Shown here: positions 1-59,261 of the stretch, piece after piece | Numbering within the stretch: the stretch's first letter is position 1 | How the letters are laid out: the number at the start of each line of letters is the position of its first letter | DNA from: Oscillospiraceae bacterium | Lineage (GTDB): Bacteria > Bacillota > Clostridia > Oscillospirales > Acutalibacteraceae | Assembly (NCBI GenBank): GCA_902797875.1 | Contig: CADBUL010000010.1 | Coordinates: forward strand, 1-59,261 | Length of the DNA: 59,261 nt | Direction of reading: 5' to 3' | Notes under the pieces: model-generated | Told to the model about the DNA's origin: nothing | What the model saw: only the letters and a program-made list of their open reading frames with translations | Databases searched by the model: none | Position numbers and translations under genes: made by a program

Positions 1-477
1 GCCCTTGTAAGGCTCGGGAGGTCTTTTGTTTCTTACTTCGGCGGCGAACTGACCAACCTTTTGTTTGTCGGGGCCGCTGATGATAATCTTGTTGGGGTTG
101 GGCACATCAATGGTGATGCCGTCAACCTCGGGAACGATTACCTGATGTGAAAAACCGAGAGTCATAACAAGGTCTTTGCCCTGTTTGGCTACACGGTAGC
201 CGATACCCATAACGTCGAGCTCTTTGGAAAAGCCTTCGCTTACGCCGACAACCATATTATTGATAAGGGTGCGGGTAAGACCGTGAAGCGAGCGGTGAGC
301 GGCTTCGTCGGAAGGTCTTGTAACGGTGATAACGCCGTCTTTGAACTCGATAGCCATATCGGGGTTAAAGCTTTGCGTAAGGGTGCCTTTTGCGCCCTTT
401 ACAGTAACGGTGTTGCCGTCAACCGTTACGTCTACGCCTGCGGGGACGGTTATTGGTTGTTTACCTATTCTTGACAT
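1..477 (-). CDS. rplF: 50S ribosomal protein L6 (C-terminal end cut by window edge)
   Basis: My translation of the minus strand from ATG (cat at 475-477) gives MSRIGKQPITVPAGVDVTVDGNTVTVKG... and runs in frame to ...RPPEPYKG at base 1. It lies directly downstream of rpsH, as in spc operons. Confidence 0.9.
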   Translation of the reverse strand, partial: MSRIGKQPITVPAGVDVTVDGNTVTVKGAKGTLTQSFNPDMAIEFKDGVITVTRPSDEAAHRSLHGLTRTLINNMVVGVSEGFSKELDVMGIGYRVAKQGKDLVMTLGFSHQVIVPEVDGITIDVPNPNKIIISGPDKQKVGQFAAEVRNKRPPEPYKG

Positions 478-490
478 ATTTTCCGTCCTC

Positions 491-889
491 CTACCATACG
501 AAAGCGAGGACTTCGCCGCCGACATTGAGCGAGCGAGCCTGCTTATCGGTCATAATGCCTTTGGAGGTTGAAAGGATGGCAATGCCGAGTCCGTTCATAA
601 CCCTGGGCATATTTTCTACGTTGCAGTAAATACGAAGACCGGGCTTTGAAACCTTTTTAAGACCTTTAATGATTAAAGACTTGTTGGGGCCGTATTTAAG
701 GGTTACGTGAATAGTACCCTGTTTGCCGTCTTCAATAACCTGGAAGCCGCCGATATAACCTTCGTCAAGTAAAATCTGGGCAATAGCCTTTTTTACGTTC
801 GAAGCGGGAATATCAACGAAATCGTGTTTGGCAGAATGTGCGTTACGAATGCGTGTAAGCATATCCGCGATAGTATCAGAAATTTGCAT
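491..889 (-). CDS. rpsH: 30S ribosomal protein S8
   Basis: The ORF translation [17 protein letters not shown]...GGEVLAFVW is a textbook S8, and the operon position fits. Confidence 0.97.
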
Positions 890-907
890 ATCGTTGTTTC
901 CTCCTTC

Positions 908-1093
908 TTACCAGCTGGCCTTTTTAACGCCGGGGATTTCGCCCTTATACGCGAGTTCGCGGAAGCAAATACGGCAGATACCGTATTTACGAAGATAAGC
1001 GTGAGGGCGGCCGCATATCTTACATCTGTTATATTGTCTTGTAGAAAACTTGGCAGGTCTTTGCTGCTTGATTTTCATTGATGTTTTAGCCAT
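908..1093 (-). CDS. rpsN: 30S ribosomal protein S14, short type Z (zinc-binding CxxC...CxxC)
   Basis: 61 aa, [48 protein letters not shown]. It has four Cys and the usual position between rplE and rpsH. Confidence 0.95.
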
Positions 1094-1104
1094 TTTCCTC
1101 TCTC

Positions 1105-1644
1105 CTATCTTTCAAAGGGTGCGCCCATAAGCGTTAAAAGCTCGCGGGCTTCCTCGTCGGTTTTTGCGGTAGTAACAAAAATAATGTCCATACCTCTTAC
1201 TTTGTCAATCTTATCGTAGTCGATTTCGGGGAAGATAAGTTGTTCTTTAACGCCCATGGCATAGTTGCCGCGGCCGTCGAAAGAGTTGGGGTTTATGCCG
1301 CGGAAGTCTCTAACGCGGGGAAGCGCGGTCGAGAAGAAGCGGTCGATAAACTCGTACATTTTTTCGCCTCTAAGTGTAACCTTAACGCCGATGGGCATAC
1401 CTTCACGAAGTTTGAAGTTCGCAACCGATTTTTTGGCGCGGCAAACAACGGGGTGCTGACCGGTGATAAGTTCGAGGTCGTGGGTGATGGCGTCGATGGC
1501 TTTGCTGTTTTCTTTGGCTTCGCCGGCGCCTACGTTTATGACTACCTTATCGAGCTTGGGAATCTGCATGACGCTTTTATACTCAAACTTTTTCATTAAG
1601 GCAGGTGCTACGCTTTTAAGGTATAAATCTTTAAGTCTTGCCAT
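1105..1644 (-). CDS. rplE: 50S ribosomal protein L5
   Basis: [39 protein letters not shown]... is a typical L5, and the operon order fits. Confidence 0.97.
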
Positions 1645-1661
1645 GTGATATTCCTCCTACT

Positions 1662-1985
1662 CTAAAAAGTTTCGCCGCATTTTTTGCACATACGGTCTTT
1701 GTTGCCATCGGCATAAATCTTATGCGCTACGCGGGTGGGTTTGCCGCATTTGGGGCAAACCAGCATAACTTTGCTTGCATATACGGCGCCTTCGGTTTTG
1801 ATAATGCCCGAAGCATCGCCTGCTTTTTTTGGCTTAACGTGTTTAGATACTACGTTAATGCCCTCAACGATTACCTTACCCTCTTTGGGAGCAACCTGTA
1901 AAACCTTGCCTTTTTTGCCGCGGTCTTTCTGATCGCCCGTGAGAAGAATTACGGTATCGCCGGTTTTTACATGAACTTTACTCAT
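1662..1985 (-). CDS. rplX: 50S ribosomal protein L24 with Cys4 C-terminal segment
   Basis: The KOW-like N-terminus ([25 protein letters not shown]) and the position between rplN and rplE support L24. The C-terminus carries CPKCG...CKKCG. Confidence 0.93.
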
Positions 1986-2000
1986 TGTTGAATCCTCCCT

Positions 2001-2369
2001 TTACAGTACTTCGGGAGCAAGAGAAAGAATCTTCATATATTCCTTCTCGCGGAGCTCACGCGCTACCGGCCCAAAGATACGGGTACCTCTGGGGGTTTTG
2101 TCTTCTTTAATGATTACGGCTGCGTTTTCGTCGAAACGGATGTAGGTGCCGTCGCTTCTGCGAACGCCCTTAACCGAACGAACCACAACCGCCTTTACAA
2201 CGTCACCTTTTTTAACGGTGCCGCCGGGGGTGGCCTTTTTAACCGAGGCCACGATTACGTCGCCGATGTTGGCGTATTTGCGGCCTGAACCGCCAAGTAC
2301 GCGGATGCACATAAGTTCTTTAGCACCGGTGTTGTCGGCAACCTTAAGGAGTGTTTGTTGTTGTACCAC
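2001..2369 (-). CDS. rplN: 50S ribosomal protein L14
   Basis: [27 protein letters not shown]... is a classic L14. Confidence 0.97.
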
Positions 2370-2383
2370 AGTTTTATCCTCCC

Positions 2384-2641
2384 TTATTTAGCCTTCTCGA
2401 TGATTTCAACTACGCGCCATCTCTTATCTTTAGAGAGGGGGCGGGTTTCCATCACGAGCACGCGGTCACCCATAGAGCACTCGTTATTTTCGTCGTGTGC
2501 TTTAAGTTTGACGGTGTTTTTGATTATCTTCTTGTAAAGCGGGTGTCTTACATTGTCTTCGATAGCGATAACAACGGTTTTATCCATTTTATTGCTGACA
2601 ACCTTGCCCACTCTTGTTTTTCTGAGATTTCTTTCGTTCAC
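2384..2641 (-). CDS. rpsQ: 30S ribosomal protein S17
   Basis: 85 aa, [23 protein letters not shown]...HPLYKK is an S17 signature, and the operon order fits. Confidence 0.95.
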
Positions 2642-2658
2642 AAGTATGCCTTCCTTTC

Positions 2659-2865
2659 TTACGACTTAGCGCTGTCTGCAAGCTCGCGTTCTTTAATTAC
2701 GGTTTTAACCTTAGCGATGTCTTTTTTGACAGCCTTTAAGCGCATGGGATTTTCGAGCTGATTAACGGCGTGACGGAAACGCAACTTGAAAAGGTCCTCT
2801 TTAAGGTCTTTCAGCATATCGTTAAGCTCCGAAACACTCTTTTCTCTGATTTCCTTTACGTCCAT
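2659..2865 (-). CDS. rpmC: 50S ribosomal protein L29
   Basis: 68 aa, [25 protein letters not shown] is L29-like. It sits between rplP and rpsQ. Confidence 0.93.
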
Positions 2866-3290
2866 TACTGCTCACCACCCATTTCCTGCTTCTTGATAAA
2901 CTTGCATTTTATCGGCAACTTGTTAGCTGCAAGACGCATAGCTTCTCTTGCGAGGGCTTCGTCTACTCCGCCGATTTCGAACATTACACGGCCGGGTTTA
3001 ACGACCGCTACCCAGTATTCCGGCGAACCTTTACCTGAACCCATGCGGGTTTCGGCCGGTTTTTCGGTTATGGGCTTATCGGGGAAAATTTTGATCCATA
3101 CCTGACCGCCACGTTTAATGTAACGGGTCATGGCAACACGGGCGGCTTCGATCTGATTGGAGGATATCCAAGCAGGTTCGAGAGCCTGAAGGCCGAAATC
3201 GCCGTAGTTTACCTGGGTGCCGCGGGAAGCCGCGCCTGTAAGACGGCCGCGGTGTACGCGACGGTACTTAACACGTTTTGGCATTAACAT
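2865..3290 (-). CDS. rplP: 50S ribosomal protein L16
   Basis: [19 protein letters not shown]... is a canonical L16 N-terminus. Confidence 0.97.
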
Positions 3291-3952
3291 CAGCGGTTAC
3301 CTCCTTGTGTTTTCTTGCGGGCGTCGTGTAAAACCTCGCCGGTGTAGATCCAAACCTTTACGCCGATTTTACCGTAGGTGGTATTGGCTTCGGCAAAGCC
3401 GTAGTCAATGTTGGCGCGGATGGTCTGCAGCGGGATGGTGCCCTCGTGATAGGTTTCGGAACGGGCGATTTCAGCGCCGCCCAGACGTCCCGAAATTTGA
3501 ATTTTGATACCCTTTGCGTTAAGACGCATGGTTCTTCCCATGGCGAGTTTCATCGCGCGGCGGAAAGATACGCGTTTTTCAAGCTGCGCCGCAATGTTTT
3601 CGGCAACCAGGGTAGCGTTGAGGTCGGGGTTTTTAACCTCGACGATATTGATATGAACGGTTTTGCCGATCATTTTTTGGCAGTTAAGACGGAGTTTTTC
3701 GATCTCGGCGCCGTTGCGGCCGATTACGATACCCGGCTTAGCACAGTGGATGTGAACTCTAACCCTTTGAGCGTCGCGCTCGATTTCGATTTGCGAAACG
3801 GCGGCGGCGTAAAGTGTCTTTTTAAGATACTTACGGAGGTTATAGTCCTCAACGAGAGTGTCGCCAAAGGTTTGTTTGCCGGCGAACCAGCGAGAATTCC
3901 AGTTGCGGATAACGCCAACGCGCATACCGTTAGGATGTACTTTTTGTCCCAT
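3290..3952 (-). CDS. rpsC: 30S ribosomal protein S3
   Basis: [24 protein letters not shown]... is a canonical S3. Confidence 0.97.
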
Positions 3953-3970
3953 TTCAGTTAACCTCCTTTA

Positions 3971-4309
3971 TTAGTCTTCTTGTTCCTTAAGTGTAAGGAA
4001 AACGTGTGATGTTCTTTTTAATATGCGGTGCGCTCTGCCGTGGTCTTTGGCTCTTATTCTTTTAAGAGTGGGACCGGGGCATACATAGCACTTGGCAACA
4101 TAAAGTTTTGATGTGTCCATAGAAAAGTTATTTTCGGCGTTAGCCATTGCCGATTTGAGGAGTTTGATAAGATCCTCGCTTGCGGCCTTGGGTGTATATT
4201 TAAGTATAGCCATGGCTTTGTCGGCCTTCTGTCCGCGGATTAAGTCGAGGACAATCTTAACTTTTCTGGGCGAAATACGGATGTATTTCAAACTTGCATT
4301 TGCTTCCAT
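3971..4309 (-). CDS. rplV: 50S ribosomal protein L22
   Basis: 112 aa, ASLKYIRISPRKVKIVLDLIRG is an L22 signature. Confidence 0.95.
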   Translation of the reverse strand: MEANASLKYIRISPRKVKIVLDLIRGQKADKAMAILKYTPKAASEDLIKLLKSAMANAENNFSMDTSKLYVAKCYVCPGPTLKRIRAKDHGRAHRILKRTSHVFLTLKEQED

Positions 4310-4333
4310 AGTTAAATCTCCTTTCGACCGCGA

Positions 4334-4606
4334 TTACTTAGTGGTTTTTGCGCCGGCGTGACCCTTAAAGGTACGGGTGGGTGCAAATTCACCTAATTTA
4401 TGGCCAACCATATCTTCGGTAACATATACGGGCACATGTTTACGGCCGTCATGTACGGCAAAGGTATGTCCGACGAAATCGGGGAATATGGTGGACGAGC
4501 GGCTCCAGGTTTTGAGAACCTTCTTTTCGCCGTTTTTGTTCATTTCAAGAACTCTTTTAAGCAGAACGGGCTGTACGTATGGGCCCTTTTTAACGCTTCT
4601 TCCCAT
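4334..4606 (-). CDS. rpsS: 30S ribosomal protein S19
   Basis: [11 protein letters not shown]...[38 protein letters not shown] is a canonical S19. Confidence 0.97.
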
Positions 4607-4627
4607 CAGTGTTTCTCCTTTCGCCGA

Positions 4628-5458
4628 TTACTTACTGCGGCGGCTAACTATCATTTTGTTAGACGCCTTTTTCTTATTTCTGGTCTTATAACCGAGAGCA
4701 GGTTTGCCCCACGGTGTGCAAGGTCCGGGACGGCCAACGGGGGATTTACCCTCACCACCGCCGTGCGGGTGGTCGTTCGGGTTCATTACCGAACCGCGGA
4801 CGGTAGGACGCCAACCCATATGACGTTTGCGGCCTGCTTTACCGATATTTACGTTTTCGTGCTCGATATTGCTTACCTGGCCGATGGTTGCCATACAAAG
4901 TTCGGGAACGTTGCGAAGTTCGCCCGAAGGAAGACGAAGCAGAGCCTTGCCGTTTTCTTTTGCCATAAGCTGAGCCTGGTTACCGGCGCTGCGTGCAAGC
5001 TGTGCGCCCTTACCCGGATAAAGCTCAACGTTGTGGATAAAGGTACCTACGGGGATGTTTACAAGCGGAAGCGCGTTGCCGGTTACGATGTCGGCATCGG
5101 GTCCGTTTTCGACCTTGTCGCCCACTTTAAGTCCCTGAGGAGCTATGATGTAGCTCTTTTGACCGTCGGTATACTCAACAAGAGCAATAAACGCCGAACG
5201 GTTGGGATCGTATTCAATGGTCTTAACTTCGGCTTGTACGCCGAATTTTTGACGTTTGAAATCGATAATTCTGTACTTGTTGCGATTTCCGCCGCCGCGA
5301 TGACGAACGTTTATTCTGCCGTAGCTGTTGCGACCGGCATGATTTTTAATGGGTGCCAAAAGACTCTTTTCGGGAGCGACCTTTGAAAGTTCCGAATAAT
5401 CGAGAACGGTCATATTTCTGTGTCCCGGAGTAGTCGGCTTATAATGTTTGATAGCCAT
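4628..5458 (-). CDS. rplB: 50S ribosomal protein L2
   Basis: [16 protein letters not shown]...[11 protein letters not shown] is a canonical L2. Confidence 0.98.
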
Positions 5459-5540
5459 TTTTTAATTCACTCTCCTATTAGGCTTAGCGGGGCATTGCCC
5501 CATACATTGCCGCAAGATTATTCTTGCAAGATGGATGTTA

Positions 5541-5834
5541 TTACATTAAACCGTCAAAGAACTCGATGCTCTTTGATTTTTCGGTGAGGGTTACGATGGC
5601 TTTTTTCCACGAAGGAGTGTAACCTCTGTAACGACCCATCGATTTTTCGGTTCCGCGTACGCTTACGGTGTTGACCTTAGCGACCTTAACGCCGAAAAGA
5701 CTTTCAACAGCCTTGGCGATTTCAATCTTGTTGGTGTCTTTTGCTACCTTAAAGGTATATTTCTTATCTCTGGCCATCGCCATTGATTTTTCGGTAATTA
5801 CCGGAGCAAGGATGATATCTTGTGCTGCTTTCAT
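5541..5834 (-). CDS. rplW: 50S ribosomal protein L23
   Basis: 97 aa, ILAPVITEKSM...YTFKV is an L23 pattern, and the operon order fits. Confidence 0.95.
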   Translation of the reverse strand: MKAAQDIILAPVITEKSMAMARDKKYTFKVAKDTNKIEIAKAVESLFGVKVAKVNTVSVRGTEKSMGRYRGYTPSWKKAIVTLTEKSKSIEFFDGLM

Positions 5835-6457
5835 TACGCGTATACCTCCTCTAACATTTTAACGGCCGCTTTAACTACTACGAGTTTGTCGGCATTGATG
5901 ACATCGTAGGTGTTGATGGTGCTTACCTGGCAGGTCTTAACACCCGAAAGGTTTGACGCGCTCTTAATGGCGAAACCGTTAAGGCTGTCAAGCACGATGA
6001 GGGTTTTGCCGGTTGCGCCGATGGCATCTAAACAATTTTTAACAGTCTTGGTTTTGTACTCGTCGATTTTGAGTTCGTCAAGTACGATAAGGTCTTTGGT
6101 AAGAACTTTATCGGACAAAGCCGATTTTAAGGCAAGTCTTTTGACCTTTTTATTAAGGCTGTAAGAATAATCTCTGGGCTTGGGGCCGAGAGCCACGCCG
6201 CCGTGACGCCATTGAGGAGCACGGATAGAGCCTTGTCTTGCGTGACCTGTACCTTTTTGACGCCAGGGCTTTTTGCCGCCGCCGGCTACCTCGGTACGGG
6301 TGAGGGTTGACTGTGTACCCTGACGCTGATTAGCCAGATAGTTTACAACAGCCATGTGCATTACAACCTTGTTGGGCTCGATTGCAAAGAGAGCATCTTT
6401 AAGTTTGATTTTGCCGAGCTTTTCGCCGGTCATTGATAATACGTCTACTTGTGGCAT
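5834..6457 (-). CDS. rplD: 50S ribosomal protein L4
   Basis: 207 aa, GGGKKPWRQKGTGHARQGSIRAPQWRHGG is an L4 signature. Confidence 0.96.
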   Translation of the reverse strand: MPQVDVLSMTGEKLGKIKLKDALFAIEPNKVVMHMAVVNYLANQRQGTQSTLTRTEVAGGGKKPWRQKGTGHARQGSIRAPQWRHGGVALGPKPRDYSYSLNKKVKRLALKSALSDKVLTKDLIVLDELKIDEYKTKTVKNCLDAIGATGKTLIVLDSLNGFAIKSASNLSGVKTCQVSTINTYDVINADKLVVVKAAVKMLEEVYA

Positions 6458-6474
6458 TTAAAACACTCTCCTTT

Positions 6475-7107
6475 CTAAGCCTTTACGCTGTCGCGAATAA
6501 CAACTACTCCGCCTTTGGGGCCGGGAACGGCGCCTTTGACGGCTATAATGTTGTTTTCGGCGTCAACCTTTACGACGCTGAGGTTTTGAACGGTTACACG
6601 TTCAAAGCCGAGATGTCCCGCCATCTTTTTGCCCTTGAAAACTCTCGAAGGGCTCGAGCAGGCGCCGATAGAGCCGCCGTGGCGGGCTACAGGACCGGTA
6701 CCGTGGGACATTTTGAGTCTTGCGAAGTTCCAGCGTTTGATAACGCCCGCATAACCTTTACCTTTGCTTTTGCCGGTAACGTCGATGCTGTCGCCTTCGG
6801 CAAAAACGTCGGCCTTGATTATGTCGCCCACGTTAAGGGCGGAACAATCGTCAAGTCGTAATTCTCTTAAAACTTTCTTGGGGGCAACGTCGCCTTTGGC
6901 GAAGTGTCCTTTTTGCGGTTTGTTAACCTTTGAAGCCTTCAAATCTTCAAAACCGATTTGTACCGCTTCGTAACCGTCGTTTTCAACCGTTTTCTTTTGG
7001 GTTACAACACATGGACCCGCTTCGATTACGGTTACGGGAACGACGTTACCGTTTGCGTCAAAAAGTTGGGTCATCCCAATCTTTTTTCCAACGATTCCTT
7101 TTTTCAT
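6475..7107 (-). CDS. rplC: 50S ribosomal protein L3
   Basis: [33 protein letters not shown]... is a canonical L3. Confidence 0.97.
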
Positions 7108-7164
7108 TTATATTTCCTCCTGTAAGGTTATTGGTTGGCTTTCGCCAACTTGACCTGCCGTGTC

Positions 7165-7476
7165 TTAAAGCTTAATTTCAAGCTCAACGCCGGCGGGAAG
7201 CTCAAGATTGGTCAACGCCTCGACGGTTTTGTTCGACGGACGAAGAACATCTACCAGCCTTTTGTGGGTTCTGGTTTCGAACTGCTCGCGCGAATCTTTA
7301 TATTTATGAACTGCGCGAAGAATGGTTACTACCTCTTTTTCGGTGGGCAGCGGCACGGGGCCCGAAACTCTTGCGCCTGTGCGACGTGCGGTTTCAACTA
7401 TTTTTTCAGCCGCTTGGTCAACGAGCGCGTGGTCGTATCCTTTGATACGAATTCTGATTTTTTCTTTGATTGCCAT
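7165..7476 (-). CDS. rpsJ: 30S ribosomal protein S10 (start trimmed to internal ATG at 7476)
   Basis: [45 protein letters not shown]... is a full-length S10. GGAGG lies about 10 nt upstream of this ATG. The 61-aa N-terminal extension in the ORF track has no S10 counterpart. Confidence 0.95.
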
Positions 7477-7736
7477 TTGTTTTTTTCGCCTCCATAAAAT
7501 TTGGCGGGCCGTCTGATTTACACCCTGCCGTGTGTTTCGTAAATCTCCCATTATAAATCCGGACAGTTTTATTAAATTAAAAACCGACCGGCGGGTGAAG
7601 TGAAAACCCACTCCTGATGCATTATCAAACCTGATTTCGCCCGGTTTAAAATCGGACATACTCCGCGGAAATTCCCCTGCCGTGGCAGGCCACCTCCCGC
7701 ATCAACGCATATCATTGCGCATAATCACGCCTATAT

Positions 7737-7765
7737 ACTATACCATAACGATTTTTGAAAATCAA
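7737..7765 (-). promoter_or_regulatory. Sigma-A type promoter of the S10-spc operon
   Basis: The minus strand reads TTGATT - 17 nt - TATAGT, with a TGg extended -10 immediately upstream. It sits about 250 nt upstream of the rpsJ start. Confidence 0.55.
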
Positions 7766-7845
7766 GTATTTTTTTTAGAATTTTGAATATTTTTTTGTTA
7801 CTTGTTTTCGGATTATTTTCAGGCGGCTATATATAGTATATATAA

Positions 7846-7882
7846 TGAAAAGAAAAAGTCCGCAAGGCGGTTCCTTGCGGAC
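7846..7882 (-). terminator. Rho-independent terminator after 7900-8505 gene
   Basis: The stem is gtccgcaagg (7858-7867) paired with ccttgcggac (7873-7882), with a 5-nt loop. A T-rich tract follows on the minus strand (plus-strand aaaagaaaaa). Confidence 0.6.
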
Positions 7883-7899
7883 AATTTATTTTTGATAAT

Positions 7900-8505
7900 T
7901 TATCTTCTGCGGCGGTCGTGTTTGCCTCTGCGGCGGGGTGAACCGCTGCGCTTTTTACCCGAAGATATTTCGTTGCTGTTATCCCCTGATTTTGCGCCCT
8001 TTTTGGGTTTCCTGCCGGCAAAAGACGGACGGTTAACATAAATAAGCGCCGCAATGCTGCCTATTATAAGCAGCACCGTAACAATCATCAATTTCAAAAA
8101 CAAATCTTTAAGGTTAAAGATGTTTTTTTGCTCGGTGACTGCGGCGGAGGAAACATCGGACGAATTAAGGGTTACGGTGCCGCCGTTTTGACTGTTGCCA
8201 AATTCGGTACCGGTAGTACCGCCGACGTCGGGTTGACGGGTGTAACTGTTTTGGGTGCCGCTGCCGCTTTGTTTTGATGTAACGGTGGTTTTGCTTGAGG
8301 TTTCAACCTCAACCGAAACGGTAGATTCCTGCGAAGATTCTTCTTGCAAAGGCTCTTGTTCGGTTTCTTGTTCGGTTCCATGTTCGGTTTGGGTAGATTC
8401 GGTTTTTTCCTGTTCGTCCTCTTCGGCAAAAACAGTATAAAAACCGCAAGCGCCGAAAATCAAGCATAATGCCAACAGTAACGATAATAACTTTTTCACA
8501 TCCAT
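7900..8505 (-). CDS. Hypothetical exported E/Q/T/S-rich protein with C-terminal TM helix and poly-basic tail
   Basis: The N-terminal signal/lipobox-like segment is MDVKKLLSLLLALCLIFGAC. A low-complexity acidic region follows, then a hydrophobic helix (LMIVTVLLIIGSIAALIYV) and an R/K-rich end. I recognise no family. Confidence 0.55.
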   Translation of the reverse strand: MDVKKLLSLLLALCLIFGACGFYTVFAEEDEQEKTESTQTEHGTEQETEQEPLQEESSQESTVSVEVETSSKTTVTSKQSGSGTQNSYTRQPDVGGTTGTEFGNSQNGGTVTLNSSDVSSAAVTEQKNIFNLKDLFLKLMIVTVLLIIGSIAALIYVNRPSFAGRKPKKGAKSGDNSNEISSGKKRSGSPRRRGKHDRRRR

Positions 8506-8518
8506 ACGCCCCTTTTAA

Positions 8519-9955
8519 TCAATATGCCTTGCCGAAATAAAGAAGATGCTTGGCTTTTTTGCCGCAATACACACAGGTATCGCCCGGATGTTCTTTGTCC
8601 GCGTTAAAGGGTATGCAACGCGAAGTTACGCCGATTTCTTCTTTTATATGCTCTTCGCACTCGGAGTCGCCGCACCACATAGCTTTTATAAAGCCCGGTT
8701 TGTTGTCGGCAATATCTTTGAATTCTTCTTTATTACGCGCGGTGTAGGTCATTTGCTCGCGGCGTAAGAGCGCCTTATTATAAAGATTATCACGAATGTC
8801 TTGTAAAAGCTTTTGAACGGTCTGCTCAAGGTCGCAAAGCTGTACGGTCTGCTTTTCGCCGTTGTCGCGTCGTGCAATTACGCAACAGTTGTTTTCTATA
8901 TCGCGAGGTCCTATTTCTATTCTGACAGGTACGCCTTTCATTTCGTATTCGGCGTATTTCCAACCCGGGGACTGCTCGCTTAGATCCACCTTTGCGCGGC
9001 AAACCTTACTAAGACGCTCGCAAAGTTCACACGCCTTTTCTTTAACGCCCTCTTTATGGGCGGCAACCGGTATTACAACCGCCTGTATTGGGGCGACGGC
9101 TGGCGGAAGAACGAGTCCGCTGTTATCGCCGTGGCACATAATTATCGCGCCGATAAGACGGGTCGATACACCCCATGAGGTTTGGAACGGGTTTTGCAGT
9201 TTATTATCTTTATCGGTAAACTGAATATCGAACGCTTTAGCGAAGCCGTTGCCGAAATAGTGAGAGGTTCCGCTTTGAAGCGCCTTGCCGTCGTGCATAA
9301 GCGCTTCAATGGTAAAGGTTTGTTTAGCGCCGGCAAAACGTTCTTTTTCGGTTTTTTCGCCTTTAATTACCGGCATTGCAAGATATTCTTCGCACATATT
9401 GGCGTAAATATCGAGCATCTGACGGGTCTCTTTAACCGCTTCCTCTTCGGTGGCGTGAAGGGTATGACCCTCTTGCCACAAAAACTCGCGCGAGCGCAAG
9501 AAGGGTCGCGTGGTTTTTTCCCACCTTACAACGCTGCACCACTGGTTATACAGTTTGGGCAGGTCGCGGTAAGAGTGTACTATATTTTTATAATGGTCGC
9601 AAAACAGGGTTTCGCTGGTAGGTCTTACGCAAAGGCGTTCCTCAAGTTTTTCTTCACCGCCCATTGTAACCCAGGCTACCTCGGGGGCAAAGCCCTGTAT
9701 GTGGTCTTTTTCTTTTTGTAAAAGACTTTCGGGAATAAATAACGGCATACAAACGTTTTCGTGTCCCGTTTGTTTGAACATACCGTCGAGAATTTTTTGG
9801 ATGTTTTCCCAAATGGCATAGCCGTAGGGGCGTATTACCATACACCCTTTTACCGAGGTGTATCCGATAAGTTCGGCTTTAAGTACGACGTCGGTATACC
9901 ACTTGGCAAAGTCCACTTCCATATCGGTAATTTCTTTTACCTTTTTATCGTCCAT
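8519..9955 (-). CDS. proS: Proline--tRNA ligase (archaeal/eukaryote-like short type with C-terminal Cys-rich domain)
   Basis: 478 aa. The N-terminus ([35 protein letters not shown]), the class II core and the C-terminus ([14 protein letters not shown]...[20 protein letters not shown]) are typical of this ProRS type. Confidence 0.93.
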
Positions 9956-10004
9956 ATTTTTTCTCCGTTACAAAAATTATGCCGCACATTCAGCGGCATA
10001 GTTT

Positions 10005-10232
10005 TTACTGATTATTCTCAATATAATTAACAACGTCCGCAACGGTTTTAATGCCTTCTATCTCTTCGTCGGGTACTTCAAGCTCGAATTCATCTTCGAT
10101 GGTCATCAGTAGTTCGTAAACGTCAAGACTGTCGGCGCCGAGATCGTCGACAATTAAAGTGTCCTCGGTAATTTCGCTTTCGTCGCGGTCAAACTGTTGC
10201 GCTAAAATGTTTCGTATTTTTTCAAATACCAC
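10005..10232 (-). CDS. acpP: Acyl carrier protein
   Basis: 75 aa, acidic, with the DDLGADSLDVYELLMTIEDEF phosphopantetheine-Ser motif (DSL). No fab genes are adjacent. Confidence 0.85.
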   Translation of the reverse strand: MVFEKIRNILAQQFDRDESEITEDTLIVDDLGADSLDVYELLMTIEDEFELEVPDEEIEGIKTVADVVNYIENNQ

Positions 10233-10328
10233 GGTAATTCCTCCAAAGCAATAATAGAAATAACAGATATATAAATAATATGTAATTTATTCCGGTTTGT
10301 CAACTGTTTTTTACAAAATATTTGGCTG

Positions 10329-12164
10329 TCAGCGTTTTATTCTTAAGCAACGCAGGGCATTTAAGACGGTTATTATAAGCACCCCGACATCGGCGAATAC
10401 CGCCACCCACATACCTGCAAGACCCAAAGCGCCTGATATTAAGACCGCCGCTTTGACAATCAGTATTACTATAAGATTAAAAGTGCTTATACCGACCGCC
10501 TTTTTGGAAATGCGGCGGGCGGTTACGATATCGGATATACAGTTGTTCATGGCAACCACGTCGGCGGCTTCAATGGCGGCGTCGGTCCCCTTGCCCATAG
10601 CAATGCCTACACTCGACAATTTAAGTACCGGCGCGTCGTTTACACCGTCGCCCGCGAATGCCACCGTTTTGCCGTCTTTAATTGCTTTTTCGACCGTTTC
10701 AAGCTTATCGCCCGGCATCATTCGGCTTTTATAGTTTGCAATGTTAAGCTGTTTTGCGGCGTTTTGAGCCGCTGCGTCGCTGTCGCCCGTTAGCATTATA
10801 ACCTCGATTCTGAGGCGCATAAGTTCTGCCGTTGCCGCCGCCGAGTCGGGTTTTGGAATATCGGAAAATTCTATAAAGCCCGCATACTCGCCGTTTATTG
10901 CCACAAGTACGGCGGTAGAAGATATTTCGAGTTTCGGAATACTTATTCGGTTTTTCTCTAAGAGCTCGCGACTGCCTATTAAAACGCCGTTATTCTTATA
11001 TTTTGCCGAAATGCCGTAGCCGGCCTGCTCGGTTATTTCTGCGGCGGTTTCACCTTTTGTATTATACGGTGTAAACGCCGACGCTATGGGGTGGTGTGAA
11101 CCGCTTTCACAAACGGCGCAGATTTCAAGTAATCTTTCGCGGGTTATGTTATGCGGCTCGACCTTGGTTATTTCAAACTTTCCTTGTGTTAGCGTTCCGG
11201 TTTTATCGACATACAGACTATCTACAGCCGCAAGGGTTTCAAGGTAGCTTGTGCCTTTTATTAAAACGCCCCTTTTAGATGCCGCAGCAATGGCGCATAC
11301 ATAGGCAAGCGGTACGCTTATGACCAGCGCGCAGGGACACGAAGCCACCAAAAATACCAACGCCCTTTTGAAATACTCGACAAAATTTTGCCCGAAAATC
11401 GGCGGAACCGCCGCTAAGAGCACCGCCGCCGCAACAACAACGGGGGTATATATTTTGGAAAAACGCCTGATAAACCGCTCACGCGGGGTTTTACGCTCGG
11501 CGGCAGATTGTATAAGTTTTGAGATTATGGACGCGGTTGAATTGTCGTAATCGCTTGTTACGGTGGCGACAAGCCTTGTGCCGCCGTTAATACTGCCAGA
11601 TAAAAGTTTGTCACCCGGACGCAGAGTTTTGGGCAGACTTTCGCCGGTGAGTTTTGAAAGGTCGGCTTCGCCCTCGCCGTTTGTAATAACGCAGTCGAGA
11701 GGCACCTTAACAAACGGGTCGATTATTATGGTTTCGCCCACCGCGACGGTAGAACTTTCGACCGTTTGGGCGGTATTGTTTCGCATAACCACCGCCGTAT
11801 CGGATGTCAGCGACATGAGGTTTTCGACCGAGCGCCGTGATTTGTCTTTGGCGGCGTCTTCAAGCATTTCGCCCAGCGTGTAGAAAACCAAAACGGCGAT
11901 GCTTTCGGTGTATTCGCCTATTATTACGGCGCTTATGACTGCTATGGACATCAAAAGATTTTCGCCGATAAAGTCTCCCTTTACGATCTGCTCGACGCCC
12001 TCTTTGACAATATCAAGACCAACCGAAATAAAACCCACCGCAAAAACAGGTAATACGACGAAAAGGTTAGTGATATTGAATAATTCAAATATAACTAACA
12101 CGACAAGACTTGCCGCCCCTAAAACAAGGCGTATAATACTTTGTTGTTTTTTTGAAATATGCAT
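10329..12164 (-). CDS. Heavy-metal translocating P1B-type ATPase (Cd/Zn/Co-like), no N-terminal HMA domain
   Basis: The motifs are CPC in a TM helix (VASCPCALVIS), DKTGTLT, the MLTGD hinge and GDGVNDAP. The protein begins directly with TM helices. Confidence 0.9.
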   Translation of the reverse strand: MHISKKQQSIIRLVLGAASLVVLVIFELFNITNLFVVLPVFAVGFISVGLDIVKEGVEQIVKGDFIGENLLMSIAVISAVIIGEYTESIAVLVFYTLGEMLEDAAKDKSRRSVENLMSLTSDTAVVMRNNTAQTVESSTVAVGETIIIDPFVKVPLDCVITNGEGEADLSKLTGESLPKTLRPGDKLLSGSINGGTRLVATVTSDYDNSTASIISKLIQSAAERKTPRERFIRRFSKIYTPVVVAAAVLLAAVPPIFGQNFVEYFKRALVFLVASCPCALVISVPLAYVCAIAAASKRGVLIKGTSYLETLAAVDSLYVDKTGTLTQGKFEITKVEPHNITRERLLEICAVCESGSHHPIASAFTPYNTKGETAAEITEQAGYGISAKYKNNGVLIGSRELLEKNRISIPKLEISSTAVLVAINGEYAGFIEFSDIPKPDSAAATAELMRLRIEVIMLTGDSDAAAQNAAKQLNIANYKSRMMPGDKLETVEKAIKDGKTVAFAGDGVNDAPVLKLSSVGIAMGKGTDAAIEAADVVAMNNCISDIVTARRISKKAVGISTFNLIVILIVKAAVLISGALGLAGMWVAVFADVGVLIITVLNALRCLRIKR

Positions 12165-12194
12165 AAATACCTCTTTACCTGGCGGCGAAATAAA

Positions 12195-13592
12195 TTACAT
12201 CCGCACAACCTTAATATAGTAGCAGTCGCTATCGAAAAAGAACATTTCTTTTGTAACGGTAATTTTATAACCCTGCTTTGTAATATACTTATTGATAACC
12301 GAATAATCGTCGTAGATATATGCGGCAAAATAGGTTTTGGGTGATACCGGTTTTTTGGCAAACTTGAAGGTAAGATAGTCGTCGCCCATTTTATTAAGGT
12401 TATCTATCGCCTTTTGGTAGTTTGCGGGCTCGGAATATTCATTGGCTATAAGCACGCTGAAATTGTCGTGATATGCCGCCGCCGTAGAATTGCACTCGGG
12501 TACCGCTACGGTGTTGTAATCTATTGTGTGGTCGGCGCACATCTGCGCTTTTGTAAGGTTGAAATATCCGTAATATACGCCGTTTTGAGCGTCCATATCG
12601 TCCCAGGTAACATCGGTTTGATACCAGGCGTTATTGATATTTACCGCCGACCACATATGGTCGGTTTTTTTGCCCTCGCCCATTATTTGAGTAGAGTTTA
12701 TACCGCTTTGCAGACATAAAAACTGAAACGCCTTAACATACCCTTCGCAAACCGCACTTTTTTTACACAGCGCGCCGTAGGCACTATATTCGTGGGGCAG
12801 GGCATCTCCTGTGTCGGCGGAAGAAACCGCGCTGTTATATTTTACGGTATTAACAAGATAATCGTGAAGCGTCTTTTCGGTAAGAAGGCTTTCGCCCTTA
12901 TTACACGCTTTTACCACCGACGAAACCGCACTGTTAAACCGTTTAATCTGACCGTCAATAACCGTGCGCGAGGCGGTTTTTGTAAGTTTTAGGTTGTCAT
13001 CAAGCCGGTCGGCTACGGTGCCGTCGCTGTAATACAGAATTACCGACGAAACCTTTTTGCCGTTGTTTACATAGGTGATTTTATTCTGCTTGGTAAGCCA
13101 AAAATACTGGGGATTGTCGACAATAAGTCGAATAAGCATTTGCTTAGCCTGGTCTAAGGTTAAGCCGATTTTATCGATATTTATAACGTTGTCGGCTTTT
13201 TCAATGGATTTGCATACCATATCATAGGCCTTTTTCTGCGCTGTCGAGAGGGTCCCGTACTGGTAAAAATTTTCGGTTTTTACCGCGCCGTCAAATTTGG
13301 CTATGGCTACCGAAAGCGCGGGAGAGGTCGCCTCTTTTTCGGCCTCTTGGTCGGCTTGTTGGGTTTGAACCTTAACCACCACGTCGCTTTTTACGGTATT
13401 ATGTTTTGGAGCGCTTTGCTGTGCGGCGCTTGCGGTCGTGTTTTGATCGTCCGACGATATACCGCCGTCGACAATTAAAAGATCCTCCTCTTCCAAACCG
13501 TCGTCATCTGAGACCTGACCGTTAAACAGCGTGCATGAGCATAACGATAAGGCTGTAATAAGGGCTATTATTGATGTAAAAAGCTTTTTCAT
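12195..13592 (-). CDS. Lipoprotein with C-terminal transglutaminase-like (Cys-His-Asp) domain
   Basis: The signal/lipobox is MKKLFTSIIALITALSLCSC. The core is CEGYVKAFQFLCLQSGI...TDHMWSAVNINNAWYQTDVTWDD, which resembles transglutaminase-like cysteine protease folds. Confidence 0.7.
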   Translation of the reverse strand: MKKLFTSIIALITALSLCSCTLFNGQVSDDDGLEEEDLLIVDGGISSDDQNTTASAAQQSAPKHNTVKSDVVVKVQTQQADQEAEKEATSPALSVAIAKFDGAVKTENFYQYGTLSTAQKKAYDMVCKSIEKADNVINIDKIGLTLDQAKQMLIRLIVDNPQYFWLTKQNKITYVNNGKKVSSVILYYSDGTVADRLDDNLKLTKTASRTVIDGQIKRFNSAVSSVVKACNKGESLLTEKTLHDYLVNTVKYNSAVSSADTGDALPHEYSAYGALCKKSAVCEGYVKAFQFLCLQSGINSTQIMGEGKKTDHMWSAVNINNAWYQTDVTWDDMDAQNGVYYGYFNLTKAQMCADHTIDYNTVAVPECNSTAAAYHDNFSVLIANEYSEPANYQKAIDNLNKMGDDYLTFKFAKKPVSPKTYFAAYIYDDYSVINKYITKQGYKITVTKEMFFFDSDCYYIKVVRM

Positions 13593-13815
13593 AAAATACC
13601 TCTTGAATGCACGATAAGGTGAAGCGTCCTTATATCGGCATTATTATTGTAAACCATTTTAGTATACTTTTCAAGTGTTAATTGCCGTTTTAATAAAACT
13701 TTGTTATATAAGAGTAGAAACAGCAAAATCTTTCTGTAATAATTGTATAGCCGCCGTAATTAAAAATCAACCTTTTAATAGCGAAAATGTGTGTAAATAA
13801 TTGTAAAATTTAGTG

Positions 13816-13846
13816 TTGAAATTCTGCGAAAAAGTGTTATTATAAT
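13816..13846 (+). promoter_or_regulatory. Candidate sigma-A promoter for the mgtE leader
   Basis: TTGAAA (13816-13821) - 16 nt - TATTAT (13838-13843), preceded by TGt. An alternative TATAAT lies at 13841-13846. Confidence 0.35.
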
Positions 13847-13877
13847 ATTATACAAATTATTCAGGAGGATTTCACAC

Positions 13878-13964
13878 GTGGACGATATTGACCGAAGTAC
13901 CTTTGCTTATCGCGGTGTTTTGATATTAGCTTGTATAACGCCCCGTGTGATATCCGGGGAATAG
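13878..13964 (+). CDS. Candidate 28-codon leader ORF upstream of mgtE
   Basis: AGGAGG (13864-13869) lies 8 nt before GTG 13878. My translation is (M)DDIDRSTFAYRGVLILACITPRVISGE, stopping at 13962-13964, which is 27 nt before an intrinsic terminator. Confidence 0.3.
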   Translation: MDDIDRSTFAYRGVLILACITPRVISGE

Positions 13965-13990
13965 TTTTGCCTGCTGTTATGAAAATACCG

Positions 13991-14020
13991 CCGCCGACAG
14001 TTTTCGGCGGTTTTGTTTTT
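13991..14020 (+). terminator. Intrinsic terminator inside the mgtE 5' leader (attenuator)
   Basis: The stem is ccgccga (13991-13997) paired with tcggcgg (14004-14010), with a 6-nt loop, followed by ttttgttttt. No plus-strand gene upstream needs it; the neighbouring gene is divergent. Confidence 0.6.
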
Positions 14021-14057
14021 GCAAAGGACTCCGTAATTAAATAAAGGAGGACCTGTT

Positions 14058-15434
14058 ATGAACGAAGCATTAAACCTTGAAAGATTAAAAGAGCTTGTAA
14101 CCCAAAAAAACTACCGGGCGCTTCGCGATATGCTTCTTGAAGAAAACGAGGTAGACATAGCCGAGTTTTTGGAAGAACTTGAAGAAAAGCAGCGGGCGGT
14201 AGTCTTCCGCATTTTGCCAAAAGAAATAGCCGCCGACGTTTTCTCGTTTTTAACCCCCGAAACCCAGCGGATTATTATTTCGGCTATAACCGACAAGGAG
14301 CTTTCGCTTATAGTTGAAGACCTGTTTGTCGATGACGCGGTTGATATGCTTGAAGATATGCCGGCAAACGTTGTAACCAGGGTGCTTAAAAGCGCTTCGG
14401 CCGATACAAGGCGTATTATAAACCAGTTTTTGAAATACCCGGATAACACCGCCGGCAGTATAATGACCGCCGAGTTTATTGACCTTAAAAAGGATATGAC
14501 CGTAAAAGAGGCCATAGAGCGTATTCGTAAAACCGGTGAGGACAGCGAAACCATATACACCTGTTATGTTATTGACCGCAGAAGGGTGCTTGGCGGAATA
14601 GTGACGGTTAAAGATTTACTGCTTAACCCCGACGACGCCGTTATGTCGGACATTATGGAGACCGACGTCATTTGCGCCACTACCACCGACGACCAGGAGC
14701 AGGTTGGTCAAACCATGATGAAATACGACCTTATTACCCTGCCTGTCGTTGACACCGAAAACCGTCTGGTGGGCATTGTTACGGTCGACGACGTAATGGA
14801 CGTTATGGAAGAAGAAGCAACCGAAGATATCGAAAAGATGGCTGCTATCTCTCCAAGCGACCGCCCCTATTTTCAAACCGGAGTATTCGAAACATTTCGT
14901 TCGCGTATACCTTGGCTGCTGCTGCTTATGATTTCAGCCACCTTTACGGGCGCGATAATTTCGTCGTTTGAGGCTAAACTTGCCATGTTTACCGGACTAA
15001 TCGCATTTATACCCATGCTTATGGATACCGGCGGTAATTCGGGAAGTCAGTCATCGGTTACGATTATTCGCGCAATTTCACTGGGAGATGTAGAATTCAA
15101 AGATATTTTTAAGGTTATCTGGAAAGAAATTCGCGTGGCGCTTTTATGCAGTTTAACCTTAGCGATTGTTAACGGCTTAAAGTTGTATATTGTAGATTTT
15201 CTTATGTTAAAGTCGCTGGATCTTGAAAAGGCCGTCCCCGAAATTGCGGTTGTTTGCCTTACTATTTTTTGTACCGTTGTGGTGGCAAAACTTGTTGGCT
15301 GTACCCTGCCTATCCTCGCTAAGCGAATCGGTTTTGACCCGGCGGTTATGGCGTCTCCGTTTATCACCACCATCGTCGACGCTATTTCGCTTCTTATCTA
15401 CTTTAGCATCGCCTCTATGATTATCATCGCATAG
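14058..15434 (+). CDS. mgtE: Magnesium transporter MgtE
   Basis: 458 aa. It has an N-domain, tandem CBS regions, and a C-terminal TM domain with PMLMDTGGNSGSQSS and PFITTIVDA motifs. AGGAGG precedes the ATG. Confidence 0.95.
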   Translation: MNEALNLERLKELVTQKNYRALRDMLLEENEVDIAEFLEELEEKQRAVVFRILPKEIAADVFSFLTPETQRIIISAITDKELSLIVEDLFVDDAVDMLEDMPANVVTRVLKSASADTRRIINQFLKYPDNTAGSIMTAEFIDLKKDMTVKEAIERIRKTGEDSETIYTCYVIDRRRVLGGIVTVKDLLLNPDDAVMSDIMETDVICATTTDDQEQVGQTMMKYDLITLPVVDTENRLVGIVTVDDVMDVMEEEATEDIEKMAAISPSDRPYFQTGVFETFRSRIPWLLLLMISATFTGAIISSFEAKLAMFTGLIAFIPMLMDTGGNSGSQSSVTIIRAISLGDVEFKDIFKVIWKEIRVALLCSLTLAIVNGLKLYIVDFLMLKSLDLEKAVPEIAVVCLTIFCTVVVAKLVGCTLPILAKRIGFDPAVMASPFITTIVDAISLLIYFSIASMIIIA

Positions 15435-15450
15435 TTTAATATTTCATAAC

Positions 15451-15481
15451 AAAAGTCCGGACACGGTGTGTCCGGACTTTT
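15451..15481. terminator. Bidirectional hairpin terminator between mgtE and lrp-like gene
   Basis: aaaagtccggacac / gtgtccggactttt is a perfect 14-bp stem with a 3-nt loop, and A/T tracts lie on both sides. Confidence 0.75.
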
Positions 15482-15498
15482 GTTGTATTACGGTTTAA

Positions 15499-15951
15499 TT
15501 ACTCTTTGGCAGGGTCGGTTTGAATTTCCACCGATTCGTTTTGTTTTATGCACGAGAAAACTATTTGTGTTTCGGTGTTGCCGAAGTTTTGCAGCTTGCC
15601 GATAAACCCGTCGAGTTCTTCGGTTGAGGGGAACGCCACTTTAAGCAGCATCGAATAATGACCAGTTACGCAGTTGCACTCAATAACGTTGGGACAAACC
15701 TTTACGAAGGGGTAAAACTCTTCTTTTTGGCGCGGCTGCATTTCAAGATTTATAAACGCCACCACAGGATAACCAAGTTTCTTGTGGTCGAGTTTTACGC
15801 CGTAGCCGGTAATTATTCCGTCCTTTTCTAACCGTTCAAGCCGCGCGGCGGTAGCCGGCGAAGACAAAAAGACGCTCGCCGCAAGTTCTTTAAGCGATAC
15901 GCGGGCGTTTTGATGCAGTTTAGACAGTATAAGTTTATCGGTTTTATCCAT
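15499..15951 (-). CDS. Lrp/AsnC family transcriptional regulator
   Basis: 150 aa. An N-terminal HTH (DKTDKLILSKLHQNARVSLKELAASVFLSSPATAARLERLEKDGII) is followed by an AsnC-type ligand domain. Confidence 0.9.
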   Translation of the reverse strand: MDKTDKLILSKLHQNARVSLKELAASVFLSSPATAARLERLEKDGIITGYGVKLDHKKLGYPVVAFINLEMQPRQKEEFYPFVKVCPNVIECNCVTGHYSMLLKVAFPSTEELDGFIGKLQNFGNTETQIVFSCIKQNESVEIQTDPAKE

Positions 15952-16006
15952 AATATCACCTTTAATACGGGCGACCCGATAATTCGAGTCGCCAAATTTT
16001 TCGGTG

Positions 16007-17359
16007 TTAGTTGCGTGAATTATAATACTCGTTTTGCTTTTGAATAATAAGCTCGTCGATTTGTTTTATACGGGCTTCAATCGAAGAAATCTGCGCTTCG
16101 TAAGATTGGTCTTGATTTTCATTTTGTTTGCTGTAATCCTTGACCCTGTAAATTTCTGCCGAAGCGGTTGTAACGGCAACCTCGTCGCCCTTTTTCTGCG
16201 CGTCAAAAACGGCCAGCATTCTTCCGAAGGTGACGTCGATATATACCGCGCCGGCGGTTTCGTTGCTTACAATACAGCCAAGATTTTTTCCCTCTTCATT
16301 ATAGCTTAAGAATATTGCCTTGGTTGTGCTGTCGTTGTAAGGCAGAGCGGTCACGTAAATAAGGTCGCGGTCGGGCATATCGTTATTAGGCGAGCAGAAC
16401 ACCAGCGATATCTTCTTTTCTTCGATTTTGTCGCAAAGAGTATCGGTTAAGCGGGCGTTACGCGCATAAACCGCCTTGGGTATGCCAAGCCCGACCGATA
16501 TACACTTGTTGTAAACGCTTTTGAACTCCAGCTCCGAGTCGATAACAATCGCCACGTCCCAGCCGTTCCTTTCAAGGTCGTTTATCTCGTCAATCAAAGC
16601 ATATTTGGAACTGTCGCGAAAATAAGCCGAAGAAAGCGCAATAACGCCGTCGTATTTGTATTGGTCCATTTTGGCGCTCATACTTTCAAGCAAGGAAGAG
16701 GTAGGGTCAACCGCAATTATTATTGCGCGGCCCATTGTTGTTGTATTTTCTTTATACTCTTGTTTAACCTTGGAAAGTTCGCTTTCGTATTTGACTTTTT
16801 CGGCGGTAAGCTGCTCAACCGTTTGGTCGGACTGATATTGTGAACGGTTTTGGTTGTGTTGTTCTTCTGCCTCCATATCATTAAGGGCAATAACAACAAA
16901 CGCCGCGATTATGGCAATAATTATAACTATAGATGCAATAATCGAAAATTTGCGCAGTTTTTTTTCGGTTTGTGGGCTTATGGGTTTTATTTTTTTGTTA
17001 AACAAAGACAAAAAGCGGTATTTACCCGAACGGACAAGTTTTTTAACCCTCGATTTGTTCTTATTAAAGTGTTTTTTGTGGGAACCATGCTTATGTGAGC
17101 CGCTATTGTGTGAGCCGCTATTATGTGAGCCGCTATTGTGCGAGCTGCTATTGTGGGAACCATGATTGTGCGAGCTTGAGTGATGGTGGTGGCTGCCGGA
17201 TTTATGGTGGCTGCTGCGTTTTTTGTTGCCGTCGGTCCGGGCAGTTTCGCCCGCACTTTTTTTGGGGCTGTTTTGCGCTTTTGTTACAGCATCGCCATCG
17301 GAGGCAAAAAAAGATTCCCCGTATTTTTCAATTAGTTCTTGTCTGTCCTGTGAAGGCAT
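16007..17359 (-). CDS. Single-pass membrane protein with cytoplasmic His/Ser-repeat tail, coiled coil and uncharacterised extracytoplasmic domain
   Basis: The N-terminus is HHKSGSHHHHSSSHNHGSHNSSSHNSGSHNSGSHNSGSHKHGSHKKH, followed by a TM helix (FSIIASIVIIIAIIAAFVVIAL). GAAAGG lies 8 nt upstream of the ATG. This is the last gene of the 19166-16007 operon. Confidence 0.65.
   Translation of the reverse strand: MPSQDRQELIEKYGESFFASDGDAVTKAQNSPKKSAGETARTDGNKKRSSHHKSGSHHHHSSSHNHGSHNSSSHNSGSHNSGSHNSGSHKHGSHKKHFNKNKSRVKKLVRSGKYRFLSLFNKKIKPISPQTEKKLRKFSIIASIVIIIAIIAAFVVIALNDMEAEEQHNQNRSQYQSDQTVEQLTAEKVKYESELSKVKQEYKENTTTMGRAIIIAVDPTSSLLESMSAKMDQYKYDGVIALSSAYFRDSSKYALIDEINDLERNGWDVAIVIDSELEFKSVYNKCISVGLGIPKAVYARNARLTDTLCDKIEEKKISLVFCSPNNDMPDRDLIYVTALPYNDSTTKAIFLSYNEEGKNLGCIVSNETAGAVYIDVTFGRMLAVFDAQKKGDEVAVTTASAEIYRVKDYSKQNENQDQSYEAQISSIEARIKQIDELIIQKQNEYYNSRN
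17080..17184. repeat. Tandem 15-bp repeat (about 7 units, 3 near-identical) encoding (S/G)SHN(S/G) pentapeptides
   Basis: The units gtgagccgctattgt (17095), gtgagccgctattat (17110) and gtgagccgctattgt (17125) are followed by degenerate units. Confidence 0.85.
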
Positions 17360-17373
17360 GGTTTTTACCTTTC

Positions 17374-17817
17374 TTATTTATTATTTTTGGGTTTTATAAA
17401 TCTGTTTTTTAGGGCGGCGGCATATGATAAAATTTTTCGCCGCAAATATGTGCGGTCGGCCGCTTTGGCGTATTTTTGACTGTATTCTGCGGTACACTCA
17501 ATAAATTTACCGTTTCGGTAAAAACCGCCGAGCACGCCTATTACATCGCCTGTTTTATACTGAGTTTCGACGGCGGTGCAGTTATCGCCGCGGATAACTA
17601 AATTTTCGCCGTTAATTTTAAGTATTCGGTGCAAAATATAAATATTGTCGCGCCGGTACAAAACTATGTCGCCGGGTTTTAGGGGGGCGTTGGGCTTTAC
17701 GATAAGGGCGCGGTCGGTGTCTTTGTTAAGCATGGGCATCATACTCGTCCCCGAAAAACCGGTAACACAAACGCCGACCTTATCTAACATTTGCTCGATA
17801 TTTTGCGTTTCTATCAT
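17374..17817 (-). CDS. S24/S26-family serine peptidase, SipW/Sec11-like (S26B-type motifs), without TM anchor
   Basis: The motifs are GTSMMPML (SxSMxP box), ILHRIL (HR[IV] box) and IRGDNCTAVE (GDN box). There is no N-terminal hydrophobic segment. Its ATG overlaps the upstream stop (ATGA at 17814-17817). Confidence 0.7.
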   Translation of the reverse strand: MIETQNIEQMLDKVGVCVTGFSGTSMMPMLNKDTDRALIVKPNAPLKPGDIVLYRRDNIYILHRILKINGENLVIRGDNCTAVETQYKTGDVIGVLGGFYRNGKFIECTAEYSQKYAKAADRTYLRRKILSYAAALKNRFIKPKNNK

Positions 17818-18071
17818 TTTTCGATTAGTCCGTTTTCGACTAATTTATCGTAAAACTCCTGCGTATCTTTTAAGGCTTTGTCATAAGATACGTCGTATTT
17901 ATCGCAAAGTATCCCGGCGGCTTCTTCGATGCTTTTACCGTCGGAAAAGGCCTGCCAAACGTCGGCAGAGGTGGCGCTGAGCCGTATAACGCCGTTAAAT
18001 TTACCGGTAATGTCGACCAGCACGTTTACATCGTTAAAATGGCTTAAAACGTAGTTTTTGTTGACCTTCAT
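17814..18071 (-). CDS. PqqD-family / RiPP-recognition-element-like small protein
   Basis: 85 aa. The pattern ...VLVDITGKFNGVIRLSATSADVWQAFSDGKSIEEAAGILCDKYDVSYDKALKDTQEFYDKLVENGLI matches the PqqD layout (beta strands followed by a helical bundle ending in L...GL[IL]). Confidence 0.65.
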   Translation of the reverse strand: MKVNKNYVLSHFNDVNVLVDITGKFNGVIRLSATSADVWQAFSDGKSIEEAAGILCDKYDVSYDKALKDTQEFYDKLVENGLIEK

Positions 18072-18790
18072 TTATTCTCCTCCTGTGTGGGAAATAAACC
18101 GTCGTGCGCTACCTTTACGGCGTTATCGGTGGGGGTGCACTCGAGTATGTAAAAGGGTACCGTCTTGAACATCTTGTCTGCCGCCGCCACGGTTTTGGCG
18201 AAACCGCCGCTTTGCTTTGGTTTGTATATTTGCGAAATTACCTCGCTAAGGTATTTCGAAGGCTGTTCTTTGTTTATTCTGTCGCTCTTTGCGCGGCGCA
18301 AAAGCACTACGGCGTAAAGGGGGGCGCAGACGTTTTTTTGCCAGTTTTCTTTACCGGCATAGGGCGACGACCAAATTTTGGGCGTTTGCCCCGACAGGTC
18401 GATTATGGGTTTGTCGCCGTTAATTATGTCTACCCTGCTCTTGAATACCTTTCGCCACAGTTTTATGTGGGTGCTTTTACCGGTGCCGCTGGGCGCTATA
18501 AAAACTATGCCTTTATTATCGAAGGTGACAGACGCGCCGTGGATTACAAAGCGCGAAAAATCGGGTAATTTTTCGGCTATGCTGCGGTAAAGTGAAATCG
18601 ATTCGGCATAGCCCGCGTCGGCGTTAAGTGAGGTCATATCGGCGGCTATTTGATTATCGTCAGCGGTTGCTGTAATATCGGCTGTTTGCGCAGGCACCAG
18701 GTAGTCTTTACAAAAATCTTTGGAAAACGGGTGTTTGGCGTTCATTTGAACCGTCAGCCCCGCCAAAGAAATATAAAAGCAGTTTTTCAT
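18068..18790 (-). CDS. HPr-kinase C-terminal-domain-like P-loop protein (HprK-related kinase)
   Basis: IHGASVTFDNKGIVFIAPSGTGKSTHIKLW follows the HprK/P pattern HG-x(8-10)-G-x-L-x-G-x-SG-x-GKS. Its stop overlaps the PqqD-like start (ATGA at 18068-18071). Confidence 0.6.
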   Translation of the reverse strand: MKNCFYISLAGLTVQMNAKHPFSKDFCKDYLVPAQTADITATADDNQIAADMTSLNADAGYAESISLYRSIAEKLPDFSRFVIHGASVTFDNKGIVFIAPSGTGKSTHIKLWRKVFKSRVDIINGDKPIIDLSGQTPKIWSSPYAGKENWQKNVCAPLYAVVLLRRAKSDRINKEQPSKYLSEVISQIYKPKQSGGFAKTVAAADKMFKTVPFYILECTPTDNAVKVAHDGLFPTQEENK

Positions 18791-18791
18791 A

Positions 18792-19166
18792 CTAATTAAG
18801 CGGAATTATTGGGAGAGCATTTTCGCCGCTGCCCGTAATAAAGGGCGAGGTTGAACTTTTTGTGCTTTTAGAAGCGGTAGAAGCCGCGTCGGCGCTTTGG
18901 GTTTTGGAACTTGCGGCTTGGGTCGATACGGCGGAGTCAGACGAAGCGCCGTCTTCTTCAAACGGGTCGGCAGGAAGCTCGCCGCGTTCGGTCGCAACAG
19001 AGGTAGTGTTGCCCGTTTTGCTTTGGGTGGTTTGACTTGCGGAATTTGTAGTATTTGAGCCTTCAGACGAGCCGTTAGCGTCTTGGGTGTTATGGCAGGC
19101 GCAAAGCGACAACAAAGCCGCCGCTAAAAGCGATACAAGAATAATTTTAACTGTGTGTTTCATCAT
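18792..19166 (-). CDS. Small Ser/Thr-rich lipoprotein-like protein
   Basis: The signal plus lipobox is MMKHTVKIILVSLLAAALLSLCAC. About 100 aa of S/T/A/Q-rich low-complexity sequence follows, ending SPFITGSGENALPIIPLN. The stop lies 1 nt before the next gene's start. Confidence 0.6.
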   Translation of the reverse strand: MMKHTVKIILVSLLAAALLSLCACHNTQDANGSSEGSNTTNSASQTTQSKTGNTTSVATERGELPADPFEEDGASSDSAVSTQAASSKTQSADAASTASKSTKSSTSPFITGSGENALPIIPLN

Positions 19167-19242
19167 AAAAACCTTCCCAAAAAATAAATAGATTTTTACT
19201 AATATATTGTATCATATTTATTATAACAATGCAACCCGAAAA

Positions 19243-19273
19243 TAAAAAAACCGGGAACCTTGCGGTTCCCGGT
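19243..19273 (-). terminator. Rho-independent terminator of the 1447-aa protein gene
   Basis: The stem is accgggaacc (19250-19259) paired with ggttcccggt (19264-19273), with loop ttgc. A U-tract follows on the minus strand (plus-strand aaaaaaa at 19243-19249). Confidence 0.8.
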
Positions 19274-19294
19274 AAAAACTATAAGTGTTTTGTA

Positions 19295-22200
19295 TTAGTC
19301 TACCATATTGAAGTAATCTTCGGCGGCTTCACTCATAGCATAGATGCCTTTGCACAATACTACGAGAGCTTCGTAATTTTCGGGTTCGGGGTTATTTTCA
19401 GAAGGAGTGAAGCTTAACCAACCCTTAACATAAACGAGTGCATTGTAAGAAGCCGTAAGGGCAACGTTGCCGTCTCTCTTAATGGTGATGCTGATCATCT
19501 TATTAAGATATCTTGCGGGGATGTCCTTAACCTCGAAGTAAGGAGTACCGTCGGTAGCTCTCAGACCGCTGTTGGTTCTTGCACCGAAGGTTGCAAGCGA
19601 CTTACCGTCCATAGTGGCTTCGAAGGTGTAGTCTTCAATAGTAGAATCATCTTCAAAGTCAACATAGAAACGAACTGCCGACTGCGAGGTGGCGAAGAAC
19701 GAGGCGCTCTTTACTTTGATACCAATATGGTTGTTGCTGTAAGATCTCGAAGCGGTGATATCGCTTGCAGAAATGCCGCTGATATCAACTTTGTAGTTTT
19801 CGTCTGCTTTAACCGCAGCTATGGTGCCAAAGTAATCTTGCGCGGCGGCGCCGTAGGTAAGGGTTGTTTTGCAGAAGTTTACGAGCGAGCGGCTTGCATC
19901 ATCGTCGTTAACCTTGTAGATATTGATGTACTGTTCAAGTACGTCTTTGATGCTGGTTACCCAGGTCGATTCGCCATTGTGGAATTCGTCAACAAGCGTA
20001 TCGCCATCATAAAGTTCAATAACGATGTCGTTAGCGATCTGGCTGGCGTCAAGGCTGGTAGGCAACATCAAGAAGTTTGCGAGTGAGCCTACGCCCGCAG
20101 AAAAGTCGCCTTCGTAAAGTTCAATAACTCTTTCGGTATTATCCGAATTGTAGGTTCTGACTACGAGTTTCGGAGAAGCGAGGTGATAGCCGTCGATATC
20201 AAGCGCGATGCTAAGACCGATGTCGCCGTCGAACGAAAGGTTACCGTATTCAACAGGAGCCGCAACGGTAAGTTTAATGTATTCGTTGAAGAAATCTATA
20301 CCGCCGGACTGGGTAAAGTTAACGTCAAGCGAATAGTCGCTGCAGCCGGGGCAGGTGTAGTATGCAACGTTACCGTCAACATCAACCGTAGGAGCAACCG
20401 CCGCATGATAGGTAAGAAGCTCGGCATTGCCGTGGAAGTGCGGAAGAACGGTGCTTTCGATAGTGATAACATTATCGGAACCGTCAACTACCTGTGAGCA
20501 TCTGCTGCATACTTTGTATGCGGTGTGACCGTCAACGGTGCAGGTAGGAGCCTGATATGCATATACGGTGTAGTCATGGCCTAAAGCGGCTATTACTACG
20601 CTACCCTCAATTACATTTTCGCAAGCTTCTTCAGAATAGTTCTTGCCGCAGGTTGCGCAAGACCAGTATTCGATGCTACCGGCAGCGGTGCAGGTTGCTG
20701 CAACAGCCGCATGGTGGGTAAGATCGTGAGCAGGTCTTTCACCCTTGGTGATTTCGGACCACGGAACTACATTGCCGCTGGTGTTCTTGTAAGAACCGCA
20801 GTCTTCGCAGTAGTAGTATGCATAGTGACCGTCGGAATCGCAAGAAAGGGTGGTTTCGGGAACGAGATCGCCCCAAACGTGGGTATGAGTAACAACCGTT
20901 ACGTCGTCAAGATAGGCAGCGTTTGCGGAAGTCCAAACGATATCTACATAATCACCGGCAGAAAGGGTGAAGGTGTAGCTGTACTGTCTCCAATCAGAAC
21001 CTCTGGGGGTGTCGTAAACGAGTTCGGCTGCGGGGCCTTCGTTTGCGGTGCTCATAGCTCTAAGACCGTTATCTGTATCGTTGCAAACGAGGGTGGTGTC
21101 GATGCTGTTGTGGTTGTAAACACCAAAGCCGTTACCGCCGCCTTTATAATAGAAGGTGATGGTGTAGGCATTGCCGTTAGTAAGTCTAAGACGTTTACCA
21201 ACGCCACGAACAGCGCCGCCGAAGTCGAGCTTCAAGCTGGTAGAAGAGTTGTAGGATTCGGAAGTGTCAGGTACCGCTCTAACCGGTGAATAGTTACCGG
21301 TTCTAACGGTGATCCATCCGTCTTCATTTTCGCCGTTTGTGATATTGCTGCCCAAATATGAATATTTAGGAGAAATGGATTCCATATCGCCGCCTTCCCA
21401 GTAATTGGTGGTAGCGGTAGGAGCAAACTTGGCAACAAAGTTGCCTTCGGTGCCGATGGTGGCAGTGTAGGAAGCATTGGACGAAACCTTGCTTCCGCCA
21501 AGGTACCAACCGTCGAAGCTAAAGCCCGAAGCGGGTGTTGCGGTAAGGGTTACGGTATCGCCTTCGGTTGCGCTGGCGCTGGAAGCAGAAGCAGTGTTGC
21601 CGCCGGTGAACGAAGGATAAGGTCTATTCATACCGGCAAAGTCGACATCGGTGCTAACGGCTACAACAGCCGGTGCTTTATTAAGCACGAAATCGTCGTA
21701 GATAGCTTCTACGTTGCTGCCTTCACCGAGTATAAAGTTGGCTACCGATTTATCTGAAGGCATGGTAAATGTAACGGTTACATATTCCCATGTATTGTTG
21801 GATGCGGTAGAGAAAGCATTACCGGATGTTCTGATATTTGCGCTCATAGAGGTGATAATGCTATCATCATTCGCTGATACATGATAGTTATAAATTTGGT
21901 CTAACGCGGTAATGTCAAAGCCCTGTGCAACGCCCTTGAACCAGAACGAAAGGCTGTAAGATTTGCCTGCGGTCAGTTGAATCTGACGGCTGGCGGCACG
22001 TTTTGCGCTCTTAAGTTGAACCATAAGACCGGCCGTACCGTTTTTATTACAGTAAATTCCGCCTGAGTTATCCATACGGGCGGCACGCTGGTTAGCATTT
22101 GCAGCTAACAGGTAACCACGCCAACCGTAGGTGCTGACATTATATATAGGTGTAGTATCGCTGGCGGATCTTTGACCGTAGATGTAGTTAACGTTACCAC

Positions 22201-23638
22201 CGCTGGTAAACTCACCAGAGAAGAAACCTGTTCCGTAGGGTTCCATACCGCACTGGTCGGGAGCGCCGTCAACTGCCCATTCATTGGGAACGACGGGTTC
22301 GGATTCGTAAACTTCGAATTCGTCATAAGCCGCTTCCGCGGTGTTGCTGTTGCCTTCATAAAGAATAAAGTTGGCAACCGATTTGTCATCGGGCATTGTA
22401 AAGGTTACATATACATGTTCCCAGGTATCGCCGCTTGAGGTAGACCAAGCGGAAGATGTGCTGGTAACGTCGGCACTCATCGAGGTGATAATGCTATCGT
22501 TGTTAGCCGGTACGTGGTAGTTGTAAATTTGGTCTAAAGCAGTAATATCAAAGCCAAGAACATAACCTTTGAACCAGAACGCGAAGGTGTAAGATTTACC
22601 GGCTTCAAGTTGAATTTGACGGCTTACTGCACGTTTAGCATACCTAAGCTGAACTAAAAAGCCAACAGTACCTGAATGGTAATAATTTACACGGGGAGAT
22701 CCGCCGTAGTCATAACGACCTGTACGTGCATTTGCGTCTTTGGTTAAACCGTAACCACGCCAACCGTAGGTACTTACTTGATATTTAGGTGTGGTATCGT
22801 TCTCGCCATTTTGGCCGAAAATGTAGTTACTGCTTGGAACTGACGAACCTTCGCCCGAGAAATAGCCGGTATTCCAAGCGCCGCCGCCGCACTGATCGGG
22901 GGCGCCGTCTACTGCCCAGTAATTTCGAGCAACTTCAACAAGTAAGAATTCGTCATAAGCCGCATGGGTATCATAACCTTCACCAAGAATGAAGTTGGCT
23001 ACCGATTTGTCGGCGGGCATGGTGAAGTTTACGGTGATGTAACCCCAAGAAGCATCGCTTGTTACATCCGAATAAGAAGCGGTGATGTCCGCGGTCGAAG
23101 AGGTGATAATGCTGTCGCCGGTGGATACGTGGTAGTTATAGATTTGATCCAAAGCCTTAATGTCGAAACCTTTTGCCTGGCCTTTGAACCAGAATGAAAG
23201 ACTGTAGGATTTGCCTGCGGTAAGTTGGATCTGACGGCTTACCGCGCGGGTAGTGCTACCGCCGGCGGTAAACTGAACGATAAAGCCGCAGGGCGCAGTG
23301 TGGTAATAGTTAACTCCACCGGAATCGTCCATACGGGCGGCACGCTGACCTGCTGACGCAGCCAGACCGTAACCACGCCAACCGTAGGGGCTGACGCCGT
23401 ATTTAGCGGTTGTGTCCGATGAGCTGTTCTGACCAAAAACATAGTTTTTGTTCGGAACGCTAGTACCTTCACCAGAGAAGAAGTCGCCATTGTAGGCGCC
23501 AAATTGGCTCTGGTCGGGACCGTCTGCAACGTCCCAGAGGTTTACAACCTCGTCTGCCGAAGCAGTGATGGTAAAGCAACCGTAAATGGTTGTAAGTACC
23601 AAGCAAATGCTCAGCAGAATTGCCAGACTTTTTTTCAT
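19295..23638 (-). CDS. Large secreted multi-repeat protein (3 tandem + 1 divergent CBM-like jelly-roll modules, InlB-B/List-Bact-type repeat, 4 Cys-rich modules, C-terminal domain)
   Basis: The signal peptide is MKKSLAILLSICLVLTTIYGCFTITASA. Three modules of about 210 aa share WAVDGAPDQCG...YGWRGY...RAVSRQIQL.AGKSY..FWFKG...GFDI.ALDQIYNYHV...KSVANFIL.EG...YDEF. I see no LPXTG motif and no C-terminal TM helix. Confidence 0.85.
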   Translation of the reverse strand: MKKSLAILLSICLVLTTIYGCFTITASADEVVNLWDVADGPDQSQFGAYNGDFFSGEGTSVPNKNYVFGQNSSSDTTAKYGVSPYGWRGYGLAASAGQRAARMDDSGGVNYYHTAPCGFIVQFTAGGSTTRAVSRQIQLTAGKSYSLSFWFKGQAKGFDIKALDQIYNYHVSTGDSIITSSTADITASYSDVTSDASWGYITVNFTMPADKSVANFILGEGYDTHAAYDEFLLVEVARNYWAVDGAPDQCGGGAWNTGYFSGEGSSVPSSNYIFGQNGENDTTPKYQVSTYGWRGYGLTKDANARTGRYDYGGSPRVNYYHSGTVGFLVQLRYAKRAVSRQIQLEAGKSYTFAFWFKGYVLGFDITALDQIYNYHVPANNDSIITSMSADVTSTSSAWSTSSGDTWEHVYVTFTMPDDKSVANFILYEGNSNTAEAAYDEFEVYESEPVVPNEWAVDGAPDQCGMEPYGTGFFSGEFTSGGNVNYIYGQRSASDTTPIYNVSTYGWRGYLLAANANQRAARMDNSGGIYCNKNGTAGLMVQLKSAKRAASRQIQLTAGKSYSLSFWFKGVAQGFDITALDQIYNYHVSANDDSIITSMSANIRTSGNAFSTASNNTWEYVTVTFTMPSDKSVANFILGEGSNVEAIYDDFVLNKAPAVVAVSTDVDFAGMNRPYPSFTGGNTASASSASATEGDTVTLTATPASGFSFDGWYLGGSKVSSNASYTATIGTEGNFVAKFAPTATTNYWEGGDMESISPKYSYLGSNITNGENEDGWITVRTGNYSPVRAVPDTSESYNSSTSLKLDFGGAVRGVGKRLRLTNGNAYTITFYYKGGGNGFGVYNHNSIDTTLVCNDTDNGLRAMSTANEGPAAELVYDTPRGSDWRQYSYTFTLSAGDYVDIVWTSANAAYLDDVTVVTHTHVWGDLVPETTLSCDSDGHYAYYYCEDCGSYKNTSGNVVPWSEITKGERPAHDLTHHAAVAATCTAAGSIEYWSCATCGKNYSEEACENVIEGSVVIAALGHDYTVYAYQAPTCTVDGHTAYKVCSRCSQVVDGSDNVITIESTVLPHFHGNAELLTYHAAVAPTVDVDGNVAYYTCPGCSDYSLDVNFTQSGGIDFFNEYIKLTVAAPVEYGNLSFDGDIGLSIALDIDGYHLASPKLVVRTYNSDNTERVIELYEGDFSAGVGSLANFLMLPTSLDASQIANDIVIELYDGDTLVDEFHNGESTWVTSIKDVLEQYINIYKVNDDDASRSLVNFCKTTLTYGAAAQDYFGTIAAVKADENYKVDISGISASDITASRSYSNNHIGIKVKSASFFATSQSAVRFYVDFEDDSTIEDYTFEATMDGKSLATFGARTNSGLRATDGTPYFEVKDIPARYLNKMISITIKRDGNVALTASYNALVYVKGWLSFTPSENNPEPENYEALVVLCKGIYAMSEAAEDYFNMVD
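21674..23536. repeat. Three tandem ~630-bp intragenic direct repeats
   Basis: Protein modules aa 35-240, 241-453 and 454-655 of the 1447-aa ORF are clearly homologous. Long identical peptide strings (SRQIQLTAGKSYSLSFWFKG, ALDQIYNYHV, DKSVANFILGEG) imply long near-identical DNA stretches. Confidence 0.85.
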
Positions 23639-23712
23639 TTTTCTTTCCTCCTAAATATAAAGTATGTTGCTAATATGGTTTTGCAACACAATTGGGTTTA
23701 CTCCTAAGTTAC

Positions 23713-23741
23713 ATTATATATATTTAGTTCACAATTGTCAA
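23713..23741 (-). promoter_or_regulatory. Consensus sigma-A promoter of the 1447-aa protein gene
   Basis: The minus strand reads TTGACA (23741-23736) - 17 nt - TATAAT (23718-23713). An AGGAGG RBS precedes the ATG at 23638. Confidence 0.7.
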
Positions 23742-23927
23742 CAATTTTTGTTAAAAATGCATATGCTATTTGTTACAAAATAATGAATTTTAATTTGGTT
23801 AAAATGTATAATATTTTAAGGTCACACTGCCGACAAACATATTCGGGCGCGGGGAAGAATATATAATGTATAATATATGGCGCGGCGGTTTGCCGGGGGC
23901 AGCGAGAGCGCAAGCGGAACGGAAAAG

Positions 23928-23961
23928 ACAAAGAAAAAAGGATGTGAAGCATTTCACATCC
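23928..23961 (-). terminator. Rho-independent terminator of rpsF-ssb-rpsR operon
   Basis: The stem is ggatgtgaa (23940-23948) paired with ttcacatcc (23953-23961). A U-tract follows on the minus strand (plus-strand aagaaaaaa). Confidence 0.75.
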
Positions 23962-24027
23962 TTTTATAAAAACCTTTTTGTTTTTCCGCCGCCGCGAAAA
24001 GCATGGGCGGACCGTTACGTCTGCCGT

Positions 24028-24267
24028 TTAATCGCTAACGTAAGGAAGCAGCGCAACCTGTCTTGCGCGCTTAATGGCGGTAGTAAGAGAACGCTGATGT
24101 TTAGCGCAGGTGCCCGTAACTCTGCGAGGGAGAATTTTGGCTCTCTCGGAGATGCACTTGGTTAACCTTGCAACATCCTTGTAATCGATTTCTTCTACAC
24201 GCGCAGCGCAGAACTGGCAAACCTTTCTGCGACCTTTGCGGTGCATAGGTCTATCGTTTTTATCCAT
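24028..24267 (-). CDS. rpsR: 30S ribosomal protein S18
   Basis: 79 aa, [45 protein letters not shown] is an S18 signature. Confidence 0.95.
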
Positions 24268-24297
24268 TAAAGATTATCCTTTCTGTATCTAAATAAA

Positions 24298-24711
24298 TCA
24301 GAATGGCAGATCGTCGTCATTACCGCTGATTTCGGTAAAGTCGCTTTCTTCGGCGTTCGAGAAAGCGGGAGCGGCGCTATCGCCCTGCTGATTACTCTTG
24401 AAGTCGGCAAATTGAACGTTGGATGCTACGACCTCGTAAGCGGTGCGGTTTTTGCCCTCTTTATCCTGATAACGGCGGGTCTGAAGCGAGCCTTCAACGG
24501 CAATCATCTGTCCCTTTTTGAAGTATTTCGAAACAAATTCAGCCGAAGCGCGCCAGGCTACGACGTTGATAAAGTCGGTTTGTCTTTCTTCGCCGGAACG
24601 GTATCTGCGTTCAACCGCAACCGAGAAACTGCAAACACTTATTCCTGAAGATGTGGTCTTGAGTTCGGGATCGGCGGTAAGTCTGCCGGTCAAAACAACT
24701 ACGTTAAGCAT
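24298..24711 (-). CDS. ssb: Single-stranded DNA-binding protein
   Basis: MLNVVVLTGRLTADPELKTTSSGISVCSFSVAVERRY... forms the OB fold, and the acidic tail is DDDLPF. Confidence 0.95.
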   Translation of the reverse strand: MLNVVVLTGRLTADPELKTTSSGISVCSFSVAVERRYRSGEERQTDFINVVAWRASAEFVSKYFKKGQMIAVEGSLQTRRYQDKEGKNRTAYEVVASNVQFADFKSNQQGDSAAPAFSNAEESDFTEISGNDDDLPF

Positions 24712-24719
24712 GTTGCATC

Positions 24720-25001
24720 CTACTTTCTGACGGTGAGTACTCTGAGTACGCCGTCGGTTATTTTGGCTACACGTTCAAGCTCGGCGGGAAGGGTTCCTTC
24801 GCTTTCAAAATTGTATAAAGCGTAGTAGCCTTCGGGTTGGTCGTCGATAGCGTAGGCAAGACGACGCTTACCCCATTCGTCAACGCTTTCGAGCGAGCCG
24901 TTCTTTTCGATGAGCGCCTTGAACTTTTCGACAAGTTCTTTGGTTTTATCTTCGCCGTCTTTTACGGTGAAGATAAGCATGGCTTCGTATTTGGCTGTCA
25001 T
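24720..25001 (-). CDS. rpsF: 30S ribosomal protein S6 (start trimmed to ATG at 25001)
   Basis: MTAKYEAMLIFTVKDGEDKTKELVEKFKALIEKNG...DEWGKRRLAYAI is a typical S6. GGAGG lies about 10 nt upstream. Confidence 0.93.
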   Translation of the reverse strand: MTAKYEAMLIFTVKDGEDKTKELVEKFKALIEKNGSLESVDEWGKRRLAYAIDDQPEGYYALYNFESEGTLPAELERVAKITDGVLRVLTVRK

Positions 25002-25076
25002 AAACCGTTGCACCTCCTTCCGGTCAAATGGCCCCGCCTTGCGGAGCAAGGAGCTAAATATTATATTAGCCTTAAT
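25002..25076 (-). promoter_or_regulatory. rpsF 5' leader with hairpin (candidate S6:S18-binding leader)
   Basis: The leader is about 70 nt. It contains the ccttgc-tcc-gcaagg hairpin and a CCG-rich segment next to the RBS. A conserved rpsF leader that binds the S6:S18 complex is described in Firmicutes, but I cannot confirm a match by eye. Confidence 0.3.
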
Positions 25077-25105
25077 ATTATATCAAAGTATTTTTCGCAA
25101 GTCAA
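25077..25105 (-). promoter_or_regulatory. Sigma-A promoter of rpsF-ssb-rpsR
   Basis: The minus strand reads TTGACT (25105-25100) - 17 nt - TATAAT (25082-25077). Confidence 0.65.
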
Positions 25106-25123
25106 GATAAATTTTATTATATA

Positions 25124-25990
25124 TTATATTCCGGTACAATCAAAGGGCGGTATGTACTCTTCTTTAGCCGAAGATAACTCCTGTACAAAGCCGTCTTCTA
25201 CATTTTTTTGATAAAGATAATCCATTACCGCGTCGTACTCGCTCCGGTTCACCCTGCGGTTAAGCGGCGGCGGTAAACCGTTGACGGGTGTGTACTGAAA
25301 CATAAGCGAAAAAAGAGCCGCGCCCTTATACCTTGCCGCAAAAAGGTCGATAGCCCTTTTGGTGTTTTGAATGTGCCCGGGCAGAACCAGATGGCGCACG
25401 ATTACGCCCTTTTGCATAATACCGTCGATTATTTTTGTTTCTGGCTGCATTTTTATCATGGTATCGATAGCCTTTTTTGCCACCGTAAAGTAACCGGGAG
25501 CGCCGGCAAGTTTTTCGGCTGATTCATCATCGCAAAATTTAAGGTCGGGCAAAAAAATCTGCACCTTATCTTGCAAAAGTTTTAGAGTGTCGGGATTTTC
25601 GTAGGCGCTGCTGTTCCATACCACCGGTACCGCAAGGGGCCGTTCTAACACGCCCGACAAAATATGAGCGTAATGTGTTGGGGTTACAAGGTTTATATTG
25701 TGGGCGCCCTCGCTTATAAGTTTATCAAAGATTTCGCGCAGCCGCGCGGGCGTTACGGCAACGCCGTTATTTTCGGCGGTGGAGATTTCACGGTTTTGGC
25801 AGAATATACACCCCAAATTACAACCGCAGAAAAAGACCGTGCCGCTCCCCTTTGTGCCGCTTATTACGGGTTCTTCCCAAAAATGCAGCGCGGCGCGGGA
25901 AATACGAAGAGTGTCGCTTTCTTTACAAAATCCGACCCCCTTTGTGCGGTCGATATTACAGCGGCGCGGACATATTTGACAGTTACCCAT
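25124..25990 (-). CDS. Radical SAM protein (PflX/COG1313-like activase family)
   Basis: It has the CNLGCIFCQN CxxxCxxC cluster and an extra N-terminal Cys pair (CQICPRRC). It is 288 aa. Confidence 0.8.
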   Translation of the reverse strand: MGNCQICPRRCNIDRTKGVGFCKESDTLRISRAALHFWEEPVISGTKGSGTVFFCGCNLGCIFCQNREISTAENNGVAVTPARLREIFDKLISEGAHNINLVTPTHYAHILSGVLERPLAVPVVWNSSAYENPDTLKLLQDKVQIFLPDLKFCDDESAEKLAGAPGYFTVAKKAIDTMIKMQPETKIIDGIMQKGVIVRHLVLPGHIQNTKRAIDLFAARYKGAALFSLMFQYTPVNGLPPPLNRRVNRSEYDAVMDYLYQKNVEDGFVQELSSAKEEYIPPFDCTGI

Positions 25991-26969
25991 TCTGCTTTAT
26001 TGTAAAGGTGTAGTTGCCGTCATATTCAAGACCGCTTGTATGATACATGGTGTCGTCGTCCGAAATAAAGACCGCCTGCATACCCTTTACCCTGTTTATA
26101 AGTTCGGTGGCTTTTTCGCGCCCAAGCACAAACAGGGCGGTTGAAAAGGCGTCGTCCATAGCGGCGGTGCTGCCGATTACCGAAACCGATTGCAAACCGT
26201 TGTTTACCGGGTAGCCGGTTTTGGGGTCAAGTATATGGTGGTAGCGCTTGCCGTCTTTATCGAAATACCGCTGATAATTGCCCGAGGTCGCCACAACGGT
26301 TTGACCTGCCGCCGCAATTTCCGCCGAGATTTCGCCAGCTTTGCCAAAGGGGGTTTGAATGCCCACCTTAATACTCTTTTCACCGAAAACGTAAACCGTT
26401 CCGCCGAAATCGAGGGTGGCGCGTTTGATGCCGTCGAGTTTAAGACGCGAGGCGATATTGCCCACCGCGTAGCCCTTTACCACTGCGCCAAGGTCAAGTT
26501 TAGCGCCGTTTTTAAGTATAATTCGTTTGCCCGAAATCGCCACGTTTTTATAATCTACCGTCTTTAGGGCGGATTGTATGTCCTCGTCTTTAGGGACGGT
26601 CCCGTTTTCAAAGTCCCAAAGCATAGATACGGCGCCGATGGTGGGGTCGAAGGCGCCCTCGGTCATTGAGGCATAGTTTAGTGACTGTGAAAGCACCGAA
26701 ACGAGGGTTTCGCTGGCTTCTTCAAGCCGGCCCTCTTGATTTAATTTATAAATCTCGCTGTCTTTATTGTAGATATTGAAGATGGCGTCGAAGGAGTTTA
26801 CCCGCTCGACCATCGAGTCGATGATCTCGTCGGTGCAGTTATAGGCGGTGATTTTTATTGATGTATCAAGGGCGTAAAAGGTTCGCACCTTAACCCCTGC
26901 GCAACCGCTGGTAAAGATACTGCAAACCGCTACCGCAAACGCTAATATAATCGCAATTTTTTTATTCAT
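25983..26969 (-). CDS. apbE: FAD:protein FMN transferase (ApbE family lipoprotein)
   Basis: The lipobox is [24 protein letters not shown] and TSGNYQRYF...[11 protein letters not shown] are ApbE hallmarks. Confidence 0.9.
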
Positions 26970-28767
26970 CTAATTTAAGCACAGCCATAAACGCCTCTTT
27001 CGACACCTCTACGCTGCCGAGTTGACGCATACGCTTTTTGCCCTCCTTTTGTTTTTCGAGCAGTTTTTTCTTGCGGGTAATATCGCCGCCGTAACATTTG
27101 GCAAGCACGTCCTTGCGCATGGCTTTGACCGTTTCGCGTGCGATTATTTTGCCGCCGACCGCAACCTGAATGGGCACCTCAAACAGCTGGCGTTCGATAT
27201 GTTCTTTAAGCTTTTCGGCTATGCGGCGCGCCTTATTATAGGCGTTGTCGGCGTGGACGATAAAGGAAAGCGCGTCTACGGTATCGCCCGAGAGCATAAC
27301 GTCTAATTTTACAAGACGGCTTTGCTTGTAGCCTTTATGCTCGTAGTCGTAACTCGCATAACCTTTTGTGCGGGATTTAAGGGCGTCGAAAAAGTCGTAA
27401 ACAATTTCGCCTATGGGCATAACATAGTGAATGTCTACGCGGTCGCCCATATACTTGGTGTCGGTGTACTCGCCGCGCCGCTCCTGACAAAGTCCCATAA
27501 TTTCTCCCACGTACTCTTTGGGGCTGAAAATGTGGACGTCGGCAACCGGTTCATAAGACTGCGAAATCACCGCAGGGTCGGGGTAATTTGTGGGGTTGTC
27601 GACAAATACAGTTTGGCCGTTTGTAAGCTCGAATTTATAAATTACGCTCGGGGCGGTGGTGATAATATCGAGGTTGTATTCGCGTTCCAGCCGCTCCTCG
27701 ATAATCTCCATATGCAAAAGTCCCAAAAAGCCGCACCGAAAACCAAAGCCGAGCGCCTTGCTGGTTTCGGGTTCGAACAAAAGCGACGCGTCGTTAAGCT
27801 GAAGTTTTTCCAGCGCCTCTTTAAGGTCGTTGTACCGCGCGCCGTCAGACGGGTAAATGCCGCAAAATACCACCGGGTTTACGGTGCGGTAGCCTTTAAG
27901 CGGCTCGTCGGCGGGTTTGCTTGCCAGCGTTACGGTGTCGCCCACGCGAGCCTCACTCACCGTTTTAATAGAGGCGGCAAGATAACCTACCTCGCCCGCC
28001 GTAAGCTGGTTGCAGGGTTGCATATCGGTTGCGGTTTTCCGGCCGATTTCAACCGTTTGAAATTCGGCGCCGGTCGCCATCATTTTTATAATGTCGCCTG
28101 TTTTTATGGTTCCGCTAACTACACGGAAGAATACTATAACGCCCTTGTACGGGTCGTAGTAAGAATCAAAAATAAGCGCTTTAAGCGGCGCGGCGCGGTC
28201 GCCCTGTGGGGCGGGCAGGTCGGTAACGATTCGTTCAAGCACCTCTTTTATGTTGGTGCCGCATTTTGCCGAAATAAGCGGCGCGTCCTGTGCGGGGATG
28301 CCTATAACGTCCTCGATTTCGTCCTTTACCCGCTGCGGGTCGGCAGAGGGAAGATCGATTTTGTTGATTACCGGAAGAAGTTCCAGATCATTGTCAACCG
28401 CAAGGTATGTGTTGGCAAGGGTTTGAGCTTCAATCCCCTGCGAAGCGTCGACAACGAGCACCGCGCCCTCGCAAGCGGCGAGCGAGCGCGAAACCTCGTA
28501 GTTAAAGTCGACGTGCCCGGGGGTGTCGATAAGGTTGAGTTCGTACGTTTCGCCGTCGGCGGCGGTGTAATAAAGGGTTATGGCGTGCGCCTTTATGGTT
28601 ATACCGCGTTCGCGTTCAAGGTCCATACTGTCGAGTATCTGATCTTCCATATCTCTTTTATTGACCGAGTCGGTCAGTTCCAGCATACGGTCGGCTAAGG
28701 TCGACTTGCCGTGGTCGATATGGGCGATTATACAAAAGTTGCGGATATTTTTAAGTTCAAAAGACAC
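26962..28767 (-). CDS. lepA: Translation elongation factor 4 (LepA)
   Basis: [23 protein letters not shown]...[10 protein letters not shown] is the GTPase region, and the LepA-specific C-terminal domain is present. It is 601 aa. Confidence 0.97.
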
Positions 28768-28876
28768 CTGTTAATTCTCCTAACGCAAATTTACACTTTA
28801 TTATATAATACAAATAAGGTTTTATCAAGAAAAATAAACCGAAAGCCGGCATTTTGCAAACTTTCGGTTTTAATAT

Positions 28877-29686
28877 TTATTCTTTTGGGGCGGTGTCGCC
28901 GCCGGCTTCTTCAACATAGGGTTCAAAAGGCGGAATGCCGAAGTGCTCGCGCAAGGTCGCGTCGTCAAACTTGTCGTCAACCTTGCGGCAGATGGCGATG
29001 GGGGTTTGTTGGTCGGACTGGTCAAGCGGGTTGTCGCCAAACAGCTCGCGCGCCATTGAAAGGGTGATTTCTTCGGTCGACGAGCCAAGCACCTCAAGTC
29101 CGATATCGTTAGCGTCAAGCATTATTACGTAACATCCCGTATGCTCGGCAAGTTCTTTGCAAACCTTATCGGGATTAAGAGGCGCCTTTTTGGCGTACTT
29201 GTTATATGGGGGTATAACGTAATCGCCGGGGCCGTCAATAGAACGGGCTTTAGGGCCTACAACGTTATAGAAAACGCCTTTTATACCGAACGGTTTGGTA
29301 AACGCGGCGCAAATACAACCTAAAAAGATACGGAAAAATCCGATGTCTTCAAGGGCTAATTGCATGGTATATTTACTGCCCAGCCCAATGCCGTAGGGCG
29401 ATTTGGTAACAAACTTTACCAAAAATTTTGCCAGCCACGAAACCTTTATTTGGTCTATCGGGTAGGCGCGGCCCTGACTGATGGCGACCATCTTTTCACT
29501 TAAAAAGATGCCGTCGCCCTCTTGCAGGTAGGGTTTTACGTATTTATCCATTATTTCGCAAAGATCATCACCCGATTTTACAACGTGGGTACGAACGGGG
29601 AAACGTGCGAATTTACCAAAACTTGTTTCTTTAATAAGGTATTTGCCGCGGTTGGGTTTAAGCGCCGACATATCGGGTGTTGACAT
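28877..29686 (-). CDS. F420-0:gamma-glutamyl ligase (CofE)-like family protein (start trimmed to ATG 29686)
   Basis: FPVRTHVVKSGDDLCEIMDKYVKPYLQEGDGIFLSEKMVAISQGRAY...IMLDANDIG follows the CofE-like fold pattern. AAAGGA RBS precedes the chosen ATG. Confidence 0.65.
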   Translation of the reverse strand: MSTPDMSALKPNRGKYLIKETSFGKFARFPVRTHVVKSGDDLCEIMDKYVKPYLQEGDGIFLSEKMVAISQGRAYPIDQIKVSWLAKFLVKFVTKSPYGIGLGSKYTMQLALEDIGFFRIFLGCICAAFTKPFGIKGVFYNVVGPKARSIDGPGDYVIPPYNKYAKKAPLNPDKVCKELAEHTGCYVIMLDANDIGLEVLGSSTEEITLSMARELFGDNPLDQSDQQTPIAICRKVDDKFDDATLREHFGIPPFEPYVEEAGGDTAPKE

Positions 29687-29843
29687 TTTTATCATCCTTT
29701 TACAAATGAAAGTTATTACCGCAAATGCGGTTATCTTATGTATTATAAACCTTATTTTTGCAAAATGCAATTATTTATATTGAGAAATTTTTGATTAAAA
29801 GGTATAATGGGTGTGTAAATATTTCGGAAAGGGGGCTGTCTTT

Positions 29844-31085
29844 ATGAAAATTACCTTTTATACGCTTGGCTGCAAGGTAAATCAGTATGAAAGCCAAAGC
29901 CTTAAAGAAGAACTGTTAAACTGCGGTATAAGTGAAAACGCCCCGGATATAATCGTTATAAATTCCTGCACGGTCACCGCCGAAAGCGACCGTAAAACAA
30001 GACAGACCGTAAACAGGGCAAGAAAAGAGAATCCGAACGCCGTAATTGTGCTTACCGGTTGTATGGCGCAAACCGCCCCGAAAGACGCGGCAAAACTACC
30101 CTGCGATATTGTGCTGGGCAACACCGCAAACCGAAACCTCCCCCTTGCGATATCGAAATTTCTGCAAAGCAAAAACAAGGTTTTTGAGGTTGATAAACAT
30201 ACGGCGGGCGAGGTTTACTCTACCCTTCCCGTTAAAAGCGGGGGCGAGCGCACAAGAGCGTATATGAAAATCGAGGACGGCTGTAACCGCGGCTGCACCT
30301 ATTGTATTATACCCAAAGCGCGAGGCCGCGTACGTTCGCGCGAGCTTTCACAGATTGAACAAGAAGCCAAAGATCTGGCGGCGGCGGGATACAGCGAAAT
30401 TGTCCTTGTGGGCATCAACCTTTCATCTTATGAGTACGGGCTGCAAAACGCCGTAAAGGCGGCGGCGCAGGAGGGTATTAAAAGGGTGCGGCTTGGTTCC
30501 CTTGAACCCGATCTTACCACGCCGCAGCTTGTTAAAGAGCTTGTAAAAATACCGCAGTTTTGCCCCCAGTTTCACCTGGCGTTACAGTCGGGCTGCGATA
30601 AAACCCTAAAGGCCATGAACCGCCTTTATGACACCGAATATTATCTAAACCTTGTAAACCATATTAAAGAAATCTGCCCCGAAGCCCGCTTTACTACCGA
30701 TATTATGGTCGGTTTCAGCGGTGAGAGCAAACAGGATTTTGAGCAAAGCGTAGAGTTTTGTAAAAAGGTTGGTTTTCTTAAAATGCATGTCTTCCCCTAC
30801 TCCGAGCGGCCGGGCACATTTGCCGCTTCTTTTTCAAATAAGGTGCAAAAGAAGGAGAAAGAGCACCGCGCCGCAATAATGCGAGAGGCGGGCGATATTA
30901 TGACCGCCGAAATTTTGAAAACCTATTTAGGCAAGACGGTGCAGGTGCTTGTCGAAAGCGACAGCGGCGGACACACAGCCGATTATGTTTTTGTGCGTTT
31001 GCAAGGCGAAAACCTTGCCGCAGGGCAAATGGTGAACGCTACGGTTACGGGTATTGAAAACGGCGAGTTGATTGCCGAAACATAA
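29844..31085 (+). CDS. mtaB: tRNA (t6A37) methylthiotransferase MtaB-like (MiaB family radical SAM)
   Basis: MKITFYTLGCKVNQYESQ forms the UPF0004 domain, and GCNRGCTYCIIP is the radical SAM cluster. A C-terminal TRAM-like region is present. Confidence 0.88.
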   Translation: MKITFYTLGCKVNQYESQSLKEELLNCGISENAPDIIVINSCTVTAESDRKTRQTVNRARKENPNAVIVLTGCMAQTAPKDAAKLPCDIVLGNTANRNLPLAISKFLQSKNKVFEVDKHTAGEVYSTLPVKSGGERTRAYMKIEDGCNRGCTYCIIPKARGRVRSRELSQIEQEAKDLAAAGYSEIVLVGINLSSYEYGLQNAVKAAAQEGIKRVRLGSLEPDLTTPQLVKELVKIPQFCPQFHLALQSGCDKTLKAMNRLYDTEYYLNLVNHIKEICPEARFTTDIMVGFSGESKQDFEQSVEFCKKVGFLKMHVFPYSERPGTFAASFSNKVQKKEKEHRAAIMREAGDIMTAEILKTYLGKTVQVLVESDSGGHTADYVFVRLQGENLAAGQMVNATVTGIENGELIAET

Positions 31086-31097
31086 CACAAAAAATTA

Positions 31098-31127
31098 AAC
31101 CTCGGGATTCCCCGAGGTTTTTATTTT
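31098..31127. terminator. Bidirectional terminator between mtaB and the convergent TIM-barrel gene
   Basis: aacctcggg (31098-31106) pairs with cccgaggtt (31111-31119), followed by tttattttatt. An A-run lies upstream. Confidence 0.75.
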
Positions 31128-31128
31128 A

Positions 31129-31902
31129 TTAAACCATTTTTAACATTTTATTGTAACAATCAATGATTTGTTTTTGGTTTTGGTAGGCGTTTTTGTAGAC
31201 TTCAATAATACAGTTTTGATCGTACCCGAAAGATTTTAACAGGGTGAAAAACCCCGCGAAATCAAAACCGCCGTCAAAAGGCAAAAGACAGTCGCTGTTA
31301 ATATCGCTATCGGAAATATGTACGTGTTTTATATGTTTGCCCATGCTTTTTGCCATATCAAAAACCTGCACGCCAGCCCGCAGGCACTGTTTAATATCGA
31401 GTGTAAACGCGGCGCTCTCTCCCAAATACTCACACATATCCTTTATAAATTCACAGTCTTGCGAAGCATAAGCGCGGACGTTCTCCTGGCACAGCGTAAC
31501 GCCAAAACCCGCCGCTTCATCAGATAAAGTTTTGAAGCGGTCGCAATAAAACTGCGGGTCGACGCTCGGGTGTTTGCTGCCGTGAATTGACAGCACCTTT
31601 GCGCCAAGCTCTTTAGCGGCGGCGAACATTTTATTGTACAGCTTTATGCCGTCATAAAAGCGGCGCTCGTACTCCGAAAACAACAGGGTGGTTTCGTACG
31701 CGCATGCAAAAGAGTGCACCGCGACAATATTTGCTTTGTACCGCTCTTTTATTTTTTGCAAATCGTAAACAAAACCGTCGGCTGTTTCGCAGTCGGTATT
31801 AAAAAATATTTCTATGTTCTTTACCCCGTTTTGGCACAAAAACGTCAGGGCGTCTTCGGTGTACTGTGGGTACAGACAAGAGGTTGAAACGCCTATTTCC
31901 AT
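31129..31902 (-). CDS. Sugar phosphate isomerase/epimerase (xylose-isomerase-like TIM barrel) family protein
   Basis: 257 aa. The pattern of spaced H/E/D residues (VAVHS, SIHG, CQEN, HVHISD) is typical of AP_endonuc_2 / TIM-barrel proteins. Confidence 0.6.
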   Translation of the reverse strand: MEIGVSTSCLYPQYTEDALTFLCQNGVKNIEIFFNTDCETADGFVYDLQKIKERYKANIVAVHSFACAYETTLLFSEYERRFYDGIKLYNKMFAAAKELGAKVLSIHGSKHPSVDPQFYCDRFKTLSDEAAGFGVTLCQENVRAYASQDCEFIKDMCEYLGESAAFTLDIKQCLRAGVQVFDMAKSMGKHIKHVHISDSDINSDCLLPFDGGFDFAGFFTLLKSFGYDQNCIIEVYKNAYQNQKQIIDCYNKMLKMV

Positions 31903-32043
31903 AAATCTCTCCGCAAATTAAGTGTATTATGATATTAGTATAATATTTTTGTTTGCTTTCGTCAATTTATTTATAAATATTCGCCCAAAATACGACCGTT
32001 TTTGCGCGTCTTGTGAAATATACTTAATTTCGGAGGGAGCCCT

Positions 32044-32874
32044 ATGACCGTTTACGCCGATATGCTTGTCGGAACCAATATTTTAATTAACTGCTTTTTA
32101 CTGCTTATTACCGCCAAAATTACCCGCTGCGCATATAAATGGTACCGCGTTGTAATTGCGGCGGCGGCGGGGGGCTTTGGGTGTCTTTACATATTTTTAC
32201 CGCCGCTTTTTGCGGCGGCGGATTTTATTATAAAAGCGGTTGGGTGCATAGGTATTGTACTTTTGGCGTTTTCTTGCAAAACCTTCAAAAACGCAGTTTT
32301 CGGGTGCGCCGTGTTTTTGGGGGTAAACGCCGCATTCTGCGGTCTGACACTTTTATGTATAAATATTTTTAACATCAAAGCCGCGGTAATATCGGGTACC
32401 GTATATTACGATATTTCGCCCGCTGTTTTGCTGATAGGCTCGGCGGTTTGTTACGGCGCAATCACGGTACTGTGGCGGCTGTTCCGCCCCGACGGCGCCG
32501 ATTGCCAAAAAAAGAAAACCACCCTGTGTTACGGTAAAAAAAGCGAGGATGTAAGGCTTCTTATCGACAGCGGAAACCGTCTTAAAGACACAACAAGCGA
32601 CCACCCTGTAATCGTGATATCCAAAGAAAAAGCCAAAAGTATAACCGGTTTCGATTTAGAGGGCGTTACGGTACCGCCAAAAGAACTGCGCGGTTTTAGG
32701 CTTGTACCCTATTATACCGTATCGGGGCACGGGCTGCTGCCTGCCTTTATATGTGAAAAAGCATATATAGATGATATAGACCGCGGCTGTGTAATCGCCG
32801 CCGTATCGGGCGGAAAATTCGGCGACGATTTTGACGGCATAGCTCCGCCCGAAATACTTGAAACGAGGGTTTGA
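32044..32874 (+). CDS. spoIIGA: Sigma-E processing peptidase SpoIIGA
   Basis: Multiple N-terminal TM helices begin at VYADMLVGTNILINCFLLL. The aspartic protease motif is LIDSGNRLKD. It lies immediately upstream of sigE. Confidence 0.88.
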   Translation: MTVYADMLVGTNILINCFLLLITAKITRCAYKWYRVVIAAAAGGFGCLYIFLPPLFAAADFIIKAVGCIGIVLLAFSCKTFKNAVFGCAVFLGVNAAFCGLTLLCINIFNIKAAVISGTVYYDISPAVLLIGSAVCYGAITVLWRLFRPDGADCQKKKTTLCYGKKSEDVRLLIDSGNRLKDTTSDHPVIVISKEKAKSITGFDLEGVTVPPKELRGFRLVPYYTVSGHGLLPAFICEKAYIDDIDRGCVIAAVSGGKFGDDFDGIAPPEILETRV

Positions 32875-32876
32875 AT

Positions 32877-33575
32877 ATGAAAATTATAGATTATATAAAA
32901 AATCTGTTTTACCGCCTTTTTGCACGGCCGGTACATTATATTTCATCGGGCGAGGACCTGCCGCCGCCGCTGTCCCCCGAAAAGGAGCAGGAACTTTTTG
33001 CCCGCCTTGACAGCGAACCCGATACGGTGCGTTCGCTTTTGGTGGTACATAATTTGCGTCTTGTAGTGTATATAGCCAAAAAGTTTGAGCAAAAGGGGGT
33101 CGGTATCGATGATCTTACCTCGATAGGTACCGTCGGGCTGATTAAGGCGGTAAACACATTTTGTCCGCAAAAAAACATAAAGCTTGCAACCTACGCCTCG
33201 CGTTGTATTGAAAACGAGATATTGATGTATCTTCGTAAAGTCGGCAATCGCAAAATCGAGGTCAGTTTAGACGAACCGCTAAGCACCGACTATGACGGCA
33301 ACGAGCTGCTTCTTTCGGACGTGCTGGGTTCCGAGCCCGACCTTGCCTATAAGGACCTTGAAGAGGGTGAAGAAATGCGCGAGATTATAAAAATGGTCGC
33401 GGCGCTTCCCTTACGCGAACGCGAAATAATGTCGATGCGCTTCGGGTTGTTTGGCTACACCGCCAAAACGCAAAAGGAAATAGCAGGTGAGCTGGGTATT
33501 TCGCAGTCTTATATTTCAAGACTTGAAAAACGAATAATATCTAAACTTAAAAAGGGGCTTGAAGCCTTAGTGTGA
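32877..33575 (+). CDS. sigE: Sporulation sigma factor SigE (pro-sigma-E)
   Basis: The pro-sequence is MKIIDYIKNLFYRLF.... YISSGEDLPPPLSPEKEQELF, region 2 (VVHNLRLVVYIAKKF) and region 4 (EIAGELGISQSYISRLEKR) follow. The ATG at 32877 has GAGGGT 6 nt upstream; the ORF-track TTG at 32871 is less likely. Confidence 0.9.
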   Translation: MKIIDYIKNLFYRLFARPVHYISSGEDLPPPLSPEKEQELFARLDSEPDTVRSLLVVHNLRLVVYIAKKFEQKGVGIDDLTSIGTVGLIKAVNTFCPQKNIKLATYASRCIENEILMYLRKVGNRKIEVSLDEPLSTDYDGNELLLSDVLGSEPDLAYKDLEEGEEMREIIKMVAALPLREREIMSMRFGLFGYTAKTQKEIAGELGISQSYISRLEKRIISKLKKGLEALV

Positions 33576-34640
33576 ACGGCGGTTTATTTTATGCACCTCG
33601 TCTATAAGCGTCCTTATATCGGTTATACCGTTAAAAACCGACGGGCTTACCCTCACCGCGCCAACCTGCAGCGTACCGCACCTTTTGTGAGCGAGCGGGG
33701 CGCAGTGCAGTCCCCCTCTTACGGCGATGCCGCGACGATTTAATTGTTCCGCCGCCTCTTCGCTGTGCAGACCGCCAAGGTTAAATGATACTATCGGGGC
33801 GGTTTTGTTTATTTTGGGGTATTCGCTTATGACGTTAATGTTTTTCATATTTTTAAGCGCGTCGTACAATATTTGACAAAGAGCCGTTTCGTGTGCGTAG
33901 ATTTCTTTGCCCGAAATAAAGTCGATGCCCGCCCCCGTACCTGCTATGCTAAAGGTATTTAAGGTGCCGCTTTCTAACATATCGGGCAAAAAATCGGGTT
34001 GTGAATAACCTGCCGAAAAACTTCCGGTGCCGCCCTGAATAAGACTGCTTTTCGGCGGTTTTTTGCAAATAAGCATACCGCTTCCCACCGGCGCGTAAAG
34101 CCCCTTATGAGAAGCGACGCAAACATAGTCGCAAAGCGAGGCGTCGATGGTTTCAAGCCCTGCCATCTGCGCCGCGTCGAGTATAAAAACAAGGCCGTGT
34201 TTGCGGCAAAAGTCGGACATCTCTTTAATATTGTAGGCGTGGGCCGTAAGGTTCGAGGCGGCGGTGCAAACAAGCGCCGTAGTATCTTTTTGCAAAACCT
34301 CTTTCGGGTGATTATCGAATATCGAATAATTACCCCTCAAATGCAGAGGGCGAAGCACCGAGTTGTGCTCTAACGGGGAGCAAATTATATGACCGCTTTG
34401 CGCTTTTATGGCGGTGTTGAGCGCTTCGGTGCAGTTTTTTTGAAAACACACCTGTTCGCTTTCACAGTTAAACAGCCGCGCCGCCTTTTCTCTTGTACGG
34501 TAGACCATATCCGCCGCTTTAAGCGAAAGACGGTGTCCCCCTCTGCCCGGGCTTGAGCCGTAAAGAGCCGCCCTTACGCCCTCTTTAATTACGCTTTGGG
34601 GTTTCGGGTAGGTCGTGGCGGCGTTGTCGAGGTATATCAC
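33567..34640 (-). CDS. Cysteine desulfurase-family class V aminotransferase (start trimmed to GTG 34640)
   Basis: VIYLDNAATTYPKP, the PLP lysine in SHKGLYAP, and RGGLHCAPLAH are present. AGGTGG RBS lies inside the end of the upstream gene. The longer ORF would overlap the DUF3343-like gene. Confidence 0.85.
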   Translation of the reverse strand: MIYLDNAATTYPKPQSVIKEGVRAALYGSSPGRGGHRLSLKAADMVYRTREKAARLFNCESEQVCFQKNCTEALNTAIKAQSGHIICSPLEHNSVLRPLHLRGNYSIFDNHPKEVLQKDTTALVCTAASNLTAHAYNIKEMSDFCRKHGLVFILDAAQMAGLETIDASLCDYVCVASHKGLYAPVGSGMLICKKPPKSSLIQGGTGSFSAGYSQPDFLPDMLESGTLNTFSIAGTGAGIDFISGKEIYAHETALCQILYDALKNMKNINVISEYPKINKTAPIVSFNLGGLHSEEAAEQLNRRGIAVRGGLHCAPLAHKRCGTLQVGAVRVSPSVFNGITDIRTLIDEVHKINRRSH

Positions 34641-34642
34641 GG

Positions 34643-34834
34643 TTATTCCACCTTTATAATATCTAAAACTTTTATGCCGTGCGAATACAAAACGTTCTGC
34701 GCGCCCTCGACGCTTAAAATACCGTATCCGCAACCGTATTTTTTATTATCGTAAGCACGCAGTATTTTGGTTTTATAGCCGGCTTTTTGCAATATTCTTT
34801 GCGCTTTTTGGGTATAGGTTATAGAGCCTATCAT
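34643..34834 (-). CDS. DUF3343-like small protein (putative S/Se carrier partner)
   Basis: MIGSITYTQKAQRILQKAGYKTKILR...GCGYGILS matches the small-protein family that commonly precedes this desulfurase type in Clostridia. The start codon is uncertain (34834 or 34861). Confidence 0.6.
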   Translation of the reverse strand: MIGSITYTQKAQRILQKAGYKTKILRAYDNKKYGCGYGILSVEGAQNVLYSHGIKVLDIIKVE

Positions 34835-34999
34835 GATTTTTATGCCTTTAATATTAACCACCTCCGAAGTTTGTGGCTATAACCCATAATATGTAAAAGG
34901 GCGCGATTTGGTAAAAAAACTTGCAAGAAAATAAAAATTGTTATATAATACTTAAAAATAACCAAAAAGCCTTTTAGGTTTATATAACAGGAGATAATT

Positions 35000-35860
35000 A
35001 TGGCACGAGTCATAAGTTTAAAATTTAGGGACGGCGGCAGAGAATACTATTTTGACGCTTCGGATAAAATCTACCGCGAGGGCGAGATCGTAGTGGTAGA
35101 TACCGCCCTTGGTACCGAGTGCGGCACCGTAACAAAGGCGTCGCACACCATAAGCGACGACCAGATTGTAAAACCGCTTAAAAAGGTTATTCGCCGCGCC
35201 GACCAAAACGACCTTAAAAAATTGGAGCAAAACCGTAAAAAGGCCGCTGCCGCCTTTGAAACCTGCGAGCAAAAAATTGAAAAATACGGTCTTGATATGA
35301 AACTTGTAGACGTAGAGGTCGCCTTTGAAACCGGCAAAATGACCTTTACCTTTACCTCGGACGGCCGTGTGGATTTTCGCGAGCTTGTAAAAGATCTGGC
35401 TTCGACCTTCCACGCCAGGATTGAACTTCGTCAAATCGGCGTTCGCGATGAGGCGAGGATGCTGGGCGGTCTGGGAATATGCGGCCAACCCTTTTGCTGC
35501 GCGCGGTTTTTGGACGATTTTCAACCGGTGTCTATAAAAATGGCGAAAGAGCAGGGCTTATCGCTTAACCCGACCAAAATATCGGGCAGCTGCGGACGGC
35601 TTATGTGCTGCCTGAAATATGAGCAGGACGCCTACGTTTATCTTAACAAGCGCACCCCGAAGGTCGGCTCTACCGTATCCACCCCCGAAGGCGTGGGTGT
35701 AGTAACCGACGTAAATCTTTTGCGCGGTATACTTACGGTGCAAATCAACGATTCGCTGCCGGTTAAGGTAAACAAAGACGAGGTTACCCTTATTAAACCG
35801 CCGCCTAAAAACAAGAACAAAAAAGCCGAGGAAGAAATCCCCGACGAATTAAATCAATAG
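35000..35860 (+). CDS. ricT: PSP1-domain protein RicT/YaaT (stage 0 sporulation / RNase Y regulator complex)
   Basis: VISLKFRDGGREYYFDA...GEIVVVDTALGTECGTV is the PSP1 region, and the Cys cluster is CGQPFCCARFL...SGSCGRLMCCLKYE. Confidence 0.88.
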   Translation: MARVISLKFRDGGREYYFDASDKIYREGEIVVVDTALGTECGTVTKASHTISDDQIVKPLKKVIRRADQNDLKKLEQNRKKAAAAFETCEQKIEKYGLDMKLVDVEVAFETGKMTFTFTSDGRVDFRELVKDLASTFHARIELRQIGVRDEARMLGGLGICGQPFCCARFLDDFQPVSIKMAKEQGLSLNPTKISGSCGRLMCCLKYEQDAYVYLNKRTPKVGSTVSTPEGVGVVTDVNLLRGILTVQINDSLPVKVNKDEVTLIKPPPKNKNKKAEEEIPDELNQ

Positions 35861-35870
35861 TAAAATATTT

Positions 35871-35906
35871 AAGGTTTGCAGAAAAATTTCCGCAAACCTT
35901 TTTTAT
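35871..35906 (+). terminator. Terminator after ricT, left boundary of phage-like cluster
   Basis: aaggtttgc (35871-35879) pairs with gcaaacctt (35892-35900), followed by tttttat. Confidence 0.65.
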
Positions 35907-36097
35907 TTGCGAAAATTTTGCAACAATGCTTAGAAAAATCAAATAAAATCCGCAAGAAATTTTTGTCGTTTCGCGGTATTGCCGTAACACACCCCCGAAA
36001 AAACACGGTAAATACCCGGGACGATTTTTTGTTTTTTGGGCAGTATGATTAGTGTGTACCCAAGATTACAATCCTCAAGCAAAAAAGGAGTATAAAA

Positions 36098-36334
36098 ATG
36101 CCCAAACGCAAAAGTATAAAACAATGCCTGCAAACCATATTAAACGGCACGGCGCTTAGCCAAGACAACAAAACCAGCGGCAGTATGGAAATTGCCAAAG
36201 GTCTGTTTGCCGCCGCCAAACAGGGAAGCGTCCCCGCGATTAAAGCGCTTTTAGAAATTACCGAAAGCGACGAGGACGACAACGGCGCGGCGCTTTCAAG
36301 GTTGTACAAGGCGCTGGATGAAAAAGAAGACTGA
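36098..36334 (+). CDS. Short (78 aa) small-terminase-like protein
   Basis: It sits immediately upstream of terL and has an AAGGAG RBS. The segment AAKQGSVPAIKALLEITE resembles the helical motif seen in many TerS proteins. It is far shorter than typical TerS (about 130-180 aa), and I see no HTH. Confidence 0.35.
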   Translation: MPKRKSIKQCLQTILNGTALSQDNKTSGSMEIAKGLFAAAKQGSVPAIKALLEITESDEDDNGAALSRLYKALDEKED

Positions 36335-36336
36335 AA

Positions 36337-37692
36337 ATGAACATACAAAAATTAAGTGCAAAGCAGCGTGAACTTTTGCGCTGGTGCCACCGTAAAGGCG
36401 GCTACGACAATATAATCTGCGACGGCGCCGTGCGTAGCGGCAAAACGGTGATTATGGCAATATCGTTTGTCCATTGGGCTATGCGGTATTTTGAAAACCA
36501 AAACTTTGCGTTTTGCTCTAAAACGGTTAAAACCTGCGAGCGAAACGTTATTATGCCGCTTTTATCTTGCGGTGATATAGCCGAATTTTTTGACCTTACC
36601 TATAAGCGAAGCGACGGCGTGCTGATTATAAAAAACGGCAACCGCAAAAACACCTTTTATCTGTTTGGCGGCAAGGACGAAAGCAGTTTTGCGCTAATTC
36701 AGGGCATTACCCTTGCAGGGGTTATGTTCGACGAAACCACGCTGCTGCCTAAAAATTTTGTAAATCAGGCTATTGCCAGAACCCTTTCGGTAAAGGGCGC
36801 GAAACTGTGGTTTAACTGCAACCCCGAAGGACCGCAGCACTGGTTTTACAACGAATGGCTTAAAGACAGCGATGGAGCAAATATAAAAAACTGTTTGCAC
36901 CTGCACTTTACTATGGAGGACAATCCTATTTTATCAGCCGCCCAAATTGAAAAAGCCAAACGGCTTTACACCGGCGTATTTTATAAGCGTTATATTTTGG
37001 GTCTGTGGGTTGCCGCCGAGGGTCTTATCTACCCTGATATAGACCCGGTTATTGTAAAAGACGCGCCGCTTCCAAAAAACTGTATGCGCCTTATGGTGGG
37101 TATGGACTTTGGCGGCAACCGCAGTCTTACCACCCTTGTTGCGTGCGCCATAACCGAAAACTATGAAAGCCTGACTGCGCTTTCCGATTATGCCGTAAGC
37201 GGCAAAAAGGGTGAAATAGACGCCGCCCGCATTTGTGAAAAAACCGAAGAATTTATAAAAAGCATTTACAGCAAATACGGCCGCTACCCCGATGAAATAC
37301 GGTGCGACAGCGCCGAACAATATCTTATAACAACACTTAAAAACCACCTTATAAAAAAAGGGTTTAACATAGCCGTTAAAGACAGCGACAAAAAAGAGAT
37401 CCTGCAGCGAATACGCTGCACGTGTTCGCTCATTTCAAACCGCAAACTTATAATAAACAGCGACTGCCGCCTTCTGATAAACGGGCTTAAAAGCGCCGTA
37501 TGGGACCAAAAGGCAGCAAGCAAAGGTAAGGACGTAAGGCTGGACGATTTTACAAGCGACATCGATATTTTAGACGCTTTTGAATATTCGTTTTCACCCT
37601 TTATCGCCCGTTTTACCCCGCGGCTTGAAAAGAACTTCAAGGACGGCGGAGGGGGTGTTACCGCAAGGGACTTTAAGGGCTATTGGTTTTAA
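36337..37692 (+). CDS. terL: Phage terminase large subunit (PBSX/Terminase_3-like)
   Basis: LSAKQRELLRW...NIICDGAVRSGKT is the Walker A motif, VMFDE is Walker B-like, and a C-terminal nuclease-like half with conserved D residues is present. It is 451 aa. Confidence 0.85.
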   Translation: MNIQKLSAKQRELLRWCHRKGGYDNIICDGAVRSGKTVIMAISFVHWAMRYFENQNFAFCSKTVKTCERNVIMPLLSCGDIAEFFDLTYKRSDGVLIIKNGNRKNTFYLFGGKDESSFALIQGITLAGVMFDETTLLPKNFVNQAIARTLSVKGAKLWFNCNPEGPQHWFYNEWLKDSDGANIKNCLHLHFTMEDNPILSAAQIEKAKRLYTGVFYKRYILGLWVAAEGLIYPDIDPVIVKDAPLPKNCMRLMVGMDFGGNRSLTTLVACAITENYESLTALSDYAVSGKKGEIDAARICEKTEEFIKSIYSKYGRYPDEIRCDSAEQYLITTLKNHLIKKGFNIAVKDSDKKEILQRIRCTCSLISNRKLIINSDCRLLINGLKSAVWDQKAASKGKDVRLDDFTSDIDILDAFEYSFSPFIARFTPRLEKNFKDGGGGVTARDFKGYWF

Positions 37693-37710
37693 TAAAAAAG
37701 GAGAAACTAT

Positions 37711-37893
37711 ATGAATATTATTATTGCATGCGTTTTGGCGGCGATATTTACCGCCTCGTTTTTCGCAGGATTTTTTGTTAAAGATATTTTTTACAAAAAA
37801 TCAGATAAAACAGGAAACGATTTTGATTTGAAAGAATTCTTAAACTACGACGGAAATTTTACGGAGGAACAAAATGGAAAACACTACTTATAA
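37711..37893 (+). CDS. Small membrane protein (60 aa)
   Basis: A strong AAGGAGA RBS lies 6 nt upstream. It has one TM helix (IIIACVLAAIFTASFFAGFFV). I assign no family. Confidence 0.45.
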   Translation: MNIIIACVLAAIFTASFFAGFFVKDIFYKKSDKTGNDFDLKEFLNYDGNFTEEQNGKHYL

Positions 37894-38593
37894 TACCGGT
37901 GATTTTGCGGCGGACACCACACCGACGCCAAATCAAGATATATTAAACGACTGTGCGGAAGAAGCGGGCGAGGGCACCACACCGACCCCCGATTCTTCGC
38001 CAAAAGTAAAGGTAAAGTACAATCACGAGGAATCTTTTTATTCTCTGGAACAGGCGGCGCAGATTATTCAAAAGAATATGTACGCCAAAGAGAGCCTCGA
38101 AAAGTTGCAGTTTATGGCAGCGGGTAAAGGCGTATCGCTTCCCGACCTTGTGGACGAGTTGTTCGAGCGCAACGAAAGAGAGGCTTTATCTTTACTGAAA
38201 GAACAGTTTGCCGACGATGACGAGGGTTTTCTCAATGCCCTTAATCTTCGACGCAAACAAAACGAGGAGGCGTTTGTAAATACCTTCAAAGATAGGGGCG
38301 AACCCGATATAAATCAAAGGCTTGCAGACGAGTTTTTTGAACTTTGCGAACAGGTACCCGAGGTTTCGGACATACGCTCTATCCCCGACAGCGTCCTAAC
38401 CGAGGCGGCGACAAGCGGTAAAAGCTTAACGCTTTGTTATCTGCTGCATAAGTACCGCGAAGCCGCCAAAAAGGACGCCCAAAAACAAACCGACCTGCAA
38501 AATGCCAAAAGCAGCGTCGGGTCACTTGAAAGCCCGGCGGTCGGGGGCGAAAACCCCGTAATATCCGCCCTGCTTAAAGGAATACGCAAATAA
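37874..38593 (+). CDS. Putative scaffolding protein
   Basis: 239 aa, acidic and predicted to be helix-rich (E/K/L/A-rich). It lies directly upstream of the putative capsid gene. The assignment rests on position and composition only. Confidence 0.4.
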   Translation: MENTTYNTGDFAADTTPTPNQDILNDCAEEAGEGTTPTPDSSPKVKVKYNHEESFYSLEQAAQIIQKNMYAKESLEKLQFMAAGKGVSLPDLVDELFERNEREALSLLKEQFADDDEGFLNALNLRRKQNEEAFVNTFKDRGEPDINQRLADEFFELCEQVPEVSDIRSIPDSVLTEAATSGKSLTLCYLLHKYREAAKKDAQKQTDLQNAKSSVGSLESPAVGGENPVISALLKGIRK

Positions 38594-38607
38594 AAGGAGT
38601 AATTATT

Positions 38608-39516
38608 ATGGCAATTAATTCACTTGACTTTCAGTCAAAACTTACGGGCGAACTTGACAAAGAGCTTGTATCTTCGAGCGTTGTCGGCTTTTTTGCCGAT
38701 AACATTATGCGCCAAAAATTCGTAGGCGCAAAAAACGTACTTATCCCCGACCTTGAACTTCAGGGTCTTGCCGCCTATGACCGCGACAGCGGTTTTACCC
38801 AGGGCAGCGTAACCGTAGACCAAAAAACCTATACCCTCACCCAGGACCGCGCCCGTACCTTTTCGATCGACCGCGAAGATATGGACGAAATCGGCGTAGC
38901 CGAACTTGCCGGTCAGATTATGGGCGAGTTTGTGCGCACCAAGGTTGTTCCCGAGGTAGACGCCTATGCCCTTTCGAAACTTGCGGGCATTGCCGCCGCC
39001 AACAACAACGTTTTGTCTTTAGGCAGCGGTGAAACACTCGAAAACGACTGCGTAAAACTTATTAACACCGCCATAAACAACATCAACGAAATTACCGGTT
39101 ACGAAGAAGAAGTGGTTGTTTTTGTTAACCCCACCGTTTACAAGGCGCTTATGGAAAGCCCCGAACTTTCGCGTCACATTGACCTTGCCGAGTTCAAAAA
39201 GGGTGAAATAAGCACCCGCGTGCAAAAAATTAACAACGCCGCTATTATCCCCGTACCCGCCGCGCGTATGAAGACCATATTTAATTTTCTTATGGTCGGC
39301 GCGGGCGGTTTCGAGCCTGACAGCCACGCCGAGGAAATCGGCATTATCGCAATGCCCAAAAAGGCGGGCAGTCTTGTTAAAAAGACCGAAAAAATCAGAA
39401 TTTTTGAGCCCGACCAGAACGTAAATATGGACGCCTACAAATTCGATTACCGTATTTATTACGATGTTTTCGTGAAAAACTCTGCCGCAGACACCATTTA
39501 CACCTACACCTATTAA
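38608..39516 (+). CDS. Putative major capsid protein
   Basis: 302 aa with a strong RBS. It follows the scaffold-like gene, and its size and composition are typical of HK97/P22-type coat proteins. This is not verified by homology search. Confidence 0.5.
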   Translation: MAINSLDFQSKLTGELDKELVSSSVVGFFADNIMRQKFVGAKNVLIPDLELQGLAAYDRDSGFTQGSVTVDQKTYTLTQDRARTFSIDREDMDEIGVAELAGQIMGEFVRTKVVPEVDAYALSKLAGIAAANNNVLSLGSGETLENDCVKLINTAINNINEITGYEEEVVVFVNPTVYKALMESPELSRHIDLAEFKKGEISTRVQKINNAAIIPVPAARMKTIFNFLMVGAGGFEPDSHAEEIGIIAMPKKAGSLVKKTEKIRIFEPDQNVNMDAYKFDYRIYYDVFVKNSAADTIYTYTY

Positions 39517-39573
39517 GGTATATTGCGGAGCCGGCACTTTGCGGTCGGCTCCGCTTAAAAAGGAGGAACCTTA

Positions 39574-41256
39574 GTGAACACAGTAAGCGAACTTTTCAAA
39601 ACATTTGAACAACTGCGTGAACAAAAAGAGGCTCTTGGAGATAACGGTATCTACCGTCAATCGCAGATAAACGAGCGATTTTACAAGGGCGACCAGTGGC
39701 ATGGGCTAAAGGGCGTGCAGAACCGTCCGCTTATTCGCAACAACGTAATAAAAAGAATAGCCGACCTTAAGCTGTCATGCGTCAACAACCCCGTAACAGT
39801 CACCTTTTCTGCCGAGGGTGTGCCAAACACCGCCGAAATGCGCGAGAGGGTAACAAGACAAAAAAATCAGATGCCGCAGGACCTTTCGCTGCTAGATTAC
39901 GACGAAGAAATTAACCTGGTGCTTAGCGCCCTTTCGGACTACTACGCCACCACCTGTGAACGTGTGCAGTACCAAAAAAAGTGCGAACAGCTGCTTCTTA
40001 ACGCCTATATTTCGGGTACCGGAATTATGTATACCTACTGGGACAGCGAGGTTTGTACGGGGTTGTATCTTAACGAAAACCGCCAGACGCAGATTAAGGG
40101 CGATATAGCCACCGAGGTTTTAGATGTTGAAAACGTATACTTCGGGGACGGCGCGCTGGACGATATTCAGCGTCAGCCGTTTATAATTATCGCCCAAAAA
40201 CTGTACCTTGATAAGGTAAAACAAATGGCGGCGAAAAACCGTATTTCACTTGAAATTAAACCCGATAACGACAACCAAAACAAGGTTACGGTGCTTACAA
40301 AATTTTATAAAAAGACGGTAGACCAAAAAACCGAGGTTTTTGCCGTTCAAGCGGTCAAAGAAGGCTTTATAAAAAACGAATGGGGACTTGGCGTTTCGCT
40401 TTATCCGTTTGCAAAATACTCATTCTTGCGCCGCAAAAATTCACCCTACGGTGAAAGCGAAATAACCTACAGTATCCCCAACCAGATTGCCATCAACCGC
40501 ATGATGACCGCTTCGAGTTGGGGCACCATCTTAAACGGCATGCCCATAATGATCGTCAATAACGACCTTATCCGCGACAAAATTTCAAACGAACCCGGTC
40601 AGGTTTTGAGGATTTCGGGAAACGCGGAAGATATGAACAGCGCAATAAGGTATATTACTCCCCCGTCGTTTAGCGCAAACTATGAAAACGCCGCCCTTTC
40701 GCTTTCTTCGACCACCCTTAATATGGCGGGCGCAAACGACGCGGCGCTTGGTAATATTAAACCCGATAACGCTTCGGCTATTATTGCGGTAAGAGAGGCC
40801 GCCATGCTTCCCATGCAAAGCCACCTAAACGCCTATTACGCGTTTTCAGAGGAGGTTGCGCGTATCTGGTCACAGTTTTGGTTAAACAAATACGGCAACC
40901 GCGCCCTTAAAATTACCGACGAAAACGGCACCTGGTATCTTCCGTTTGACGCGAGCCGTTATTCCCACCTTATTATCAACGCGCGCGTAGACGTAAGCGC
41001 TTCGAGTATTATAAGCGACGCCCAAAGTCTTGCGACGCTCGACAATATGTATGAGCACGGAATTATCGACGCCGTTCAATACCTTAAACGGCTGCCAAAC
41101 GGCATAATAAGCGATAAAAACGGTCTTATTAAAGAGAAAAAAGAGGAACTGTTGAATGCCGCCAAAGCACAACTTACGCAAGAGGACGTTGAGGACGATC
41201 CCGACGGGTTAGACCCCTATGTTGCGGCGGCACAGCTTATAGGAGGTGACGCGTGA
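39574..41256 (+). CDS. Putative portal protein
   Basis: 560 aa. The GTG start has AAGGAGG 7 nt upstream. The N-terminal NERFYKGDQW motif resembles the Y.GDQW box of several portal families, and the size is appropriate. Confidence 0.5.
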   Translation: MNTVSELFKTFEQLREQKEALGDNGIYRQSQINERFYKGDQWHGLKGVQNRPLIRNNVIKRIADLKLSCVNNPVTVTFSAEGVPNTAEMRERVTRQKNQMPQDLSLLDYDEEINLVLSALSDYYATTCERVQYQKKCEQLLLNAYISGTGIMYTYWDSEVCTGLYLNENRQTQIKGDIATEVLDVENVYFGDGALDDIQRQPFIIIAQKLYLDKVKQMAAKNRISLEIKPDNDNQNKVTVLTKFYKKTVDQKTEVFAVQAVKEGFIKNEWGLGVSLYPFAKYSFLRRKNSPYGESEITYSIPNQIAINRMMTASSWGTILNGMPIMIVNNDLIRDKISNEPGQVLRISGNAEDMNSAIRYITPPSFSANYENAALSLSSTTLNMAGANDAALGNIKPDNASAIIAVREAAMLPMQSHLNAYYAFSEEVARIWSQFWLNKYGNRALKITDENGTWYLPFDASRYSHLIINARVDVSASSIISDAQSLATLDNMYEHGIIDAVQYLKRLPNGIISDKNGLIKEKKEELLNAAKAQLTQEDVEDDPDGLDPYVAAAQLIGGDA

Positions 41257-41618
41257 TGATGGCTCAAACCCTGTTTGAAAAGGCGTTAGCTCTGCTTAAC
41301 CTGCGCGAGGCGGACGGTACGTGCGATCAAACCCTTACAAAAAACGCGCTGCCTTGCATTAACGCCGTTTACTGCGATTTGTATTATCTGCTGTACGATT
41401 CGGGTTACCGCGACGTCTCCTCTTTGCGAGATACCCTTAATCTTCCTGAAAGGGTGTTTTTCGACGTGGCGCCCTACGGCGTTGCCATGCACCTTGCAAA
41501 AATGATCGGCGACGGACTTAATCAGCAGATTTTTTCCACAATTTACAACTCTAAACGCGCAGCGGTTGGCGCAAAGGACAACATCTGCGACACCTTTATA
41601 AAAGGAGAAAGCATATGA
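41253..41618 (+). CDS. Small structural protein (head-tail adaptor/completion candidate)
   Basis: 121 aa. Its start overlaps the portal stop, which suggests translational coupling. The role is assigned from position only. Confidence 0.3.
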   Translation: MMMAQTLFEKALALLNLREADGTCDQTLTKNALPCINAVYCDLYYLLYDSGYRDVSSLRDTLNLPERVFFDVAPYGVAMHLAKMIGDGLNQQIFSTIYNSKRAAVGAKDNICDTFIKGESI

Positions 41619-43498
41619 AATACCCCAAAGTACCTGCTTCCGATGTAAAGCGGGCTACCGTTTACGATTTATCGGGCGGACTGAACCTGTCGCGAGACCC
41701 GTGTCTTATTGCAACAAACGAACAAAGCGATATGAAAAACGTTTGGTATGACGGCGCTTCACTTAAGGCGCGCCCCCTTTTTTGCGCCGCTGCGCAGCTT
41801 GACGGTTACGCCTTCAGCGGAGCAGTAAATGAGGGCCGGGCGTTATTTATTAAATACGCTTACGATTCTTATGAGGCGACCCTGAATTGCGCGCTTGTCG
41901 ACAGCAACGGCAACATCACCCGCCTAAACGATATTATAGCCCAAAACTTTCAGCGCCCGGATAACGCTTCAACCGTAATACCTAAAAGGTATTTTGCCTT
42001 TTGCTTTAACGGTGATATTTACATCGCGATAGCCTACCACCACTATCCGCTTGACACTTTTTACAAGGGTATATTTTACAAACTTGACGGCGACGGTTTT
42101 ATAAGGCTTTCCGACAGCGATTTTTACGCGCCGCTTATTGCGGTAAATATCAAGGGCGATTCATACCAAAGTTTACCCTCAAGCGACAACACCGTATTCT
42201 CGCCCGCCAGCACCTTTGAGGGCTACAACCTGTTAACCGACCGCGTACGGGTAAAGTTTACCACCGACGGCGTATCGAGCAGCTTCCGCCTTCCGGTTCA
42301 GGCGCAGGAAAATCAAGATATTAAGGTACGCCTGGTGGCTTCTTTCGGCGGCGGCGCGGTGAACGAATACGAGGGTACCGTTACCCCTTCTTCCGCGGCA
42401 ACGCTTAGCAACGGTATTCGGTGTTACCGCACTTCGCAAAACCAGATTAAGTTTACCAACGCTTCGGGTACCGCCGTTGCTCCCTCCTGCGCGTTGTCAA
42501 GTTCCAACCTCGAAATAGAATTTCACGCCGATATAGACGAGGGCCGCGAGGAAGAGCTTTTGTACTGCTCGCTTTACTCGGCTTTCGGTGCAAGCGGCGG
42601 TGTGGGCAAGGGTAACCGGCTGTTTTTATCGGGAAGCTCCAAACGCCCCAATAAACTGTTTTGGAGCGACTGCGACCAACCGCTGTATTTCCCCGAAAAT
42701 AATTACAGTCTGGTTGGGGACGGTTCTGTTTTAGCGCTTCACAAACAAAATGATATGCTGGTAATTATGCTTAATAACTCTATTTATTATGCTTCGTATG
42801 TTGGTACAAACATTTCGGCAGACGACATTATAAGCGGCGCGGTAGTAGACGTTACGGTTGCCCAGGCGGTATTTCCCCTAACACTTTTACACGGCGAAAC
42901 AGGACTTTACGCCAAAGGCTGCGCCAAACTCATCGACGGTAAAATTTGCTTTTTAGGAAGCGATAAAACGGTTTACCGCATTGATGATAAAACCTCTATA
43001 AGCAAACTTTCACAAAAAATCGAACCGCTTTTATATAATCTTTCGGGCTTTTTTGCGCTCAGTAAACTCAAAAACGGATTTATGCTTACAAACGGTACAA
43101 AAGCTGCTGTATATAATACCGAAACCAAAGGCTGGTACCTGTGGGAATTTGAAACCGAATTCTTTGAAGCGGTAACCTTTGACCGCGCCCCCGTTTTGTA
43201 CGACGGTCAAAGCGTTTACGTTTTAAGCAACACACCTTGCGCAGACGCCTATTTTACTTCGCCGTTGTTTTCTTTCGGGTACCCCGATATGCGCAAAAGA
43301 GTATGCGAGATTTCAATCGAAGGGTCCGCCTCTTCGGTTGGTTTTATAAGTGAAGAGGGCGAAAGCATTTGTAAACCCTTAAGTCTAAGCAAAAAGGCGG
43401 TTGCGCCGCTATGCGGCGTAAAATACGCGGGTTTTTCGGTTTACGGACTTAAAAACGCTTCTTCAATAACCCTTAAGTATTATATTTTTAACAATTAA
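41615..43498 (+). CDS. Large structural protein (tail hub/nozzle candidate)
   Basis: 627 aa, beta-rich in composition, and overlapping the upstream stop. I recognise no motif. The role is inferred from its position after the portal and adaptor. Confidence 0.35.
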   Translation: MKYPKVPASDVKRATVYDLSGGLNLSRDPCLIATNEQSDMKNVWYDGASLKARPLFCAAAQLDGYAFSGAVNEGRALFIKYAYDSYEATLNCALVDSNGNITRLNDIIAQNFQRPDNASTVIPKRYFAFCFNGDIYIAIAYHHYPLDTFYKGIFYKLDGDGFIRLSDSDFYAPLIAVNIKGDSYQSLPSSDNTVFSPASTFEGYNLLTDRVRVKFTTDGVSSSFRLPVQAQENQDIKVRLVASFGGGAVNEYEGTVTPSSAATLSNGIRCYRTSQNQIKFTNASGTAVAPSCALSSSNLEIEFHADIDEGREEELLYCSLYSAFGASGGVGKGNRLFLSGSSKRPNKLFWSDCDQPLYFPENNYSLVGDGSVLALHKQNDMLVIMLNNSIYYASYVGTNISADDIISGAVVDVTVAQAVFPLTLLHGETGLYAKGCAKLIDGKICFLGSDKTVYRIDDKTSISKLSQKIEPLLYNLSGFFALSKLKNGFMLTNGTKAAVYNTETKGWYLWEFETEFFEAVTFDRAPVLYDGQSVYVLSNTPCADAYFTSPLFSFGYPDMRKRVCEISIEGSASSVGFISEEGESICKPLSLSKKAVAPLCGVKYAGFSVYGLKNASSITLKYYIFNN

Positions 43499-43510
43499 GG
43501 AGGTTTAGTT

Positions 43511-44206
43511 TTGGCTACACTTAACAATCAAACAATTTTAGATAAACAAACGCAGGCTTATAAAAAGCTTGTAGCGCAGTATACCGCCGCAAATAAACAA
43601 TATCTTGCCGATATTTCCAAAAGCTACGACGCCCAAACCAAAAACGCCAACAGCAACGCCAACGCCGCCGCCGCGGCGCTCGAAAAAGATTTTCGCAAAA
43701 GCTACGACCTTAACGAAATTCAAAATCTTATCTCACGGCGGCTTCTTAAAGAAAAAATGGCAAATTTGGGGCTTACGCAAAGCGGACTTAACGCCAGCAG
43801 CAACACCGCCCTCGCAATCTCAAGACAAAACGCAGACGACCGCGTAACCGCTTCAAAAGCGGCGGCAGCCGCCAAAATAAAAGCGCAGTTAAACAACACC
43901 CTGGCAAGCATTAACGCCGCCAAAGCCAGCGACAGCGCAAAAGCGGCAAAGGACCTTGCCGATAAACTATCAAACGCCTACAAAGATTACAGCAAGCAGT
44001 ATAATTCAACCCTGCAAAACGCCGTCAAGCAAAAGCAAGGCGGATCAAACAGCGGGGCAAATCTTATAAACGTTTACGGCAAGCTGTATTCCATAAAAGG
44101 CGCAAATAACCGTAAGGCGTTTTTGAAGGCGGTTACCGCCGCCGGGTACATCACCGAAAGTCAGCGTAAAGCGCTGCTTAAAACGCTTAATCTGCGCGAT
44201 AATTAA
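43511..44206 (+). CDS. Ala/Lys/Asn-rich coiled-coil protein (tail needle/plug or internal protein candidate)
   Basis: The TTG start has AAGGAGG 7 nt upstream. It is 231 aa with a long low-complexity helical region (AAAAALEKDF..., SKAAAAAKIKAQLNNTLASINAAKASDSAKAAKDLADKL). Confidence 0.35.
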   Translation: MATLNNQTILDKQTQAYKKLVAQYTAANKQYLADISKSYDAQTKNANSNANAAAAALEKDFRKSYDLNEIQNLISRRLLKEKMANLGLTQSGLNASSNTALAISRQNADDRVTASKAAAAAKIKAQLNNTLASINAAKASDSAKAAKDLADKLSNAYKDYSKQYNSTLQNAVKQKQGGSNSGANLINVYGKLYSIKGANNRKAFLKAVTAAGYITESQRKALLKTLNLRDN

Positions 44207-44215
44207 GGAGGACTT

Positions 44216-45730
44216 ATGAGAGAAATTACCTATACTGTTTCGCTTGACGGCATTTTACCTTCCGGCGTGCAAAGCGCCGGTGTGCAGGGTGAAGACGCCG
44301 CCACGGTGGTAAAATTTGTTATCGCCAACGACATAGATATATCAAACAGCACCTTTCTTATAAACGCTACCGACGGCTCGGGCGTGTTTTATACGACCGA
44401 CTTTTTAACCGTAGTAGACCGCACCGTGAGCTATACCCTGCCCGTAAACCTTACTGCGTCGGGCGGTATTGCCACCCTTGTACTTGTAATAAACGGTCAA
44501 AATTCGACCGTTATGTCTTTCCCTGCGAAACTGCGGTTTGAAGACACCGGCGAAGCGGCGGCAAATACAATAAACTACACCGCCCAAATTTCGGACGCGC
44601 TTTCCCGTTGCCAGGGTTTGTCCGATAGTATGAATACGGTGCTTCCGCAGGTGCGTGAGTCGGCGCAAACCGCCCTTGAAGCGGCAAACGCGGTACAGAC
44701 CGCACAGGAGGAAAACGAGCAATTCACTGAATATATAACCGAAATGCTCGATGAAATACGGGATTTGGACGACACCATAATAGATTATTACGACCAGTGC
44801 CGTTCATTCAGGTCGGAATGCAATACCTGTAAAATACAGTCGAAAAACTCGCGCGACCAGGCGTTAAACTATCTTAACCAAACAACGCAGATAAAAACCG
44901 AGGTTGAAGGTATTGAAGATACCTGCGAAGAATACCTTGAAGGCTGTCAAAGCGCCGCCACACAGGCCGATGCGGCGGCAACCCTTTGCGAGCAGGCGGT
45001 ACAAAACCTGCCGCAGACGTTTAGCGCCACCATTCAAACGCAGATGTGGAACAACCAACCCGACCTGGATGAAAATGACGCCACAGGACTAAAAACAAAT
45101 ACCGTGTATTATGTGCATATAGTCGACCGGTCAAGCGGAAGATTTAAGCTGACTCCCGTGCGCGGCGACGCGAGCTTTGTATTCCCCGCGCTGTTTAGAC
45201 TGCACCAGTTAGATACCGGCAATTACGGTCATATAGGCGAAAACACACCGGTTATGCTTACCGATATTTCGCCAAACTGCTTTTTCAAGCTTGCGGGCGA
45301 TTATGAGCTTGGCGTAAACGTACCAAACGCCAAAGCCTACGAGATAATTATCGACGGCGTAAAGCACGGCGACGAGGTATTTTATGTGCTTGCTGACAAT
45401 AATACCTTTATTAATTACCACACAGGAAACGATACTGGAATAAGGGGTATAAAGATTGGCACAAATACTCTTTTAAGCGATAAAATTTACGAAAACGTAT
45501 TTATGAGACTATCGGTAGGCTCCAAAAATATGGTGGCTTCATATGATTACGTCGCCATGTGCGAGGGCGACGTAGAATCGACCGAGCCCGACAGTATATC
45601 GCAAAGCGTTAACGCTTCCGTAATACCGAGCATCATACCCTCAACGCCTTTTTCGGTAAGCCGGATTTCGCTTAACAGCGACAGTATGATGCTTAACGGC
45701 TTTACCCTTACGGTTAAACCGATTTTTTAA
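44216..45730 (+). CDS. Tail fibre / receptor-binding protein candidate
   Basis: 504 aa. An N-terminal Ig-like segment (AGVQGEDAATVVKFVI...ATLVLVI) is reminiscent of BppU-N-type domains. A central coiled coil and a C-terminal globular domain follow. It is the last structural gene before the lysis genes. Confidence 0.4.
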   Translation: MREITYTVSLDGILPSGVQSAGVQGEDAATVVKFVIANDIDISNSTFLINATDGSGVFYTTDFLTVVDRTVSYTLPVNLTASGGIATLVLVINGQNSTVMSFPAKLRFEDTGEAAANTINYTAQISDALSRCQGLSDSMNTVLPQVRESAQTALEAANAVQTAQEENEQFTEYITEMLDEIRDLDDTIIDYYDQCRSFRSECNTCKIQSKNSRDQALNYLNQTTQIKTEVEGIEDTCEEYLEGCQSAATQADAAATLCEQAVQNLPQTFSATIQTQMWNNQPDLDENDATGLKTNTVYYVHIVDRSSGRFKLTPVRGDASFVFPALFRLHQLDTGNYGHIGENTPVMLTDISPNCFFKLAGDYELGVNVPNAKAYEIIIDGVKHGDEVFYVLADNNTFINYHTGNDTGIRGIKIGTNTLLSDKIYENVFMRLSVGSKNMVASYDYVAMCEGDVESTEPDSISQSVNASVIPSIIPSTPFSVSRISLNSDSMMLNGFTLTVKPIF

Positions 45731-45792
45731 CATCGGGCGTATAACGGCATAAAATGTAAAGTATTAAAATATATTTTTTTAATAGCATCCTA

Positions 45793-46062
45793 ATGAAAGA
45801 CGGAAACACTATGAACGACATTATCATTGTGGCGCTTATATCCTTTTTGGGTACGCTTGTGGGTACCTTCGGCGGCATTGTCGCTTCGGGTAAACTTACA
45901 AACTACCGCCTGACAGAACTTGAAAAAAAGGTTGAAAGGCATAATTCTTTACTTGAAAGGATGGCGCTTGTAGAACAGAGTATAAACTCCGCAAATAAAC
46001 AAATTGAACTGATTAAGGAGGAAATAGGTCATGACAAATATCAAAAAAGCGACTATAGTTAG
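45793..46062 (+). CDS. Lysis-cassette membrane protein (N-terminal TM + coiled coil; true start possibly 45811)
   Basis: MNDIIIVALISFLGTLVGTFGGIVASG forms a TM helix followed by a heptad-like region. It overlaps the holin gene. It is XhlA-like in concept only. Confidence 0.4.
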   Translation: MKDGNTMNDIIIVALISFLGTLVGTFGGIVASGKLTNYRLTELEKKVERHNSLLERMALVEQSINSANKQIELIKEEIGHDKYQKSDYS

Positions 46063-46282
46063 AACCGTAACCTTGATTTTTTTACTTATAAATCAGGTTC
46101 TTTGTGCAGCAGGTAAAAATCCGCTGCCCTTTTCTGAAGACGCGGTTTACGGATTTGTATCGACTCTCCTTACCTGTGCGGCTTCGCTTTGGGCTTGGTG
46201 GAAAAACAATTCTTTCACCGCCCCCGCCATAGAAGCCGACCAATATCTAAAAGAACTTAAAGAAAACGAAAGGAATGTATAA
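46031..46282 (+). CDS. Holin (phi LC3-family-like)
   Basis: 83 aa with an AAGGAGG RBS and two TM segments. The AWWKNNSFT motif is what I recall for the phi LC3 holin family. It lies directly upstream of the endolysin. Confidence 0.6.
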   Translation: MTNIKKATIVRTVTLIFLLINQVLCAAGKNPLPFSEDAVYGFVSTLLTCAASLWAWWKNNSFTAPAIEADQYLKELKENERNV

Positions 46283-46283
46283 A

Positions 46284-47090
46284 ATGGCTTTTAAGGTTTA
46301 TTTAAGTCCCTCTAACCAGCCAAACAACACCTATAACGGCGTGGCGACTAACGAGAGAGATAACTGCCGGGAAATTGCCAAGCTTGTAAAGACCGAGCTT
46401 GAACGCTGTGGCATAACCGTAAAAATAGGCCTTGGCGGCAGTAAAAACGTAGCCGAAAGCAACGCTTTTAAGCCCAATTTGCATATACCCATTCACACCA
46501 ACGCCTACAATAAAAAGGCGCGCGGTACCTCGGTTATGGTCTATTCAAAGGCGGCGCAAAATCTAAAATACGCCACCCCCATTTTTAACCGTCTTAAGGG
46601 TATTGTGCTAAAACAGGACGCGGGACGGGGGATTTCGGTTCGTCCCGACCTTTTGGAGCTTAACGGTACTTCGGCTATAGCAGTATATATTGAGGTTGAT
46701 TTTCACGACGTACCCGAAGTGGCAAAATGGCTTACCTCCAAAAGGCAACTTATAGCGCAGACCATCGCAAAAGGTATTTGCGAGGGCGCGGGCATAAAGT
46801 ATGTGGGAGAAAAAGAGCCGAATAATACGCAGCCGCCCCAAAAAAATATGACGGCAAACGATTCTTATTCTATTACTACACCTAATCAGCCCGCCCTTGC
46901 CATTTATCTGGCGAAGCTTTTGCTTATAAATATGGGATACGCGGTTGACCCCAACGGTTACATCGGTGAAGGCACCGTAAACGCACTTAAAGATATTCAG
47001 GCTAAATCGGGACTTGCTAAAAGCGGCGCGCTTGACAGCGCCACCGCCGAAGCCCTTGTAAATCTTTACAAGGGCAAAAGCCTTAAATAA
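46284..47090 (+). CDS. N-acetylmuramoyl-L-alanine amidase endolysin with C-terminal PG_binding_1-like domain
   Basis: It has an Amidase_3-like core (VYLSPSNQ..N, IPIHTNA, AVYIEVDFHD) and a C-terminal NMGYAVDPNGYIGEGTVNALKDIQAKSGLAKSGALDSATAEAL repeat. The ATG at 46284 is preferred over 46275 (AAAGGAA RBS). Confidence 0.8.
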   Translation: MAFKVYLSPSNQPNNTYNGVATNERDNCREIAKLVKTELERCGITVKIGLGGSKNVAESNAFKPNLHIPIHTNAYNKKARGTSVMVYSKAAQNLKYATPIFNRLKGIVLKQDAGRGISVRPDLLELNGTSAIAVYIEVDFHDVPEVAKWLTSKRQLIAQTIAKGICEGAGIKYVGEKEPNNTQPPQKNMTANDSYSITTPNQPALAIYLAKLLLINMGYAVDPNGYIGEGTVNALKDIQAKSGLAKSGALDSATAEALVNLYKGKSLK

Positions 47091-47094
47091 GCGC

Positions 47095-47130
47095 AAAAAA
47101 CTCCGAAAGGTTTTGGCCTTTCGGAGTTTT
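47095..47130. terminator. Bidirectional terminator, right boundary of phage-like cluster
   Basis: aaaactccgaaagg (47097-47110) pairs with cctttcggagtttt (47117-47130) to form a 14-bp stem. It lies between the convergent amidase and ABC ATPase genes. Confidence 0.8.
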
Positions 47131-47140
47131 GTAATATCTG

Positions 47141-48307
47141 TTAGTTGCAGATGGTCTTTTCGGTGTCTTTATCGAACAGGTGGATTTTGTTAACGTCGAT
47201 GGCAACCTTGATGGTATCACCCGGACGGGCGGTAGAACTCGGGTCAACCCTGGCGTTAAGGCTTTGGCCTTCGCAGTTGGTGTAAAGATAGGTTTCCGCG
47301 CCCATAAGCTCGGTGACCTCAACCTTGGTTTCGATTATACCCTCTTTATTGGCTTTCATTAAAAGCTCTTCATCGTGAACATGTTCGGGACGAATACCCA
47401 TAACAACGTGTTTGTTAACGTAGGGCTCAAGCAAACCGACCTTGCGCTCGATTTTATCTTCGTTCTTGTAATCGGGAAGCGGAAGCTTATATTTAACGCC
47501 CGCGCGGGTTTTGGTATCTTCGCTGCCGAACTCTACAAAGAATTTTTCGCCCTCTTTAAGAACCACGGCGTCGAGGAAGTTCATTTGAGGTGAACCGATA
47601 AAGCCGGCGACAAACATATTGCAGGGCTTATCGTAAAGTACCTGAGGCGCCGCAACCTGCTGAATAAAGCCGTCCTTCATAACTACGATACGGGTACCCA
47701 TGGTCATAGCTTCGGTCTGGTCGTGGGTAACGTAAATAAAGGTGGTGCCAAGGCGTTGATGAATACGGGTAAGCTCGGTACGCATCTGCGCACGAAGTTT
47801 AGCGTCGAGGTTGGAAAGCGGTTCGTCAAGTAAGAATACCTTAGGCTCGCGAACTATCGCACGGCCAAGGGCTACACGCTGACGCTGACCGCCCGACAAA
47901 GCCTTGGGCTTACGGTCGAGTAAATGCTCGATGTCCAAAATCTTGGCGGCTTCTTCAACGCGGCGTTTAATCTCCTCTTTGCCGACCTTACGGAGTTTAA
48001 GGCCGAACGCCATATTGTCGAACACGGTCATATGCGGATAAAGCGCATAGTTTTGGAACACCATTGCTATGTCGCGGTCTTTAGGTGCAACGTCGTTAAC
48101 AAGACGGTCGCCGATGTAAAGTTCGCCGCTGCTTATTTCTTCAAGGCCGGCAACCATTCTAAGGGTGGTGGACTTACCACAGCCCGAAGGTCCAACGAGT
48201 ATAATAAACTCTTTATCGGCAATTTCAAGACAAAAATCCGAAACTGCGATAAGATCGCCTGCGCCCGGATACTTTTTGTAAATGTTTTTAAGCGTTACGC
48301 TTGCCAT
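47141..48307 (-). CDS. Sugar ABC transporter ATP-binding protein (MsmX/MalK/UgpC type)
   Basis: GPSGCGKST (Walker A), LSGGQRQR and [10 protein letters not shown] are present, with a C-terminal TOBE-like regulatory domain. The start was trimmed to [11 protein letters not shown], which has a GGGGG RBS. Confidence 0.93.
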
Positions 48308-48456
48308 AACAAAAACCCCCATTAAAAATTTTGCACTAACATTTTACCAAATGCAGATAATTAAAACAATACATTATTTACCCAAATATGTAACAATTTT
48401 TTTGTAAAAAATAACTGCTTTTTTTGGTATATTTGTTATTATTTACAAAAATTATT

Positions 48457-49152
48457 CTAAATATTGTGGAATTTTTGATTTTCAAGGCTTTTTAATTCAC
48501 AATTTGTTAACAGGCGGCTTTGACCCTCTTGCAGGTTTTTATCTAATTTCAGTCCGCCGAAAACGGTGCGTTTAAGCTGTGTAACCGTAAGCCCGTAGCG
48601 TGCAAACATTAGTTTGATTTGGTGGTACTTGCCCTCGCATATAGTGACCCTCGCCGACGTTTCGCCGGTAATTTCAAGTTTGGCAGGCATAAACCGCCGA
48701 CCGTCCGAAAATGACACGCCCCGCAAAAATTCATCGGTCAAGTATTTCGGGATGGACTTGTCCAGCGTGACCTCGTATGTTTTATTTACGTGGTTTTTGG
48801 GCGAAAGCAACCGGTGGGCAAAATCGCCGTCGTCGGTTATAAGCAAAATCCCCGTAGTATCTTTATCTAATCTTCCGACCGGAAAAAGGCCTTTGCGGTA
48901 AAACTCCGGCGGCAAAAGGTCCATCACCGTTTTGCCATTATCTCGCGTGGCGCAAACCACCCCTTTGGGTTTGTTTAAGAGTATGTAAATAAACCGGTCG
49001 GTGTTTATTTTGACCCCCTCAAAGGTAACCTCGTCACCGAAATCAACCGCCGCGGAAGGGTCTTTGCAAACGGCGCCGCCAAGCTTGGCGCACCCCTGAA
49101 AAATCTTCTTTTTTATAAGTGAACGCGAAAGCGGTAAATTATCGCTTATCAT
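48457..49152 (-). CDS. Pseudouridine synthase, RsuA/RluB family (S4 domain + catalytic GRLD)
   Basis: LLNKPKGVVCATRD and VGRLDKDTTGILLITDDGDFAHRL form the catalytic Asp motif. Confidence 0.9.
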   Translation of the reverse strand: MISDNLPLSRSLIKKKIFQGCAKLGGAVCKDPSAAVDFGDEVTFEGVKINTDRFIYILLNKPKGVVCATRDNGKTVMDLLPPEFYRKGLFPVGRLDKDTTGILLITDDGDFAHRLLSPKNHVNKTYEVTLDKSIPKYLTDEFLRGVSFSDGRRFMPAKLEITGETSARVTICEGKYHQIKLMFARYGLTVTQLKRTVFGGLKLDKNLQEGQSRLLTNCELKSLENQKFHNI

Positions 49153-49156
49153 TTTA

Positions 49157-49582
49157 TCAAGTCTCGTTTTTTACCAGTCCTTTCATGCTGCCTTCTGCGC
49201 TGTTGTTAGCAATATCGCCGCCGATTATTTTGCCGTCGACCGTAATTATATGGGCGTAAAGGTCTTCGCCCTGTAAGGTTATGGTATAAACCGTGGCGGT
49301 ACGGCCTTTGTAGGGAGCAAGGTCGTAACCGCACTTTCGTTGAAGCAGATTATAATTTTCGTAAACGTCCGAAAAATCGACCGGTATTACTATCTGTTTT
49401 TCTTCTTGCGTGGCATTATAATCTATAATATACCCTAAACTTTCAAGCAGTTTTTCGCGGTCGGTCGTCCCGCTTTTTTGCGCGGCCGGTTTAAGGCACA
49501 CAAGTATCACACATAAAACCAGCACCGAAATAAAAGCGGCAATACAAATAAGTCTTTTTTTGTTAAGTATTACTGTAAACAT
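49157..49582 (-). CDS. DUF4830-like membrane-anchored protein
   Basis: It has an N-terminal TM helix. The pattern LLESLGY...IPVDFSDVYENYNLLQRKCGYDLAPYKGRTATVYT...IIGGDI matches my memory of the DUF4830 family. Confidence 0.6.
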   Translation of the reverse strand: MFTVILNKKRLICIAAFISVLVLCVILVCLKPAAQKSGTTDREKLLESLGYIIDYNATQEEKQIVIPVDFSDVYENYNLLQRKCGYDLAPYKGRTATVYTITLQGEDLYAHIITVDGKIIGGDIANNSAEGSMKGLVKNET

Positions 49583-49626
49583 AGTTTTCGCCCCCGATTA
49601 AGCCTACGCAAAAAGGGGGCGAAATA

Positions 49627-50721
49627 TTACATTTTGGTTATAAGAAAAGCGCAGGGCTCGTCCGGGTCGAGAGCAAGCTCTAAAACGCCGCCTTTGAGGG
49701 CTAAAAGCCGCTTTTTGGGCGAAAGCCCTTCGGCGGTAATTTCGCAAAGCTCCACATTTTGCGAGGTGGCGTAACCGAGAATTTTGGTCAGATTTCGCTC
49801 TTGCGCGCCGCCCTTTGCGGTGTAACAGATTGCGCTGCCGGGTTTTATCCACTCGGTAGGATATACAACCTCGTTTTGGTTTTCGGCGGCAAAACCCGCG
49901 ATTACGGTACCGCCGCCTTGCAAAGAGGTGCTTACCCCTTTGGAAAAACTGGCAACCGTATCGTTGGCGGTAACGGTGCAGTTAAGTCGGTCTAACGAAT
50001 TAAGGAAACGCCAGCGCACAAACCCGGTACAAAATTCGCGCAGCAGTTTTTCTTCTGTCTTTTTGCCCTTTTGCAAAACCGATTTAATGTCGGCGCTTTC
50101 GCCAAACAAATTGTGCATTTTTACACCAACGGTTTTATTGCCGCACAGCGTACTTGCGGGGTATTTAAGGTAAGATATTAAACTTTGCGAAAGATAAAAT
50201 GCAAACGGCACTTTACCTATTATTTTTTCGCCAAAGTCCTGGTCGGCGTCGCTTAAAACGAGGTAATCGGTTACAAGGTCGATATTCCGTGCTGCCACCG
50301 AGTATGCCGTTTTAAGGGCGAGGTCGTCTTCCACCTCGGTAAAAAGGCGGTCAATACAAACCGTTTTGGCGCCCTTTACAAGCGGCAAAACGCTTTCAAG
50401 CCGTTTTTGTAAGGTTATGGGGTCGCCTATAGCCTTAAACGAAAAAGATAGGGTGGTATTGTGAGCCGCCGCAAATTGCATAAGCGCCGCAATGTCGTTT
50501 TCGGCGGTGTCTTTAACGGCTATATCGGGAGACAGCGAAAGACCGCCGTCGTAGTTTACCCTCTCCCAATTCTCTAAATAGGCAATTTTTTTGGTGCCAA
50601 GAAAAATCGAGTCGATAAGTTTTATATACCCGGCCGCCTCTTTAAGTCCTGTTTTTTCGCCAAGCGGCAGTTTGTAACACAGCGAATTATGGTATTCGTG
50701 GTTATATTTTATCTTTTCCAT
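49627..50721 (-). CDS. Hypothetical cytoplasmic protein (about 364 aa)
   Basis: It is a long ORF with host-like codon usage. The ATG at 50721 has a GGGGA RBS. I recognise no motif. Confidence 0.6.
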   Translation of the reverse strand: MEKIKYNHEYHNSLCYKLPLGEKTGLKEAAGYIKLIDSIFLGTKKIAYLENWERVNYDGGLSLSPDIAVKDTAENDIAALMQFAAAHNTTLSFSFKAIGDPITLQKRLESVLPLVKGAKTVCIDRLFTEVEDDLALKTAYSVAARNIDLVTDYLVLSDADQDFGEKIIGKVPFAFYLSQSLISYLKYPASTLCGNKTVGVKMHNLFGESADIKSVLQKGKKTEEKLLREFCTGFVRWRFLNSLDRLNCTVTANDTVASFSKGVSTSLQGGGTVIAGFAAENQNEVVYPTEWIKPGSAICYTAKGGAQERNLTKILGYATSQNVELCEITAEGLSPKKRLLALKGGVLELALDPDEPCAFLITKM

Positions 50722-50739
50722 ACTATTCCCCAAAACAAA

Positions 50740-51213
50740 TTAAATACTGTCAATAAGGCAGGTGGCGTAAGCTTTTATTCCCTTATATTTACCCGTAAAA
50801 CCAAGGCGCTCTTCGGTGGTGCCGGCTATGTTAACGTCGTTAATATCAATCTCTAAAACCTTTGCGACGTTTTCTTTCATTTGTGTAATATAGGGCGCGA
50901 TTTTAGGCTCTTGCGCCACCACTACGGCGCCGATATTTACGGTTTTATAACCCCGGTTTTTTATAAGGTCGGCGCATTTTTGTAAAAGGATAATCGAAGA
51001 AATATCTTTGTACGCCGGGTCGCTGTCGGGAAAATGCTTACCTATATCGCCAAGAGCCGCCGCCGACAAAAGCGAATCGGCTATGGCATGAAGCAAAACG
51101 TCGGCGTCGGAATGCCCCAAAAGTCCCTTTTTGTAATCAATTTTTACGCCGCCTAAGTATAAATCCCGACCACCGCAAAAGCGGTGAACGTCGTAGCCTA
51201 TGCCGGTTCTCAT
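50740..51213 (-). CDS. ispF: 2-C-methyl-D-erythritol 2,4-cyclodiphosphate synthase
   Basis: [12 protein letters not shown]...[30 protein letters not shown] is a canonical IspF. Confidence 0.96.
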
Positions 51214-51938
51214 AATATTTCACCCGTTTTCTTTATAATGTTTTCGGCAGTTAAAATATCTTCCATTACGGTTATTTTAATGTTATGGTAACTTCCCCGC
51301 ACGGTTTTTACGCGGTAGCCTGCGTTTTCAAAAACCGCCGAATCGTCGGTTATAAGGTCGTCTTGATTTTGCGCCGCCGCCGCTTTGTAATCTTCTGTAA
51401 CAAAGCCCTGGGGAGTTTGCACGCCGGCAAGCGTGGAACGGTCAAGCGTTTTTATAACGTAACCGCTTTTGTCGACCGTCTTTACGGTGTCGGTAACGGG
51501 CATACAGGGTATTGCCCCGCCGCAGCCTGCGGCGGCTTCAATAACATCCGAAATCACCCTTTTCGATACAAGCGGACGCGCTCCGTCGTGAATAACAAGA
51601 TATTCGGTGCCAACATACGGCAGCGCGTTTTTTACGCTTAAAAAGCGCGTGTCGCCGCCTTCGATTATATCGGTCAGTTTGGTGATTTCGTACCGCTCGC
51701 ACAGGTTTTGAATGTCAAGTATCCTTTGCTTTTTGGTTACGACAATTATGCTTTTTATTTGAGGGTGGCGTTCAAAAGCGAGTATACTTCTTGCTATGCA
51801 AGGCACCCCCGCTATCGGTAAAAACTGCTTGTCTGTACCCATACGCGAAGAACTGCCCGCCGCCAAAATTACGGCGGTAACGTCCGAAACGTCGCTTTGA
51901 TTTGACAGCGCCTTGGTCTTGGTTTGTAAAATAGCCAT
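51210..51938 (-). CDS. ispD: 2-C-methyl-D-erythritol 4-phosphate cytidylyltransferase
   Basis: [26 protein letters not shown] and VQTPQGF are IspD motifs. It overlaps ispF by 4 nt. Confidence 0.94.
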
Positions 51939-52002
51939 AAATACTCCGTATTAAAAAACAAGCCGCACTAAGGGGCTACCTTAGCGCGACCGTAAATTTT
52001 GA

Positions 52003-52431
52003 TTATTCTTCGGTGCTGTCTTTGCACTCTTCGCAGTCGCACTCGGGAATATCGAATTCAAGAGTTTCGCCGCAGTTGGGGCATTCTATACCGCCCTCTT
52101 CAAGCATTTCGTAATCAAGATAAATCGTATCGTGGCATTTTGGGCATTCAACCTCGAAAAGATCGTCGTCGTCCTCGCAGTCGCAATCGCAATCACAGTC
52201 GTCGCAGTCGCACTCGTCGTAAACGTAGTCTTCAAGGTTTGCGAGATCTTCGTCCACCTCGTCGAGTTGGTCGCTGATTTCGGCAATATCGTCGCCGTTG
52301 CAGGTAACCTCGTCGCAGATATCTTCAAGTAAATCGATAATGGCTTTTAATACTTTGCCGTTATCGTCGTCGGCAAGTTTAATGCCTTCGGCAAGGCCTT
52401 TTACGTAGGCTGCTTTTTCGGTAATGGTCAT
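52003..52431 (-). CDS. Highly acidic Cys/Asp-repeat protein with C-terminal zinc-ribbon (start trimmed to ATG 52431)
   Basis: The protein begins MTITEKAAYVKGLAEG.... It contains DECDCDDCDCDCDCEDDDD, then CPKCHD...CPNCGE, then CDCEEC. GGAGG lies about 8 nt upstream of the chosen ATG. The longer ORF would overlap efp. Confidence 0.7.
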   Translation of the reverse strand: MTITEKAAYVKGLAEGIKLADDDNGKVLKAIIDLLEDICDEVTCNGDDIAEISDQLDEVDEDLANLEDYVYDECDCDDCDCDCDCEDDDDLFEVECPKCHDTIYLDYEMLEEGGIECPNCGETLEFDIPECDCEECKDSTEE

Positions 52432-52459
52432 AATAATTTCCTCCTTATGGGTGCGTAAA

Positions 52460-53017
52460 TTACGCCCTTTCCATATATTCGCCCGTACGGGTATCGATAC
52501 GGATAACGTCGCCCTCGTTGATAAAGAGAGGTACGCGAATTTCGGCGCCGGTTTCAAGTGTTGCGGGTTTGGTGGCGTTGGTGGCGGTGTTACCCTTAAA
52601 GCCGGGCTCGGTGTTGGTAACTTCAAGCTCTACAAACGTGGGCGGTTCAACGCCGAATACCTTGCCCTTATACGAAAGTATTTTGCAGGTCATATTCTCT
52701 TTAACGAACTTAAATGAGTCGCCGAGATCCTCGCGGTTTACGGGTATCATTTCATAGGTGTTGGGATCGAGGAAATTGCAAATGCCGCCGTCTTCGTAGG
52801 AATATTCCATCTCCTGGCGTTCAATGCGGGCGGGCTCGTACTTATCGTTAGGGTTAAAGGTACGTTCGGTAACGCTGCCCAGTATTACGTTTCTTATTTT
52901 TGCGCGAACAAAGGCTGCGCCCTTACCCGGTTTAACGTGCTGAAATTCGATTATTTGATAAACGTTGCCGTCCATCTCAAAAGTGATACCGTTTCTGAAC
53001 TCTCCGGCTGAAATCAT
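52460..53017 (-). CDS. efp: Translation elongation factor P
   Basis: [44 protein letters not shown]... is a canonical EF-P. Confidence 0.97.
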
Positions 53018-53066
53018 AAAGAATTAACCTCCAAAATTTTCTTATATTCTTATAATCTTATATTAT

Positions 53067-53093
53067 ATTATAACACTTTGCCCTATTTTGCAA
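53067..53093 (-). promoter_or_regulatory. Candidate efp promoter (extended -10)
   Basis: The minus strand reads TTGCAA (53093-53088) - 15 nt - TGtTATAAT (-10 at 53072-53067). The spacing is suboptimal but an extended -10 is present. Confidence 0.35.
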
Positions 53094-53124
53094 GTGTTTT
53101 TAGCCCTATTTTTGCAAAAAAACC

Positions 53125-53550
53125 TTATTTTGTATGCTCAATTAAGTAGTTCGCCGCCAAAACGCCGCTGTCTTTCCCCTTGCCCGACACCGTAACTACA
53201 CATGCGGGCTCTATCACGCTGACCTTACGAAAGTCCTCGCGCGAGGTTATATCGCTTATGTGAGCCTGAGCAAACGGGGTGTTTACGCATTTAATCGCGT
53301 CGTACAGCGCGTAAGAATAGTGGCTTAGCGCCCCCGCGTTTATGACTACGCCGTCAAAACGGTCTGCGCGGTGAATTTTTTTAATAAGTTTTTCTTCGCT
53401 GTTTGTTTGATAAAAATACACCTTCGCCTTGCCCTTAAGCATTTTTTTGGTGTATTTGTTAAGTTGTTTTAAGGTCATATCGCCGTAAATCTGCGGCTCG
53501 CGGCGGCCTAACATATCAAGGTTAGGGCCATATAAAAACAAAATTTTCAT
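53125..53550 (-). CDS. aroQ: Type II 3-dehydroquinate dehydratase
   Basis: MKILFLYGPNLDMLGRREPQIYG...INAGALSHYSYALYDAI...HISD is a canonical AroQ. Confidence 0.94.
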   Translation of the reverse strand: MKILFLYGPNLDMLGRREPQIYGDMTLKQLNKYTKKMLKGKAKVYFYQTNSEEKLIKKIHRADRFDGVVINAGALSHYSYALYDAIKCVNTPFAQAHISDITSREDFRKVSVIEPACVVTVSGKGKDSGVLAANYLIEHTK

Positions 53551-54398
53551 ACCGCTTTACCTTCAAAATAATCTTTCATTGTTTTGGCGTCGCGCGCCTG
53601 GGTGCCGTCGCTTTCGCAAATGACCGTCATTTCGCACCCGTACTTGGCGGCACTGTCTAACATCAGTTCATACGAAGGCCCAAAGATTCGGTCTTCAAAG
53701 GTAAGGTGACGCTTTTCGCCGCCTTCGGTGTATTCGATTTTGGAAAAATGCGAGTGAAAATGCTTAGCCCGTTCGCTGCCGAGTTTATTTAAGATAAGCT
53801 CAAAAATCGCGTCGAAATCTTCACCCGTGGCAAGTCCGCCGTGGGTGCGCGCGTTGAGGTGGCCAAAATCGATACACGGATAGATGCTTTCGTCGATTTC
53901 GCACAGCGCGATAACCTCCTCAAGGGTACCGAGCTGTCCGATTTTGCCCATGGTTTCGGGACACATAATAATATCCGAAAGACCGTTCCCCACAAGCATT
54001 TCGCGCGCTTTTGTCATAGTGTCAAGCGCTTTATAAAGCGCCTGTTCGCGCGATTGTTTACCGCAAGACCCCGAGTGTATTACAATGCGGTTTCCGCCAA
54101 GCGCCTTTACCGCCTGCGCCGACTGATAAACATATTTGAGAGAACCTAACCGTTTTTCTTCATCTAAGCTTGACATGGAAATATAATAGGGCGCGTGGAG
54201 CGACACCGTAATGCCGTTTTGCGCAAAAACGGGGGCTAATGAGAGCGCCTTAGCCTGCGAGATGTTTACCCCTCTGCCGCACTGATATTCAAAGGCGTTA
54301 AGCCCCATTTCTTTCAAAAACGCGGGGACCTGTTCGGTATGTTTTAGCCCTTTGTCGTAAAAATCAATACCGTTGCCTGCCGGCCCGAACTTTGCCAT
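53547..54398 (-). CDS. Endonuclease IV-like / AP-endonuclease family 2 TIM-barrel protein
   Basis: SLHAPYY, VIHSG, PETMG, IDFGHLNA and HFHSHFS form a metal-ligand pattern that parallels the Nfo family. The exact function is uncertain. Confidence 0.55.
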   Translation of the reverse strand: MAKFGPAGNGIDFYDKGLKHTEQVPAFLKEMGLNAFEYQCGRGVNISQAKALSLAPVFAQNGITVSLHAPYYISMSSLDEEKRLGSLKYVYQSAQAVKALGGNRIVIHSGSCGKQSREQALYKALDTMTKAREMLVGNGLSDIIMCPETMGKIGQLGTLEEVIALCEIDESIYPCIDFGHLNARTHGGLATGEDFDAIFELILNKLGSERAKHFHSHFSKIEYTEGGEKRHLTFEDRIFGPSYELMLDSAAKYGCEMTVICESDGTQARDAKTMKDYFEGKAV

Positions 54399-54889
54399 TA
54401 TTTTACCCCTTTCCAGCCTTTTTTAATAATCTTTTCCATAGCCCGCTTAAACTTAAAAAACCGTCCGGTTTCAAGCAAAGTAGGTTCAATATAAATCTTT
54501 TTTACGCCGCAAAAGACGCCAAAAGCCATATCGGTAAAAACCTGGTCGCCCACTACCGCAATTTCGCCTTTCTTTAAGCCGAGCTTTTTGGTGGCGCCCA
54601 GCTTGAAGGTCAGCGGTTTTAAGGCGGGGGCTATAAAGGTGTAATTCAGGGCGTTGTCTTTCATAAATTTTTGTATGCGCTCAAATTTTCCGTTAGAAAA
54701 AATTATAATCGAAACGCCGCTTTGAGATAGGTCGTTAAGGGTCTTTTGCACCCCGTCAAAAAGCCTCTCGCCCTTAAAATACGATATGGTATTGTCGATA
54801 TCGACCAAAAGACCCCTGACGCCCAGCTTTTCTAACGCGGCGGGAGTTATATCGGTAAATCTTTGAAAGCGTAAATCGGGATTAAACAT
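54398..54889 (-). CDS. yqeG: YqeG-family HAD-IIIA phosphatase
   Basis: LLVDIDNT, SN and VGDQVFTDM are motifs typical of YqeG. It is 163 aa. Confidence 0.8.
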   Translation of the reverse strand: MFNPDLRFQRFTDITPAALEKLGVRGLLVDIDNTISYFKGERLFDGVQKTLNDLSQSGVSIIIFSNGKFERIQKFMKDNALNYTFIAPALKPLTFKLGATKKLGLKKGEIAVVGDQVFTDMAFGVFCGVKKIYIEPTLLETGRFFKFKRAMEKIIKKGWKGVK

Positions 54890-54905
54890 TTTGCACCTTT
54901 CTCAT

Positions 54906-54938
54906 AAATAAAAACCTGCCCAGCTTCACTTGGCAGGT
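54906..54938 (-). terminator. Rho-independent terminator after rpsU
   Basis: acctgcc (54914-54920) pairs with ggcaggt (54932-54938). A U-tract follows on the minus strand (plus-strand aaataaaaa). Confidence 0.6.
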
Positions 54939-54945
54939 CTTATGT

Positions 54946-55122
54946 TTAGCGATATTTGCGTTTGCGCGCTGCTTCCGATTTCTTTTTGCGTTTAACGGAG
55001 GGCTTTTCGTAATGTTCTCTTTTGCGAACTTCCTGAATAACACCGTCCTTAGCAGTTTGCCTTTTGAAGCGGCGCAGAGCGTTATCTAAAGATTCGTTTT
55101 CTTTAACGCGAACCAGACTCAT
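54946..55122 (-). CDS. rpsU: 30S ribosomal protein S21 (start trimmed to ATG 55122)
   Basis: [42 protein letters not shown] is a canonical S21. GGAGGG RBS lies upstream. Confidence 0.94.
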
Positions 55123-55273
55123 CAATTTTCCCTCCTTCGTCTTTATATACACTTAAATTATAATTATAAACAGTCGGTTTGTCAAGTGTTTTTTATTTAC
55201 GGTATAAATTGTTTGATTTTGTAAGGCCGTTATGATAAAATATAGTGTAACGATGTTCACGGAGGTATTTTCG

Positions 55274-56698
55274 ATGTCGCACGAGGTTTATGAAAATCCG
55301 CTATGCGGGCGTTATGCCGGCAAAGAAATGCAGTATATTTTTTCGGATAAAAGCAAGTTTACCACCTTTAGAAAACTGTGGGTTTTGTTAGCAAGCTGCG
55401 AAAAGGATTTAGGCTTACCCATAACCGACGAGCAGATAAAGGAACTTAAAGACCATATTGACGATATCGATTTCGAAGCGGCGGCAAGGATTGAAAAAGA
55501 GGTTCGCCACGACGTTATGGCGCACGTAAAAGCCTACGGGGCGCAATGCCCGAACGCCGCAAAAATAATACATCTTGGCGCAACGTCCTGTTATGTCGGC
55601 GATAATACCGATGTAATTTTAATGGACAAGGCGCTTAAAACAGTAATAGCCAAAACCGTAAGCGTAATTAAAAACCTTTCGGAGTTTGCGCTGAAATACG
55701 CCGATACGCCAACCCTTGGCTACACCCATTTTCAACCGGCGCAGCCCACCACCGTGGGAAAACGCGCCACGCTTTGGATTTACGATTTGATTTTAGATTT
55801 AGAGCAGCTTGAATTTGCCCGCGCGTCGCTAAGGCTGCTCGGGTGCAAAGGTACCACCGGCACCTGCGCAAGCTTTTTGGAGCTTTTTGAGGGGGACGCC
55901 CAAAAGGTCAAAAAACTTGAAGATATGATTTGTAAAGCGGTGGGTCTTAAAGCGCAACCCGTTTCGGGACAGACCTATTCAAGAAAGCAGGACAGCGTCG
56001 TAATTAAGGCATTGTCGGGTCTTTGTGAAAGCGCCATGAAATTTGCCGGCGATATTCGTCTGCTTGCTCACGAAAAAGAAATTGAAGAACCGTTTGAGGA
56101 AAACCAGATAGGCTCTTCGGCTATGGCATACAAGCGCAATCCCATGCGCAGTGAAAGGATTTCTTCGCTTGCAAGATATGTGCTTTCGCTTGTTGCCGCC
56201 CCCGAAATTACCGCCGGTACCCAGTGGTTAGAGCGCACTCTGGACGATTCGGCGGCAAGACGGCTTTATATTCCGCAATCGTTTTTGGCGGTTGACGGCA
56301 TTTTGAATTTGTACATAAACATTTCGCAAAACCTTGTGGTTAACGAAAAAATGATAGAACGCCACCTTAATACCGAACTTCCCTTTATGGCTACCGAAAA
56401 CATTTTGATGGACGCCGTAAAACGCGGCGGCGACCGTCAGGAATTGCACGAAGTTATCCGTCAGTACAGTATAAAGGCGGGTAATCGGGTAAAATCGGGC
56501 GAAGAGAACGACCTGTTGCAAACCCTGTGCGAGGACGAACGGTTTATGCTTTCATACGAGGAACTGCAAAAAACGCTCGACCCCAAAAACTACGTCGGTA
56601 TGGCGCCGGCGCAGACGCGCGAGTTTATAGAAGAATACGTTGCGCCGCTTATTAAAACACGCGAGGCATTTTCGCAAGAGGTCGAAATAAAGGTGTAA
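55274..56698 (+). CDS. purB: Adenylosuccinate lyase
   Basis: YENPLCGRYAGKEM, the HFQPAQPTTVGKR fumarate-lyase signature region and GSSAMAYKRNP are present. The start was trimmed to MSHEVY, which has a GGAGG RBS. Confidence 0.95.
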   Translation: MSHEVYENPLCGRYAGKEMQYIFSDKSKFTTFRKLWVLLASCEKDLGLPITDEQIKELKDHIDDIDFEAAARIEKEVRHDVMAHVKAYGAQCPNAAKIIHLGATSCYVGDNTDVILMDKALKTVIAKTVSVIKNLSEFALKYADTPTLGYTHFQPAQPTTVGKRATLWIYDLILDLEQLEFARASLRLLGCKGTTGTCASFLELFEGDAQKVKKLEDMICKAVGLKAQPVSGQTYSRKQDSVVIKALSGLCESAMKFAGDIRLLAHEKEIEEPFEENQIGSSAMAYKRNPMRSERISSLARYVLSLVAAPEITAGTQWLERTLDDSAARRLYIPQSFLAVDGILNLYINISQNLVVNEKMIERHLNTELPFMATENILMDAVKRGGDRQELHEVIRQYSIKAGNRVKSGEENDLLQTLCEDERFMLSYEELQKTLDPKNYVGMAPAQTREFIEEYVAPLIKTREAFSQEVEIKV

Positions 56699-56708
56699 CA
56701 ATTAAGTA

Positions 56709-56737
56709 AGGGCAAGCAAAACGCTTGCCCTGTTTTT
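56709..56737 (+). terminator. Rho-independent terminator after purB
   Basis: agggcaagc (56709-56717) pairs with gcttgccct (56723-56731), followed by gttttt. Confidence 0.75.
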
Positions 56738-56752
56738 ATACTCAAATCGGGT

Positions 56753-57505
56753 TTATATAGCCGATTTTGTGTGCTTCATATCGGTTAAAACGCCCACCAT
56801 CAAAAGCCGTTCATGATCTCTGGAGGTGCAGGTTGAAAGGGTTACGAAATTATTTTCGGGCGTAACCTTAAAGCTATCGTAAACCCGGTGTTTATAGGAC
56901 GGTTTTTTAAGCATTTCTATAAAGGCGGCGGTACCTTCGGGGCTCGAAAAATCGTATTTGAACAAAATATGCTCGTCGTCGGTAACCGTTACGGCGTAGA
57001 TGGTATAGGTTAAAATCCGGTCGGGAAGATAAATCGTAATATTACGGTTTTTTTCAAAAAACTCTTGTTGGTTTCCGAACTTGTGTAAGGAGGCAAACAT
57101 ACTGCCGTTTTTCATACAGTGGCCGTAAAGCAGGGTGTTGCGGTCGGAAAAATCCGCCTTATTGCGCCGCTGCATATAAATCGCGCCAAAGACGCTCTTA
57201 TTCTTTTTGCCGTCGTGGTCGAGGTAAAAGTCGTCGTCTTCTTGCTCGTTTGCACGGTAAACGGGATAGTCTATAACCGTACCGTCGACCTTAATATAAC
57301 CCACAACGTCGCTGTTGGCGGCGTACAAAGCCGCAAAGTCAATGGGGTTGTCGTAATAGGTTATTTCGGGTTGTGAGGGCTGCGGCTTTTCTACCGGCTT
57401 CGGCGGAACGGAGAGCGACCAAACAATCGCCGCAACAAGCGCGGCGGCGACTAATCCCAAAAATATTTTTTTGCCGTAAGTTTTAATAAAATCCAATGGG
57501 TTCAC
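56753..57505 (-). CDS. srtB: Class B sortase
   Basis: It has an N-terminal TM anchor. NTLLYGHCMKNGSMFASL and the catalytic TLSTCT motif are present, and its size (250 aa) is typical of SrtB. Confidence 0.85.
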   Translation of the reverse strand: MNPLDFIKTYGKKIFLGLVAAALVAAIVWSLSVPPKPVEKPQPSQPEITYYDNPIDFAALYAANSDVVGYIKVDGTVIDYPVYRANEQEDDDFYLDHDGKKNKSVFGAIYMQRRNKADFSDRNTLLYGHCMKNGSMFASLHKFGNQQEFFEKNRNITIYLPDRILTYTIYAVTVTDDEHILFKYDFSSPEGTAAFIEMLKKPSYKHRVYDSFKVTPENNFVTLSTCTSRDHERLLMVGVLTDMKHTKSAI

Positions 57506-57632
57506 TCTTTCTGTTTTCTTAAGTAAATATTATACCCCAAAATAAGACTTGTCAAGAAAAAATATGTTTGATATTTGCCCGGGGCGATAGTATAATAAGT
57601 ATATATAACTAAAATTTACAGGAGAACCGTAT

Positions 57633-59012
57633 ATGGACTGCAAACGCTTTTTCGGTAACGTTAAGAATAAAAGAATCGCAATATGCGGTATCGGCATAAG
57701 CAACACTCCCTTAGCGCTTCGCTATCTGAAAGAGGGTGCAAAGGTGTTTGTTTGCGACCGCCGCGACCGTCAGTCGATAGGCGAACTCGCCGACCGCCTT
57801 GAAGCGGCGGGGGCGGAGCTTCGTCTTGGACCAGACTACCTTAAAAACCTTGAGGTGGACGTAATTTTCCGCACGCCGGGTATGAACTTTAATATGCCGG
57901 AACTTATTGCCGCGCGTGAAAACGGCATAGCCGTAACAAGTGAGATGGAGGTATTTTTCGACCTTTGCCCCGCCACCGTTTTTGCGGTAACGGGAAGCGA
58001 CGGCAAAACCACCACCACTACCCTTATTGCCAAAATGCTTGAAGCCGACGGCAAAACGGTGCACCTTGGCGGCAACATAGGACGTCCCCTGCTGCCCGAA
58101 ATCGATAATATTAAACCCGACGATTTTGTGGTTGCCGAGCTTTCGTCTTTTCAACTTATATCTATGCGCAAAAGCGCCGATGTGGCGGTGGTAACCAACG
58201 TTGCGCCCAACCACCTGGATATTCATAAAGATATGCAGGAGTATATCGACAGTAAGCGCAATATTCTTTTACACCAAAACGCTTTTTCGCGTTCAATTCT
58301 TAACAGCGATAACGAAATAACCGCAGGTTTTGAAAAGGACGTGCGCGGTCAAAAAATGATGTTTTCGATGCTCCACCCGGTTAAAAACGGCACCTATCTT
58401 GATAAAAACGGCAATATTTGCGTAGCCTACCGCGATATAAACGTCCCCATTATGCACAAAAGCGAAATCGCCATTATAGGCGAACACAACGTAGCCAACT
58501 ACCTTGCCGCCATAGCCGCCGTTTGGGGTTATGTAAAAATGGAGTCTATTCGCAAGGTTGCGCGTGAATTTATGGGGGTTGAGCACCGCATAGAGTTTGT
58601 ACGCGAAAAGGACGGCGTAAAATACTATAACGATTCGATTGCTTCAAGTCCCACCCGTACCATCGCGGGATTGCGCTCGTTTGAAAACCCGGTGGTACTG
58701 CTTGCGGGCGGGTATGATAAGCACATCCCGTTTGAGCCGATGGTCCCCGAAATTATCAAAAAGTGCAAAGCGGTAATTTTACAGGGTCCCACCGCCGACG
58801 CTATAGAAAAATGCATAATATCGGATAAAAACTATAAAGGCGTACCCGAAATATTGCACGCCGAAAATATGGAGCAAGCCGTAATTATGGCAAGCAAAAA
58901 GGCGCAACAGGGCGACATTGTAACCCTTAGCCCCGCCTGTGCGAGTTTCGACGCATATCCCAATTTCGCGGCGCGCGGCGACCACTACAAACGGCTTGTT
59001 ATGGGGTTGTAA
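57633..59012 (+). CDS. murD: UDP-N-acetylmuramoyl-L-alanine--D-glutamate ligase
   Basis: AVTGSDGKTTTTTLI is the P-loop, and MGVEHRIEFV and YNDSIASSPT are present. It has the Mur ligase architecture. Confidence 0.95.
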   Translation: MDCKRFFGNVKNKRIAICGIGISNTPLALRYLKEGAKVFVCDRRDRQSIGELADRLEAAGAELRLGPDYLKNLEVDVIFRTPGMNFNMPELIAARENGIAVTSEMEVFFDLCPATVFAVTGSDGKTTTTTLIAKMLEADGKTVHLGGNIGRPLLPEIDNIKPDDFVVAELSSFQLISMRKSADVAVVTNVAPNHLDIHKDMQEYIDSKRNILLHQNAFSRSILNSDNEITAGFEKDVRGQKMMFSMLHPVKNGTYLDKNGNICVAYRDINVPIMHKSEIAIIGEHNVANYLAAIAAVWGYVKMESIRKVAREFMGVEHRIEFVREKDGVKYYNDSIASSPTRTIAGLRSFENPVVLLAGGYDKHIPFEPMVPEIIKKCKAVILQGPTADAIEKCIISDKNYKGVPEILHAENMEQAVIMASKKAQQGDIVTLSPACASFDAYPNFAARGDHYKRLVMGL

Positions 59013-59013
59013 T

Positions 59014-59261
59014 ATGATTTTTGACGCCGATTTAATGGCGCGCGATAAAGCCGCCATAGAAAAATGCCGACCAATCTTTGAAAACATAGAAGCCACCGCC
59101 ACACATAACCAGTGGCGGGTGATTCAGGCGTTTTCTAAAAACCGCGTGGGCGCGCAGCATCTTTGCGGCACCACGGGGTACGGATATGACGATATCGGGC
59201 GCGACACGCTTGACCGCGTATTTGCCGATATTATGGGTACGCAAGACGCGCTTGTTCGCCA
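59014..59261 (+). CDS. YnbB / aluminium-resistance-family PLP enzyme (methionine gamma-lyase-like), N-terminal fragment cut by window edge
   Basis: My translation from ATG 59014 is MIFDADLMARDKAAIEKCRPIFENIEATATHNQWRVIQAFSKNRVGAQHLCGTTGYGYDDIGRDTLDRVFADIMGTQDALVR. The GYGYDDIGRD motif is characteristic of this family. Confidence 0.7.
   Translation, partial: MIFDADLMARDKAAIEKCRPIFENIEATATHNQWRVIQAFSKNRVGAQHLCGTTGYGYDDIGRDTLDRVFADIMGTQDALVR

Follow-up and report, generated by a model that had tools for sequence, protein, structure and literature searches.

A probable LPP-type RiPP maturation core in a five-gene operon of an Oscillospiraceae bacterium

Introduction

What might be the function of an operon that places an HprK-like P-loop protein (K), a PqqD-type RRE (B) and a soluble S26-type peptidase (S) between a lipoprotein and a membrane protein? 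The question is raised by one locus of an Oscillospiraceae bacterium (assembly GCA_902797875.1, contig CADBUL010000010.1), analyzed here within a stretch of 59,261 nucleotides, the window. A first-pass annotation, made from the sequence alone, had described the genes as a translationally coupled operon, RiPP-like and orphan, and had regarded the combination of RRE, kinase-like protein and S26B peptidase as undescribed. The operon and the RiPP-like character were read correctly, and the trio matches the core of the LPP (linear polyphosphorylated peptide) RiPPs. The combination is not new: the same set has been published as the LppK–LppB–LppS core (Popov et al. 2026, Nat Commun 17:6633, PMC13381572), so that the known, characterized system of this exact architecture against which its novelty was to be judged is the LPP family.

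LPPs were defined in 2026 from ~126 clusters, mostly of Bacilli, and are represented by lppAKBSDN of Paenibacillus alginolyticus DSM5050. The family set comprises an SpI-like peptidase, a discrete RRE and an HprK-like kinase, as well as an NTP_transf_5 protein and an MsbA-like exporter; the gene order is A-K-B-S-D-N, LppD being the MsbA-like ABC exporter and LppN the NTP_transf_5 protein. Ser3 of the core is polyphosphorylated by LppK. LppS (catalytic S29/H68/D93) cuts after T-1 and requires LppB; F-3 and T-1 are the cleavage determinants of LppA, and N33 of LppB fixes the proline kink of the leader. SpI-associated RREs of Clostridia were labeled "others" (precursors ND), not LPP RREs, and were left unanalyzed (Popov et al. 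2026, PMC13381572).

It is probable that the three middle genes of the operon constitute the maturation core of an LPP-type pathway, reduced and re-equipped in the clade to which the window belongs. This reading is based on the published architecture, the homology of S and B, the fold and family models of the kinase, the gene neighborhood, the Clostridial precursors and low dN/dS ratios.

Results

A separate and conserved unit

Five intact, tightly packed ORFs occupy positions 16007–19166 of the minus strand, according to the ORF list and a reading of the sequence (Table 1). A spacer of 1 nt (TAG-T-ATG at 18790/18792) separates the lipoprotein gene from the kinase gene; ATGA overlaps join the kinase and RRE genes (18068–18071) and the RRE and peptidase genes (17814–17817); and a 14-nt spacer that includes GAAAGG precedes the ATG of the membrane-protein gene at 17359. 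All coordinates and junctions of the coupled operon, when re-read in the sequence, agree with those annotated earlier.

Table 1. Features of the operon and its surroundings (window positions)
Feature	Position	Strand	Basis
Lipoprotein, 124 aa	18792..19166	(-)	ORF and sequence reading
LppK-like HprK/PEPCK-fold P-loop protein, ScmC family, 240 aa, predicted serine kinase	18068..18790	(-)	Profiles, motifs, model
LppB-like discrete RRE, PqqD family, 85 aa	17814..18071	(-)	PF05402 match, profile-profile comparison
LppS-like SpI/SipW-type Ser/His leader peptidase, lacking an N-terminal membrane anchor, 147 aa	17374..17817	(-)	Profiles
Single-pass membrane protein, 450 aa	16007..17359	(-)	ORF, homologues, AF2 model
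Giant secreted protein, 1447 aa	19295..23638	(-)	CBM_4_9, Flg_new_2, three C-x3-G-x(n)-C-x2-C repeats
Intrinsic terminator of giant gene	19250..19273	(-)	10-bp, 7-GC hairpin and T-tract
Promoter-like site before lipoprotein gene	19201..19229	(-)	9/12 consensus positions; consensus match only
Lrp/AsnC regulator gene	15499..15951	(-)	Context; 55 nt downstream of operon

An intrinsic terminator, situated past the stop codon of the giant gene (19295) and ahead of the lipoprotein gene, marks the upstream boundary. A promoter-like site comes next. Given these two features, the five genes form a transcription unit of their own, which does not extend that of the giant gene. The latter is a separate transcript, yet a conserved neighbor, with orthologues upstream of the operon in the related loci L086, L088, L089 and L090. 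The order large protein, lipoprotein, K, B, S, membrane protein, Lrp, MgtE is repeated in relatives whose kinases are 65–83% identical, and the arrangement is thus not due to chance. The Lrp/AsnC gene keeps its synteny in close relatives and is no known LPP component.

In comparisons with relatives at dS of 0.5–1.9, dN/dS is 0.09–0.25 for the K, B, S and membrane-protein genes and 0.29–0.47 for the lipoprotein gene; as judged from these ratios, purifying selection acts on all five. The absence of A, D and N genes might suggest that what is left here of a once full LPP (or lasso) cluster is decaying and without present function. However, the ORFs are all intact and coupled, the same reduced set persists in relatives at the divergence and constraint just given, every catalytic and P-loop residue is kept, and a lasso origin would leave the missing cyclase and B2 protease genes to be explained. 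Decay is extremely unlikely.

The kinase, the RRE and the peptidase

The 240-aa protein gives weak matches to TIGR04352, TIGR04355 and TIGR04249 (HprK_rel_A/B, ScmC), scoring 14.3 and 13.9 bits against equivalog cut-offs of 200 (TIGR04352) and 125 (TIGR04249), and its homologues carry the precomputed Pfam annotation PF27840 "ScmC". The motifs HGA...APSGTGKSTH and NGDKP are invariant, the P-loop is intact, and the AF2 model (pLDDT 92.9) leads in Foldseek to the PEPCK and HprK/P folds (E = 1e-6 to 1e-5). The "HprK kinase" group of the LPP family was itself built from the TIGR04249/04352/04355 models (Popov et al. 2026, PMC13381572). The protein is a predicted HprK-like kinase in the LPP sense by virtue of these shared models and of its fold, not of a direct alignment with LppK.

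The 85-aa protein matches PF05402 at 50.6 bits (cut-off 23.4). Comparison of its family profile with that of LppB gives an hhalign probability of 98.4% (E = 1e-14), a score that does not place it within the LppB clade, since any PqqD RRE would score alike. The counterparts of LppB D70 and F74 are kept; that of N33 is serine, in the window clade only. The alignment indicates that this RRE is homologous to LppB, and it is a discrete RRE beside a peptidase, as in LPP clusters.

In the 147-aa peptidase, which matches sigpep_I_arch at E = 1.5e-7 and under the cut-off, G23, S25, M26, P28, H63, R64, G77, D78 and E84 are all invariant, and S25/H63/E84 are unchanged in 21 homologues. Its family profile aligns with LppS (WP_029196374.1) at an hhalign probability of 98% (E = 1.7e-13), pairing S25/H63/E84 with the catalytic S29/H68/D93; the third residue is Glu, not Asp. 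The N-terminus, MIETQNIEQMLDKVGV, contains no hydrophobic segment. On the profile evidence the enzyme is a homologue of LppS and fills the place of the LPP leader peptidase. The earlier naming of the three proteins as HprK-like, PqqD/RRE-like and an anchorless SipW/Sec11-style Ser/His peptidase is thereby upheld.

Comparison with known systems

The S26 fold family, the Ser–His pair and the GDN box are shared with the SipW/Sec11 ER-type signal peptidases and with SodX, the NiSOD maturation protease, which is likewise an S26 enzyme of the cytoplasm dedicated to a single substrate. Unlike these, the window peptidase has no membrane anchor and no TasA/TapA or sodN partner, and it falls under all curated cut-offs (31.4 vs 51.85; 19.4 vs 63.25). 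Identification as a housekeeping ER-type signal peptidase (SipW) was rejected on the score of 31.4 bits (TIGR02228 cut-off 51.85) and the missing N-terminal anchor.

Paeninodin-type phosphorylated lasso clusters (PadeK kinase, B1 RRE, NTP transferase, ABC exporter) resemble the operon in combining an RRE with an HprK-like kinase (NTP_transf_5 being optional) and in a YxxP/WxxP kind of leader recognition; they differ in their leader peptidase, which in the window is a serine SpI-type enzyme. A lasso assignment was rejected because the operon has neither an Asn-synthetase-like macrolactam cyclase nor a B2 (Transglut_core3) protease. A 592-aa neighbor at some related loci, considered as a cyclase, is an M3B oligoendopeptidase, and the Transglut_core protein at 12195–13592, considered as the B2 protease, is a 465-aa member of PF01841 encoded outside the operon. 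In the SynChlorMet cassette (ScmC alongside radical SAM/SPASM enzymes) and in the HPr-rel-A system (TIGR04352/TIGR04353), too, a P-loop protein related to HprK is accompanied by a member of the PqqD family; membership was rejected on the lack of a radical SAM gene and on the scores (13.9 vs 125, 14.3 vs 200 bits).

With lppAKBSDN the operon shares a ScmC/TIGR04249-type HprK-like kinase, a discrete RRE of the PqqD type and a soluble, SipW-like leader peptidase of the Ser/His/acid kind, as well as the K-B-S order with overlapping genes, which is found in both Paenibacillus and the window. Related Clostridial loci place an ABC exporter, NTP_transf_5 and YxxP-leader precursors in equivalent positions. 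In contrast, lppA, lppD and lppN, three of the six defining genes, are missing locally, and a conserved LPIIPL-tail lipoprotein and a CE4-like membrane protein are added. Further differences are E84 for D93 in the peptidase, the N33-to-S change in the RRE of the window clade, and neighbors that are giant surface proteins, where LPP clusters have capsule loci.

Neighborhoods and precursors in Clostridia

Of 86 loci with ScmC homologues (85 fetched loci and the window), 50 have a PqqD gene no more than 6 kb from the homologue; within this distance, 31 have an S26-type peptidase, PqqD being present every time, 21 have NTP_transf_5 and 9 have a member of the membrane-protein family. The K-B-S trio, whose co-conservation the first-pass annotation had left to be checked, is indeed maintained across many Clostridia of gut and rumen. 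Matches to the core amount to at least 538 loci in species-representative genomes, and the radiation in these Clostridia comprises 609 protein clusters at 90% identity.

Full clusters in these organisms combine short YxxP-leader precursors with an ABC exporter and NTP_transf_5, and in L060 the order peptide-K-B-S-ABC-NTP5 is that of lppAKBSDN. Short ORFs at ~18 related loci have an invariant Y-x-x-P and a junction D-(V/I)-(I/V)-T-x-S. The Clostridial leaders (Y-x-E-P-x-h-E-h...D-V-I-T-x-S) differ from those of LPPs (YxxPxVLxHQxIxFETxxS): alignment with LppA leaders of Bacilli extends over K-x-Y-x-x-P-x-h only (hhalign probability 12%), and the Thr-to-Ser spacing is T-x-S rather than T-x-x-S. 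The three locally missing genes, poorly aligning leaders, serine at the N33 site of the RRE and the label "others" given to Clostridial SpI-associated RREs (PMC13381572) were counted against the LPP reading.

Leader HMMs, for which 15 Clostridial and 11 Bacilli precursors served as input, have no match in the six-frame translation of the window or of L086–L090, the short contigs of the closest relatives. There is no MsbA-like exporter in the window, where the ABC profile matches one unrelated 393-aa ABC ATPase (47141–48322), and an NTP_transf_5 profile from 19 related loci has no match there. Within 59 kb, then, the operon is an orphan, as had been proposed.

The lipoprotein

The lipoprotein has an S/T-rich body besides a signal peptide that includes LSLCAC; ELPADPFEED is an internal motif, and SPFITGSGENALPIIPLN forms the C-terminal tail. 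Its gene stands where lppA stands in LPP clusters. The tail is kept as SPF(I/V)TGSG.N.LPIIPL(N/K) in L086, L088 and L089 and as LPIIPLN in L090, while the body diverges. Similar tails are enriched in genes immediately upstream of ScmC homologues (6/56, against 1/1442; the pattern is post hoc), and ELPxDx(F/W), also a post hoc match, occurs in precursor C-termini at other loci.

It is conceivable, though unlikely, that the substrate is none other than the lipoprotein, which would make it a "protein-borne" LPP. Ahead of Sec export, Ser in the C-terminal F-I-T-G-S-G segment would be phosphorylated by the kinase and/or the chain cut between FIT and GS by the peptidase; alternatively, the Asn-to-Ser-altered RRE would bind the LPIIPL tail or the ELPADPF motif. 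The lppA position with its 1-nt spacer to the kinase gene, a tail conserved while the body drifts, and an RRE change limited to the precursor-less clade would all be accommodated. The F-I-T/G-S segment resembles the F-3/T-1 determinants of LppA plus a nearby Ser as well as the Clostridial D-V-I-T-x-S junction, and the ELPxDxF motif and a hydrophobic Pro tail recur in precursor cores elsewhere. Every one of these motif matches was, however, found post hoc; the lipoprotein has no YxxP motif, and FITGS is missing in L090 and L079. The lipoprotein carries a Sec/lipoprotein signal, and K, B and S, which carry none, would need to act on it before export; for a released 13-mer, no exporter would be available. 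Tail-bearing lipoproteins, moreover, occur alongside ordinary YxxP precursors in L026, L036, L045 and L047, which suggests that the lipoprotein there is an accessory and not a replacement.

The membrane protein and the giant neighbor

The membrane protein begins with a His/Ser-rich cytoplasmic tail (encoded at ~17075–17215) and a TM segment (~16883–16951), which is followed by a coiled coil; a CE4/NodB-like domain comes next, and a further coiled coil is C-terminal. Homologues of ~320 aa without the His-rich tail come after the peptidase gene in L045, L059, L063, L073 and L074 and after NTP_transf_5 in L001/L002. Taken as a whole, the AF2 model is of poor quality (pLDDT 62), yet matches to CE4 deacetylases recur for the half that is confident (probability 0.9–0.99, rmsd 3.5–4.2 Å), and there is a weak profile match to PgaB. 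No obvious CE4 metal-binding His–His pair is seen.

The giant protein raises the question of whether the operon is a processing or anchoring system for it, in which the lipoprotein would tether and K, B and S would modify a partner. The giant gene is conserved beside the operon in close relatives; 35/83 loci have an ORF of 700 aa or more no farther than 8 kb from ScmC, and 18/83 have a Cys-repeat protein there; and in L072 the terminal ...GWSDWWTPE(Y/F) tail is common to a secreted protein and the precursor next to it. But large proteins are absent from the surroundings of many ScmC loci, and the giant protein of the window has neither a tail motif nor a YxxP leader. It is Sec-exported whereas K, B and S are cytoplasmic, and a strong terminator and a separate promoter-like site divide its gene from the operon. 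Such a role is very unlikely.

Discussion

For the LPP-type maturation core favored here, the enzymatic activities of K, B and S and their order are inferred from the tested Paenibacillus system. By this analogy, the PqqD-like RRE would bind the peptide substrate, the ScmC/HprK-like P-loop protein would phosphorylate a serine just past the leader, and the cytoplasmic SipW-like Ser/His peptidase, assisted by the RRE, would remove the leader. In the window clade, uncultured gut Oscillospiraceae-like Clostridia, the YxxP precursor, MsbA-like exporter and NTP_transf_5 protein would have been lost or be kept elsewhere; the LPIIPL-tail lipoprotein and a membrane protein with a putatively extracytoplasmic CE4-like domain are always present. 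This gut-Clostridial version is unusual in that the window holds the latter two proteins instead of a recognizable precursor, exporter or nucleotidyltransferase. A precursor encoded outside the 59-kb window is a candidate substrate; the lipoprotein itself is the less likely one.

The end motifs ELPxDxW/F, W-E-G-P-I-h, G-x-V-P-L-G and LPIIPL, of acidic-aromatic or Gly-Pro-hydrophobic character, are found on YxxP RiPP cores, on C-termini of kinase-upstream lipoproteins and on some large secreted proteins. It may be speculated, with considerable doubt, that the LPP machinery of gut Clostridia is tied to cell-surface architecture and does not serve a free antimicrobial peptide, the handle having moved wholly onto a Sec-exported lipoprotein in the window clade. 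If so, the shared end motif would be a common ligand or attachment handle, and K-B-S, with its re-tuned RRE pocket, would be retained to act on the lipoprotein or a partner.

The K-B-S radiation in gut and rumen Clostridia is much larger than the ~126 founding clusters, and it includes a conserved, reduced form of LPP locus without local precursor, exporter or NTP transferase. Recurrent neighbors (giant surface proteins, tail-bearing lipoproteins, the CE4-like membrane protein), end motifs common to RiPP cores and exported proteins, and the clade-specific change at a structurally defined leader-binding residue provide handles on the role of LPP-type peptides. The evolution of RRE specificity is a theme of the founding LPP paper (Popov et al. 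2026, PMC13381572), and the clade-specific change in the RRE offers a natural test case for it.

Organization of the Operon

ORF calls in the window recover all five minus-strand genes of the operon proposed in the first-pass annotation (see table), and its four gene junctions are all borne out by the strand sequence. The first two genes are separated by a 1-nt spacer (TAG-T-ATG, 18790/18792), ATGA overlaps occur at 18068-18071 and 17814-17817, and GAAAGG lies in the 14-nt spacer ahead of the ATG at 17359. A hairpin with a T-tract and a promoter-like site precede the lipoprotein gene; the five genes therefore form a unit of their own.

Features of the operon and its surroundings
Feature	Position	Strand	Remarks
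Lipoprotein-like gene, S/T-rich body	18792-19166	-	124 aa
Kinase-like gene (ScmC/HprK-like)	18068-18790	-	240 aa
PqqD-family RRE gene	17814-18071	-	85 aa
S32 of PqqD protein (LppB N33 equivalent)	17976-17978	-	alignment to LppB
SipW-like peptidase gene	17374-17817	-	147 aa
Single-pass membrane protein gene, His/Ser-rich N-terminal tail	16007-17359	-	450 aa
His/Ser-rich low-complexity stretch of membrane protein	17075-17215	-	residues ~49-95
Hairpin, 10 bp, GC-rich, with T-tract	19273-19250	-	between giant-gene stop (19295) and first gene
Promoter-like site	19229-19201	-	downstream of hairpin, ahead of lipoprotein gene
Lrp/AsnC gene	55 nt downstream of operon		profile matches
Giant gene	19295-23638	-	1447 aa
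Transglut_core (PF01841) gene	12195-13592	-	465 aa
Homologue of ~430-aa gene adjoining lone ScmC	29811-31085		

The giant secreted protein encoded upstream begins with three repeats of ~210 aa in its N-terminal part; it further contains CBM_4_9 and Flg_new_2 domains and a C-x3-G-x(n)-C-x2-C ("ATCTxxG...CxxCG") repeat in three copies. Its C-terminal domain of ~300 aa is also present in proteins beside the ScmC/PqqD cassettes of four related loci (L030, L045, L054, and L072; L numbers designate loci with a ScmC homologue), and its orthologues precede the cassette in L086, L088, L089, and L090. On the other side, ~2.4 kb beyond the operon and past an MgtE gene, lies a Transglut_core protein that is much larger than the lasso B2 type (PF13471), is not of that type, and is probably unrelated to the operon.

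Identity of the Three Central Proteins

The domain calls made earlier for the kinase-like, PqqD, and peptidase proteins (here K, B, and S) were correct. B matches PF05402 (PqqD) with 50.6 bits against a cut-off of 23.4. K gives weak matches to HprK_rel_A, HprK_rel_B, ScmC, and AAA_29 in local profile libraries, and its homologues are assigned to a newer precomputed Pfam family, PF27840 "ScmC". The alignment of 25 homologues displays an HprK-style block, H-G-A...(A)PSGTGK(S/T)TH, and an invariant N-G-D-K-P. The AlphaFold2 model built from this alignment (pLDDT 92.9, pTM 0.89) finds ATP-dependent PEP carboxykinases and HprK/P as its top PDB structure matches, with E values of 1e-6 to 1e-5; these are the two known members of one P-loop fold. 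The family profile, run against PDB chains, returns P-loop matches only, and the fold search is needed for the HprK/PEPCK assignment.

S resembles signal peptidase I of the archaeal type, with 31.4 bits (E = 1.5e-7), but this is below the cut-off, as are its scores for the NiSOD maturation protease and for bacterial SPase I. Residues G23, S25, M26, P28, H63, R64, G77, D78, and E84 are invariant among 21 homologues, and when the family profile is aligned with solved structures of SPase I, its G-x-S-M-x-P box falls on their catalytic serine. The N-terminus of the 147-aa protein shows no hydrophobic segment.

Relation to the Linear Polyphosphorylated Peptides

The combination of K, B, and S had been taken to be undescribed. 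The same set and architecture are characterized as the core of the linear polyphosphorylated peptide (LPP) pathway, a RiPP class defined by starting from the archaeal-type signal peptidase in atypical lasso loci (Popov et al., Nat Commun 2026; PMC13381572). Its conserved core consists of LppS, an SpI-like peptidase; LppB, a discrete RRE; LppK, an HprK-like kinase; LppN, an NTP_transf_5 protein; and LppD, an MsbA-like exporter; the leader of the precursor, LppA, reads YxxPxVLxHQxIxFETxxS. In B. subtilis, core Ser3 receives up to four phosphates from LppK, and LppS cuts after T-1, poorly without prior phosphorylation. Leader cleavage depends on LppB and is abolished by S29A, H68A, and D93A. The function of LPPs is unknown according to the same study (PMC13381572).

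The "HprK kinase" group of that study comprises matches to TIGR04249 (ScmC), TIGR04352, TIGR04355, and AAA_29, exactly the models to which K is weakly matched. For S and B, comparison was made with the LppS and LppB sequences of its Supplementary Data 1. The window peptidase family aligns with LppS by hhalign (probability 98%, E = 1.7e-13), placing S25, H63, and E84 on LppS S29, H68, and D93, and the RRE family aligns with that of LppB (98.4%, E = 1e-14). By BLASTP alone the window peptidase is 25% identical to LppS (E = 7e-8), and B gives no alignment to LppB, a relation visible only by profile comparison. This homology, together with the published core, therefore identifies a known, characterized system; the RiPP-like reading of the first-pass annotation stands along with its domain calls, and the claim that the combination is new does not. 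A lasso cluster is ruled out, with neither a cyclase nor a B2 protease present. The neighbors of 592 and 335 aa seen at some of the related loci are housekeeping genes resembling PepF and AsnA.

Distribution and Gene Order

The kinase-like family comprises 609 clusters at 90% identity, with at least 538 matching loci in a species-representative genome collection; the best-matching loci are nearly all from uncultured gut or rumen Clostridia (Oscillospiraceae, Acutalibacteraceae, Lachnospiraceae, Eubacterium). Neighborhoods were surveyed in 85 fetched loci and the window by crude ORF calls, clustering, HMMs, and six-frame searches. A PqqD gene lies within 6 kb of the ScmC homologue in 50 of these 86 loci, mostly overlapping or abutting the kinase gene. 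An S26-type peptidase is found in 31 loci, all of which also have PqqD; NTP_transf_5 (PF14907) occurs in 21 and a homologue of the fifth gene of the window in 9, and fused ABC exporters are common. The orders seen repeatedly are K-B-S-ABC-NTP5 (L060, L001/L002), K-B-S-NTP5 (L030, L054, L061), and K-B-S-c12, where c12 is a family label, with or without ABC/NTP5 (L045, L073, L074). Co-conservation of the trio thus held in the neighborhood check.

A second cassette variant, without the S26 peptidase, is seen in L004 (6001-7482), L019, L035, L051, and L065 (also L003, L046, L067, L084, and L085). It consists of a membrane protein of ECF_trnsprt type that bears K-rich "KSKY(L/I)R" repeats, ScmC, PqqD, and a secreted protein of ~150 aa. 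The secreted protein carries a dockerin-like D-L-D-G-N-G-I-I-N-A-K-D-Y, a single Cys repeat, and, behind its signal peptide, "G(N/D)xDTPxxPI"; some of these loci have a 930-aa LRR_5/Cys-repeat protein in its place. Thirty-one of the 86 loci have a ScmC homologue with neither PqqD nor peptidase, located beside housekeeping-looking genes. These include L008, L014, L016, L021, and L024, with a ~430-aa gene ahead of ScmC that has a homologue in the window, as well as L031, L037, L038, L062, L068, L077, L080, L081, and L083; other neighbors of the lone ScmC are AsnA, PepF, a HAD hydrolase, and a CapA-like gene of 450 aa. The partners of the lone ScmC may be encoded elsewhere in these genomes, or else the kinase-like protein may serve another function as well.

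Precursors of the Clostridial Branch

About 18 related loci encode small peptides of 31-69 aa whose N-termini are highly conserved (MKYVEPQIEVTMLDSEDVITTSVVLPDDDWE, METKQYIEPEIEITMFDVEDVITTSDGLGGGGIVLPDDEW, MVYEKPVMEVLRLEEADIIRASGG...); their ORFs lie immediately ahead of the kinase gene or close behind neighboring giant genes. The Tyr and Pro of a Y-x-x-P motif are invariant in these Clostridial precursors, and there is almost no variation in a D-(V/I)-(I/V)-T-x-S junction. An NCBIfam scan of eight of the peptides matched no family, and the Bacilli LppA leader HMM detected none of the Clostridial precursors. Only a K-x-Y-x-x-P-x-hydrophobic stretch is common to the two sets of leaders (hhalign E = 0.0025, probability 12%), along with a general layout of hydrophobic, x, Thr, then Ser, the Ser following one residue after Thr in the Clostridial leaders but two in LppA. 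With the same parts and the same order of genes, the Clostridial branch thus stands as a sister group or a variant of the published LPP family.

A few Clostridial SpI/RRE pairs are included in Supplementary Data 1 of the LPP study, in SSN clusters 4 and 9 (Dehalobacter, Anaerocolumna, uncultured Ruminococcus), with RREs labeled "others" and precursors "ND"; its analysis was confined to SSN cluster 1, mostly Bacilli (PMC13381572). We found no treatment of the Clostridial branch in the literature searched, and nothing relevant in that on ScmC/SynChlorMet.

A Reduced Gene Set and Its Possible Substrate

The closest relatives of the window (kinase identity 65-83%) have the same succession of genes, running from a large secreted protein through a lipoprotein of ~120 aa, K, B, S, and a membrane protein of ~433 aa to Lrp and MgtE. 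Against close relatives, dN/dS is 0.16-0.19 for K, 0.12-0.18 for B, 0.09-0.24 for S, 0.25 for the membrane protein, and 0.29-0.47 for the lipoprotein (dS 0.5-1.9). The reduced gene set is maintained, not decaying.

Judging from homology and conserved catalytic residues, the K-B-S trio would most likely work as in Paenibacillus: the RRE would guide serine phosphorylation by K, and the cytoplasmic SpI-type peptidase would remove the leader in an RRE-dependent manner. Profiles of NTP_transf_5 and of the fused ABC exporter, made from related loci, find no match in the 59-kb window. No precursor was detected by the Clostridial leader HMM in the six-frame translation of the window or in L086-L090, nor by a Bacilli-derived leader HMM in the window and L086-L090. 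The interval between giant and lipoprotein genes is 128 nt in the window, ~230 nt in L089, and 689 nt in L086 (1154-1842), and the longer intervals of L086 and L089 hold no leader-like ORF. The conservative view is that the substrate is a precursor encoded, perhaps with an exporter, elsewhere in the genome. Precursors in related Clostridial loci are found after other giant genes, and precursors "elsewhere in the genome" are recorded for some Bacilli in a table of the LPP study (PMC13381572).

It is less likely that the lipoprotein, which occupies the position of lppA, is itself the substrate or a ligand. Its F-I-T|G-S segment resembles the F-3/T-1 cleavage determinants of LppA. While the S/T-rich body drifts, the tail SPF(I/V)TGSG.N.LPIIPL(N/K) is kept in L086, L088, and L089; the LPIIPL(N/K) end persists in L090, and L079 has TPIIPLK. 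In the full set of loci, the gene immediately ahead of the kinase gene often encodes a lipoprotein, or a larger secreted protein, with a similar tail (...NDWGLGPVPLG, ...SWELGGVPLG, ...NYGMGFIPL). A simple tail pattern occurs in 6 of 56 such upstream proteins versus 1 of 1442 other ORFs, an enrichment rather than a proper test, the pattern being post hoc.

Core-like motifs of the lipoprotein also recur in precursors of other loci. Lipoproteins of the window clade contain an internal (G/Y)ELP(A/L)DxFE(E/D)D that matches the C-terminal (E/V)LP(E/D)D(E/D)(F/W) of the L006, L030, and L054 precursors; 8 of the 10 occurrences of that pattern, chosen post hoc, in 2.05 million six-frame residues belong to these lipoproteins and precursors. 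The L051 precursor (1-138) ends ...GGGGVPLG and the L036 and L047 lipoproteins end ...ELGGVPLG, the precursor cores of the latter two loci reading ...EEW(D/E)GPI(I/L)...; a GWSDWWTPE(F/Y) end is common to the L072 precursor and the adjacent secreted protein. Tails common to precursors and adjacent exported proteins or lipoproteins are seen in L072 (8531-9937), L036 (8151-9960), L047 (8578-9966), and L051. Yet the lipoprotein carries a Sec signal and lacks the YxxP motif, a peptide released from it would find no exporter, and in L026, L036, L045, and L047 tail-bearing lipoproteins stand alongside normal precursors.

The RRE pocket is altered in the same clade as the candidate lipoprotein substrate. 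In the crystal structure of LppB with LppA, the leader is kinked at its proline, which is packed against F74; N33 fixes this kink, and the tyrosine of the leader is hydrogen-bonded by D70 (PMC13381572). The window RRE keeps the Asp and Phe, but Ser replaces N33. Ser is also present in L086, L088, and L090, versus Asn in at least 90% of the broader RRE alignment (20 sequences); the substitution is therefore peculiar to the clade that lacks a YxxP precursor nearby.

The Membrane Protein

The family of the fifth gene is represented in other Clostridial clusters by ~320-aa single-pass proteins encoded immediately behind the peptidase; in L001 the gene follows NTP_transf_5 instead. The N-terminal His/Ser-rich extension is confined to the window clade. 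In the window itself, units of 15 nt in near-tandem array encode the low-complexity stretch (SHHKSGSHHHHSSSHNHGSHNSSSHNSGSHNSGSHNSGSHKHGSHKKH). The positive-inside rule predicts a cytoplasmic tail and a domain outside the cell; the tail may be a putative metal-binding or kinase-target segment. Similar H/S-rich C-terminal tails occur on the ECF_trnsprt-like membrane proteins beside ScmC in L003 and L085.

Two large protein searches returned only 2-4 relatives of the membrane protein, probably because the word index was dominated by the His-rich region. The AF2 model, from a shallow alignment of 5 sequences, is poor (pLDDT 62). Its confident half repeatedly matches CE4/NodB deacetylases, and there is a weak profile match to PgaB; no CE4 His-His metal site is obvious. 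Because the model is poor, the designation of the domain as "CE4-like, possibly non-catalytic" is tentative.

Implications

The module in the window is an LPP-type K-B-S set, reduced and re-equipped in a manner characteristic of a single clade among gut Clostridia. The LPP class has been published; the Clostridial branch gives specific, testable leads on its biology.

Follow-up and report, generated by a model that had tools for sequence, protein, structure and literature searches.

How does a full set of phage packaging, head, tail and lysis genes come to sit among the housekeeping genes of a gut bacterium? The window analysed here, 59,261 nt of DNA from an Oscillospiraceae bacterium, holds such a block at 36098-47090: 13 tightly packed ORFs, all on the + strand, that encode a TerS-like protein, TerL, scaffold, capsid, portal, tail nozzle, a fibre-like protein, holin and amidase. 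We favour, as the probable reading, a domesticated phage-derived particle locus, i.e. a GTA-like viriform, formed from the late module of a ~34 kb podovirus of gut Clostridia. The 11 kb block has descended together with the host chromosome and remains whole in several species of gut Clostridia, which probably span more than one genus; this makes domestication the most likely explanation, not a dying prophage.

All 13 ORFs reported by the initial annotation are present; 10 of their 12 junctions overlap or leave a gap of at most 20 nt, and at the remaining two the genes stand 57 and 62 nt apart. The border hairpins and host neighbours that it described are there as well (Table 1). The left neighbour is ricT in all lineages (L001/L002, L019, L107, L109, L110 and L111), and the MalK-like ABC ATPase also stands to the right in L109, where its 35-aa C-terminus is identical. 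Beyond these two genes both flanks carry housekeeping genes. The claimed absences hold: within the 59-kb window, no gene for an integrase, a repressor, replication, a sheath, a tube or a tape measure lies in or beside the block, and neither att-like repeats nor a tRNA were found at its borders, where direct repeats had been reported missing. The host-like codon flavour noted by eye is borne out. The RSCU of the element is not distinguishable from that of the host (r=0.955; same-size host subsets, 0.941+-0.029), and its GC3 is 0.527 vs 0.532 for the host.

Table 1. Genes and non-coding features of the element and its borders.
Feature	Position	Strand	Basis
ricT (PSP1 domain), host gene	35000..35860	+	Pfam PSP1 8e-34
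Hairpin and T-run, ricT terminator, left border	35871..35906		sequence
Conserved non-coding block GGGRCGNNTTTTTG, then TAnnAT	36010..36049	+	sole conserved intergenic stretch, four lineages
g01, 78 aa, TerS-like candidate	36098..36334	+	position directly 5' of TerL, size
g02, large terminase, PBSX family	36337..37692	+	phrog_2 6e-49, Terminase_6N, TIGR01547 1e-49
g03, 60 aa, single N-terminal TM segment, position conserved	37711..37893	+	TM prediction
g04, acidic scaffold candidate, pI 4.6	37874..38593	+	precedes capsid gene; phrog_14606
g05, HK97-type major capsid protein (MCP)	38608..39516	+	phrog_422 2e-73
g06, portal, podovirus type	39574..41256	+	phrog_156 2e-26
g07, 121 aa, between portal and nozzle genes	41253..41618	+	conserved position
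g08, 627 aa, tail nozzle/tube protein of short-tailed phages	41615..43498	+	fold and sequence match
g09, 231 aa, very basic, pI 9.95	43511..44206	+	model and conserved position
g10, 504 aa, fibre/receptor-binding candidate	44216..45730	+	domain layout, variability
g11, 89 aa, TM and coiled coil, lysis accessory candidate	45793..46062	+	phrog_1863 2e-14
g12, SPP1-type holin	46031..46282	+	Holin_SPP1 3e-27, phrog_263 5e-28
g13, endolysin: N-acetylmuramoyl-L-alanine amidase and PG-binding	46275..47090	+	Amidase_3 2e-15, PG_binding_1 7e-8
Bidirectional terminator, perfect 14-bp inverted repeat, right border	47097..47130		sequence
MalK-like sugar ABC ATPase, host gene	47141..48322	-	ABC_tran, OB_MalK, TOBE domains

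What are the individual genes? Family matches (phrog_2, phrog_422, phrog_156, Amidase_3 and PG_binding_1) uphold the earlier assignments of TerL, capsid, portal and amidase/PG-binding endolysin. TerL falls in the NCBIfam PBSX family and has the Walker A motif GAVRSGKT. The capsid protein has 2117 homologs, the portal is 30% identical to Pagevirus portals, and g04 homologs hold the same position in complete phages. We regard g01 as a candidate TerS by its position, its size and a DUF5681 match that is below threshold in all four members; no DNA-binding domain is recognisable in it. It is kept in each of the five lineages for which the TerS region is available, with 53-78% identity to the window copy. 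Purifying selection on the terminase genes is strong (dN/dS 0.08 for TerL and 0.17 for the candidate g01), an argument for counting DNA packaging among the functions selected for.

The tail genes, together with matches of portal and nozzle to Bacillus podophages, substantiate the podovirus-like layout that had been proposed. The AF2 model of g08 (pLDDT 89, pTM 0.85) is predicted to fold as a podovirus tail nozzle: the best 22 PDB matches of a fold search are all podovirus nozzle proteins (E 1e-16 to 2e-8), e.g. those of Pa223, SU10, T7 gp12, P22 gp10, Sf6 and crAss001, and the sequence matches Page gp15 with 22-24% identity. The g07 protein has no family or PDB match; its place between portal and nozzle is the same in compact elements as in the 34 kb phages and suggests a head-tail adaptor. 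The model of g09 (pLDDT 85) is a long helical hairpin whose loop, GLxxSGxN (consensus GLTDSGLN), is invariant. Its fold search gave no significant match; the gene comes after the nozzle gene in all relatives, and may encode a needle or ejection protein. For g10, which has no family match, the layout is a conserved N-terminal region of ~130-175 aa, a coiled coil and a variable C-terminus, and across lineages only the N-terminus is conserved. It is split into two genes in L107/L003 and reaches 783 aa in L019. This is the fastest-evolving gene of the element (69% identity, dN/dS 0.25, window vs L109).

In the lysis cassette, the TM segment of g11 spans residues 5-33. The initial annotation was right to call g12 a holin, but the protein is of the SPP1 type and not specifically phiLC3-like. 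A possible control site lies at the other end of the operon, ~50 nt 5' of g01. The conserved block there occurs once in the window, is seen in related loci only 5' of TerS, and is absent from the phage relatives examined. No sigma consensus was recognised in it, and no regulator gene was identified in the element. We propose it as a candidate promoter or operator.

Is the locus shared with related bacteria? The initial annotation had suggested looking for the same site in relatives under purifying selection, and the outcome favours domestication. The block lies directly 3' of ricT, every gene intact, in six diverged Acutalibacteraceae-type lineages: that of the window (with L001, L002 and L110), L109, L019/L020/L021, L107 (with its sister L003), L111 and Candidatus Equicaccousia limihippi (partial contig). 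Their ricT identity is 66-91%, and in none of the six does an integrase or replication module accompany the block. The left junction does not vary among the lineages without a later insertion found in L019. The right flank is conserved among close relatives only. The distribution of the element is limited to a single subclade, with 1 of 112 informative ricT loci of 55-67% identity having it. In L019, the insertion near the element has deviant GC and carries a serine-recombinase fragment (DUF4368) and an ECF sigma pair.

The element has diverged along with its hosts. Between the window and L109, the closest pair, both flanks are common and dS is 0.78-0.98 for TerS, TerL, portal, g07, g08, g09, g10 and lysin, against 0.81-1.01 for host genes; dN/dS is 0.03-0.29 across all 13 genes. 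Between L107 and L003, dN/dS is 0.04-0.23, with dS estimable for 11 of the 12 shared genes and saturated at the N-terminal region of g10. Over 10 lineage pairs, ricT identity correlates with TerL/MCP/portal identity at r=0.94. The GC3 of the element tracks that of the host from 0.32 to 0.60, even though the hosts differ widely (element/host flank by lineage: 0.527/0.532, 0.602/0.604, 0.330/0.323, 0.317/0.286, 0.401/0.384 and 0.540/0.561). That said, a low-dS tract spans the capsid gene, which shows some horizontal exchange, and inheritance has not been purely vertical.

The ancestry of the element, and the genes it has lost, can be read from complete IMG/VR phages of 33.5-35.5 kb, uncultured gut podophages, because these share its head-tail core (scaffold-MCP-portal-g07-g08-g09, in the same order), besides which they encode RecT, helicase, VRR-NUC, primase, sigma-like and TerS/TerL genes, the sigma-like gene just 5' of TerS. 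In UViG_3300029698_000018, _3300031867_000288, _3300045988_181881 and _3300029842_000368 the capsid is 47-54% and the portal 46-49% identical to that of the element. Pagevirus, podophages of Bacillus megaterium, has a much larger structural module. Both these groups are complete, with the replication, recombination and regulator genes that the element lacks and with a terminase pair, Terminase_2 and Terminase_3, unlike that of the element. A second compact element type retains a sigma-like gene and an S24 repressor.

On the domestication reading, early, lysogeny and replication genes would have been lost in an ancestor of the Acutalibacteraceae-like subclade, followed by vertical inheritance as a chromosomal operon whose function is maintained by selection. 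A signal at the promoter-like block would turn the operon on in a subpopulation of cells. Proheads would be assembled from scaffold, capsid and portal, and loaded with DNA by the TerS-like protein and TerL in a headful-type mechanism. As the locus is unable to replicate or excise, the packaged DNA would have to be host chromosomal. The short tail would be finished by g07, the nozzle, g09 and the g10 fibre, and the producer lysed by g11, holin and amidase. Released particles would bind related cells through the fast-evolving g10, and may deliver host DNA to them. One point speaks against this reading: a classical GTA head cannot hold the cluster that encodes it, but here the nearest phages hold ~34 kb, so the capsid may hold more than the 11 kb locus. 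The GTA-like or domesticated interpretation of the initial annotation is supported; GTA activity itself, the packaging and transfer of random host DNA, is an inference.

Could the selected role instead be the killing of competitor strains on adsorption, as with a bacteriocin, with packaging serving only for head completion? We consider such a PBSX-like particle unlikely. PBSX and similar defective prophages of Bacillus, also a Firmicute, are fixed in the chromosome and unable to propagate, and their TerL belongs to the same NCBIfam family. The lysis cassettes are similar, the small TM protein, SPP1-type holin and amidase being arranged as in xhlA-xhlB-xlyA. A fast-evolving fibre with its C-terminus swapped between lineages is also what strain-specific targeting would predict. 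However, PBSX is ~28 kb in size, has a contractile myovirus tail and encodes an Xre repressor and a sigma-like activator of its own, whereas our block has neither a contractile tail nor any other device for killing, and no adjoining Xre/Xpf-type regulators. We know of no killing activity for a DNA-delivering podovirus nozzle. Killing and GTA function are not separable from sequence alone.

Slightly less likely still is a silent operon that responds to a related phage, infecting or co-resident, whose late-gene activator turns it on, and that then acts in defence, its capsids and terminase competing with the phage, or as a parasite through which host DNA or the element itself becomes packaged. 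The position of the sigma-like regulator in complete relatives would suit this dependence, as would a compact element that lacks the regulator yet keeps the promoter-like block, and the retention of sigma-like and S24 genes in the second compact type. But the phage relatives examined lack the conserved block, the divergence is host-like, and the element comes with a complete set of tail and lysis genes, superfluous for a defence decoy or capsid-forming satellite; in contrast to PICI-type satellites, it has no integrase or replication genes. A recently decayed prophage, the main alternative of the initial annotation, is effectively excluded, and a non-functional undecayed remnant, or independent same-site integrations that each lost their early genes, is highly improbable and close to refuted: the lack of regulator, integrase and att sites, the confinement to one subclade and the recombinase fragment near the L019 element would fit, but that fragment belongs to the deviant-GC insertion, the 13 genes are intact in six lineages at synonymous divergence of ~0.9 or saturated and under constraint (dN/dS 0.03-0.29), dS is host-like, GC3 matches the host in each lineage, the left junction is the same wherever the L019 insertion is missing, and six parallel decays to one gene set are implausible.

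Returning to domestication, how does the element compare with known GTAs? The RcGTA-type GTAs of Alphaproteobacteria are likewise vertically inherited head-tail clusters of similar size, with purifying selection, host-like composition and no element-encoded replication or integration genes; the lack of sequence specificity in the TerS of RcGTA can be counted as a further likeness. RcGTA differs in its siphovirus-type tail, its unrelated proteins, and in having its lysis and regulator genes at other places in the genome. The initial annotation knew of no such element in Clostridia or with a podovirus layout; this no longer holds, since FpGTA of Faecalibacterium prausnitzii, published 2024/2026, is already a podovirus-like GTA (PMC12946183; bioRxiv 10.1101/2024.11.15.623857). 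GTA-like packaging is moreover frequent in gut Oscillospirales (PMC12946183), and with FpGTA it gives the domestication reading a precedent. The RcGTA head is proven small (~4 kb) and FpGTA experiments gave 40 nm particles, ~9 kb DNA and proteomics (PMC12946183), whereas the element is known from genes alone. Both FpGTA and the element are chromosomal and phage-derived, live in gut Oscillospirales, have only structural, packaging and lysis genes with no integrase or replication genes, and are conserved across species. They share a podovirus-type tail with a P22 gp10/T7 gp12-like nozzle, a holin and endolysin, and a short TerS with no obvious DNA-binding domain. FpGTA differs in host family, and has its genes in two operons that lie 125 kb from each other, with the order TerL-portal-Prp-like-capsid against TerL-TM-scaffold-capsid-portal here; its capsid is annotated as N4-gp56 family, a model that the element's capsid does not match. 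Going by the description of FpGTA, the element is set apart by capsid family, gene order and its single operon: it is not an FpGTA ortholog and is independently derived.

The phage-like block that follows ricT is likely to be a particle locus that is vertically inherited and maintained by selection. The initial annotation had proposed a domesticated, GTA-like locus, and this interpretation is now supported by a site shared with relatives, low dN/dS ratios, GC3 values that track those of the host and a divergence that parallels that of ricT, all of them sequence evidence.

Coordinates of the features discussed, in the window and in related contigs
Feature	Contig	Positions	Strand	Description
tRNA-Lys(ttt)	window	3784-3858		found by ARAGORN; a 220-aa ORF on the other strand otherwise spans this region
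S10-Clostridia ribosomal leader	window	7637-7714	-	
Conserved spacer motif	window	36010-36049		candidate promoter/operator
Phage-like block	window	36098-47090	+	13 ORFs, g01 to g13
Capsid-gene tract	window	38534-39582		nucleotide identity to L109 of 0.92-0.99 over ~1 kb; dS 0.19
g09	window	43511-44206		
Stretch between ricT and TerS	L019	3953-6556		ECF sigma, RsgI-like anti-sigma, DUF4368 serine-recombinase fragment
Zinc-ribbon-like ORF	L019	7119-7319		66 aa, four cysteines; lies between TerS and TerL, which are separated by 600 bp
Capsid/portal/TerL homologs near ricT	L032	1-3700		
Capsid/portal/TerL homologs near ricT	L095	16299-17477		
ORF-poor region past the g09 homolog	L012	16811-20906		
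ORF-poor region past the g09 homolog	L016	16442-20936		
ORF-poor region past the g09 homolog	L007	16600-20900		
Second compact element	L023/L024	about 1-13000		
Nozzle-family phage relative	L193	4325-7524, 13219-22229		

All 13 of the ORFs that had been annotated were found, and at ten of the 12 junctions they overlap or lie no more than 20 nt apart, the remaining gaps being 57 and 62 nt. Database searches bear out the main gene assignments. The second gene, g02, encodes a TerL (phrog_2, 6e-49; Terminase_6N; NCBIfam PBSX family, 1e-49) with the Walker A motif GAVRSGKT, g05 an HK97-type capsid protein (phrog_422, 2e-73), g06 a portal (phrog_156, 2e-26), g12 an SPP1-type holin and g13 an amidase endolysin with a peptidoglycan-binding domain (Amidase_3 and PG_binding_1). 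The tiny g03 protein has one TM segment, the scaffold-like g04 is acidic (pI 4.6) and occupies the position expected of a scaffold gene, and g11 is a TM and coiled-coil protein. The TerS-like label of g01 is kept provisionally, its whole basis being position, size and a sub-threshold DUF5681 match common to its orthologs; the literature searched holds no functional information on DUF5681.

The block lies among core genes, with spoIIGA, sigE, a class-V aminotransferase and ricT upstream, and a MalK-like ABC ATPase, a pseudouridine synthase and a DUF4830 gene downstream. Farther away are ispD, ispF, dehydroquinase, adenylosuccinate lyase and the S10 ribosomal leader. Hairpins bracket the block at both borders, where neither att-like repeats nor a tRNA was found. 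The host-like codon usage, previously judged by eye, is borne out by an RSCU correlation of 0.955 (equally sized host subsets give 0.941+-0.029), and the GC3 of the element (0.527) is indistinguishable from that of the host genes in the window (0.532). Integrase, repressor and replication genes are absent from the block and flanks in the window, and from five other lineages.

The podovirus-like layout that had been described also stands: the element has a podovirus-type portal and nozzle. With 52 homologs as input, AlphaFold2 gave a g08 model (pLDDT 89, pTM 0.85) whose best 22 fold matches in the PDB are all nozzle or tube proteins of short-tailed phages (E 1e-16 to 2e-8), including those of Pa223, SU10, cyanophage A4, T7 (gp12), VP1, HRP29, P22 (gp10), Sf6, GP4, Pam1 and crAss001. 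Among cultured phages, sequence matches came only from Pagevirus, podophages of Bacillus megaterium (portal 30%, g08 22-24%). The element lacks genes for a tube, sheath, tape measure or baseplate. The nozzle fold, the Pagevirus matches and this absence together support the podovirus-like reading.

The other tail-region proteins are less easily named. Profile searches against PDB sequences gave no match for g07, g08, g09 or g10, and g07, g09 and g10 had no match in Pfam, PHROG or NCBIfam. The 121-aa g07 always lies between portal and nozzle, which makes it an adaptor candidate. The g09 protein, whose gene follows that of the nozzle in every relative, is very basic (pI 9.95) and is predicted to form a helical hairpin of two ~85-residue helices, with an invariant GLxxSGxN loop (consensus GLTDSGLN); it has no significant match in the PDB or BFVD, the fold search returning only non-significant coiled-coil matches. 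In g10 the N-terminal 130-175 residues are conserved and the rest is variable, the gene being split in two in one lineage and encoding a 783 aa protein in another. This pattern is usual for fibre or receptor-binding proteins, and g10 may be one of these.

This compact block was found directly after ricT in six diverged lineages, and in none of them is it accompanied by integrase, repressor or replication genes. All genes are intact in all lineages carrying the block, as had been claimed for the window.

Lineages in which the block directly follows ricT
Lineage	Contigs	ricT identity	Remarks
1	L001, L002, L110		window species
2	L109	91%	both flanks in common with the window, including the ABC ATPase
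3	L019/L020/L021	70%	
4	L107 and its sister L003	66-70%	
5	L111	67%	upstream spoIIGA-sigE-aminotransferase-ricT
6	Candidatus Equicaccousia limihippi		Acutalibacteraceae, horse gut; short contig

The sigma factor and recombinase genes between ricT and TerS on L019 are read as a later insertion outside the element, because their GC3 is deviant (0.52 vs 0.60). The same contig carries a small zinc-ribbon-like ORF between TerS and TerL. A scan for ricT across GTDB genomes and metagenomes gave 160 loci among the matches listed, at 55-67% identity, 112 of them with at least 3 kb downstream. Just one of these 112 informative loci (L111) carries the element, and among the matches listed no ricT locus other than L111 has the sigE-aminotransferase-ricT synteny. 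Outside the subclade the ricT site is empty among the matches listed at this identity. Capsid, portal and TerL homologs (24-50% identical) also occur within 10 kb of ricT in unrelated Clostridia MAGs (L032 and L095). These are probably coincidental prophages, since they lie on the opposite strand and do not adjoin ricT.

The initial annotation had asked whether relatives carry the same block at the same site under purifying selection, and across the six lineages they do. Between the window and L109, all 13 element genes have dN/dS values of 0.03-0.29, computed with our own NG86 implementation. Three host genes gave dS 0.81-1.01 and dN/dS 0.07-0.09 for the same pair; dS equals that of the host in eight of the 13 element genes (0.78-0.98 for TerS, TerL, portal, g07, g08, g09, g10 and the lysin). 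In lineage 4, L107 vs L003, dN/dS is 0.04-0.23 in 11 of the 12 shared genes, those with estimable dS, and in more distant lineage pairs, where synonymous sites are saturated, pN is far below pS. Element GC3 equals that of the host flanks in every lineage, over a host range of 0.32-0.60, and the identity of ricT correlates with the mean identity of TerL, capsid and portal (r=0.94, ten lineage pairs). An immobile, non-replicating yet complete block that is under purifying selection, at the synonymous rate and base composition of its host, points to selection on the cell lineage as what maintains it. One tract departs from this rate: the window and L109 are much more alike over the capsid gene than elsewhere in the element or in the host flanks (identity 0.75-0.88, dS ~0.9 there), which looks like recent between-species recombination or exceptional codon constraint.

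The nearest complete counterparts are IMG/VR contigs of 33.5-35.5 kb, which carry scaffold, capsid, portal, g07, nozzle and g09 in the order of the window, with a capsid 47-54% identical. Upstream of this core they encode RecT, a helicase, VRR-NUC, a DUF927 primase, a sigma-like gene and a Terminase_2/Terminase_3 pair. These contigs are complete phages, whose late region is the counterpart of the window block.

General definitions of GTAs and other viriforms name cell-encoded particle genes, no autonomous replication, excision or integration, vertical inheritance, random host DNA, host control and delivery. The locus has cell-encoded head, tail and packaging genes, no replication, excision or integration genes in the loci examined, and vertical inheritance with purifying selection. 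Strong constraint on the terminase genes indicates that the selected function includes packing DNA into heads, rapid change in g10 indicates that adsorption matters, and the lysis cassette indicates release by lysis of the producer cell. Together these three properties fit a GTA-like particle, and we consider the full GTA-like mechanism, inferred steps included, to be somewhat favoured. That the locus truly transfers random host DNA is a more tentative proposal, for which we see slightly less than even odds. In classical GTAs, head capacity is below the DNA needed to encode the particle. The nearest size reference comes from the relatives with a ~50% identical capsid, whose genomes are ~34 kb, against 11 kb for the locus; if its capacity resembles theirs, the head would be larger than the locus and the particle would then depart from the small-head feature of GTAs.

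Other roles for such a particle have to be weighed. The locus may serve as a PBSX-like killer particle, but PBSX-like defective prophages have a contractile tail (sheath, tube, baseplate) and Xre/Xpf regulators, none of which are in the window locus. It may instead be triggered by a helper phage; capsid-forming PICIs and satellites carry integrase, replication/primase and repressor genes and lack tail and lysis genes, the opposite of the content here. Repeated integration of related phages at the same site is, judging from these loci, very unlikely. The recently decayed remnant that had been put forward as the main alternative is excluded by intactness, purifying selection and host-like divergence and composition.

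No regulator gene lies inside or adjoining the block. In the spacer between ricT and g01, the sole stretch conserved across four lineages is the motif GGGRCGNNTTTTTG, followed ~12 nt later by TAnnAT. It occurs once in the window, and in related loci only upstream of TerS. We regard this motif as a candidate promoter or operator, on which a factor whose gene lies elsewhere would act. A consensus scan found no sigma-70 promoter between ricT and g01, and by eye the motif fits none of the consensus sequences for sigma-A, E, K, H, B, ECF and sigma-54.

The earlier statement that no such element was known is out of date, as FpGTA of Faecalibacterium prausnitzii has been published (PMC12946183; Nat Commun 2026, preprint November 2024). 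That work reports GTA-like packaging as common in gut Ruminococcaceae, Oscillospiraceae and Christensenellaceae, with the responsible genes identified only in Faecalibacterium, and describes FpGTA as the first podovirus-like GTA and the first from the human gut (PMC12946183). FpGTA has capsids of ~40 nm with ~9 kb of DNA, a TerS without an obvious DNA-binding domain, a nozzle matched to PDB 8eap, and genes in two operons 125 kb apart (PMC12946183). The window locus shares the podovirus-type, P22 gp10-like nozzle, with 8eap_D among the g08 fold matches (E 6e-10). However, the FpGTA capsid was named by the N4-gp56 model, whereas that of the window has no NCBIfam match at E<=0.1 and is phrog_422, Lj928-type. 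FpGTA has the order TerS-TerL-portal-Prp-like-capsid ... nozzle and keeps its tail-fibre and lysis genes in the distant second operon; the single operon of the window runs TerS-TerL-TM-scaffold-capsid-portal-g07-nozzle-g09-fibre-lysis, so that the portal follows the capsid and a scaffold stands in place of the Prp-like protein. The host family also differs. Set against the published description, the locus is by capsid model, gene order, operon number and host family not an FpGTA ortholog. It is apparently an independently derived domesticated GTA-like phage particle, of a kind already known.

In the literature searched, we found no paper linking such an element to Acutalibacteraceae. It is conceivable, though we lean slightly against it, that this is a bona fide GTA: a second independent podovirus domestication in gut Oscillospirales, in a single self-contained operon fixed across several Acutalibacteraceae genera. 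To our knowledge, GTA lineages are very few, and this locus, from a host family abundant in the human and animal gut, is a specific and exceptionally clean candidate: it would be the second podovirus-type agent, domesticated independently of the first. Tests can start from a set of orthologous loci, from phage relatives that are still living and from a conserved motif of putative regulatory role. A true GTA here would be further evidence that gut Firmicutes have repeatedly domesticated phages for DNA exchange, and its 13 genes would make a compact system in which to study what a short-tailed DNA-delivery particle minimally requires. The locus and similar compact elements, among them the repressor-bearing type of L023, L106 and L108, would then account for part of the gut-virome GTA-like packaging that has no identified locus.

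A second compact phage-like element is present on L023/L024, L106 and L108, with a capsid 61-64% identical to that of the window. It carries a portal, g07, a Terminase_3 TerL, a fibre-like protein, a CHAP lysin and a holin, followed by a divergent 561-581 aa protein of no known kind and an S24 LexA-like repressor, and then by a sigma-like/DUF722 gene, scaffold, capsid and, immediately adjoining host genes, a nozzle-like protein of 669 aa. No replication genes were seen within the contig parts examined, and L106 and L108 have the same right neighbours, a GDSL lipase and a TRAM methyltransferase. This second element, too, may be domesticated, or a miniature.

In the ~34 kb phages, the 4 kb past the g09 homolog are ORF-poor. 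With the standard code, neither strand has an ORF of at least 150 aa there, except in L012 and L014, where a minus-strand ORF of 161-168 aa overlaps the end of the g09 homolog. Reading through TAG, TGA or TAA yields no long ORFs, and stop-codon recoding was rejected as an explanation of the gap. No lysin or large fibre gene was found in the examined part of these contigs. Two further phage relatives with the same nozzle family (L193 and L194) have, between their capsid and portal genes, a 910-aa WHH-nuclease toxin with a SUKH immunity gene, and their g09 homolog is followed by a 4136-aa polyvalent protein (PBECR3, LPD3).
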